Assembly: GCA_044892505.1 (NCBI GenBank)
Contig: CM097883.1
Coordinates: 404,738,422 to 404,800,000, forward strand
Length of the DNA stretch: 61,579 bases
From: Schmidtea nova
Lineage: Eukaryota
Direction of reading: 5' to 3'
Shown here: positions 1-61,579 of the stretch, piece by piece
Numbering within the stretch: the first letter of the stretch is position 1
How the letters are laid out: each line of letters opens with the position of its first letter
Made by a program: the position numbers and the translations under genes
The notes under the pieces: model-generated
What the model was told of the DNA's origin: nothing
Database searches by the model: none
What the model saw: the letters and a program-made list of their open reading frames with translations, nothing else

Positions 1-12261: not shown

Positions 12262-14144
12262 TAATGAATTTTCCAACACATCGACCTATTAAGCCCATTA
12301 CCAATGGATAACGGTTATAGTCACATACTGAGTATGATTGACATAAACTTACGCTGGTTTGAAGAAATCCAATTACAGAAAAACAATTACAGCCGAAAAT
12401 GTTGCAACCAAAATAATTCAGGATTGGAATTTACGTTATGGCGTTCCTAGAAACATCATAACAGATCGCGGAGCACATTTTAAATCCCAAATCTTTAAGC
12501 ATCTCACTGAAAGACTAGGAATCAAGCATTTAAGGTCTACAGCATACCACCCGCAGACAAATGGTCTATTAGAACGATTTCAGAAGACATTGAAAACTTC
12601 TTTGAGAATACTCTATCTCAAAAGGTTGGACCAAGTCATTACCTTTCGTTTTAATGGATTAGAAACACTCCATATACAACTACAGGATTAACTCCTGCTC
12701 AACTTCTTTTCGGAACACAAACTTCATTACCTTCCGAGATCATAGATTTTGGAAACAGTCCAACTTTAGAGGAACTCGAGACAGCAAGAGCACACTTCCT
12801 CACTATCAACTCAGACCCTCAATTCACAATAAGGACCTCATACAAAACTTATATCCCAAGAAGTTTTGAAAAAGCAACTCATGTTTGGATCAGAAAAACA
12901 TCTGATTCTGGTTTAAAACCGAGATACCTAGGCCTGACACAAACTGGTAAAGATCATTGATAATCACGCACTTGTGTTCATCAATGAACAAAATCAGACA
13001 ATAAACTTAAATTAGGTTTCATCGAACTAACAAATTCAGAAGACCATGAAGTCGAACACGTCATAGAAAGAAACCACGATTTAATGGACATTCAAGATTT
13101 TAGAACAAGTCCAAATGACGGCTACATTCACCAAAACAATATCCAAAATCAAAATCAAACGAATGATTATGAGACAAATACAACAATACCAAAAGACACC
13201 GAACAAACATACAAACCAAACATGTGAATTGAAACCCAAGACTTAGAACAAACAATCAAACAAAAAATCGATTTTAAAAAACAACCAACAAGACAGACCT
13301 TCATCAAATACAAGATCCAAAAAGACATCTTTTGCATATTGGGTACGTGAAAGAACAATAGGACAACCGAAAAATACCCTCCACGGCTGATACGCACCAT
13401 AAAATAAGCTAAAAAACCTACAATAAACATTTTTTTTCTTTTTCTCTGCACCCTCAAAATTGTCGCAAATCTGTACACACCTGTAAATAAATATGTTAAT
13501 AAAAAGTGTGTTCGTTCAGACAATGGTTTCCACATGCTCCACACTTTTTCCGGGGCTATATGGAAGTCACTCTTGTAGTTACTATTTTTTATATATCTTT
13601 GCTTGTTTTACTGTAATGTTAATATGTGTGGAAACACGTAGAGTAGAAACAAATTAAATTTAATAAATCGATTATTATATAATTATTCTTTATAAATTAT
13701 TTATGGACAATATATTATATTAAAATCAGAACAGACAAAATAGCGTCACATATTTATTACTGTGAAAAATCCCGAGCTTTACAAGTCTTAGAAATTATTT
13801 TAACATTAGTATTTCCAATATTTTTAAAATAGATTAAAATGTCTGAAATAGAAAATAAAAGATCAACCAGAGATATTAATGATAATATTTTTTATTTAGT
13901 TATAGTGAAATTTTAGTTAGAGTGAAATTTTACGGTAAATATTTTTTTAAATAATTAAATTTCAATATGCATATAAATTGTTTGTTAAAAATATATTTTC
14001 TTCCATCACAAATTTAGATTCTGGTAAAAATTTTAAATATGTGTAAAATAAAAATGTATATTTGTTTAAACAAATATTAACTGAGCAACAATAAAACAAT
14101 AATTTAATTCAAATTTAATTTTAAATAATTCAAATTTTAAAATT

Positions 14145-15421
14145 TTATATTATTTTTATTTGGCATTTGATTATGATTTGATCCTCCCTCACAGCTGGCG
14201 AATTGATATGTAAATCGTAAAAGTAATGACATTCTTCTTTCGATGGCTTTTCCATTTGAAGAAAAGTATTCGTTTCACTTTTAATAATGCCTCCAGTTAC
14301 TAGATTGACCGCATCAATCGTGACGTCATATTTGAACCGCCATACCAATTTATCATCGAATTCTCCAGGCATCAAATGGAAATAAACATCAATGGAATCA
14401 CCAGCTAAACAAATAGCTAAGCGCATTTTGTATCCATTTTCCTGCGAATAAAATGGCTCACTATAAACAAGTGTATAATGCTCTAGTTCTGAAATTCTAA
14501 TTTCCCAAACGAATGGTGCGGGGTAGCGTGTTGCATTCCTTATAGGATATTTATTAATATGGCCGTTCATAAGTTTTATCTTTAAAATAAATTATAAAAA
14601 TAATTTTAAAAATAAAATATTAAATAATTATAAAATAAATAATTATAAAAAACTGATAAAAGTTTACTTTTTTCCTTAATTTATGCATTTGCCTTTCCGA
14701 TCTCGTTTGTACCTGTTTCAACTTTTTTATAAAAAATTAAAAATCAATCAAATTAAAAAATTAAATCAATAATCAAACTTGATTGATTAATTGCACATTT
14801 GAACCCGATTCATCTCTCAGGGAAATATTTTCATTTGTCAATGCTCTTATTTCTTGGTGCATTTCTTCTTGTTTTAATGCGTTCAGCATTTCTTTTGTTT
14901 TAAATTCATTCCTCAGCGACTCGACCTCGTTCCGAAAACTATTGACCAAATCTAATAATATTTTACTTTGACCAGAATAGGTTTTCATCTTTGTTACCTT
15001 TTATTTCATCGTTGGACATTGCATTAGTTGAATGTGACATTTCGGCATGCCGGCGCTTATTTCGGTGTTTATTGCAGGCTGCCATGTGTATTTCTATCCT
15101 GTCCAACTCGTCTTTGAATTGACAATTTCTTCCTGGGCATTTGACAACAATTTCCGATATCCGATTGTTGATTGGATAATCAATGGAAATGTCAGATAAA
15201 TGATTTATGATTCTATGGCAACGCCTAGAATCTCCTGGACAGCATTTGTCACTCCCATCCAAATAACTCTCAATACAATCGAAACAGAATCGGCATCCGC
15301 ATGGAGTATTGCAAGCTTTTATCATTATATTTTTACAAATTTTACATATCAACTCATTGCTGATTTCATCATCAAATTGAAATTTATTTTCTTTCATAAT
15401 TTTCCAGACATTCTCAGACAT
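14145..15421 (-). CDS. TRAF-like protein, 358 aa (RING, one TRAF-type zinc finger, coiled coil, MATH), 4 exons
   Basis: Exons 15421-14998, 14951-14779, 14712-14668, 14579-14145; GT-AG introns of 46, 66 and 88 nt give one open frame (...MSNDEIK|DLVNSFRNEV...INQ|VQTRSERQMHKLRKK|IKLMNGHINKY...). MATH: FVWEI, YSEPFYSQENGYKM, HLMPGEFDDKLVWRF. Confidence 0.9.
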
Positions 15422-15599
15422 TTCACAGAAATTAATTATATTTAAATTGGAATAGAAAATGTCTTTTAAAATTTCTTTTCAAAATAATTGATTATATTTC
15501 AATTTTTAAAACAAATAAATCAAAATATTTTTTAACACTAAGTAACAGAAAAATTTTTGAAATTAGGAATATTTATTATAAAATACATTAAATGAAAAA

Positions 15600-16330
15600 C
15601 TAAATTTCAACATTAGCATTTAAATGTTTAAATGAACCTCTAAATCCGACAAAATCAATCATCTCGCTTTTTTGCAAAATGTATGTGGCATTGCACCCAT
15701 TACAAGCAAAACGATATACGAGATCGGAACACAGACAAAATGGCGTCACAGATTTATTACTGAACATCTTCCGAGTTTTAGAAGACTTAGAAATTATTTT
15801 AACATTAGGAATCCAATATTTTTTAAAATAGAATGAAATGTCTGAAATAGACAAGATCAATAAGAGATATTAATGATTAGCAATATCAATAACTTCCATA
15901 ATGGTAAGATTATAGATCAAAATATTTTTTAACAAATACACAATATTTCAGCACAGCCTTTATCAAATGTGTATAAAGGCTGTGTCAAAATATTGTGTAA
16001 TTGTTTAAAAAAGAATTATGATCTATAGTCTTACCATTATGGGAATTATTGATATTAATAATAAAAGATCAAAGGTAAAACAAAAAGATAATTATGATAT
16101 TAATGATTGTATTTTTAATTTAATTATTTTTTAGTAAAATTTTACGGTAAATATTTTTTAAAATAATTTAATTTCAATATGTATATAATAACTAATGTAA
16201 TTTATTTTTTAAAAAATATATTTTCTTCCATCAAAAATTTAGATTCTGGTAAAAATGTTAAATATTTGTAAAATAAAATTTTATATTTGTTTAAACAAAT
16301 ATTAACTGAACAATAATAAATAAATAATTT
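15600..16330 (-). repeat. TRAF-cassette 3' flank copy (right arm) with GIY-YIG remnant
   Basis: Inverted match to 2920-3615; partial further copy at 16490-16580. Confidence 0.85.
15879..16095. mobile_element. Second copy of the fold-back MITE
   Basis: Inverted copy of 3141-3352, flanked by GATATTAATGATT at 15866-15878 and 16096-16108. Confidence 0.75.
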
Positions 16331-16376
16331 AATTCCAAATTTTATTTTGAATTATGAAATTTTTAAAAATTTATAT

Positions 16377-16440
16377 TATTTTTTAATTGTATTTTTATTT
16401 TGATTTGATCATCCCTCACAGCTAGCGAATTGATTGCAAT
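16377..16440 (-). pseudogene. 3'-terminal remnant of another TRAF MATH exon
   Basis: Minus strand reads IAINSLAVRDDQIKIKIQLKNNI, paralogous to LHINSPAVREDQIIIKCQIKII of 14145-15421. Confidence 0.75.
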
Positions 16441-16882
16441 AATAAAAAAGTTTTTTTACTAAAAATTTTGAAATTTTAAACATTTATTAAAAAAGCATTA
16501 AATAAAAATCTGATTTTCAACATTAGCATTTATATTTTTAATTGAACCTCTAAATCCGACAAAATCAATCATCTCGCTATTTGTCAGGTCAGTTGTTTTG
16601 GGTATAGAATTTCCTCGCTAGTTTTAGTCGAAATTAACAATGCAAGTAGAAAGTTGCGTTGCAAGCGACCCGAGTGAAAATTCTGATGTCATTGTGTACA
16701 ATAAAAACTATTTCAACCTTCAAAACTTGAACAACAAACACCAAAGATGAAAATCTCAACAACAATGCTGACTATGAAAGTCATTTTGAATTCTACAGAT
16801 ATTTGGTACCGAGTAAAGTCGTTCGGAGGTTAATATGCTATTATTCCTGGATTGATGAAGAAAGGATAATTTAAATTTTAAT

Positions 16883-17049
16883 NNNNNNNNNNNNNNNNNN
16901 NNNNNNNNNNNNNNNNNNNNNNNNNNNNNNNNNNNNNNNNNNNNNNNNNNNNNNNNNNNNNNNNNNNNNNNNNNNNNNNNNNNNNNNNNNNNNNNNNNNN
17001 NNNNNNNNNNNNNNNNNNNNNNNNNNNNNNNNNNNNNNNNNNNNNNNNN
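16883..17049. other. Assembly gap (N run)
   Basis: Run of N. Confidence 1.
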
Positions 17050-19849
17050 CCTGTCAGGGGGACGTAATAATTGACCTTGACTTCTAATACATAATACGTT
17101 TCACAATATTGCACAGTGATTTACCTCGTTATGTAATGTTTGACCCGATTTTCTAATGTTTGACCCAGATTACACCATATTTGACCTTTGACCCTTGACC
17201 CATATTAAATCACCATTGACATTTAACCCAGTTGTATAATACTCACTTACACACCCAAACGGTAACTCATTTACATAAACGCTACACTCTAATTAACCCA
17301 TTCTCACGTGTACTTCTTCACTCCCACTGAACCACTGAACCTACGTAATCAATCAATTAAATGATCATATTTTAAAATTACAACTTGGGAGTTATACCTG
17401 GGCTTTATTCAAATAAAAATCCTAGAGAATTTCTAACATTGCTAACTCGCAAAATTGGTATCATAATATTATTCATATCAAGTTTATAACCCTGAATTGT
17501 AATGTTAATATACCAGCTTTCATTATTTTTAATTGAATATTTTCAAACAAATCAAAGAATTTGGTTTGCGATTATTAATTATTATGCTTTCATTGCAACA
17601 TAATTTCTTATTGATCTGATTCAAAACTTTATTGAGAGATATTACATATTCTTTCGATATAGTTCCATAAAGATTTTAATATTGAGTCTTACTCAATTTA
17701 ACTGGACTTGAAAGAATGAACTCTATTTCATTTACCAAAAAATACATTTTATGCTCATGATATATTTGAACTGGTTTCCAAATAGCTTCCTTTAATTTAA
17801 CTGTCTTGTCTGAATAAATTGCATTAGAAACGTTACTGCTAAATAATTTAGTTCATATCATTTTAAAAAGTAATAATTTTAATCACTTAAAACGTATATA
17901 CAAAACTTGAGATAATGTATGCATCCAATCAAAATTAATTTATCGATAATAACAAGTACAGCGCACATAGCCGCGAGTAGACCAACTAATAACTCGCACA
18001 CAAGTGCAATCAAACTATAATCAGATTGAGATATTAACTTTTCTAATTTTTTGATGTTATTTGAATAATTAGACTGGAAGCATCATAGTTTTGCTTTAAA
18101 AATAAGGAAGTTTCAATATATATATATATATATATATATTATTGTGATGGATAGTAATAATAAAGTAATAATTCTTTTTATAAATATTTTCTATTAAAAT
18201 TAAATTCTTTAAAAGTCTCTTCATTGAATTGATAAGATTTTTATTTACAAATAATGTTAAATAAATAACGAAATATCATATTTTGTTTTGATATTAAATA
18301 TTTATATTTCTAAACTTTTGATACTCACTTTTTACGTATGTGACTAAAGTCTTTAAAGTGTTTATTTAAATACTTTTAAACTCGTAGGTAAATAATTTCC
18401 TATGAAGCCTGATGATAAACTTTAATCATTACGTAATATTATTTGATAAATCTGAAGTTTTTATTTCTGGAATTTCATAGATACAGGGAAAATAGTAGAA
18501 AAATTTTAGTTAGATGAAGATTACATCATAGGGATAAATAGGTACAGACTAAACATAAACATTGAACCAACCTCAAAAAGTCATAAAATACGATTATTCC
18601 TTGCCGATGACAAAAACAATTTAATTTCTGGATCCTGATAGTTCATTTTTATGATTTATATTGACAATTTATCTTTGTTATGTTGACAATTAATTTTTGC
18701 AATCTATCATCATGACAACTTATTAGCACGACAATTTATCAATTTACAATTTGTGATCTTGCGAAATTTTATTGACATTTATATGGTGATGGACAAAGTT
18801 TTATGTAATTTTAAAAGTATAATTTGTTTTAAAATTTTTTTTTTGTAAATTAATTTTTTAAACTATTAGGAAAATGGTTTATATTTTGATTTATATTTTA
18901 ATATTTTAATTCAATAAAATAAGTTATAATAATGATAATAAAATTAATAAATAATACTGATTGTTTAAATAAAATAAAATAAATAAATTACTGTTTGTTT
19001 AAATAAATTATATTTACGACCTACAAAGGTCAGCAAAATAAAATAATATTTCAAGGTTAAAAAATAAATCTATTTTGAAAACAATTTCAATCAACACAAG
19101 TAGCAAAATAACAATCATTATTGGCAGATTTGTGCCTTAAAGATTAGTATATAAACTGACTGATTTTTCAGTCAAATCACCCCTAAAATCTTGTATTCTT
19201 AGAAGAGTTACAATTTCGGTAGACGACATTTGTAACATAATGTATACATCCTTGCTCAGGGGACTGCATTCCCTTACATAACAACTGATAACAGTTTCAC
19301 TTTTATTAACTTGTAAAATATTTGTTATAGATAAATAAAACTTAGTAAACAGACTTTGTGTTTTTATTTATATACGAAGCATCAAGTTGAGATTCTCGGA
19401 ATATCAATAAGACTTCTTCGTTGTCCTAGATTTCATATTTCTAGGGCATCAGCATGATTTAAATAAGACAAATTTGATTTTATTTTCATCATTAAAGAAA
19501 GAAAATTTCAAATTTCTATTCAAATTGATTTGAAAATATAAATAATTGCGAGGAGTGAATTCATAATTCAATAAATACCAGCACTCAAACAAAACAAGCA
19601 CACATAACAATTAAATGCCTCAAAACGATTGGATGCACACGTACATAGTTAAAAACATTAAAAACATCACACGCACAATTACAAACTCACACAAAAAATA
19701 ACCATAAAACAATGAGACTCACAACTCGAATCATGAGTTACCACCATTCTTTTATAAAAGTTTATCAATACATTATTAATACTTATAAAAATAATATTTA
19801 TAATAAGGAACATAAAATAATAATAGTTAAAAATAATTATATAATTATC

Positions 19850-19995
19850 TTTTATCACCTTTGATCTTTTTTTATTATTATTATCAATAATTTCCATAAT
19901 GATGACTATAGATCAAAATTTATTTTATAAACAATATTGTTTATAAAAAAAATTTGATCTATAGTTATCATTATGAGAATTATTGATAATAATAA
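19850..19995. mobile_element. Short loop-less member of the fold-back MITE family
   Basis: Palindrome centred at 19935/19936 (acaat|attgt); arms and leader ataattatcttttatcacctttgatc match 3141-3230. Confidence 0.7.
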
Positions 19996-20953
19996 TTATA
20001 TTATTAATTATAATAAAAATTAATAATAATAAATAAAACTGCTAACAATTCTTACAAAGGACCTCAGTCGATTTTGTTTTACTATATTCTCTTCCGTCTC
20101 GTGTTGCGCCATCCGCCCATGTCCACTTCCCGAAAAATATTATTTTTTTTCATTAATTATTTGAATTTAACGTAATTATTATTTCGCGCAAATTTCGTTT
20201 CTTTTTTTCATCATTATTATCTTTTCAAATATGAACAAAATATGGGAAGCATATTAATTATCGCAACTTTGTATATAAAAGTCCTAATATGACGACGTAT
20301 TTAAACACTTATCGTTTCATGTCGTCCCTGGTGAGTATGGAAAGTCAAACGAATTCTGACCAAGGAAGAAGGGGTCACAAGGGTCTTTTTGGTGTGGGCC
20401 TCTAAACAGAATTATTTGAAACTAGACAAAACGATTAAAACCTTTTTTCACGATTTTACGTAGGGCAACAAAAAATGATAAAATTCAAAGTTAGTATTCC
20501 GAATTAATAAGTTCGTTTGCAGCTCTAGGGACTCGAACAGCGCTATTTTAAAATTTTCATTAAATTTCGTTTTCGTTTTTGTATTTTTATATATTACAAG
20601 TAATTTTTACTTTAATAAATAGTTTTGGCCAAAACAGAATTATTTTCATTATATAGCGGGCTACGTATGCTGCTTGACCTGGGCCTTCCATTTGCTCTAA
20701 CAAGCCCTGCTTATAATAATGGCTAGGCTAGCACTATTAGAAATATATTCTAGATCCAAGGCATGACCACGTGATCCCTCCGTAGTTACCATCTGTCTGA
20801 TTCATGATACCTTTAATATCTGGTAAGACCTACTCAACAAATAAGTATAAATACCATCACCCGAGTTCAATTGTGTGAAGATCAAAGGTCAAAATTCTTA
20901 TGATATAAAATTATTTTGAGCATTTTAGATCATTGACATAGATCAGAATAAAG

Positions 20954-22704
20954 ATGACCTGTTACTCTGACATGTGGGAAATAATGGACAAACATTCCTT
21001 TCAAATGCGTTCTGATGTAATTAGTAATTTGACATGTATAATTTGTCAGAAACTTCTAATAGATGCATGGGAGGGCTCCTGTAGATGTCGGTATTGTAAG
21101 AAATGTATCGATACGTACTTAGCAAAAGGTAATCAAATGTGCCCAAAAGGTGATGAAGGGTGCTTGCCAGGGATTATCGAGCAGCAATTCTATATCAATA
21201 GAAACAACTTGGCCAATAAACAAATTTCCCAATTGGAAACTCAATGCCCATTGAATAATTGCGAATACAAATGCTCCTTACATGATATGAGTGATCACTT
21301 AAAGGTATGCGGAGGAGGGTGGGAAACACTGAGGAAATTAAAAGACAAAACTGAAAATGTGACACTTGACGAGACTTCATCCCACCTTTTGAATGCACTA
21401 CATAATCATTTGTCGACCAATAGAAAATGGATAAAGCGCGCAACTAAATATATAAATTCATGTGGTCACAGAACTCTTACATTACCCATTTCTAATCTGG
21501 ACGATCTTAAAACCTTTTCAAGCGCCAATTCATTTCTATCTGGTCAAACGATTGAAGAGGTTAAAATAAAGAACTAATTTGATATTTTATTTTCATACCC
21601 ATTTCTTCTCTAGGAAACGTTTAGTAGAGTTTTGTCGGACATGAGAACAATCAAACGCAAATCAGACGAAATTGTATCAAGAATTTACGATTCAGCCGAA
21701 AGATATTTACGTAAAGGTTTAGAGGAGAAAGAAATTCCTCTTGGAAAAGTAAATGAAGACAATGAAGAATTGGAGATTTCCATAGAAATCATTGATGAAT
21801 TTCCGGAATCTGAAGAAAACCCAAATGAGAAAGTAGACGAATACGCAAAATTGATAGAGAAACAAGCCAAATGCACAAAACGTCTCGCGAATAAAAACGA
21901 ATTAGCAGTCGCTTTAAGGTTGAAGACAGAAAAACAAGACAAAGCCATTCAGGAACTGAAAATGGAGAAGAAGAGCACTCTAAAGGAAAAGATAAGACTT
22001 GAGAAAGAGCTAAAAAACCAAAGAAAGCAGCTTTCAAAGTCGAATCAAGAGAATGAGAAATTAAAAAAAGAAATAAAAGACCTGCAACAGACAGAAAAAG
22101 GATGGCTCAAAAAATGGGTAAAGTTAATAAAAATTTCAAGTTCGCTTTTAACTAATGCTTGCATTTCCAGATGCCCATGACACCCGTAAAGGATTTTGGA
22201 AACTCATCTAACGAAAGGGTTGCCGAGAGAACTATCGGCTTATTCGTTTGTCACTTTAATAGGATTTCTCACATCAATGCAACGAGTGGTAGTGACAAGT
22301 TCTATTTCACCAACCGTTTCATAGATGTGTGGATCCGGTTATGGCCGAACGGTTGCAAATATAACAACCACCTCCAACGGGACGCGAAGCGATTGTGCTT
22401 GGACTTTCTAATTGATGACGGAATCATTCGACATGAAGAAAACGACAGGCGACACCCTCGAACGTACGAGGTGAAACTCGTGTTGAAATCAAAATTCCCT
22501 AACAGCGACAATGATAACAATAACAATAATAATAAAACTGTTTCCCAGAGTCAAAGATTTGAATTCGACGGCATCAAGAGTTATGCAAAAATATTTTCTC
22601 CCTCACAATTTCATTTCCTAAAATCCGATATTTCCGAAAATCAAATTATTGGAAACGATGACTCCTTATTGGTCGAATGCCAAATCCATTTGACCAATCA
22701 ATAG
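20954..22704 (+). CDS. TRAF-like protein, 547 aa (RING, zinc finger, acidic linker, long coiled coil, divergent MATH), 3 exons
   Basis: Exons 20954-21559, 21614-22117, 22171-22704; phase-0 GT-AG introns of 54 and 53 nt join three ORFs in frame. RING CIICQKLLIDAWEGSCRCRYCKKC...CPKGD; ZF CPLNNCEYKCSLHDMSDHLKVC; MATH-like GLFVCHF, SDKFY, IRLWPNG, GNDDSLLVECQI. Confidence 0.88.
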
Positions 22705-22827
22705 TTTGATAATTTTTGTGCGTTTTTCAAAAATTTCTTTTATTTAAAAAAACCTAAAAGGATTTTATATTATAAATGTATGAATATTTTTCGCGATTTT
22801 CAAAATGTTTCGGCACCTCCTTTTCAA

Positions 22828-23055
22828 NNNNNNNNNNNNNNNNNNNNNNNNNNNNNNNNNNNNNNNNNNNNNNNNNNNNNNNNNNNNNNNNNNNNNNNNN
22901 NNNNNNNNNNNNNNNNNNNNNNNNNNNNNNNNNNNNNNNNNNNNNNNNNNNNNNNNNNNNNNNNNNNNNNNNNNNNNNNNNNNNNNNNNNNNNNNNNNNN
23001 NNNNNNNNNNNNNNNNNNNNNNNNNNNNNNNNNNNNNNNNNNNNNNNNNNNNNNN
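22828..23055. other. Assembly gap (N run)
   Basis: Run of N; ORFs crossing it are artefacts. Confidence 1.
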
Positions 23056-23500
23056 CAAACACCATTGAAGGAAAAATTTACAAAGTTTTCAAAGGAATCG
23101 GCAGGAAAAGAGGTGTCAAGGAAAGTTCAATTAAAAGCTTCATAACAAAAAACTCAGACCTTCCAAAATTCTACTGTTTAATTAAAACCCACAAAGAAGG
23201 TCCCGCGATCAAGATTAGACCAATTGTATCCAATACAAAAGGATCAACAACCAATGTGAGTTGGTTTCTCTCCAAAATTCTAAAACCACTGCTGGACACC
23301 ATCTTCAAAGCAGTGACTGTCTTATGTCAAAATTGAATAAAACAAATAAAAACACCTCATCTGCAGAAGATAAACGTCATTAGAAATGAGAGACAAAGAA
23401 TAGTTAATAAATGCACAAATGAAGAGGACCATTCAGTACAACAAGCAATATTTACTGAAGTCCTGCATCATAATGGATACCATAATATCGTTAGGGACAT
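23056..23500 (+). mobile_element. Penelope-like element reverse-transcriptase fragments (internally deleted)
   Basis: PKFYCLIKTHK...IRPIVSNTKGSTTNVSWFLSKILKPL (PLE RT N-terminal motif) then KINVIRNERQRIVNKC...VLHHNGY (post-RT motif). Confidence 0.85.
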
Positions 23501-24649
23501 GCCCTTAGGCCTCAATGTTTGATAAATGCATAAAATAACAAAATAATTTAAAAATCTATTTTTAGTAATTTCGACAAGCATAAATAAATGCTTATTTTAA
23601 ATAAAATATATTATTAGTAACTAATATATATATAAATAATAATTTTTAATTAATAATTGTATATTTATAGTAATTTAAGCAGTATTACTTTAGTATATAA
23701 ACCCATGATTTTTTAGTAGAAAGGACATAAATCTTATGTTTATCAAAACCAATATTTATTTTAAAGAAGAGAATTAGAGTATTTAGAAGAAACCAACATT
23801 AAATATAAAGTGAAAATTATTATTATGAAAAAATCAATATAGTTAATAATTTACTATTGAGATAAGCCATCCAGGGCAGTAGATTGATAGCAGTAAAGTA
23901 CCAGTAGTAAAACTAGCAGATAGTTACATCATCTGACTAGCGTGGAAATTGTGTTGATATTGAATTAGAGAGAGAAAATTTGAACTAGCAGTAATTTATC
24001 AACTGACTAGCAGAAACAGTGTAAGAGCGGAGTAAGACAATATTGATTGCAACCCGGCACGATTAGTATTTAAGCAGATGTTATTCAATAAATGTTGTTC
24101 AATAAATTTTACAGTTACCAAATTTAGTTTTCATTGTCTAAATTTTTATCATTGTTATTATTATTTTTATTATTATTATTTTTTTATTTTTATTATTATT
24201 CTTATTATTATTATTATTACTATTATTATCAATTTTATTTGCACGCGAGGTGTTACAACGCGCGTTTACCGCGCATTGATTGCTTACTGTTATCTGGCTA
24301 ACATACACACAAGGGTATGACCATCATACTCAACTCTCAATTTCGGTTTTTTGATACCTATATTAATAGTTTTTAAAATTTTGAATCTTGGACCTTTTGT
24401 CTTTCAAGGGTATGAAACATCAGGCTCATCCTTCAATTACCTTTTGTTAAATACCTATATAGTTTTTTAAAAATTTAAACTTTGCACCCATTGAGGGTAT
24501 GACTACCATACACCTTTGAAGGTATCACCATCGAACTCAACTCTCAATTACCTTTCAAATGATATATAACTTGTAACGTTTGAAAAAGTTTGAATTTTTT
24601 AGACTGAAGGTTCAGGACCCTCCATAAACCTTCGAGGGTATGACCATTT

Positions 24650-24860
24650 ACTTGTAATAGGTGTAATGCCACATACATTGGAGAGAACGATAAACGCATA
24701 AATAAGATCAATTTTATTTTTTGTGAATTTGTTTATTGTCTTAAGATAAAGAGCTGAGCTGTCGAAATATATTGCAAAAATATATTTTTAAAAAATGTTG
24801 TTTTGTGAATTTATTTAAATTTAAAAATAAAAAAAGTCATTCTGATTAAACTAAAAACAT
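24650..24860 (+). mobile_element. Penelope-like element 3' end (GIY-YIG remnant and 3' flank)
   Basis: CNRCNATYIGENDKRINK; about 170 bp shared with 6945-7110. Confidence 0.6.
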
Positions 24861-25164
24861 GAAATATTTATCAGAATAAAACAAGCCAGAAACTATTCTT
24901 TTTCTGCTTTGGGATAGTTTACAATTTTGAATTTTTGTTTAAATAAAGTAAATATTATTATGTCTGTCGCATTTTAAAAAATTTTTATAATTTATATTAT
25001 TTTTAATACTATCAATATTTTATAGGTATTATTATTATTTTATTTAATATTAATATTATTATTTTTCTAATATTTTTATTTTTACTATTAATATTTTAGA
25101 AGTGTTATTTTATTTAATATTATTTTTAATAATTATTTTCATTAATAATTTTTCTATATTTTTA

Positions 25165-25172
25165 GATGTATA

Positions 25173-25226
<54 letters not shown>

Positions 25227-25325
25227 TATTATAAATATAATTATTATAATAATTATTATTTTTAATCTATATCAAAAAATCAAAAGACAAGATAAGGATC
25301 ATGTACTTTATTAAACAAAAATATT

Positions 25326-25412
<87 letters not shown>
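25165..25412. repeat. (ATT)n and (AT)n microsatellites
   Basis: Direct reading; further (AT)n at 18116-18138, 58500-58548 and about 61350-61365. Confidence 0.95.
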
Positions 25413-25416
<4 letters not shown>

Positions 25417-26049
25417 TATAACCAGAGTTGTTTGAATCATGTAAACGGCACACTTTAGAATTAACTAAAAAGTAAGAAAATTCGAAAAGCAATGCAATTC
25501 AAGATTTAATTCGAGCAACAGAAGAAAAACGCAGAACCAATATATTTTCTTTCAAATAAAATTTTTTTGCTATCGATTATTATTTGTTCAGTCACAATAA
25601 ACGACTTGTTGCGTCTGTGGATGAATCTGATTGACCATTTTAAGTTCGTGAGCTCCTGAACTGATAATAGGATCGTGAATATATTGAATATTCGTTAGGC
25701 TAGGTTGTGTTATTAATTGTTGCTGGGATGTAGAATATGAAACGGAACCAAGAGGCAACGAAACTATGAATTGAGTAATTGTTAAGGATAAACTATACCC
25801 TATTGAAATTGTTTGTGAAGGCATAACATTGTCGTTTCAGGAGATTTAAATAATTTCAAATATATAAACCCACCATCTCGTAAATTAACCCGTCTAAAAG
25901 CTAAAAATAAATTCTTGCAAAATACTACATCCATACCATTCAATAACACCATCCATACCTAATACCATACAAATATTCATTCGATTACCAACACACACGC
26001 TTTATCATTTCATTCAATAACATCCATCAGCATCACACATATAGAAAAT

Positions 26050-26200
26050 CTCCACAAGCACTCACAGAATCACATCCGTTATTTAAATTGCCTATTGCAT
26101 TAATATCATCTCCTACATAAGATCACCTACAATAACATACAATAACCTACATTCACATACAGTTATCACAATGAAAACTCATAATAACATCATAAAAGTA
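26050..26200 (+). repeat. Dispersed C/A-rich repeat
   Basis: aatctccacaagcactcacagaatcac...gcctattgcatta similar to 50298-50460. Confidence 0.6.
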
Positions 26201-26309
26201 TATGAACGTACCAATTTACTATTATTACACCTTACATATTTATTTATCACATGGGGAACTTAGAAATCAAAAGAAAAGACAAATTAATAATGTCCCAAAA
26301 ATTTATTAA

Positions 26310-26614
26310 TCAAAATTGACGGCCTTCATCGACAAATTTTAGGTGTATACGAGCGGTAACTGCGGCCGGTTTGGTGGGAGTATAGACACCTCCAACAATG
26401 ATTTTCTTGCAGCCCTTGTAATGCCAGATACCGACACATACTGACTTCAAGGCTTTCTAAAATTGATTAGATAAATAATAATTATTAAATACAGAATTGA
26501 CAGTCGCGTTTTGCATGTGATTGAATTCCAATCTTTTGGATATTTCTTTTTTCAGTAGAAGATCCGTATATGTTGTCGTATTTGCCGACAACGCCAAACT
26601 GTTGTTCGTCTAGT
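26310..26614 (-). pseudogene. RPL37A: 60S ribosomal protein L37a (eL43) unprocessed pseudogene
   Basis: Minus strand: GVVGKY..YGSS, then after a frameshift KRNIQKIGIQSHAKRDCQFC, an intron-like AT tract ending ttttag, then KALKSVCVGIWHYKGCKKIIVGGVYT; matches eL43 VGIVGKYGTRYGASLRK...HAKYTCSFC...VGIWHC. Confidence 0.8.
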
Positions 26615-27316
26615 CTTTAAAAAATGGTTATTAAGTAAAATTATTCATTATACTTTGCTTCCCTTTGATATATTATTTGAATTTTGTTTTTCTTAAATAT
26701 TTATAATAGCAAATTTAAACAATCAATTTATTATTTAACAATAAAATTACTATTTATAAAATGAAAATTAAAGTTTTTTTAAATTTTAAGTGCAGATTAA
26801 AAATTATTTTTAAAAAAATGTCCGTTACTCGCCTTCACGCTGACAATGTTGTCGTCTCATTAGAATTGATGAACCAATGAAAATCGATAGAATTATTTGG
26901 ATCAATGACCAAATATGTGAATAATTATTGATTTAATTAAAGTGAAACTTATTAAATTCGAAAACTATTACGAATAATTTATTCAGGTAGAACTCTAATC
27001 TCGGATGCCTGAAGTTTTCAAGTGAAGTGTCCCGAAAAACTCGCGCGCACTTTCCTTGAGAAATTCACGTTCAACCGAGATTGGATGAAACCCTAAATTT
27101 GAAACTTCTATAAACCTTAGAAATTTCAGTCAAGTAGAGTCGAATTCCGATGGAAAACTTACTGTTTAGGAATTTTGTTATAAATTATATGTAATTCTGA
27201 TTTAAATAATTTATTTATGATTTATTTAGTTTATAATACATAATAATTATTTTTATTTTTTTACTTATAAAATTTGCTTTATAATATATAATGATTATTT
27301 TCCTTTCTATCTAGAG

Positions 27317-28622
27317 CATGCTTGTCCAACCCGCGGGCCACATGCGGCCAAGACTGCTATGAATGCGGCCCAACGACAAATCGTAAATATCCACAAATTA
27401 TGAGTGATTTCGGCTGCAAATACCATTAATAACACTAAAAATAAAACTTCAACTTAATGAAGCTATTAATTTATAATAATTCATAAATTTATTCTCAAAC
27501 AATCTCTAATCATTCTGTTAGTGCTATTGCGATTAATCTTCAATGTGCTCTTGTACCAGTGTTGCACTTGTACCACGGGATTTTAAAGTCTAAAGCACTC
27601 GGTAACTCGCTTTTTTGATAGCTGGCAAACAGGCAGTGCTACCGTTTCAGTACAATTGTACTGAATCCAGTACCTTTTTATGAGATTCAGTACGTGAGTA
27701 CAACATTTTGAAATATGTGCATTTTTCAGTACATTTTTGTACTTCTGAAATTTTTATAAATAAAATTTAAAAATTTTTTTAGCAATCTTATAACCTTATT
27801 TAGAGTCTAAATTCAAAAAAATGATTTCGTTGTATCAAATTCTAAAATTTATTAAAATGCTTTCAAATTTAATGTTTATTGGCATTACCAACTTTAACAA
27901 CAAATATAAATTAATATCACGAGAGGTATTTATTTGCATTTTTAAAATATTTATCAATCTTTTTAATTTCAGCATGTCTTCCACAGCGCCACAAAAAGAA
28001 ACCGAAAGAAAAAGAAAGAGAAAAATTATGGAAGAAAGAAGGTTGTTCAACGAAAAGTGGACAGATGACTAGTTTTTTGATGAGGCAAATACTAAGGCAA
28101 TGTCGGGAAATTTTATCTGTTTTCAAAGACTACAATTTGAAGAGGCATTATACGCAAAAAAATGCTAGTAAATTTAATCCATATCAAGGAATGTGTCGTA
28201 AAGACAAAATAGAAGAATTGAAAAAAAGTCTATCATCTCAACAGTTTTAAAAAAAATCAACTCAAAAGGATTCTACGGTAAAAGCTAGTTATGTGGTTTC
28301 AAATTTGATGATGGTGAGTTTTTTAAGCCATGCATGAAAAGCGTTGCAGATATAATTTGCCCTGATAAAAAAGAAGAATTTTCTAAAATCAGTTTGTCTC
28401 ACCAGACAATAGCCAGGCGAATTGAAGAAATCGGAAAATCTGTCGAAGCAGGTTTGGAGAGTAGAGCAGCTAATTTTAAATTTTATGCTTTGGCGAAAGA
28501 CGAAAATACTGATGCTACTGACACAGCTCAATTGGCAATTTCTATTGAAGGTATTGATGAAGAATATAACGTCACGGAAGAAATGGCTTCTTTAGTGCCT
28601 TTAAAAGGCACGACTAAATCGA
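27317..28622 (+). mobile_element. 3'-truncated hAT (Charlie/SPIN-like, GTF2IRD2-type) transposon with broken transposase
   Basis: Left TIR CATGCTTGTCCAACC preceded by ATCTAGAG (Charlie-type NTCTAGAN target); 27973-28622 encodes RKRKI.EERRLFNEKW, KDYNLKRHY (BED finger), ISLSHQTIARRIEE, ALAKDENTDATDTAQLAI with stops/frameshifts; no right TIR seen. Confidence 0.9.
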
Positions 28623-29029
28623 GATTTGTATTTAAATTTTAAATAATTTCTTTCTAACATAGACTAATTTAAATAAAATAAATTTTATGCACACGAACAC
28701 ACCATAAGCACAATTAGCGCACTGCTGACTTCTAAAGGTAGTCTGAAGAAGTCATATAAACACGGAACAGAGAGAAACGTTTTGCGCTAATCTTCTTGCA
28801 CACAAATAAAACATTCACCTATATAACATATAACAAGAACGCAACACGCACCGTTTTGGTATCATAAAAAAAACTTTGTACTGATTGCGTTCTGTTATCT
28901 GTCTTAAACACACACAAGGGAGGCACGCTTGTTATGGAAACTCCTAATGAAAACCGCCGATTGGCACCAGTTGCTCGCAAACGTTGGTACTATACAAAGT
29001 GGTTGAATATTCCTTTGAGAATTACATGA

Positions 29030-29290
29030 AATCCTCGCGCTTGGGACATTTGTCGAACAGACAGCACGAGTAGTGGGGCATTTATAACATCTATGAGTGT
29101 CTATTCCAAGGTGTAATTAGCTGGTAACTGATTGCCCTATGAATGCTTGATCGGATTTGCATAATGTGATTAACTTGTGATAGTTAAATTCTACAAGCTT
29201 AAACTTTCTGATAGAACTATGCGTAGCGATCCTTATATAGTTGCTGTATACGCGTGGCTACCGTAGGCTGAGTTGGTTTTACCCTACTAA
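29030..29290 (+). rRNA. Possible heavily decayed 28S rRNA fragment (not a functional gene)
   Basis: Scattered colinear matches to conserved LSU stretches: cgcgcttgggacatt, gcttgatc, cgatcctt, ggttttaccctacta; spacing only partly conserved. Confidence 0.35.
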
Positions 29291-30210
29291 TTTTGTAGAT
29301 TTATTTTCTAGTGACCTGCTTAAAAGGTTTTATTTATAGCAGGTAATCCTTAAACTTTTCGCTTTCTTCTAATTTTCCTTATTTTATTAGATTTTCATAA
29401 TGAATTCTTAACCGCCATTTTTAAATTTTGTAAATAAAAATTATTAGGCAAAAACAGAACTTTTGAAAACTTGTTTAAATGAAGCGGAAACATTTACTGT
29501 TGCACCCTAAAAATAAATAAAATCCGAAAAAAAATGGCACAAAACATAACACAAGGTCATAAATTAATTTAATAAAACAAAAATATTGATAAATTTATAA
29601 AGTAAAAGTAAAATAATAAAAATTAATTTAATAAAAATAATTAAACTTAAAATACAAAAAATCGATTAAATCAGATTTTTGCAATAAAGAAAAAAAATTT
29701 CAATTCAAAAATAATATTTCATATTTAGAGCGTAAAATGAATAATTGAATAAATGTTTGTTTTAATGAGCCGCAAATCATATAAATTGTATAACGCGTCA
29801 TAAGCCGGTACATTTTGGCAGGAAGCTTTTATATTTTATGTTTATCCGGCCAACGGCAGCATGATTCTGCTGAAGTGTTTGCCGCATAAATTATTATCAA
29901 ACTGATTTATATATTCTATTATTTCTGTACATTCCCGCTGGCACTGCCCCGCTGGTCGCGATGGCCCCAATGTGATCAGCAGCCCCCCCATAAATTATGC
30001 GTAACATCTGTGCCAATGAATTGCTATAATTATAACCAAGCGCAAAATAATTATTTATCATTCAAACGTTTGGAAAAGCAACGCAAAATCTCATCACAAA
30101 TTAGCCAACAATTCAGCAGATCTCAAGCAGATTTTAATCAGATTTGCACGCGTGATAATGGGATCAATATTTATTGGGATATTTATTCACGTTTATCACA
30201 ATTTCAGCTA

Positions 30211-31190
30211 TCAATTGATTTCATTCGGGGCCACTTTGCATTTGAGGTGGACTTTATCATTGCTGACGCCAGGGGAATTCTTGGGGATTTTATTATAACC
30301 ATAATCATAAACCCAAATTGGATTATTCATGTCATGTGACGGCTTCCCCCATCCGGCATCACCAGGGCGATCTGAATATTTTACTGTTGCATGGTGACAA
30401 ATATTTCCATCTGCCGGATTGACCGCATCAATTGTGACGGCACATTTGAATGGCCATGCCAATTTATCATCGGATTCGCCACGCATCAAATGGAAACCAA
30501 CAGCAATATCACCATTATAACCATGATCATTAATAATAACTATCAAGGACATTTTATATCCGGATGACCCCGAATAAAATGGCTTGCTGTAGATCCATTT
30601 CCCTCTCCTCTGCTGTGATAAATTATCAATCCGCCATTCTAGAAATCCGAAATTTAAACCATCTTGAATTTCCAATTTTGTTTCAATCAGCCGAATTTCA
30701 TTGGCGCATTTCTCCATTTGCAGCTGAAATTGAATGCCAAATTCAAACATTTCAATAAATCAATTTCACCTTTCTATTCACTTCTTCCTGCTGTCGCTGC
30801 TGCTCATACTTTTGATTTAATTCATCCATTTTCTCCTTCAATAGCCTTATTTCTGCCGCCTGGTTCTTCTCTTTTCTTTTCATTTCTTCCATTTTCTGTT
30901 GCAATTTCTAATAATAATAATATCAATCAAATATTTCAATAAATCAATTTCACCTTTCTATCCACTTTTTCCTGCTGCCGCTCCTGCTCATACTTTTGTT
31001 TTAATTCATCCATTTGCTGTTGATGTTTTGTTTCAATCGCCTGAATCTGCTGCCGCACCTGGATTGCATTTACACATAATCAATAGCGATAATCAATAAT
31101 CACATCAGCAGGCAGATAGTGGCCACTAAACCCCCGGTATAAATGGAACGCAGCGCAATTGAACCATTTCAACCAATTTCTCAGCGCCAT
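30211..31190 (-). CDS. RING-less TRAF-like protein, 280 aa (29-aa leader, coiled coil, MATH), 4 exons
   Basis: Exons 31190-31104, 31058-30954, 30907-30770, 30723-30211; phase-0 GT-AG introns of 45, 46 and 46 nt; in-frame stop immediately before the ATG. MATH: LEWRID, YSKPFYSGSSGYKM, HLMRGESDDKLAWPFKCAVTIDAVN. Confidence 0.88.
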
Positions 31191-32329
31191 TTATTTGCAT
31201 TCCCCCTACTTATTTGTATTTTCACCCGCAAATATTCCCCTATGATAATTATAATTTGTAATTAATTGCAAAATGCCCCCAAATTAATATTGTTATTCAC
31301 CAGTTAATTGATAATTATGAAACAACTGAAACTGTTATCAATCAAGCGCACCAATTAATTAATAATATCCCCCTATTGAAGCATCCCAATGAGTAATTCT
31401 GCCCCTCCTCAATATATTTCACCATCAATTCAATTATTAATTAGAACAATTGTGAACATTTACAAACGGAATACACAGATAATCTATTCAACTTGGAATG
31501 GTCCATGGAATTATGAAAATTATTTTGATTTTTAGTTAATAATTTTGGTTTATTTACAAAATTGATGAAAGGCTGTTGTTATTATTAAAGTCATTAATTA
31601 CGCCAAATCTGGAAGGAAGCCATTCGTGTGGAAGTGCCAAATATCAGCTGCGTGCGACATATTACTAACTGCACATTCATTCATCAGTTTTATTTCTTTT
31701 TACTTGGACCCCTTTCACAATACGTCAGTCGCTTCTGGTGCAATTGATTCTCGTGATACATGTAAATAATTTCCCCTATTGAAGCATTCCCAATGAGTAA
31801 TTCCCCCCCTCCTCAATATATTTCACTATCCAATGATAATTATCGCTCTGCGATGAATATTTATCAAAATCTCCAGCTGAATTTACAATTTCCATAAATA
31901 TCAAAATTATGTTGATGAAATAAATTAGAAAATTTTAATAATTTCAGTTGGGAATAAATCTAATTTGAATGTAAATTTATCAAGTTTACGGATGATGTTG
32001 TTGGTTAATACAATAAATGGCAGGACCAAATGGTTACCTATAATCCCAATAAAGCTTAGTAAGACGCTCAACTACGCTTTACGTAACATTGTTGGTTTTC
32101 ACCCACCAACACCAACAAAACTTCCCCGATAACCGCAACAACAGAAACAGCATTTATAGTGTAAATATTGATTTTGAATTCCATTTATTTAGCCTTGCAT
32201 ATATTATTGTTATCAGTGCAAATGGAAACAAATTACAAAATGGCCGCGGGAGAATTATTATCATTTAATTAAAGTGCCACAGCGAGCTGCAGTAGAATTG
32301 TAGGGCAACACGTGATTGATAATATAAAT

Positions 32330-32595
32330 ATTTAGGCATAATTACGGGAGGCAGCAGGATATGCTGTAGCAAAAATATAAATATTTACACAGCAAATCAT
32401 ATAATTATTTACATCAGCCTTGGCCACATTCACTATATAAACCGCGTTCACAATCAAATATGCAGCCCAAATATATGCGACGTGCCGCCAGTAAATCGCG
32501 AACAGATAATAAAACGCGACAGACAGCTGCAGACCGCCGTAAACGCGCCGCAATATAACACGCATCAAATATTCACGCAAATCTGTCATTATCAA
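32330..32595 (-). CDS. Possible small hydrophobic (membrane) protein
   Basis: GC-richer ORF MTDLREYLMRVILRRVYGGLQLSVAFYYLFAIYWRHVAYIWAAYLIVNAVY; candidate 49-nt GT-AG intron after AKAD. No family recognised. Confidence 0.3.
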
Positions 32596-32726
32596 ACGGG
32601 TGAAGCGGATATTTTATTGTTTTGTTTGTTTAAATAAATGCTTTTACAATGATATTTTGTTTTAATGGTGAATATAAATTGATATTCATAAAATATCTGC
32701 CTTATTATTATAACAAATACACAAGC

Positions 32727-33553
32727 ATGGCCGACTGTATAAAATCTGATGACCTACCAACACTGATGATTCAACTCGCACTCTACGAAACATTAATTTT
32801 GCATCAATCAACTGATATTTTGGTGCTGCTCCAAACAAAATTTTGAATCTGATCTCTTTAGACGAATGTGAACATTGACCTCAATAATTCGCACATCATC
32901 GTTAAGATGGATGTTGCACATTTAAATTTAAATAATCTTACTGCAAAAATTAACATCTATTATTTCTGCTATGAAATCAGTTAAGATCCAATTTTGTAAA
33001 AAGGTTGAAATGATGAAAGAAGATGAATACCAGTCTTTTGTCATTTCAATTTCAGCCCGTGTATGGAATAATGATTTCATTGATGTTGACGAAAAAAATA
33101 ATCCAAATGAGCGAGAAGGGTTCAAATTGGAAATTAATTAAAATAGAATACATTAGCTTTGTAATAACGAAATACTCCGAAATAAGAAGATTAAGAAGCA
33201 AAAAATATCTTTCAACACCGAAATCTTTACTTAATAAGGATTGCATTATTAATGTCAATAACAACGACAATCTTTGCTTTCTTTATAGTGTGTTGGCTGT
33301 TAAAAATTTTAATGAAGTTAATGATGAAATTAGACATTTATCAACATCATATAACGTTTCATCACTTCACTTTGATATAAACGACATGCCAGTGAAGTTA
33401 AGTAACATTAGCAGATAAAATTATTATCATTATGAACCAGAATTATTTCCAGCTTTGAAATATACAAAATATAATCCAATGTGTGTCAATATTTTTGCAA
33501 GTGGTAAAATAGTCATATTAGGATTAAAAAACAAAGACTATACAAATAGTTGA
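32727..33553 (+). mobile_element. Polinton/Maverick (adintovirus-like) relic: pPolB N-terminal region plus TBP-like fragment
   Basis: KGSNWKLIKIEYI...KYLSTPKSLLNKDCIINVNNNDNLCFLYSVLA...MPVKLSNI resembles the GSGW...YIxLPxxLxxKxAIINxxNxDxxCF motif upstream of Polinton pPolB; followed by YEPELFPALKYTKYNPMCVNIFASGKIVILGLK (TBP second-repeat-like). Confidence 0.75.
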
Positions 33554-33876
33554 TAATATCAATTATAGAAGATAAAGCCTTTGTTGATTTCATACTAACA
33601 TGTGACTCATGACTGCAATATTGATGCAATGAAAATGCACGATTCTGATTGGTCGAGTGTGTATCGATAGAATAAAGACATGTTGTGCATGCTTGATTCT
33701 CATTGGTTCATAGTGTTTCATTTCGTACATGTGTGTTTCTATCGTATATATACCAAGAACACTATCATTATTTAGAATTTTAAAAAATGTGCTTAAAGGA
33801 GACAATGATTAAAAGTGGTAAGGATTTTAATTAATCTTTTTCAATTTTAATATATATTATATTTTCAGGAAAACTG

Positions 33877-34386
33877 ATGAGCGTCGTTTTAGCAAAGTTG
33901 GAAGAAATGTTCCCGAAACTAATGCCAGCCCTGGCATATACGGCACCAGAAATTTTTCCGTACAAGATCCAGCTGATGACCGGAATAGACGTGAATCAAA
34001 TCGTCTTGGACCATCTGGCAAATATCCACATCGATTTGCCCCACGTATCCGAGCATATCCTCTGCGCATATCAATGCCGAAATTGCGTTGAGAGGATCAG
34101 AAGATTCTTACGAAACACCCTAAAAGAATTCGATTCACAACTCGAAAAAGTTGAGGAGGAAGATGAGGATATGAAGGAATCGTGGCCCAATTCAACACCC
34201 GAGCCTATAGTTGATTCGACAACTTCAGAAAAATCAATGATTGTATGCGATGAATCTCCCGAATCGCCAGATTGTGACGAATGTCACAGAGTTGCTGATG
34301 ATCATCATCAAGAAAATCAATGGCATTTTACATGTTTTTTTATTATTTGTAAACAGTCATTTTTATTTAGTTTCATGTCATTTTAG
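33877..34386 (+). CDS. Intact 169-aa ORF, likely virus/Polinton-derived, with HxxC/CxxC and IxCxE motifs
   Basis: Intronless, GC-richer; HILCAYQCRNC; acidic tract EEEDED; IVCDESPESPD. Confidence 0.55.
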   Translation: MSVVLAKLEEMFPKLMPALAYTAPEIFPYKIQLMTGIDVNQIVLDHLANIHIDLPHVSEHILCAYQCRNCVERIRRFLRNTLKEFDSQLEKVEEEDEDMKESWPNSTPEPIVDSTTSEKSMIVCDESPESPDCDECHRVADDHHQENQWHFTCFFIICKQSFLFSFMSF

Positions 34387-37300
34387 GTTTTTCATTTTAA
34401 TAAATGTATTAGATTTTTTATTTGTTTTTATTTGAATTTAATTTAAGTAATTATTTTCACTTTAAGTATTAAAATTTTTATTTATTAAGTTTAAAAATAT
34501 TACTTTTAATAAATAAATTATTCTTTGCACATGGATTGCAATGTCTTTGTTTCGTTGCAACATTTGTTTCGTTGGACATTTCAGATATCCTGTCTTGTAG
34601 ATCAATGTCTACCCAATTAATTAATAAAATGTACTTTTATTTTATTTAAATTTCCGTTTTTTATTTAATCGATTTTTTTAATTGTTCTCTTAAAAAAATA
34701 ATTCAGAAAGAACTAAATTTGGAGATCAAGCTGCTCTGGGTTAATGCAAGAAATTAATCCTTCCGTTTACTCGGTATTACTGCCTGTCTCCTTATTAATT
34801 TTTGGATTAATTGTCGATATATTTTGTGACTTACAAATTATATTTTATTAATTATTTTTTTCAACCTTAGGTGAATTGCTCAGCTCAACAGTATTTCCAT
34901 CTATATTGAACATCCCTTATAATGAAATTCTATTAATGTAAAAATCAAAACCATTATTTATATGCTGAAATATATTATGTTAAAATACTATTTCACCAGT
35001 AAAAAAAGTTATAAAAAAAGTTATTATCTTTAGGGATATTTAAATTATATTTTGTTTGTTTTTATATATTTTTATAAACATTCTTTATAATTTACAATAT
35101 TTTATATATTGCCTAAATTCATAGTATATAAATAATTTCTTAATAAAAAAAATGAACAAAATCTTTTGACGTAAAGAAACTAATAATAAATATGAGGAAA
35201 TAAATATATTTATTATGGATTCGTACTCATGCAACTTCCCTTTACAAACCAGTCAAGTGTTAAAGGTTGCAATTGATTTTGCAAATGATTTTGCGTATAA
35301 AAGTATAATATCTTAAGAAGATTAAGTGATGAATCCACATAAGACACAATTGAACTATAGTGAAAAATATGTACGGAATTTTGACGAAACTGGGCTATTC
35401 TGGAAAGGTCTTCCACATCGCTCTCTAGTAAAGATAAAAGTTAAAGAAAAAGAAAGAGCCTTAAAACAAAAAGATTGATGATATCAAATGCAAATATAAT
35501 TCAAACAAAAACGCATAGCAAAAATGCTATTTTTTGTTCATATTTAAATTTCTGAAATGAACGATTTAAAGATGAAAAAAATTAATGTTCTAGCTGTTCT
35601 CGTTAATTTTTCAGGCCAAAGACAGACAATTTAAGCAATATTAAGTTTTTATTTTTATTGCCCAAAACAACATCGTTGCTGCATATTATAAAAGTAATTT
35701 TAGAATAAATTGGTATCTGATTACACTAAGACAATATAGTATTTTCCAAGCACTAGAAAATATTTCAATGTCATATTACAAAATAGCTTCTCTCACAATC
35801 ACAAACTGTTTTATGCGAAAGATCATTTTTAACTAGAAGATCTTTTAAAAATCATGTCATTGATTCATGTAAACGATGGAATTTCTATTGACGAATATAT
35901 TTATATATATATGCGATTCCCAGTAGAAAGTTAATTATTCGAATGTCCACATAATCTACCATTTATTTCAGTAACCGTAATTCCCTCCATCGTTTACTTG
36001 TGGTTGGTCAGTCTTTAAGCTCCAATAACCCTTTACTTAAGAGCGAAGAAAAGAATGAGGGTTTACCCAAAAAAGTAATATCAAAAAACTTTATTATAGT
36101 TCTAAAGTTATCTTGAGATAAAAAGAATCAGTTCTAATGCTGCTAAGTAGTAAAATTACAAAGTAAAAATACAACTGTTGGTTCAAAAAAGCAAGTTTGT
36201 TACAAGCACTAAAAGAGCAGTTAAAAGAAGAAGTACAAAAAATACAAGTTAAAAGGAAGAAGAAAGTTTTAAATCCTACAAGTGATTTTGAAAACACTAC
36301 CTAAGAAAGCAGCTGTGATAAGTCATCTAACGACTTCAGAACAGCAGAGGATTTAAATTTGGACCTGGAAATTGAGTCAGAAACAGAATGTTGACCAATA
36401 AAAAAACTCACTAAGGAAAGCTCATACCAAAGTAAAGTTTTTAAAGTTTTGTATGAACGTCTAATGGAACTGAATCTAGAATCTGTTAGAGGACTCTCTC
36501 AAGAACATTGTTTAAGTTCAGATCTCACAATATTTAGGAGAATTTGTAGAAGTTTTAAGTTTGACATTTTGGATGATAAAGAAAATGATCCCGCTTGTAT
36601 GGAGGATGTGTAACAGGTTTGTAATTTATAATAATTTACGTGATTTATAATTTTAGAACTCGGTTAGCGCTATTCTTGAAATGATATCATTGCTTAAACT
36701 TTTATATGTTTTCATGTTTTTGTATATTTGATATCTTTTACTGTTTTATCGATTTTGTGACTATAAAAAGTTCAATAGATTTTGACTTAAATCAGAGGAT
36801 AAAGACTGAGATATTTTACCGTGTATTGTTACTTTGATTGTAATGTGACAGAATAATCAGGGAATTGAAACAAGCTAATTAAATAGTCTTTCTTTAATTA
36901 GGTTTATAATTTAGTTTTTATTATATCGCGGCTTTGTGTCTAGGAGCTAAACATTAACTTATAACAATTAACAATAACAATTAACTTATTTCTTTTATTA
37001 CAAACTAATATAATAATATAATATTAATAATATAATATTACAATTTAATATAATAATACAATTTAAAAATAATAAATAATAACATTTATTATTTTTAATA
37101 TTTTTAATAATTATTATTAAGATAAGAAAAGATGAAGTGCAATAATTAAAATACACACTTGTCAAGGGTCATCCATACCACCCACATTGTTTGGGCTAAT
37201 AGTACCTAGGAATCAATAGTTCGCTATCTATAGAGATCATGCCTTAAATGTGCCTAAATTTAATATTTATTTTGCTGTTATCTGGAAACTTACTTGTCCA

Positions 37301-37642
37301 GATAACGACTCAATCTTCTCTGCAATAGCGGCAGTCATGTGCCAAAAAAACTTTAAAATTACAATTTTATAAGTAATTCATTTTTAACTATGAACTGTCA
37401 ACAAAATACCAATAATGATAATGAAGTTAAGGAAACAATATCATTAAATGGAAGATCGATATTTGAAAGTCCTAAACGTTCAAGTAAATTTATATTTATT
37501 TTTTATAAAGTTATTATTATAATATTTATTAGAAAAATATAAAGAAATCAAGAGTCCAATTGAAGAACTGCAGTCCATAATAAATTCTTACTTGGACTCA
37601 AAAGAACGATTAATTAGCAAACCTCGAAAAAAGAATATAGAA

Positions 37643-40600
37643 ATAATCAAGTTGAAAATAGAAAATGAAAGATTATTGAATGAAATCTGAGAATCGAAAG
37701 ATGTTCAATGAAATAAAATATTTTTAATAGTTTTTTAGTTTTTTTCTTATATAACATTTGGTTAAAATTTTATTAGTATAGTTGTTGTTGTGTTAAATAA
37801 AAAACATGTTAAGTAAATAATCTTTTTGAATGTATAGATACATAATTTATAGTAAAGCTATTGATGACATATATATGACTATTTAAAGATATGAAGAGGT
37901 AAAATAATTAATATCATATTTCAGACAATGTTTTTGATCTTGCGATGAAATTATTAAATATTCAAAAGCTTGAATATATGTTATGATGGATATGTTTCTT
38001 AGGATATCTTGCTTGATACTTTGTTTTTAATGTTGAAGTTTTTTTTACCATCTGACAAAATCCCCTAAATTATTATTTATATCTCAAATGAATTACTTAT
38101 AAAATTGTAATAGATATATACCAGCTTTTATTACGTTGTGGTACTTTATAAATATTTTACGTTGTGGTATTTTTATTTATCCATTTTATTTATTTTTTTT
38201 GCTCATATTTTACTATTCATTACAAAAATTTTACAGGGTACTTAACAAAATATTTGAGGATAACCAAAAATTTTTTTATTGATTTATTACAATTTTTATT
38301 ATTTGATTTCCTTATTAATAGGTGGTAGCTCCATCTCTTCTCCATTGACTATAACCTTCTTCTTTCTGTTTGCGTTTCCTTTTCTTTGCATATTTTCCTT
38401 TTCAACACCTTTTTAATTCTCAATTTATTGCTTTTTATGATATTTAGCTCCTCTTCCAATATTGCTTCTGCTTTTTGAACAGGTAGTCTTAATTGCCTCC
38501 ACCGTATGAAATTCTTGCTCGATGATCTGGATTTCAGATCACCTTTTTTCTTTCGGCTTATCCGATGTTCTACTTGTAGTTAATATTTTCCTTTTCTTAT
38601 AATCATTTAGTGAGCAACATACTCCACATCATCTTGCCATTGGCTTTCAACAGCTAAATAAATTATCCGTACTGTTTCTATGTCATCCAAGGCCGAGTGA
38701 CTTCCTTTTCTATTTATTTCTTTTTATTTCCATTTTTTTCAAATTCCCATTGACCGTCTTCTTCGTCATGACGATTTTCCCCAGGCCATTTTATTTATTT
38801 CTTTATAATTTAGTTCTTTAGGTATCCTCAACAATACTATCGATTTTCCAGGATTTTAAAAAAAGCAAGAAACATGCATTCAAAAATGTGTTTTACTTGT
38901 TATTTGATTCTAAAATAAATTGATCGCATGTCATTGTAGCATTCATGTATATTAAACAAATATTAGATAATTCAGGTTCAAATAACTATTTTCATTGGTC
39001 AGTACATGTATATTAATTGTATTTATATTATTATTATTGTTTAAGATTATTCAAAGTAAAATATACTCCTAGGTTCAAGAAAACGGAGAATGGCAAAAAT
39101 TAATAGAATTGACTGAAAATAATATAATTTGGACATTATTTAAAATCACCGGGCCGTAAAAGGATTCAGTGCCTGATTATCGGAACCTTAGTTCATTCCG
39201 TGAGTCATTACTTGATATATAAAACGCTGTTGCAGTTCACTTCGTAAAAATATACTGTTCTATCTAGTAAATTAGATTGTAAAATCTGGAACCCAAAGTT
39301 TTTTCATTATGCAATCTTTATTCGTTATTGTCAGTAAATGGATGCGACCTCGCCTCTATACAAATAGTTTGAATGTGCGATTCATCTTTATAAAAGATGA
39401 CCAGACAGATCGATAAGGGTAAACCGCGACGTTGCTGGTTTCATACACATTTCCTAATTTTAAGGAGTTATGTACGACTTTTTCGGCAGACTTCATATAA
39501 AGAATATATCCCACATAGTTGCAAAATAATACATTAAATAAAATGAATCTACCCTCAGGTATTGTAGAAAGATATTATCAACACTTTTCAATGACATCAA
39601 TGAAGCATATCATGGACATGGCAACTGAAAAAAGGTTTTTTAATTCTCCTTAGAATGGGAAAACATGATGCCAGTTCCTTTATCATCAATATCTGGTTTG
39701 TTGGGAAACAAGTGGTTTTTACAAAGATTAAAATTTGAAACCTGATTTCGTTTTCATAAAAGGCAACGATTGAGTTGTTGTTGAAAATGGTGAACACTAT
39801 CATGGAAAGCAATCTTGCCAATAGAAAATAGAAGTGTGGACGGGGGAGCAAAGGAAATAATCGATGAGTCATAACCTATCAAAATAGAATAACCATTGTT
39901 AACGCTCACACGATGAGTCATTAAAAATTATTTTAAGTGGTTCTCGCAATGTTGCTTTTTCATATTGGAGACACTGCATCTTTTGGATCTACTTTATAGC
40001 CTTGAACAGATAGATAAATGAATTTTCATTATTAATAAAGATTTTTATTAGCTTTTTTATAGGAAATTGCAATGTTTTTAATTATGCGATGAATGATTCA
40101 GATACGATAAATGATTCCGCGATGATATATTCCGCGATGAATAGAAATAATCAAATAGAAATAAGATTTTGTAAATAGAAATATTTTGATAATAATTTCA
40201 TTAAAATATATATTATATTGTAAAATATAGGAAACATAATGATACTCATAATGACACTTGTAATAAATTTTTGATAATAATAATTTTTTATAAAAGTTAA
40301 ATCAATAGCTTATAACATTATTTTGTTAAAGATAATTTTAATAGATTATAATATTAATGATTAAAGCATTTTTTATTTTATTTTTTATAACTATATAGTG
40401 TTGGGACAAAACTGCAAACTGTTTAAATTTCAGCATTTTAAATGTCATATTTATCAAGTAATTAAATTTTTTTGCTCCCATACCCTCTGACATCCGTTCA
40501 GGCCTAGTGCCAAACGGACGAAAGTAGCCTGAGCGGATCGCAGGTTCGATTTGTAATCGATCAGTCCATTTTACATAATCAAGTTGAAAATAGAAAATGA

Positions 40601-43600
40601 AAGATTATTGAATGAAATCTGAGAATCGAAAGATGTTCAATGAAATAAAATATTTTTAATAGTTTTTTAGTTTTTTTCTTATATAACATTTGGTTAAAAT
40701 TTTATTAGTATAGTTGTTGTTGTGTTAAATAAAAAACATGTTAAGTAAATAATCTTTTTGAATGTATAGATACATAATTTATAGTAAAGCTATTGATGAC
40801 ATATATATGACTATTTAAAGATATGAAGAGGTAAAATAATTAATATCATATTTCAGACAATGTTTTTGATCTTGCGATGAAATTATTAAATATTCAAAAG
40901 CTTGAATATATGTTATGATGGATATGTTTCTTAGGATATCTTGCTTGATACTTTGTTTTTAATGTTGAAGTTTTTTTACCATCTGACAAAATCCCCTAAA
41001 TTATTATTTATATCTCAAATGAATTACTTATAAAATTGTAATAGATATATACCAGCTTTTATTACGTTGTGGTACTTTATAAATATTTTACGTTGTGGTA
41101 TTTTTATTTATCCATTTTATTTATTTTTTTTGCTCATATTTTACTATTCATTACAAAAATTTTACAGGGTACTTAACAAAATATTTGAGGATAACCAAAA
41201 ATTTTTTTATTGATTTATTACAATTTTTATTATTTGATTTCCTTATTAATAGGTGGTAGCTCCATCTCTTCTCCATTGACTATAACCTTCTTCTTTCTGT
41301 TTGCGTTTCCTTTTCTTTGCATATTTTCCTTTTCAACACCTTTTTAATTCTCAATTTATTGCTTTTTATGATATTTAGCTCCTCTTCCAATATTGCTTCT
41401 GCTTTTTGAACAGGTAGTCTTAATTGCCTCCACCGTATGAAATTCTTGCTCGATGATCTGGATTTCAGATCACCTTTTTTCTTTCGGCTTATCCGATGTT
41501 CTACTTGTAGTTAATATTTTCCTTTTCTTATAATCATTTAGTGAGCAACATACTCCACATCATCTTGCCATTGGCTTTCAACAGCTAAATAAATTATCCG
41601 TACTGTTTCTATGTCATCCAAGGCCGAGTGACTTCCTTTTCTATTTATTTCTTTTTATTTCCATTTTTTTCAAATTCCCATTGACCGTCTTCTTCGTCAT
41701 GACGATTTTCCCCAGGCCATTTTATTTATTTCTTTATAATTTAGTTCTTTAGGTATCCTCAACAATACTATCGATTTTCCAGGATTTTAAAAAAAGCAAG
41801 AAACATGCATTCAAAAATGTGTTTTACTTGTTATTTGATTCTAAAATAAATTGATCGCATGTCATTGTAGCATTCATGTATATTAAACAAATATTAGATA
41901 ATTCAGGTTCAAATAACTATTTTCATTGGTCAGTACATGTATATTAATTGTATTTATATTATTATTATTGTTTAAGATTATTCAAAGTAAAATATACTCC
42001 TAGGTTCAAGAAAACGGAGAATGGCAAAAATTAATAGAATTGACTGAAAATAATATAATTTGGACATTATTTAAAATCACCGGGCCGTAAAAGGATTCAG
42101 TGCCTGATTATCGGAACCTTAGTTCATTCCGTGAGTCATTACTTGATATATAAAACGCTGTTGCAGTTCACTTCGTAAAAATATACTGTTCTATCTAGTA
42201 AATTAGATTGTAAAATCTGGAACCCAAAGTTTTTTCATTATGCAATCTTTATTCGTTATTGTCAGTAAATGGATGCGACCTCGCCTCTATACAAATAGTT
42301 TGAATGTGCGATTCATCTTTATAAAAGATGACCAGACAGATCGATAAGGGTAAACCGCGACGTTGCTGGTTTCATACACATTTCCTAATTTTAAGGAGTT
42401 ATGTACGACTTTTTCGGCAGACTTCATATAAAGAATATATCCCACATAGTTGCAAAATAATACATTAAATAAAATGAATCTACCCTCAGGTATTGTAGAA
42501 AGATATTATCAACACTTTTCAATGACATCAATGAAGCATATCATGGACATGGCAACTGAAAAAAGGTTTTTTAATTCTCCTTAGAATGGGAAAACATGAT
42601 GCCAGTTCCTTTATCATCAATATCTGGTTTGTTGGGAAACAAGTGGTTTTTACAAAGATTAAAATTTGAAACCTGATTTCGTTTTCATAAAAGGCAACGA
42701 TTGAGTTGTTGTTGAAAATGGTGAACACTATCATGGAAAGCAATCTTGCCAATAGAAAATAGAAGTGTGGACGGGGGAGCAAAGGAAATAATCGATGAGT
42801 CATAACCTATCAAAATAGAATAACCATTGTTAACGCTCACACGATGAGTCATTAAAAATTATTTTAAGTGGTTCTCGCAATGTTGCTTTTTCATATTGGA
42901 GACACTGCATCTTTTGGATCTACTTTATAGCCTTGAACAGATAGATAAATGAATTTTCATTATTAATAAAGATTTTTATTAGCTTTTTTATAGGAAATTG
43001 CAATGTTTTTAATTATGCGATGAATGATTCAGATACGATAAATGATTCCGCGATGATATATTCCGCGATGAATAGAAATAATCAAATAGAAATAAGATTT
43101 TGTAAATAGAAATATTTTGATAATAATTTCATTAAAATATATATTATATTGTAAAATATAGGAAACATAATGATACTCATAATGACACTTGTAATAAATT
43201 TTTGATAATAATAATTTTTTATAAAAGTTAAATCAATAGCTTATAACATTATTTTGTTAAAGATAATTTTAATAGATTATAATATTAATGATTAAAGCAT
43301 TTTTTATTTTATTTTTTATAACTATATAGTGTTGGGACAAAACTGCAAACTGTTTAAATTTCAGCATTTTAAATGTCATATTTATCAAGTAATTAAATTT
43401 TTTTGCTCCCATACCCTCTGACATCCGTTCAGGCCTAGTGCCAAACGGACGAAAGTAGCCTGAGCGGATCGCAGGTTCGATTTGTAATCGATCAGTCCAT
43501 TTTACATAATCAAGTTGAAAATAGAAAATGAAAGATTATTGAATGAAATCTGAGAATCGAAAGATGTTCAATGAAATAAAATATTTTTAATAGTTTTTTA

Positions 43601-46600
43601 GTTTTTTTCTTATATAACATTTGGTTAAAATTTTATTAGTATAGTTGTTGTTGTGTTAAATAAAAAACATGTTAAGTAAATAATCTTTTTGAATGTATAG
43701 ATACATAATTTATAGTAAAGCTATTGATGACATATATATGACTATTTAAAGATATGAAGAGGTAAAATAATTAATATCATATTTCAGACAATGTTTTTGA
43801 TCTTGCGATGAAATTATTAAATATTCAAAAGCTTGAATATATGTTATGATGGATATGTTTCTTAGGATATCTTGCTTGATACTTTGTTTTTAATGTTGAA
43901 GTTTTTTTTACCATCTGACAAAATCCCCTAAATTATTATTTATATCTCAAATGAATTACTTATAAAATTGTAATAGATATATACCAGCTTTTATTACGTT
44001 GTGGTACTTTATAAATATTTTACGTTGTGGTATTTTTATTTATCCATTTTATTTATTTTTTTTGCTCATATTTTACTATTCATTACAAAAATTTTACAGG
44101 GTACTTAACAAAATATTTGAGGATAACCAAAAATTTTTTTATTGATTTATTACAATTTTTATTATTTGATTTCCTTATTAATAGGTGGTAGCTCCATCTC
44201 TTCTCCATTGACTATAACCTTCTTCTTTCTGTTTGCGTTTCCTTTTCTTTGCATATTTTCCTTTTCAACACCTTTTTAATTCTCAATTTATTGCTTTTTA
44301 TGATATTTAGCTCCTCTTCCAATATTGCTTCTGCTTTTTGAACAGGTAGTCTTAATTGCCTCCACCGTATGAAATTCTTGCTCGATGATCTGGATTTCAG
44401 ATCACCTTTTTTCTTTCGGCTTATCCGATGTTCTACTTGTAGTTAATATTTTCCTTTTCTTATAATCATTTAGTGAGCAACATACTCCACATCATCTTGC
44501 CATTGGCTTTCAACAGCTAAATAAATTATCCGTACTGTTTCTATGTCATCCAAGGCCGAGTGACTTCCTTTTCTATTTATTTCTTTTTATTTCCATTTTT
44601 TTCAAATTCCCATTGACCGTCTTCTTCGTCATGACGATTTTCCCCAGGCCATTTTATTTATTTCTTTATAATTTAGTTCTTTAGGTATCCTCAACAATAC
44701 TATCGATTTTCCAGGATTTTAAAAAAAGCAAGAAACATGCATTCAAAAATGTGTTTTACTTGTTATTTGATTCTAAAATAAATTGATCGCATGTCATTGT
44801 AGCATTCATGTATATTAAACAAATATTAGATAATTCAGGTTCAAATAACTATTTTCATTGGTCAGTACATGTATATTAATTGTATTTATATTATTATTAT
44901 TGTTTAAGATTATTCAAAGTAAAATATACTCCTAGGTTCAAGAAAACGGAGAATGGCAAAAATTAATAGAATTGACTGAAAATAATATAATTTGGACATT
45001 ATTTAAAATCACCGGGCCGTAAAAGGATTCAGTGCCTGATTATCGGAACCTTAGTTCATTCCGTGAGTCATTACTTGATATATAAAACGCTGTTGCAGTT
45101 CACTTCGTAAAAATATACTGTTCTATCTAGTAAATTAGATTGTAAAATCTGGAACCCAAAGTTTTTTCATTATGCAATCTTTATTCGTTATTGTCAGTAA
45201 ATGGATGCGACCTCGCCTCTATACAAATAGTTTGAATGTGCGATTCATCTTTATAAAAGATGACCAGACAGATCGATAAGGGTAAACCGCGACGTTGCTG
45301 GTTTCATACACATTTCCTAATTTTAAGGAGTTATGTACGACTTTTTCGGCAGACTTCATATAAAGAATATATCCCACATAGTTGCAAAATAATACATTAA
45401 ATAAAATGAATCTACCCTCAGGTATTGTAGAAAGATATTATCAACACTTTTCAATGACATCAATGAAGCATATCATGGACATGGCAACTGAAAAAAGGTT
45501 TTTTAATTCTCCTTAGAATGGGAAAACATGATGCCAGTTCCTTTATCATCAATATCTGGTTTGTTGGGAAACAAGTGGTTTTTACAAAGATTAAAATTTG
45601 AAACCTGATTTCGTTTTCATAAAAGGCAACGATTGAGTTGTTGTTGAAAATGGTGAACACTATCATGGAAAGCAATCTTGCCAATAGAAAATAGAAGTGT
45701 GGACGGGGGAGCAAAGGAAATAATCGATGAGTCATAACCTATCAAAATAGAATAACCATTGTTAACGCTCACACGATGAGTCATTAAAAATTATTTTAAG
45801 TGGTTCTCGCAATGTTGCTTTTTCATATTGGAGACACTGCATCTTTTGGATCTACTTTATAGCCTTGAACAGATAGATAAATGAATTTTCATTATTAATA
45901 AAGATTTTTATTAGCTTTTTTATAGGAAATTGCAATGTTTTTAATTATGCGATGAATGATTCAGATACGATAAATGATTCCGCGATGATATATTCCGCGA
46001 TGAATAGAAATAATCAAATAGAAATAAGATTTTGTAAATAGAAATATTTTGATAATAATTTCATTAAAATATATATTATATTGTAAAATATAGGAAACAT
46101 AATGATACTCATAATGACACTTGTAATAAATTTTTGATAATAATAATTTTTTATAAAAGTTAAATCAATAGCTTATAACATTATTTTGTTAAAGATAATT
46201 TTAATAGATTATAATATTAATGATTAAAGCATTTTTTATTTTATTTTTTATAACTATATAGTGTTGGGACAAAACTGCAAACTGTTTAAATTTCAGCATT
46301 TTAAATGTCATATTTATCAAGTAATTAAATTTTTTTGCTCCCATACCCTCTGACATCCGTTCAGGCCTAGTGCCAAACGGACGAAAGTAGCCTGAGCGGA
46401 TCGCAGGTTCGATTTGTAATCGATCAGTCCATTTTACATAATCAAGTTGAAAATAGAAAATGAAAGATTATTGAATGAAATCTGAGAATCGAAAGATGTT
46501 CAATGAAATAAAATATTTTTAATAGTTTTTTAGTTTTTTTCTTATATAACATTTGGTTAAAATTTTATTAGTATAGTTGTTGTTGTGTTAAATAAAAAAC

Positions 46601-49367
46601 ATGTTAAGTAAATAATCTTTTTGAATGTATAGATACATAATTTATAGTAAAGCTATTGATGACATATATATGACTATTTAAAGATATGAAGAGGTAAAAT
46701 AATTAATATCATATTTCAGACAATGTTTTTGATCTTGCGATGAAATTATTAAATATTCAAAAGCTTGAATATATGTTATGATGGATATGTTTCTTAGGAT
46801 ATCTTGCTTGATACTTTGTTTTTAATGTTGAAGTTTTTTTTACCATCTGACAAAATCCCCTAAATTATTATTTATATCTCAAATGAATTACTTATAAAAT
46901 TGTAATAGATATATACCAGCTTTTATTACGTTGTGGTACTTTATAAATATTTTACGTTGTGGTATTTTTATTTATCCATTTTATTTATTTTTTTTGCTCA
47001 TATTTTACTATTCATTACAAAAATTTTACAGGGTACTTAACAAAATATTTGAGGATAACCAAAAATTTTTTTATTGATTTATTACAATTTTTATTATTTG
47101 ATTTCCTTATTAATAGGTGGTAGCTCCATCTCTTCTCCATTGACTATAACCTTCTTCTTTCTGTTTGCGTTTCCTTTTCTTTGCATATTTTCCTTTTCAA
47201 CACCTTTTTAATTCTCAATTTATTGCTTTTTATGATATTTAGCTCCTCTTCCAATATTGCTTCTGCTTTTTGAACAGGTAGTCTTAATTGCCTCCACCGT
47301 ATGAAATTCTTGCTCGATGATCTGGATTTCAGATCACCTTTTTTCTTTCGGCTTATCCGATGTTCTACTTGTAGTTAATATTTTCCTTTTCTTATAATCA
47401 TTTAGTGAGCAACATACTCCACATCATCTTGCCATTGGCTTTCAACAGCTAAATAAATTATCCGTACTGTTTCTATGTCATCCAAGGCCGAGTGACTTCC
47501 TTTTCTATTTATTTCTTTTTATTTCCATTTTTTTCAAATTCCCATTGACCGTCTTCTTCGTCATGACGATTTTCCCCAGGCCATTTTATTTATTTCTTTA
47601 TAATTTAGTTCTTTAGGTATCCTCAACAATACTATCGATTTTCCAGGATTTTAAAAAAAGCAAGAAACATGCATTCAAAAATGTGTTTTACTTGTTATTT
47701 GATTCTAAAATAAATTGATCGCATGTCATTGTAGCATTCATGTATATTAAACAAATATTAGATAATTCAGGTTCAAATAACTATTTTCATTGGTCAGTAC
47801 ATGTATATTAATTGTATTTATATTATTATTATTGTTTAAGATTATTCAAAGTAAAATATACTCCTAGGTTCAAGAAAACGGAGAATGGCAAAAATTAATA
47901 GAATTGACTGAAAATAATATAATTTGGACATTATTTAAAATCACCGGGCCGTAAAAGGATTCAGTGCCTGATTATCGGAACCTTAGTTCATTCCGTGAGT
48001 CATTACTTGATATATAAAACGCTGTTGCAGTTCACTTCGTAAAAATATACTGTTCTATCTAGTAAATTAGATTGTAAAATCTGGAACCCAAAGTTTTTTC
48101 ATTATGCAATCTTTATTCGTTATTGTCAGTAAATGGATGCGACCTCGCCTCTATACAAATAGTTTGAATGTGCGATTCATCTTTATAAAAGATGACCAGA
48201 CAGATCGATAAGGGTAAACCGCGACGTTGCTGGTTTCATACACATTTCCTAATTTTAAGGAGTTATGTACGACTTTTTCGGCAGACTTCATATAAAGAAT
48301 ATATCCCACATAGTTGCAAAATAATACATTAAATAAAATGAATCTACCCTCAGGTATTGTAGAAAGATATTATCAACACTTTTCAATGACATCAATGAAG
48401 CATATCATGGACATGGCAACTGAAAAAAGGTTTTTTAATTCTCCTTAGAATGGGAAAACATGATGCCAGTTCCTTTATCATCAATATCTGGTTTGTTGGG
48501 AAACAAGTGGTTTTTACAAAGATTAAAATTTGAAACCTGATTTCGTTTTCATAAAAGGCAACGATTGAGTTGTTGTTGAAAATGGTGAACACTATCATGG
48601 AAAGCAATCTTGCCAATAGAAAATAGAAGTGTGGACGGGGGAGCAAAGGAAATAATCGATGAGTCATAACCTATCAAAATAGAATAACCATTGTTAACGC
48701 TCACACGATGAGTCATTAAAAATTATTTTAAGTGGTTCTCGCAATGTTGCTTTTTCATATTGGAGACACTGCATCTTTTGGATCTACTTTATAGCCTTGA
48801 ACAGATAGATAAATGAATTTTCATTATTAATAAAGATTTTTATTAGCTTTTTTATAGGAAATTGCAATGTTTTTAATTATGCGATGAATGATTCAGATAC
48901 GATAAATGATTCCGCGATGATATATTCCGCGATGAATAGAAATAATCAAATAGAAATAAGATTTTGTAAATAGAAATATTTTGATAATAATTTCATTAAA
49001 ATATATATTATATTGTAAAATATAGGAAACATAATGATACTCATAATGACACTTGTAATAAATTTTTGATAATAATAATTTTTTATAAAAGTTAAATCAA
49101 TAGCTTATAACATTATTTTGTTAAAGATAATTTTAATAGATTATAATATTAATGATTAAAGCATTTTTTATTTTATTTTTTATAACTATATAGTGTTGGG
49201 ACAAAACTGCAAACTGTTTAAATTTCAGCATTTTAAATGTCATATTTATCAAGTAATTAAATTTTTTTGCTCCCATACCCTCTGACATCCGTTCAGGCCT
49301 AGTGCCAAACGGACGAAAGTAGCCTGAGCGGATCGCAGGTTCGATTTGTAATCGATCAGTCCATTTT
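37643..49367. repeat. Four head-to-tail copies of a ~2932-bp unit
   Basis: Units start at 37643, 40575, 43506 and 46438; only difference noticed is a 7-T versus 8-T run in copy 2; unit is a mosaic of decayed TE fragments. Confidence 0.97.
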
Positions 49368-49445
49368 TCCGCCTCAAGGTGACGCCCAAACATCCATGCT
49401 CATTTCATCCCAACTGGGGAACAGAGGCTTGGTCAAGGGCAAGGT
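49296..49445 (+). mobile_element. Possible tRNA-derived SINE; its head forms the end of each tandem unit
   Basis: A-box-like GGCCTAGTGCCAA and B-box/T-arm-like GATCGCAGGTTCGATT (49338-49346); body continues only after the last unit. Confidence 0.4.
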
Positions 49446-51454
49446 TTTATATTAATGATCATCAATTTATATTAATGTATTTTATCTGAACTATATTTTA
49501 CAATTAAAAACTGAATACCAACGTTAATTCATCTATCAATGACTTTTCAACCATAAAATGTATCAGCACAAAAATATCCAGCTCGTTATTCGCCTTCGCT
49601 CTCATAAACAACCTTTTATTTCATCAGATCTTGTAAGCCAAATGGAGATAGAATTTTATGAAATTAGTTAAAACAGATGCTCAACGATCAATATAATCAT
49701 TTAGATCATGATCGAAGATGTGAAAAATTATTGAGTTATTAAAATCAAATTCAAAAATTATAAAATTACAAAGTTTTTACAAAAATAACAGCTCAATGAT
49801 AATTAGAAATGTTTTGAACATGTGAATGAAAGTTGATTCCATCTATTTGAACTTCATTACATCGAAAATTTTTTATTAAAATTTATTGAGAATTTTATTA
49901 TATTATAAAAAATATAAAAATTTATTTAGAATTTTATTATTTTGATGGTGAAAATCTTATCGAAAATTTATATTATGATGAGTTTGATTTATTTTAAAAT
50001 TTGGATTTTAGTGTAAAAAAATTTATTTAGAATTTTATTATTTCATTTAACGTAAAAAGAAAAAATTTTTATTTAGGATTTATTTATTTTTGTGAAAATT
50101 TAGTTTCTAATTGTTACCAAACTGGTATAGGAACTAGAAAATAAAAATTTTATCATAAAATAAATTCAAATTTTAGTCATTCCTCATTTCAGTCAATAAG
50201 ATCTCCTATACTAGACACTACAATAAACAACACACCCACTTACCAACATATACAACGTGATTTCATCTATCAGTATCCACTAGCATCGTACATCCAGACA
50301 ATCCCCACAAGTATTCATACAATCACAGCCAATGTTTATCGCCTATTGCATTAGCATCATTTCCAACATAGAAACACATAAAATCACATAAAATCATAAC
50401 AATAAGGCACTCATTTCAAACTTACAATAATATATACACCCATTTGCGATCGTCACAATGATAAGAAAATAATCTTTTAAGAAGTATGAATGATCTAACG
50501 AGTCATCATTCAGACGGTTACGCAGCTTAATACAGAAATTTGCTGTTGAAGAAAATGCTCTTTATGATTCAACGCCTGATGGTCTTATTGTCAACAAATG
50601 TTCATACACAAGAGTTAACAAAGAACCTCGGAAACCGATATCAATAAACATTGTAAGTTCTCGTTTTAATGATTCCATTCTATTTTTATTTATTTTTAAA
50701 TTTACAAATATTTTTAAAAATAGTGTGCAAATGTTTATTTTTTAGATTGCAAAATATAGTTAGCAAAAATCAATTTTATAGTATGCAAAAACCTTTTTTT
50801 TAATTAGCAAATATTATTATGTGCAAAATGGAATTATTTAGTTTTAATTTAATTAGGAGCCGTCATCCAGCTCGAGAATTCATATTTTTCACCAGCCACT
50901 TAGATAAGTTGGCTAGGACACAAAAGGCGAAGAATTTTCAACTAGAAAACGATGTCACTCGTATTGAGCTAAGAAATTGATATCAAGGAATTGATACTAC
51001 CATTTACGCTGTCCTAATCGTACCCTACGCCACTTAATATTTAAGGCTCAGTTACAACATCAAGAGTAAGAAACGAAAAAGAATCAGTTCGTAAAAGCGG
51101 CAAAGAAAAAATCCCGAAAATATAAAGGATCTGTAATGTAAACAATATTATTTCATGGTGTCGACTTCTCTTAATTTTTTTGTTGAATATAGTGGTTCGC
51201 CGCGTGCAACTGCGATTGATTTCCAATTCAATAGCCTCATCAATTGAAAATTCTTTATTTTTACGAAGGCAAATAGTTCCTAACAATTCGCAGGAGTCAC
51301 ACAAGCGAGCCTCTATCTGTAAACACTTCTAATCTCTTAGTTTATGTTATACAATGCTTCATAAATTTTTTTTTCTCATTTTCAAAACCAAAAAGCAAAC
51401 AAGAAAACAACAATCCAAAAATCAATAATTCGAAAAAATCTACAAATCTACAAA

Positions 51455-51929
51455 TCTACTTGGATCGGTTTTGAAAAACAGTGGCTTATCAATTTCCTTA
51501 TCATATGACAATGCGATCATTGAACATCCTAATGTCCTCATTTCAGCTGATTGAGTGTACAATTGATTATTATCGGCAATACATCGACAAATCATGTCAC
51601 AGGACATTTCGTATCCATTTTTATATTTAAATCGTGCAGCTTCCATTTGTGCACGGCATACTTGCGATCTGCAATCAGGAATCATAACAGGTCATAACGC
51701 AACCTGTACTTTCAGTTATATTAAATAATCTTGTAGCTGAAGTCTTTTCAATCATTTTATCTGGAACTTTTCTTTGTGTAGCAACTACGCCACAATCATT
51801 ACCTCTAACACCAACAGAAAGTAATCCATCTAACGCAATCGCTTTAAATGCATATTCGACTTGAAATAATCTGCTTTCGGGTGAACAAATAGTCATATAA
51901 CGATCAAAAACATTCGAGTCCAATGACAT
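51455..51929 (-). pseudogene. PSMA6: Proteasome subunit alpha type-6 5' fragment
   Basis: [24 protein letters not shown]...[20 protein letters not shown]...DCRSQV.RAQMEAARFKYKNGYEM...YTQSAEMRTLGCSM...FKTDPS; 1-nt frameshift near 51685; truncated after TDPS. Confidence 0.92.
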
Positions 51930-52130
51930 TTTTTAATTTATTAAATTATAAAGCAAATTTCAAAAATTTAACGAATTTCAAATCTAATTCAAAATGTTCG
52001 CACTTCCTAATCGAAACCGAAACACAAAAATCCGATTTAAAAAACTCCACACAGCTAATTACAAAAATTAGTCCAGATAAACAAAAAAAGACCTCCAAAA
52101 TTCGATAATTTCTCAGCTAAATTCCGTTCT

Positions 52131-52192
52131 CGCGTCTGTGTGCGCATCCCCAAGGAAAAATAAATATCACATAACAACTGTGCACACAGACG
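52131..52192. promoter_or_regulatory. Two GCACACAGACG(CG) motifs upstream of the PSMA6 fragment
   Basis: CGCGTCTGTGTGCGC 52131-52145 and TGTGCACACAGACG 52179-52192, 200-260 bp upstream of the ATG. Confidence 0.5.
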
Positions 52193-52689
52193 TTGTTGTT
52201 TTCTCGATTTGTTAGCAACTCTTCGGGGTCTGTCGTGGATTCCGGGCGACGAGATTGTTTGAAAAATGTTTTCCCACAAGATGATTTGATGTCTTTTTGA
52301 ACGCGCTGTAAAACATGGTTATTATTAGTGTTAATAGTTGCTGCTATTGCTGTATTTCCTGTTATATTTTCTGCTATTGCGTTTGTTTGATCAATTTTCC
52401 GATTAGATATATTCTGTAGCTGATATATTTGTGCACGAAGTTGTAGCAATTGATTGTTATCAAATATTCCTTTATTGGAAACAGGAGGTTGAGAAATTGG
52501 ATTTGTAGATTCAGGTATAATTGGATTTTGAGAGAGATTATTCACAGGAGGTATATAATTGGCGGGATTTATTTGATTTGGAATTTGCATAGTTGCTATT
52601 AGATTGTTAGTATTGTTCGGAGCATTTATAACTTGAATGGATGATGGAATAGGTTGGTTTGGACCGAAACCATTGTTGTTTGCATACAT
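52193..52689 (-). pseudogene. 5' fragment of a Brahma/SMARCA2/4-type SNF2 gene (QLQ domain)
   Basis: N/P/Q-rich N-terminus, FDNNQLLQLRAQI (QLQ; compare FNQNQLHQLRAQI), then DPEELLTNREN (compare DPVEILQERE); homology stops there and the frame runs into the PSMA6 upstream region. Confidence 0.78.
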
Positions 52690-52889
52690 TATTGGATCAA
52701 GTTCTTTTTTTTATTAGTTTAAGGACTTTTTCACACCATATAAGATTTATATAGATTTCGATAAGACCGTCTAACGGCTTCCATGCACGCCCCACATCTC
52801 TCATAGCCATCAAGCCCCGAAATTAATTATTTTAAATATTATTTAATTATTTTTAAAAATATTTTAAAAGCGGGCGCGACCATATAGGG

Positions 52890-53430
52890 CAGGGATATTC
52901 AACTGGCGGCCCGCGGACCAGATCCGGTCCGCCAAAATTTGAAAATGGCCATTTCAATATCTTCGAATATTACACATTTGGATGATATATGCATAAAAAC
53001 GCTCAGCTATTTTTTTACTGTATAATATTTGTCCTTAATGACGTATTAAAATAGATCCGGCTAATATGGGTTTGTTGTTTTTTTTTAATATTTAAGCGAT
53101 ATACATTTCTTGCTTACCCCATAATTTTTGAATGCAGCTTCGCAGCTTCGATCATCCAAATTCCTTGGAAAATGCGTTAAAATTTAAAAATAAATGAAAT
53201 AATCGTAATAAAGTTATTAATTTCAAATGAGTCTGGAAAATTACATAATAATATAAAAATATATGGTAAACATTATAATACTTGGTAATAGAATAACAAT
53301 CACTAAAACATGTTTATATTTTGTTAAAGTGTAATCCGCTACAAAACTAACAACTTTTTAATTGATACGGCCCTCGATTGCCGTTATAAGATAAATTTGG
53401 CCCTTCATAATATTTAGTTGAATACCCATG
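52890..53430. mobile_element. Non-autonomous hAT MITE (541 bp)
   Basis: TIRs CAGGGATATTCAACT / AGTTGAATACCCATG; 8-bp TSD ATATAGGG (52882-52889, 53431-53438). Confidence 0.92.
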
Positions 53431-53497
53431 ATATAGGGTATAATAAAAATGCACATATAAACTGAGAGTCAATAATATGACGAATGCACACTAAATT

Positions 53498-54403
53498 AGT
53501 TGTCTAGAGATTCTCTCGAAAGTACATTTGTATGTAGTTTATTTAGTCGTGGAATCGAATAAAAATTGTGATTACGCGTTGAATTTTCGGAACATTTTTT
53601 GTAGCAGAGCGTGGTTCCCATCGGGGTACGAACTTCATGGAGCTGGAACAATATGGTTCTGGCTATCCAGCCAGAACAAGGTACTATTATGTAGCATTTT
53701 TTATTTTGAATTTTGCGATGATTTTGGTAATTGTAAATTTTTGGCCTTAGCTCAAACATCTTCCCCTCTGCCCTTTGCAATGTTTTGCGGCGGGTTGAGC
53801 TCATTAAGGGACCGGAAAAGATGCTGCTATGGGCCCCAGCATTCTTTTCGAGTAGGAAGGACCTTATCAGAATATAATATTCGAGAGAATCTCTAGACAA
53901 CTGTCGAATCGAACCATGTTACCGTTATCGCCGGAAAATGCATGGATTTTAGCCGGATAGCGTTCATCGTGGCGGCATTTCTTTAATTCCTCATTTAGAT
54001 CTTGCCGGAATGTCAATTTGTTACGGTGATAGCAAAATGATTGATTCAGGTAAACGAATTCATCGATAATATCCCACAGCCAGCGTTCAGGTAGAAATTG
54101 ATTAATTAGTCTCTGCATTTAGAATTAAATTGAACACTGCACAATAACCACAACAAAAATCAAATCCATCACTCAATGAAATTGCATTGGAAACATGATC
54201 ATACAAATGTCGGTAATAGATGTCTTTAATTTTCCGTTAAACAATTCTTTGCACATTCGCATCTGTTTAGCATCATTTAGCCATTGTAAACTTTGTGAAA
54301 TTCCACCAGAGTTCGGTTCCCAATTCATTACAATTTGCACTTTTGATGAAGAAATTGATACAAAATGAAGCATTATTCGCAAACAAACCAAATCACAACT
54401 CAC
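53498..54403 (-). pseudogene. EIF3L: Rearranged eIF3 subunit L fragment
   Basis: Minus strand: LNDAKQMRMCKELF and LPERWLWDIIDEFVYLNQSFC (compare LPNQWLWDIIDEFIYQFQSFS). The downstream part appears flipped on the plus strand (LVVESN; RTRYYYVAFF compare VTTYYYVGFA) between 23-bp inverted repeats. Confidence 0.72.
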
Positions 54404-54527
54404 TCGAGAGTAAATTCAAAAATACGCCAAAAACTCAGTTTAAAAATAAATTATTCAAACAATACTGAAAACCTAAATTCATAATTACAGAAATTCATTT
54501 AAATCCACAATAGCCATCAATACAAAA

Positions 54528-54666
54528 GTGCACACAGACGCTGAATTAAATGAGAGGTCTGAAACGCGCGCACAGACGCGACAACTCTCCAACTTAAATA
54601 CATTACCAATGTGCACACAGACGCGAATAGGCCTATTGAATAGAGAAAATCGCGCACACAGGCGCG
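54528..54666. promoter_or_regulatory. Cluster of four GCACACAGACGCG-type motifs upstream of the EIF3L fragment
   Basis: Copies at 54528-54541, 54565-54580, 54611-54625 and 54651-54666. Confidence 0.55.
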
Positions 54667-55652
54667 TATAAAAAATTACCAAATAAGTTTGCTAAAAAGT
54701 TGGCTGAAACATATGCATTGGAGAAATGTCGTCCATACCACCCAAATTGTTTTGGCTAATAGTACCTAGGCATCAATAGTTCGCTATCTATATATATATC
54801 ATGTCTCGAAAAAACTATAACGACATCATATCTAGTCTACAAATCCTGGTATAACTGTAAAATTGTCAATTCAATACTATCGATTTTCCAGAATTTTTAG
54901 TCTATTTCCGAAGACGATAACAGAAGGTCATCGTTCCCACTTAAAATTTTGTAAAAAGCTGGATGTCATCATCAACAAAACGCCGGATCCGGTCAAGGTT
55001 GAGCAACTCTGGACAATCAGCTTAAAACCAGATCTTTCTAGATTCGAGTTCATCTCATCTCTCGAGCACTGTCGAGGAAAATTACTTCCATCAACTATTG
55101 TTGAAAATTTTCAATCCCAGAGAGTGATCATTCAATGCTCCACTTTCAACACTACGTTGAACTACCATTCACTCCAAGTAGTTCAACGATGATCAAAGGG
55201 AAGCTATAATGCTGCTCCTGACGACACCTGTGAATTTATTTTCAGTGTATCGTCATCATCCCCATGTTCAAGCCGAAGCAGTAGAGAAAAGACCAGCAAC
55301 AGATGTTGACGAATCAAATGACACTTACGATGAAACCAGCACTTCTTCTAAAAGATTAGGAGTTAGTAGAGGAAAGAGACCTAGGAAATGAGACAAATGA
55401 GGGCCGGGAAAGTTTTATTATTGTTATAAAAGTTTTAAATTGGCTTTATCAATAGACTATAAAAAAGGTGCCACTTTAGGTCGTGATGAGGTAACACTAG
55501 CAGAATTAGGCAAATAAGACCTAGGACCATCTCAAGAGGAATGTGAGTCCAGTGTTAAAAAAAAGTGAAGCTTTGGGATATAATGTCCTCGAAACTTCAT
55601 TCTCTAATTCCGCATCTGGATTTCTTCCTAGAGAACATGGCGGAGAAACACT

Positions 55653-57158
55653 TTAAAGGCAAATAGTTCCTAACAATGCGCAATGCTTCCCAGGAGTCAC
55701 ACAAGCAAGCTTTGATGAACCGGAAACCACACCAAAGTATTCTGCTTTTTGGTGCAGTTGCCGATTCATCAATTTTAGTTTTATTTCCTCGCTTTTAATC
55801 TTACATAATCTTATAAATAAATTTAATAATACTTTTGTTTTGGAATGTTTATAGGTTGTATTCAGTTTACGGAAATTTGTTACCATACACTCAGTCATGC
55901 CAAATAGCAACGAAAGAAGAATTCCAGGCCGAACGAAAGATCGATCGAAATCATCGGGTAATCCCCCAAGAAGGATCTCATAAGGAAGTGTTCCACTGAC
56001 GGCTTGCTTATTAGAAAATGCTTGTCCAATAACTCGGATTGTATAGATATAATTGTCAGAAAATGTAATATTTATCGGATAACCAGTTTCTATATAAATC
56101 TCAATTGTATCATCTTTCTTTATTAATTGATTGAAAGACACATTGAAAAAGCTGTAAAATTTAGCAATAAGATTGAAAGCATAACACCAAGTTTTGGAAA
56201 TGTTTGTGAAAATATAAAACATGCAATTTACCAAAATTTCATGAATTAAAATAAAATGAGGTCTCAAAGATTGGTTAACCATATAAAAATGATCCACAAA
56301 TTGATTTGGTAGTACAATAACTCGGATTGTATAGATATAATTGTCAGAAAATGTAATATTTATCGGATAACCAGTTTCTATATAAATCTCAATTGTATCA
56401 TCTTTCTTTATTAATTGATTGAAAGACACATTGAAAAAGCTGTAAAATTTAGCAATAAGATTGAAAGCATAACACCAAGTTTTGGAAATGTTTGTGAAAA
56501 TATAAAACATGCAATTTACCAAAATTTCATGAATTAAAATAAAATGAGGTCTCAAAGATTGGTTAACCATATAAAAATGATCCACAAATTGATTTGGTAG
56601 TACAGTACATACTCTAAATACATTCACTTTTGGACCTTGATAGGATATCAATTGACAGTAAAATTGCAATTTTCTTGAAACGAATAAGTTCATCATATAA
56701 TAGTTAGCGATAATTACACTTTCTTCCATTTGATTGTATAGCATGATAAACCATTTTCCTATTACTAAACTTTCATCAGAATCTTTCCACTTTACCGGAT
56801 AAAAATAATTAAAATTAGACTGATGAAATTCGTGAAACACTCCTAAGTCATACGATATAATATGCAATTTAATGAATGACAAAATGCGTGGGAAATTAAT
56901 TTTAGAATTCTGAACCAAAACTTCATTTGTGAAGATATTGTATGCACATGGTGAGGAGCAATTTATTTGAATACTTTTAAATAGTTCTCCCGATTTTGGA
57001 ATAGTTATATCCAAATGTTTTTTAAAATAAAATCCTTGCTCATTAAAGCTAACTAAGCAGCGACATGCAATACTTGATTTCACGCAGAACGTGCGTGCCT
57101 TCAAAAACCTTCCTCTGACATTAAAGTGATATGATATATAGTCCATTTTATCAATCAT
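55653..57158 (-). CDS. Orphan intronless 501-aa ORF with an exact 96-aa tandem duplication
   Basis: 1506-nt open frame; 288-bp repeat at 56027-56314 and 56315-56602; the last ~18 codons run into a repeated flank shared with 51260-51310. Confidence 0.6.
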   Translation of the reverse strand: MIDKMDYISYHFNVRGRFLKARTFCVKSSIACRCLVSFNEQGFYFKKHLDITIPKSGELFKSIQINCSSPCAYNIFTNEVLVQNSKINFPRILSFIKLHIISYDLGVFHEFHQSNFNYFYPVKWKDSDESLVIGKWFIMLYNQMEESVIIANYYMMNLFVSRKLQFYCQLISYQGPKVNVFRVCTVLPNQFVDHFYMVNQSLRPHFILIHEILVNCMFYIFTNISKTWCYAFNLIAKFYSFFNVSFNQLIKKDDTIEIYIETGYPINITFSDNYIYTIRVIVLPNQFVDHFYMVNQSLRPHFILIHEILVNCMFYIFTNISKTWCYAFNLIAKFYSFFNVSFNQLIKKDDTIEIYIETGYPINITFSDNYIYTIRVIGQAFSNKQAVSGTLPYEILLGGLPDDFDRSFVRPGILLSLLFGMTECMVTNFRKLNTTYKHSKTKVLLNLFIRLCKIKSEEIKLKLMNRQLHQKAEYFGVVSGSSKLACVTPGKHCALLGTICL

Positions 57159-57654
57159 TTATTTTATCAAGCATTTATTTAATTATAAAGAAATCAAATA
57201 CTCCAGTTTCTAGTAAATAATGTATTTATATTTTTTATCATTTATTGCGCGGGTTAACCGCTTAACAACATCTTTTAAATAAATAATAAAATATACAGGA
57301 TTACAAAATTTTTACATATATAATTACATAACATTTTTATAACATTAATTTACATAACTTTAATTAATTACATAACATTAAATATAAACAAGACAAAGCA
57401 TTAAATGATAATCACATCTCTAATCAAAGTATGTAATATTATCATCAGCGAACAGATTAGTTTATTTACTCACAATTAGTAATTATTAATTCAAACAGAC
57501 ACAAATAAACATATACAGTTAAAAATATATATCCAAACGTTACCAACGAGAGTTATTATGGTGTGTAGAATATACAAGGAAACAAGAGATACATCAACAT
57601 AATAATAAAGACTCCAAAACACAATTTGATAGATTGGTGTGACCACAGAACATT

Positions 57655-57860
57655 ACACAAGCCTCTCTGTAAACACTTCTAATCTCTTAGTTTATGTTAT
57701 ACAATGCTTCATAAATTTTTTTCTCCTTTTCAAAGTCTCTTTTTCAAGAAAACAACAATCCAAAAATCAATAATTCGAAGCAACAACCATATTTTCACTA
57801 TTTTCAAAAAACTAAGAAGCAAGCAAGAACACAACAATCCAAAAATCAATAATTCGAAGC
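57655..57860. repeat. Direct repeat of 51300-51430
   Basis: gcctct(at)ctgtaaacacttctaatctcttagtttatgttatacaatgcttcataaa...aagaaaacaacaatccaaaaatcaataattcgaa shared. Confidence 0.85.
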
Positions 57861-58494
57861 AACAACGACATTGGACTTGAATAAATGTTTACTTATTTTT
57901 TAATTTTATTGTTTTATTTCAGTAGCTAAAAATGTCAAATAATTTAAACCACTGAACCCATCAATGCGTTTCAAATTCTTTTGTTAGCTAAAATGAAAAA
58001 AAGGATTATGTCTTTTTTCAAAAAAACGAAGGGTGCGAGAAATAAACGAGGCTCAGATTCGAAATAAGCGGCATCGAATGATCACGGGGCACGTGATAAG
58101 TTTTTTAAATATTTTTAAAATTTAAAAATTGTTGGACTGAGTTATCAAGTATATATTAGCGTTGATAATTCTAATATTCTCATGCAGCGAGTGAGGGAAA
58201 TTCTTTACGTCACCAATGAAAACCGATAAATTTCCTTAATATGTTTATAACGCGGAATGTTGTCTGGATTTTTGAATGCTTCAGTTTTGATTGAAGTCAC
58301 AAGACTTTCAGCTCCATGACTTTGGAGGCTCAGTTGATATTTAGAGGCAGTGTGTGGTTCAAAGTAGACAATTTCATAAATGAAGTCAATGTAGAGTCTC
58401 CTTTAGAAATCAAAGACTTTTACGTTCATATTAGAGCTATTAAGCCCACATTGAAAACGTATTCTACCCAGAAGGAGGATTTCAGACGAGTCTT

Positions 58495-58552
<58 letters not shown>

Positions 58553-59177
58553 GCTGACAATGATTGAATCACTTTTAAATGGTAATAGGAGTGGGTGTTG
58601 TAATGTTCTGTTGTCACATCATCTCCATTCCTAATCATTCCTTCTCTCACATCTGTTCCTAATATTCTTGTATCGAAAATACTTTTCAAAAATACCGACT
58701 TTTTTTACATCGTCTACTGATACTCAGCACCCATTTAAATTTGTCAATAATAACCATGGCAACTAATCGCTGAAGTTTTCTAATAATTTCGAAATCGAAC
58801 TTTATTGATTATGAATTGTCTAATCCATTCAATTGGCCTTCCCTTTCAGTTCCATTCAATCAAAGAGCGATTAATAACATGATTGAAAAACATAGACCAA
58901 GAATGATATTTATATATTAATAAATTCTTGAAGAAAATTAGGTAATCTTAATGTGAAAAATCTATTTATTATTCCAACCTACGTGTCTCCGTCAAAGCGA
59001 ATTCTTTGCGCTTCCGTTACGAAGTAGTTCATTTTATACAGTCGCAACAGCAACTTCAATCACCGGAATATCGCAAAGTATTATTCAATTTATTTATTAA
59101 TTTTTACGTGACAAAACTTAAAATTAATGAATCGACAATTGCCCCTAAAATTATTAGCAATGTCGATTCAATAAAGG

Positions 59178-60000
59178 TGTAACCGCAAATTTAGTATAAA
59201 TACGACTCTGAAATCATTAATTCAACTTCGTTCTTACCAGCCAAGTTCACCTATTAAGTAGAACTATGTGCAAATATATTTTAAGTGATACTTTGAAAAT
59301 TAAGTGAGTATTTTCATCTACTGTGAAACAGTAATTGAAAGTTTTATTTTATTTTGGCAGTCCATACATCAGCTCCAGGTTCAAATCACACATGATACTC
59401 GAGAGCCGAATGCGTAGATGTAACCAAATTAAGTATAAATACGACTCTGAAATCATTAATTCACCTTCGTTCTCACCAGCCAAGTTCACCTATTAAGTAG
59501 AACTATGTGCAAATATATTTTAAGTGATGCTTTGAAAATTAAGTCATCATTCTCATCTACTGTGAAATAGTAATTGAAAGTTTTATTTTATTTTGGCAGT
59601 TCATACATCAGCTCCAGGTTCAAATCACACATGATACCCGAGAGCCGAATGTGTAGATGTAACCAAATTAAGTATAAATACGACTCTGAAATCATTAATT
59701 CAACTTCGTTTTTATCAGCCAAGTTCACCTAATAAGCAGAACTATGTGCAAATATATTTTAATTGATGCTTTGAAAATTAAGTGAGTATTTTCATGTACT
59801 GTGAAACATTAATTGAAAGTTTTATTTTATTTTGGCAGTTCATACATCAGCTCCAGGTTCACACCACACATGATACTCGAGAGCCGAATGCGTCGGTGTA
59901 ACCAAAAATTTAGTATAAATAAAACTCGAAAATCATTAATTGAACTTTATGCTTACTAGATAAGTTTACATATTAAGCAGAACTCTACGCAAATATTTTT
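59178..60000. repeat. Tandem repeat, 239-bp unit x ~3.4
   Basis: agtataaatacgactctg recurs at 59193, 59432, 59671 and, degenerate, at 59912; copies are modestly diverged. Confidence 0.93.
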
Positions 60001-61579
60001 GAGTGATATATTCCAAGCAGTGGACATTGTTATTCCGAAGGTTTAGATTTAAAAAAATAAAATAGCCAAAAATGAATGAATTTTATGCCCCTAGGAATGA
60101 TTATAAGATTGCCATTGAAGAACCTTGATAGTACGGATATAAACATTTTCAATTATATTTACGACAAATGCTCTGTTTGTTGGTTTGAGAATTTATACTC
60201 TATTAGAATTAAATTGTAACTTACGAAGAACTTAATAGCATAATGTATATATATAATGTCTGTACACAATTTCAAGAGCATAATGGATTATAATAAATAA
60301 TCAATATAGAAATCCTAAAAATCAGCTTCAAAATATTTGTTTGAATATTAAAAATATTGGCAGTTTTTTGAGTGAATTAATTTTAATATTTTTAATTATG
60401 GAGAATGAAAATATAAACAAAATAATAACTAACATGGCGACCACGACCACGGATCTTATACTCAGGCGGATGTCATCAGATGATCATGTATGTAAAGGTG
60501 GCAATCAAAGATAAATTCACGGATTATTTGTTTTTAAGTGCTACGAAAACATCTCAAAAATGCAACAGATTCTAGTTAACTAGATTACTTTTTAAATCTT
60601 TAGTTGAAGAATATGAAAAGACTGAAGGGAAATAATATAATTGTGAAAAGGAAGCATTAAACTTTGAACAGGAAACAGGCTAAACGGAAATTGTAATCGG
60701 AATGATAGAAAAGTTAACGAATAAGCTTGTTTTCCATCAATGGAATGAAGAAACAATTGAAATAAGTTTGCTAACACAAGGTGTTCGAGATAAAGTGAAA
60801 ACTTGGATCGAAATTATTTGATAATGATGAATTTATTATCTTTCAACAATACATTAGAGAAGCTGTCCGTCATCTCTGTACACAATTTCAAGAGCATACC
60901 AGAAAGAGCGGAAAGATCAATATTTTTGAGCTTAATAAGACATGAAATAAAAGCATTAATATTTTAAAATATTGTCTGGAGGTTTTAAGAAATATTACAA
61001 ACGTGTGAATTGTGACACTAATAATAAACAAAAACAAAATACGATTTGCCAGTCGATCATTACAAAAAAAAATCAAAGGTGAAACAAAAAGATAATTATA
61101 ATATTTATAGTTTTATATTTTAAATTAATATATTTTATTAGGTTTTCATAATTTTTTAAGATGATGATTTTAATATTGAATAATTTTTGTACATAATTAA
61201 ATATTTTTTATTAATTTTTCAATGAATTTTAGAATATATTGTTTGAAATATTTTTATTTTTTCTTGAAAGAGTTTAATAATTTTAACTATTAATTTATTT
61301 TTAACTATTTCAAATCTTTAGTGACTGCCACATATTACTGCCTCATATTATATATATATATATATAAAAACTAAAAAATGATTTTAATAAAAATTTGGAA
61401 AATTAGGAAAAAATTTATAAATAATTATAAATAATTAATTTATAATTTTACACAAATATTAATTTAATTTTTGGGAAATGAAATGATTTTAATTAGAACA
61501 TTTTACCATGAAAATTGGTTTTAAATCATCAAATGATGAAGTAAAATTTAGCAGTATATAAACCGTCATCAAAAACGAC

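Follow-up and report, generated by a model that had tools for sequence, protein, structure and literature searches.

All members of the TRAF1-6 set except TRAF1 carry a RING domain. A TRAF2 protein from which it has been deleted is dominant-negative and acts without catalysis. TRAF1 itself behaves as a RING-less adaptor or modulator (PMC7586133). In flatworms, the TRAF/MATH family is greatly enlarged in Schmidtea mediterranea (Swapna et al. 2018, PMC6109357), and many of its transcripts there are devoid of RING and zinc fingers (Ziman et al. 2020, PMC7586133).

The gene studied here lies on the minus strand of a 61,579-nt stretch of DNA from Schmidtea nova (contig CM097883.1), which is referred to throughout as the window. 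A first-pass annotation had singled it out as a RING-less TRAF whose N-terminus looks like a mitochondrial presequence. The reading that we favor, with moderate confidence, is that of a young, amplified, 5'-truncated RING-less paralog of a lineage-expanded TRAF family, which would act as a cytosolic modulator or dominant-negative adaptor.

Results

Structure of the gene

Four exons between positions 31190 and 30211 join, by predicted splicing, into an uninterrupted open reading frame (ORF) of 843 nt that encodes 280 aa (Table 1). The product starts with a 29-aa N-terminus; a coiled-coil-like region, encoded by a pair of exons that arose by tandem duplication, and a TRAF-C/MATH domain follow. 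The three introns measure 45, 46 and 46 nt, and all are bounded by GT and AG. An in-frame TAA stands immediately 5' of the ATG of exon 1, and the AG at 31060-31059 is the sole acceptor between exon 2 and the in-frame TGA upstream of it. Exon 2 with intron 2 and the 3' half of exon 3 with intron 3 are 92% identical over 92 nt (30927-31018 versus 30743-30834), a stretch that takes in the start of the intron, and lie in tandem.

Table 1. Features of the studied gene, of its repeated unit and of the neighboring TRAF paralogs (positions in the window)
Feature	Position	Strand	Description
TRAF paralog A	5485-6587	+	with RING exon
TRAF paralog B	15421-14145	-	with RING exon
TRAF paralog C	20954-22704	+	with RING exon
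Apparent repeated unit	29579-31270		holds the whole gene; from contig depth and a back-joint
Two AATAAA hexamers	30187-30182, 30175-30170	-	24-41 nt past the stop
Exon 4	30211-30723	-	end of TRAF-N helix and TRAF-C/MATH (about 30235-30699); TGA 30213-30211
Intron 3	30724-30769	-	46 nt, GT..AG
Exon 3	30770-30907	-	second coiled-coil-like unit
Intron 2	30908-30953	-	46 nt, GT..AG
Exon 2	30954-31058	-	coiled-coil-like unit VRQQIQAIETKHQQQMDELKQKYEQERQQEKVDRK; family homology starts at first codon
Intron 1	31059-31103	-	45 nt, GT..AG; size matches introns 2 and 3
Exon 1	31104-31190	-	ATG, 29 codons, MALRN...LPAD, donor GAT/GTGATT; non-homologous, presequence-like N-terminus
TATA-like TTATAATTAT	31245-31254	-	55-64 nt 5' of ATG, at edge of repeated unit

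Both AATAAA hexamers are likely poly(A) signals, and the TATA-like TTATAATTAT is a weak candidate for a promoter element because the genome is AT-rich. The GC content of the window is 22-37% in 2-kb steps. Exon 1 has 48%, more than the sequence upstream of it (29%) and intron 1 (31%). This GC island and the typical length of intron 1 would both favor exon 1 as a real exon, and, since real exons are GC-richer here, some constraint on exon 1 is conceivable.

The TRAF domain

Database searches and the fold model were based on the exon-wise sequences of the 280-aa product. Exon 4 matched the Pfam family TRAF-mep_MATH (PF21355) at 1.2e-16 and 61.6 bits (cut-off 27.4), and PF22486 at 6.9e-14. Its best solved relatives in the PDB were the TRAF domains of TRAF3 (5.7e-13, exon residues 9-163), and the neighbors of the MATH exon in the ESM Atlas were TRAF/MATH clusters. 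An AF2 model built from 13 family sequences (pLDDT 79, pTM 0.74) shows a single helix followed by a beta-sandwich; when this model was compared with the PDB by Foldseek, the top 48 matches were all TRAF domains of TRAF1-6, with TM values of about 0.55-0.60. Pfam, the TRAF3 match, AF2 and Foldseek thus agree on the eight-stranded TRAF-C/MATH beta-sandwich of the TRAF family, and all conserved MATH motifs are present in the gene. The first-pass annotation, which had called an intact spliced MATH gene, is confirmed in this respect by the uninterrupted ORF, the three GT-AG introns and these domain and fold matches.

The helix of the model (exon 4 residues 2-20) lies directly before the sandwich and aligns to the coil of TRAF3. 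Exons 2 and 3 are rich in Q, E, K and R, and their best heptad register has hydrophobic residues at only 40% of the a/d positions. The SSSF of TRAF3, whose three serines contact the PxQE-type ligand, is aligned to DAGW in the studied gene as well as in the family consensus. The ligand rules of mammalian TRAFs are therefore not transferable, and neither the specificity nor a decoy role of the product can be read from them.

Absence of RING and zinc finger

The whole window was searched by tblastn with the RING/zinc-finger exons of the three paralogs, and in six frames with a loosened RING regular expression. Neither search found a RING or zinc finger within the gene or farther upstream along the same strand, in agreement with the earlier claim that both are missing, and the only RING matches in the window belong to the paralogs at 5.5, 15 and 21 kb. 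With a single Cys in exon 1, the product starts without the N-terminal RING and TRAF-type zinc finger of the TRAF family. A RING exon located far upstream is unlikely because introns in this family are only tens of bases long; those of paralog B, which is spliced into a 361-aa RING-zf-CC-MATH protein, measure 46, 57 and 88 nt.

Several features of the paralogs were observed along the way. Paralogs A and B share 92-96% protein identity in the RING/zinc-finger exon. Paralog A has a frameshift near 5766, and its MATH exon is broken again (a stop follows ...GYKMCLDFAVF, and the sequence continues in a different frame). Probably paralog A is a pseudogene, unless the assembly is in error there. Within the MATH exon, 78 nt (HLM.GESDDKLAWPFK.AVTIDAVN; 30417-30494 in the studied gene, 6379-6456 in paralog A) are 95% identical between these two, whereas the remainder of their domains is unalignable as DNA; gene conversion, or unusual constraint on this segment, could account for it. 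With paralog B the identity is 85% over 101 nt. A remnant of a MATH C-terminus at 16381-16440 (minus strand; 65% identity to paralog B over 20 aa) appears to be a downstream-like fragment of another TRAF copy.

Relatives and the boundary of homology

When the MATH exon was the query of an exhaustive profile search, 1,716 relatives were retrieved. A word-based protein search with the MATH exon alone gave no match, a blank that carries little weight because the exhaustive search then found relatives within range. The closest single-MATH relatives are 45-58% identical, and those looked up are all UniParc or MetaClust singletons. Full-length relatives (P0010, P0029, P0034, P0042 and P0060) have the layout RING-zf-CC-MATH; their N-terminus, MxxxxWKxMKENKF, is common to paralogs A and B of the window, and their coiled coil carries the unit (I/V)RQQIxxIETKSQxQIDELKQ. 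In an exact look-up in public assemblies, neither the 179-aa ORF nor relative P0024 was on record.

When the 280-aa model is aligned locally to P0016, P0029 and P0032, each alignment starts at residue 30, which the first codon of exon 2 encodes; there VRQQIQAIETK in the model faces VRQQIGMIERK. This start falls 86 residues into P0016 and 253 residues into P0029. Exon 1 bears no significant resemblance to the N-termini of the family, whether compared as protein (p 0.26-1.0 against shuffles) or as DNA (p about 0.5). Since homology begins only at exon 2 and exon 1 is unlike the family, the gene is best described as a 5'-truncated family member with an unrelated first exon. A hint from MAFFT that exon 1 might be a frameshifted remnant of the family MSENVWKIMKENKF N-terminus was rejected, as the Smith-Waterman scores were no better than those of shuffles.

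Among the nearest 34 single-MATH relatives, a RING was recognized by regular expression in seven and a degenerate RING in two, and about 25 had none. RING-less members are therefore ordinary in this family, and some of them may be partial gene models. Several of the RING-less relatives (P0024, P0066 and P0032) begin with other N-termini, unrelated or truncated. No protein with the N-terminus encoded by exon 1 was found in the public protein collections searched.

Copy number and the repeated unit

Four public runs (X1-X4, from one study, kind unrecorded) match 45-51% of sampled words and were mapped to 29300-35200. Intergenic sequence is covered by their contigs at a depth of about 7-26 and free of mismatches, and none of them in this interval contains an intron-skipping joint at any of the three predicted introns. 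Because the intergenic coverage is even and joints are missing from the predicted introns, we read these runs as DNA. The summed contig depth over 29891-31269 is 140-940 and exceeds the flanks 10- to 40-fold. If the runs are DNA, this suggests roughly 10-40 copy-equivalents at no less than 90% identity, a reading that is suggestive and unproven because depth is no copy number.

The block of raised depth includes exon 1 and ends 64-80 nt 5' of the ATG, at joints 31254, 31267 and 31271. A back-joint from 31254 to 29579 with a 20-nt filler, seen in three of the four runs, indicates that elsewhere units of about 1.7 kb stand head to tail. A search around the unit for transposon termini yielded no terminal repeats, inverted or direct, that were convincing. 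Other copies have joints that drop a coiled-coil exon and, in all four runs, a 200-nt deletion in MATH (30489 to 30690). A 196-nt contig of run X1 stops exactly at 31104, the final base of exon 1, which may reflect copies that diverge from the intron onward.

Further repeats were noted nearby. Upstream of the gene, a 66-nt motif, CCCCTATTGAAGCAT.CCCAATGAGTAATTC..CCCCTCCTCAATATATTTCAC, occurs at 31361-31426 and again at 31765-31830 with 91% identity, each copy beginning with a plus-strand ATG (MSNS.PPQYIS). A joint from 31271 to 31765 in three runs suggests that this motif directly adjoins the repeated unit in other copies; a promoter element, a divergent first exon and a repeat end are candidate roles for it. 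The segments 33437-33830 and 34422-34618 have a summed depth of 25,000-190,000, versus about 20 in single-copy flanks, and represent a very high-copy repeat. At 39597-48667 on the minus strand, an identical 91-aa ORF (MTHRLFPLLPRPHF...) occurs four times at a spacing of 2,932 nt, in a long tandem repeat of perfect copies.

A rival reading is that the gene is not expressed as modeled. The locus might be one of many decaying copies of an amplified TRAF fragment, in effect a pseudogene, or its mRNA might start otherwise, for example through transcription or trans-splicing of an SL onto the acceptor of exon 2; translation would then begin at Met45 (MDELKQ...), and the exon 1 peptide would never be made. 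We consider this rather unlikely but still a substantial alternative. The search of public runs gave no RNA run that matches the stretch, and X1-X4 hold no splice joints. The codon-usage score of exon 1, 0.06 bits per codon, reaches only the 63rd percentile when set against random ATG-open windows. Deletions in other copies, the 200-nt gap among them, the frameshifts of the neighboring paralog A, the blank of the protein collections for the exon 1 N-terminus and the short sequence (about 64-80 nt) that the repeated unit retains 5' of the ATG point the same way. Against it stand an ORF that remains uninterrupted over four exons, the full set of conserved MATH motifs with a confidently predicted fold, canonical splice sites with a first intron only one nucleotide shorter than the others, the AATAAA hexamers past the stop, and a GC island in exon 1 like that of the other exons.

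The first exon as a possible presequence

Exon 1 encodes MALRNWLKWFNCAAFHLYRGFSGHYLPAD, in which R4, K8 and R19 are the basic residues, no D or E occurs before D29, and R19-G-F-S22 is present. The peptide, its three basic residues, the acid-free stretch before position 29 and the RGFS motif are thus as the first-pass annotation had described them. Residues 1-28 have a charge of +3, and the helical moment over 18 residues (4-21) is 0.585, with R4, K8, N11, N5, C12 and H16 on one face. There are also two phi-x-x-phi-phi motifs, LRNWL and WLKWF, and, in the window copy, an R-3 type MPP site, RGF/S. Judged by simple descriptors only, exon 1 resembles MPP-cleaved matrix presequences in being a short, basic, acid-free N-terminus that is predicted to be capable of forming an amphipathic helix.

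Such a peptide could be a working presequence, or an amphipathic helix that binds mitochondria, with MPP cutting after F21 and the RING-less trimer delivered to or into the organelle. We give this very little chance. In its favor are the features just listed and the retention of exon 1 in the amplified unit, together with their combined rarity. The 428 ATG-open 29-mers of the window provide a chance baseline, for criteria picked after the peptide had been seen, in a genome-wide scan that covers thousands of N-termini: 14% have at least three K/R and no D/E, 1.2% have R-x-[FYL]-[SA] in addition, and 0.5% (two of the 428, one being exon 1) also reach a moment of 0.585. The charge pattern is common, since 14% of the 29-mers have it; the full combination is uncommon but post hoc, and its rarity (0.5%) leaves some room for a targeting function.

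Other observations weigh against a presequence. In every contig of X1-X4, position 31126 has T in place of C, which changes Ser22 to Asn (RGFN); the motif is therefore polymorphic, although an R-2 reading, RG/F, would survive the change. Conservation among relatives, as expected of presequences, is lacking: all of the 34 nearest ones have acidic residues in their N-termini, and none is similar to exon 1. Two Trp, three Phe and no Ser precede the site, a composition atypical for presequences, and exon 1 is joined to a cytosolic signaling domain without known matrix function. A literature search found no TRAF with a targeting sequence or presequence of its own, and the known links between TRAFs and mitochondria consist of recruitment to outer-membrane adaptors like MAVS (titles of PDB 4z8m and 4ghu), not of import. 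Published design rules for presequences (TargetMITO, PMC13684279) are no classifier. Moreover, random amphiphilic peptides are able to target mitochondria (Lemire et al. 1989, as listed in PMC4585086), so that a resemblance to presequences is in itself no sign of evolved function. The presequence look of exon 1 is probably incidental and most likely reflects the recent recruitment of a peptide that happens to be basic and hydrophobic; mitochondrial import of the product is unsupported.

Discussion

A plausible history of the gene starts from an ancestor with the order RING, TRAF zinc finger, coiled coil and MATH. A partial duplication or deletion would have taken away the RING, zinc-finger and first coiled-coil exons, and an unrelated first exon of 87 nt, which brings an ATG of its own, would have become spliced, through a 45-nt intron, to the ancestral phase-0 coiled-coil acceptor. 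The coiled-coil exon would afterwards have doubled in tandem. The resulting 280-aa product would keep the TRAF domain only; by analogy with known TRAFs, it could trimerize with itself, mix with RING-bearing paralogs, or take their receptor or adaptor docking sites. It would have no ubiquitin-ligase activity and may serve in the cytosol as a modulator or a dominant-negative adaptor. Its most likely role, on the same analogy, is that of a non-catalytic adaptor that acts as a homo- or heterotrimer with RING-bearing paralogs or as a competitor for their docking partners.

The closest parallels are mammalian TRAF1 and RING-deleted TRAF2, which combine a TRAF-N coiled coil with a TRAF-C/MATH domain in the absence of a RING, as the studied gene does with its TRAF-N-like coil. 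The AF2 model matches TRAF-domain structures of TRAF1 (5e1t and 5h10), and action through trimers or heterotrimers instead of catalysis would be expected of the studied protein as of these two. The parallel has its bounds, however. The gene is no ortholog of TRAF1; it appears to have lost its RING independently and recently, within a lineage-specific expansion, and the best sequence match of its domain is TRAF3, not TRAF1. TRAF1 keeps a zinc finger, whereas the studied protein has none, and the ligands of the two probably differ, given DAGW in place of the SSSF of TRAF3.

A further likeness is to the planarian TRAF-like/MATH expansion. The nearest relatives have the RING N-terminus seen in the window paralogs, and they share the MATH motifs and a coiled-coil unit, IETKSQQQIDELKQ, as well; members without RING and zinc fingers are common both in the published set and among the relatives examined here. 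The studied gene differs from that expansion in two ways: no database member has its exon 1, and amplification appears to have given it tens of copies that are nearly identical.

The interpretation offered by the first-pass annotation, a mitochondria-targeted or decoy TRAF, therefore survives in one half only. A scaffold or decoy role of the RING-less product is plausible by analogy, as it fits the TRAF1-like architecture. This reading is reasonable but ordinary for the family, in which most of the nearest relatives are RING-less, as are many members described in planarians (PMC7586133). The mitochondrial half rested on composition, is shared by no relative, and is weakened by the S22N change.

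A bolder scenario, an amplified RING-less TRAF family whose de novo first exon serves as a mitochondrial targeting helix and places catalytically dead trimers on or in mitochondria, is likewise very improbable. If it were true, dead TRAF trimers might be decoys at a MAVS-like platform, or cell-death regulators, in a regenerating flatworm. Only if exon 1 is expressed and directs mitochondrial localization would the gene provide a notable case, in which an adaptor of immunity or cell death gained an organelle-targeting signal de novo.

If the ordinary reading is right, namely that of a truncated and amplified cytosolic paralog, the gene would be a clean example of how a fast-expanding adaptor family makes RING-less modulators, by a route of 5' truncation, acquisition of an unrelated first exon, tandem duplication of a coiled-coil exon and amplification of the whole unit. 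It would also help the annotation of TRAF/MATH genes, of which this genome has a very large repertoire, and would caution that recruited N-termini should not be taken for targeting signals. The main value of the locus lies in showing, by example, how such RING-less paralogs arise.

What the first reader, a model, noticed from the sequence alone, without database searches (positions are those of the whole stretch)
51040..57860. Co-oriented train of captured housekeeping-gene fragments bracketed by a direct repeat
Seen: 5' fragments of PSMA6, a Brahma/SMARCA gene and EIF3L lie head-to-tail on the minus strand within 3 kb, each truncated, and the Brahma frame is fused directly onto the PSMA6 upstream region. 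The block lies between two copies of the same sequence (51260-51430 and 55655-55710 plus 57655-57860). The PSMA6 and EIF3L pieces keep upstream motif-rich DNA, which argues for DNA-level capture rather than retrocopying. Established: Helitrons and Pack-MULE/Pack-TIR elements collect co-oriented host fragments. Inference: an unrecognised gene-capturing mobile unit, or a repair/rearrangement hotspot. I could not identify its termini.
Basis: partly seen in the sequence, partly recalled or inferred. Interest (0 to 1): 0.78.

Follow-up and report, generated by a model that had tools for sequence, protein, structure and literature searches.

The report
Patchwork of copied gene pieces
This stretch is a real, one-off patchwork of decayed housekeeping-gene copies and transposon scraps, probably stitched together by DNA repair rather than carried by one mobile element; its surprise is that part of the proteasome gene it contains seems to be repeated many times in this animal's genome.

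Summary
The three minus-strand pieces are real decayed copies of PSMA6, Brahma and EIF3L, and two keep motif-rich upstream DNA, so DNA-level copying is supported. The 'bracket' is not a terminus. The left repeat (51266-51434) sits inside the PSMA6 copy: reads from other copies run on in frame at both of its edges, so it replaced about 22 codons. It looks like a repair filler copied from the low-copy sequence about 4 kb away, which a 1,947-bp insertion with a 5-bp direct repeat later split. No Helitron 3' end, TIR pair or LTR pair bounds the block. At least four transposon-like pieces lie within it. Exact contigs across 4 of 12 junctions have single-copy depth, so the composite exists once. Its parts are repeated: Brahma about 2-5 times, EIF3L about 4-57, the middle of PSMA6 at least about 60 (rough estimates from contig depth). 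Best reading (0.6): a stepwise template-switch/gap-fill mosaic at TIR-transposon ends, fed by amplified gene-fragment families. This is a known kind of process (Pack-TIR gap filling, bat Helitron protogenes). The carrier of the PSMA6 amplification is not identified and is the open lead.

The parts
51151..51268 (-). Probable 3' remainder of the PSMA6 copy, decayed
   Evidence: The loose end behind 51268 (X3, 7 contigs, agreement 0.67) reads ...EKK on the minus strand and runs in frame into window LRKNKEFSIDEAIE; the profile consensus has EKKLKK at that place. Window-only test borderline (274 of 5000 shuffles); the last 24 codons not significant (1218 of 2000).
51266..51434 (-). Left copy of the repeat (A+B): filler inside PSMA6 replacing about 22 codons; 3-nt microhomology at its exit
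51435..51447 (-). 13-nt local duplication of the last PSMA6 bases at the filler's entry (templated-insertion-like)
   Evidence: sequence; other copies continue in frame with PSMA6 at 51448 (X1 6 contigs, X2 8 contigs)
51448..51929 (-). PSMA6 codons 1 to about 160, 1-bp frameshift near 51689; the middle part is high-copy
   Evidence: most other copies lack the extra base (table 4); depth estimates
51930..52203 (-). PSMA6 upstream DNA with 2 GYRCACAGACGY motifs (probable promoter), few copies
52198..52689 (-). Brahma/SMARCA N-terminal piece with a 72-nt in-frame deletion in QLQ; no promoter motif upstream
   Evidence: joint 52424>52426 with 73 letters between in 4 of 4 runs; 8 of 9 listed differences change the residue
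52737..52889 (+). End of high-copy repeat X (transposon-like terminus starting CAT)
   Evidence: 41-50 contigs per run with unrelated flanks at 52737 (table 7)
52890..53430 (.). hAT-like MITE with a perfect 8-bp target-site duplication
   Evidence: the hAT label is recalled, not from a library
53498..53902 (.). Second MITE-like element, perfect 23-bp terminal inverted repeats, no target-site duplication found
   Evidence: high summed depth
53945..54392 (-). EIF3L N-terminal piece with frameshifts and stops; start codon not located
   Evidence: an exact contig covers the 2-nt deletion at 54111
54393..54727 (-). EIF3L upstream DNA with 4 GYRCACAGACGY motifs
54728..54803 (-). Piece of high-copy repeat Y; second copy at 37168-37232; its end weakly resembles the X end in inverted orientation
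   Evidence: 20 of 5000 random pairs score as well; no shared target-site duplication
54804..55655 (.). Mostly single-copy spacer; a 26-nt piece matches the nearby 2.9-kb tandem array
55656..55710 (-). Right copy of the repeat, part A (low-copy)
   Evidence: exact single-depth contigs run through it in 4 of 4 runs
55711..57657 (.). 1,947-bp insertion flanked by a 5-bp direct repeat, with imperfect 30-bp inverted ends; member of a repeat family
   Evidence: 46 of 5000 random pairs, 5 of 5000 shuffles; unique contigs stop at 55735-55740, and depth rises from there
55653..57158 (-). 501-codon ORF (405 without an in-frame 288-bp tandem duplication); no homologue found; its stop lies outside the insertion
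   Evidence: negative searches
57658..57872 (-). Right copy of the repeat, part B, with a 79-bp internal duplication

Best explanation
The block is a single-copy mosaic built in steps by DNA-level copying and joining (gap filling or template switching during break repair) in a transposon-rich region. It is not one bounded mobile element. Shown: the three pieces are decayed duplicates with other copies in the genome; two carry their upstream DNA; TIR-type elements sit between them; the composite is single-copy where tested. Inferred order: (1) copies of PSMA6 and EIF3L with their promoters came to lie beside the transposon ends X and Y; (2) the Brahma 5' piece was copied in between X and the PSMA6 promoter; (3) a break in the PSMA6 copy removed about 22 codons and was patched with about 170 bp from the sequence about 4 kb away, which made the 'bracketing repeat'; (4) two MITEs and a 1,947-bp element inserted, the last one splitting the donor. 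The 5' bias is explained, by inference, by transposon ends and breaks favouring open promoter DNA. The PSMA6 and EIF3L pieces belong to larger amplified fragment families whose carrier is not visible in this window.
For: PSMA6 continues in frame in other copies at both edges of the left repeat (loose ends at 51448 and 51268; profile consensus). The entry junction has a 13-nt local duplication and the exit a 3-nt microhomology. Part A is low-copy, which points to the neighbouring donor. Left and right copies are collinear once the insertion is set aside. Exact contigs at depth 11-17 span 4 of 12 junctions in the laid stretch (table 8). No Helitron end, and the only target-site-bounded TIR pair with GC-containing ends is the MITE. 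Decay: frameshifts absent from most other copies; 8 of 9 Brahma differences change the residue, and at 3 of those 8 the contig has the residue of both relatives. In print: single-copy animal Pack-TIRs arise mostly by gap filling with nearby donors and microhomology (PMC8277862, passages).
Against: 8 of 12 junctions, among them both filler edges and X/Brahma, are not among the 31 records listed (9,994 not shown). The PSMA6 3' remainder is only borderline from the window alone and was missed by the profile search. A 3-nt microhomology has a chance of about 0.07. Three co-oriented 5' pieces also match the 5' bias of bat Helitron capture (PMC4224331 section 13). A joint skipping exactly the Brahma piece has 6-fold depth in 2 of 4 runs, which hints at a multi-copy X-PSMA6 unit. 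The four runs are at most 3 samples of one study and may include the window's own source. Contig depth is not a copy number.
Confidence: 0.6

Rival explanations
1. A TIR transposon (family X, perhaps with Y) loads promoter-bearing gene 5' ends at its terminus and moves them. An X-PSMA6 unit exists in several copies and this copy gained Brahma. X and Y are the eroded inverted ends of a Pack-TIR around EIF3L.
For: Joint 52203>52737 skips exactly the Brahma piece at depth 96 (X2) and 79 (X3), about 6-fold, similar to the 1-11-fold depth of the PSMA6 upstream DNA. Joint 52147>52748 in 3 of 4 runs also puts motif DNA next to the X end. X and Y ends are alike beyond chance (20 of 5000) and face each other around EIF3L. 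PSMA6 and EIF3L pieces are amplified.
Against: Both joints have only 21-22 letters on the short side, which the tool flags as often due to repeats. X and Y share no target-site duplication and diverge after about 25 nt. Brahma and PSMA6 lie outside the X-Y pair. The coding middle of PSMA6 is far more abundant than its upstream DNA, so most copies are not in such a unit.
Confidence: 0.2
2. The train is the interior of an old Helitron or Helentron that captured the pieces by end bypass or filler capture and has since lost its ends.
For: Co-oriented pieces with a 5'/promoter bias and high copy numbers are described for bat Helitrons (PMC4224331 section 13). A 25-bp-arm hairpin lies at 55712-55772.
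Against: No CTRR-T end with a GC-rich hairpin on either strand of 49400-59200 (0, against a mean of 0.6 in 30 shuffles). No Rep/helicase match among the ORFs scanned (26 peptides, 12; not all 65 ORFs were scanned). The elements that can be delimited have inverted ends. Helentron structure was not tested systematically.
Confidence: 0.1
3. The pieces are retrocopies packaged between two LTR-like direct repeats.
For: No intron is seen in the three coding pieces, and a direct repeat is present.
Against: Upstream motif clusters are retained and are contiguous with coding DNA in other copies (records 21, 27). The only gap against the Brahma parent is coding, not an intron. The left repeat is inside PSMA6. 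No TG...CA ends, primer-binding site or polypurine tract were seen by eye (junction print-out; no scan was run).
Confidence: 0.04
4. The block is a misassembly of real genes and repeats.
For: 8 of 12 junctions are not bridged by a listed record; no long reads were available; the exact 288-bp duplication was not tested.
Against: Exact contigs cover 4 junctions and the EIF3L frameshift, and separate, better conserved copies of all three genes exist in the runs.
Confidence: 0.05

Closest known systems
Single-copy Pack-TIRs of animals formed by gap filling (PMC8277862, passages read)
   Same: DNA-level filler next to TIR-element ends, nearby donor, microhomology, single copy.
   Different: No matching pair of TIRs from one family surrounds the cargo; three genes are involved; the demonstrable filler lies inside a gene copy, not inside a transposon.
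Bat Helitron (Helibat) protogenes (PMC4224331, abstract and sections 13 and 15 read)
   Same: Bias to promoters and 5' gene ends; gene pieces amplified to many copies (12,382 copies from 54 genes and 16 non-genic regions there).
   Different: No Helitron ends found here; the composite is single-copy; the most amplified part is mid-coding PSMA6, not the promoter.
Templated insertions of alternative end joining (SD-MMEJ, polymerase theta, MMBIR; seen as search listings only; features otherwise recalled)
   Same: Deletion plus insertion, short local duplication, microhomology, nearby template.
   Different: A 170-bp filler from 4 kb away is longer than typical polymerase-theta inserts (recalled) and fits strand-invasion gap repair better; the pathway cannot be told from sequence.
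Helentron/HINE/DINE-1 (PMC4067079, passages read)
   Same: Short high-copy elements with subterminal inverted repeats and hairpins that sometimes carry gene fragments.
   Different: They make no target-site duplication and sit in TT; the delimited elements here have 8-bp and 5-bp flanking direct repeats.
Terminons and Burro giant retroelements (PMC6431247, passages read)
   Same: Host genes or accessory ORFs inside or between large elements.
   Different: No reverse transcriptase, LTR pair or hammerhead match in the block (Rfam: 3 weak matches, none a ribozyme).

Membership tests
Helitron (canonical) | 3' CTRR preceded by a 16-20 nt hairpin, inserted before T | tested here: not met
   0 sites on both strands of 49400-59200; mean 0.6 in 30 shuffles
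Helitron (canonical) | Shared 5' TC end among copies, A/T empty site | not testable with these tools
   no genome held
Helitron (canonical) | Rep/helicase in the element or its family | tested here: inconclusive
   no Pfam match in the 26 and 12 peptides scanned; non-autonomous copies need none
Helentron/HINE | Subterminal inverted repeats, 3' stem-loop, TT site, no TSD | tested here: inconclusive
   hairpin and imperfect inverted ends in 55711-57657 but a 5-bp flanking repeat; no dedicated scan
Pack-TIR / Pack-MULE (whole block) | Both TIRs of one family flank the cargo | tested here: not met
   repeat ends not inverted; no TIR pair spans the block
Pack-TIR (X-EIF3L-Y only) | TIR pair and TSD | tested here: inconclusive
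   ends alike beyond chance (20 of 5000); no TSD
Pack-TIR / Pack-MULE | Parental copy elsewhere, high identity, DNA-level | tested here: met
   Brahma contigs with 7-8 differences in about 200 nt and 1-3 in 210 nt, carrying the missing 24 codons
LTR-mediated retrocopy | Paired TG...CA LTRs outside the cargo, PBS/PPT, TSD | tested here: not met
   left repeat lies inside PSMA6; ends inspected by eye
LTR-mediated retrocopy | Loss of parental introns | not testable with these tools
   parental exon structure not available; the one gap seen is coding
Gap-fill/templated-insertion mosaic | Filler replacing host sequence, with a nearby donor | tested here: met
Gap-fill/templated-insertion mosaic | Microhomology or local templated bases at junctions | tested here: inconclusive
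   13-nt local duplication and 3-nt microhomology; the latter has chance about 0.07; most donors are unseen
Gap-fill/templated-insertion mosaic | Composite is single-copy | tested here: met
   exact contigs at depth 11-17 across 4 of 12 junctions
hAT MITE (52890-53430) | Short TIR and 8-bp TSD | tested here: met
   the superfamily name is recalled and was not checked against a repeat library

The most novel reading that the evidence does not exclude
This animal has a TIR-type transposon family (X/Y) that lands at housekeeping promoters, loads promoter-bearing 5' gene pieces one after another at its end, and has amplified a proteasome alpha-1 (PSMA6) piece to hundreds or thousands of copies. 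That would be a multi-gene, high-copy Pack-TIR system, whereas a survey of 100 animal genomes found only four multicopy Pack-TIRs. The orphan 405-codon ORF element may be an unclassified mobile family in the same genome.
Probability: 0.2. Interest if true: 0.7.

Novelty: new member of a known kind. Interest (0 to 1): 0.42.

Why it matters
As a single locus it is a clear example of repair-driven shuffling of gene and promoter pieces, which is known. It matters more as a pointer. If part of an essential proteasome gene is really present in tens to thousands of decayed copies, this genome runs gene-fragment amplification on a scale described mainly for plant Pack-MULEs and bat Helitrons. That would affect gene annotation, read mapping and RNAi design for PSMA6 and EIF3L, and it would make the question of how hosts protect parental genes from transposon silencing testable in an invertebrate.

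Tried and rejected
No whole genome is held, so no genome-wide BLAST was possible. No RNA holder listed; this says nothing on expression. The B repeat had 0 exact matches in metagenome contigs; the PSMA6 scan gave 1 distant locus (34%), not used. ORF501: nothing above threshold in Pfam, NCBIfam or PHROGs, 0 of 1.84 billion representatives, no Atlas hit, no viral locus; the single-sequence fold had pLDDT 33, so no fold search was run. Brahma was missed by Pfam and PDB searches before one search found it. The idea that the 73-letter joint in Brahma is a lost intron was rejected because relatives encode those 24 residues. The idea that the left repeat is a deletion derivative of a longer right-hand unit gives the same junction sequence; it was ranked lower because the copy-number step falls at 55711. 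The PSMA6 profile did not detect the 3' remainder among 2,653 peptides, nor did PDB. Rfam gave 3 weak matches, none relevant. Five look-ups in earlier findings returned nothing. Paper searches for amplified proteasome fragments or gene capture in flatworms gave nothing relevant (2 unrelated papers each; 0; general papers only); the library lacks most subscription papers, and no supplements were read, where repeat libraries might list these families.
Full report
Setting. The window is AT-rich eukaryotic DNA (GC 0.19-0.39 per kb) with TRAF-type RING and MATH genes, tandem arrays and transposon relics. No whole genome is held. The closest relatives of its proteins carry no useful names. From recall, the TRAF copies and the Brahma sequence suggest a free-living flatworm; this is a guess and nothing below depends on it.

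The gene pieces are real. PSMA6 starts at the ATG at 51929 and matches Proteasome_A_N and Proteasome and human PSMA6 residues 83-159 at E 1e-20, with a 1-bp frameshift near 51689 that most other copies lack (433 of 573 depth units in run X1). The Brahma piece (52689-52198) hit 2 of 159 candidates, both with QLQ, HSA and SNF2_N domains. It lacks 24 residues of QLQ that both relatives have, and in 4 of 4 runs a contig has 73 letters in place of 1 at exactly that site, so the gap is a coding deletion and not a lost intron. One relative has 24 more residues in front, so the true start is uncertain. EIF3L matches human residues 133-171 and 178-208; the piece further upstream gave no hit. Of 9 listed Brahma differences between window and contigs, 8 change the residue, and at 3 of these the contig has the residue of both relatives; only 40 of 407 difference rows were shown. 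The window copies are therefore decaying duplicates. All three are on the minus strand, which has a chance of 0.25.

Upstream DNA. The motif GYRCACAGACGY occurs 6 times in the window against 0.17 expected (0 of 100 shuffles reach 6), twice upstream of PSMA6 and four times upstream of EIF3L, and not upstream of Brahma. Contigs from other loci show the motif with unrelated spacers (table 5c), as expected of a promoter motif and not of a transposon copy (inference). Diverged contigs join EIF3L 5' DNA to this upstream DNA (record 21).

The repeat is not a bracket. The left copy is A (51266-51310) plus B (51308-51434); on the right A is at 55656-55710 and B at 57660-57858. Loose ends show what other PSMA6 copies do at both edges of the left copy (table 7, translated by hand). 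Before 51448 they continue in frame as AGRRAVAVGGK (6 contigs in X1, 8 in X2). Behind 51268, 7 contigs in X3 read ...EKK (agreement 0.67) and run in frame into the window's LRKNKEFSIDEAIE. The consensus of 15 related proteins reads GFKAVSAGAKEQEAVNFLEKKLKK there. So about 22 codons of PSMA6 were replaced by a 13-nt local duplication plus A+B, with 3 shared bases at the exit. Against this: the profile did not find the 3' remainder among 2,653 peptides, PDB gave no hit, and the targeted test gave 274 of 5000 shuffles as good (208 of 2000 unrestricted; last 24 codons 1218 of 2000). Part A is low-copy: exact contigs of depth 11.5-17.4 run through it in 4 of 4 runs. With the 1,947 bp between A and B set aside, the two copies are collinear. 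That 1,947-bp segment (55711-57657) is flanked by a 5-bp direct repeat (chance about 0.008), has imperfect inverted ends (46 of 5000 random pairs), and begins where the unique contigs stop. I read it as a later insertion into the donor; a deletion in the left copy would give the same junction. Its right end lies outside the stretch laid.

No boundary for one element. A scan for CTRR-T with a GC-rich hairpin found 0 sites on both strands of 49400-59200 (mean 0.6 in 30 shuffles). A TIR+TSD scan gave 22 candidates; by eye, all but the element at 52890-53430 (perfect 8-bp duplication) and nested hits in the 23-bp TIR element were AT-rich or short (no shuffle control). The ends of the repeat are not inverted (4919 of 5000). 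Between Brahma and EIF3L lie the end of repeat X (41-50 contigs per run with unrelated flanks at 52737), that MITE, and a second element with perfect 23-bp inverted ends. Repeat Y lies beyond the EIF3L upstream DNA. X and Y ends face each other and are alike beyond chance (20 of 5000) but share no target duplication.

Copy number. Four runs were laid as contigs on 49900-56300; they are at most 3 samples of one study, their kind is not on record, and they may include the window's source. Uniform cover of non-coding DNA makes DNA runs likely (inference). Of 12 junctions in the stretch, 4 are bridged by exact listed records at depth 11-17 (promoter/Brahma in X3; upstream/Y, Y/spacer, spacer/A); only 31 records were listed and 9,994 were not, so the other 8 are untested. 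Taking those depths as one copy (12.5-15.3; one of the 15 contigs used has 1 difference), mean depth per contig gives a low figure and summed depth a high one: PSMA6 at 51570, 64-88 to 2,583-3,941; at 51886, 5-8 to 124-225; its upstream DNA, 1-4 to 3-11; Brahma, 2-4 to 3-5; EIF3L, 4-12 to 33-57; X, 15-17 to 487-602; ORF501 at 56102, 31-48 from a single contig. The tool warns that such depth is no copy number, and overlapping short contigs inflate the sums; the low figures are the ones to trust. At 51570 in X4 the window's own letter has depth 16 against 59,713 for the other letter. One X2 contig with a 12-nt in-frame deletion has depth 1,076, though only 68-133 in the other runs. The composite thus occurs once where tested, while the middle of PSMA6 belongs to a large, uneven repeat family that is mostly not linked to its promoter.

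A lead for the rival. Joint 52203>52737 skips exactly the Brahma piece (depth 96 in X2, 79 in X3; absent from the list for X1 and X4), and 52147>52748 appears in 3 of 4 runs. Both have 21-22 letters on the short side and may come from repeats. If real, an X-end/PSMA6-promoter unit exists in about 6 copies and Brahma was added here.

The ORF in the insertion. 55653-57158 is open for 501 codons, 405 without an in-frame 288-bp duplication; chance 6e-15. It has no homologue in any library tried and the fold was uninformative. Its stop lies in A, outside the insertion, so the insertion may be a truncated piece of a larger element.

Mechanism and comparison. The best reading (0.6) is stepwise template-switch or gap-fill repair near TIR ends. 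Identity, decay, filler position and single-copy junctions are shown; the order of events, the promoter preference and the repair pathway are inferred. In PMC8277862 (passages), single-copy animal Pack-TIRs show nearby donors (56.9% within 15 kb) and microhomology (67.6%), and only four of 281 were multicopy. In PMC4224331 (abstract, sections 13 and 15), bat Helitrons prefer 5' gene ends and amplified them to thousands of copies. Helentron features come from PMC4067079 (passages), Terminons and Burro from PMC6431247 (passages), and frequent rearrangement near retroelements in planarians from PMC11410931 (passages). End-joining papers were seen as listings only. The block works like gap-fill capture but fails the membership tests for a Helitron, a whole-block Pack-TIR and an LTR element. 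I found no paper on amplified proteasome fragments, in a library that lacks most subscription papers; no supplements were read.

Verdict. The feature is real and partly misread. It is a new member of a known kind, interest 0.42. The open question is what amplified the PSMA6 piece; the most novel reading has probability 0.2 and would rate 0.7.

Noticed in passing
window 55711-57657: Insertion with a 5-bp flanking repeat, imperfect inverted ends, a 25-bp-arm hairpin at one end and an orphan 405-codon ORF; a single contig suggests 31-48 near-identical relatives, so possibly a young unclassified element family.
   Followed up: partly
window 56019-56594: Near-exact 288-bp tandem duplication that keeps the frame (96 codons); not tested against reads, could be real or an assembly echo.
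   Followed up: no
window 50494-50724: Plus-strand ORF piece followed by an intron-like 71 nt, with a few diverged copies in the runs; unidentified. It is opposite in orientation to the train.
   Followed up: partly
window 37643-49370: Four near-identical units of 2,931-2,932 bp in tandem; a 26-nt piece of the unit recurs at 54872-54897, and repeat Y recurs just upstream at 37168-37232.
   Followed up: no
window 5350-6513 and 14246-15556; 20942-22704; 30211-30759: Several TRAF-type (RING, MATH) gene copies; the first two form an inverted pair at 88-97% identity around a decayed retrotransposon-like region (label recalled).
   Followed up: partly
window 11840-12225: Perfect 141-bp inverted repeat with a 5-nt spacer, extended by a perfect 54-bp pair, inside the retrotransposon-like region.
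   Followed up: no
window 59176-60008: Tandem array of a 239-bp unit, 3.4 copies, 90% alike.
   Followed up: no
window 27794-28642: Broken ORFs that resemble a GTF2IRD2/hAT-type transposase (recalled; no Pfam match at E 0.1), a possible partner of the MITE at 52890-53430.
   Followed up: no
window 52132-52193 and 54530-54665: The clustered motif GYRCACAGACGY looks like a lineage-specific housekeeping promoter element; other loci in the runs carry it with different spacers.
   Followed up: partly
window 55182-55391: Single-copy plus-strand frame ending in a basic, nuclear-localisation-like run; no family match.
   Followed up: partly
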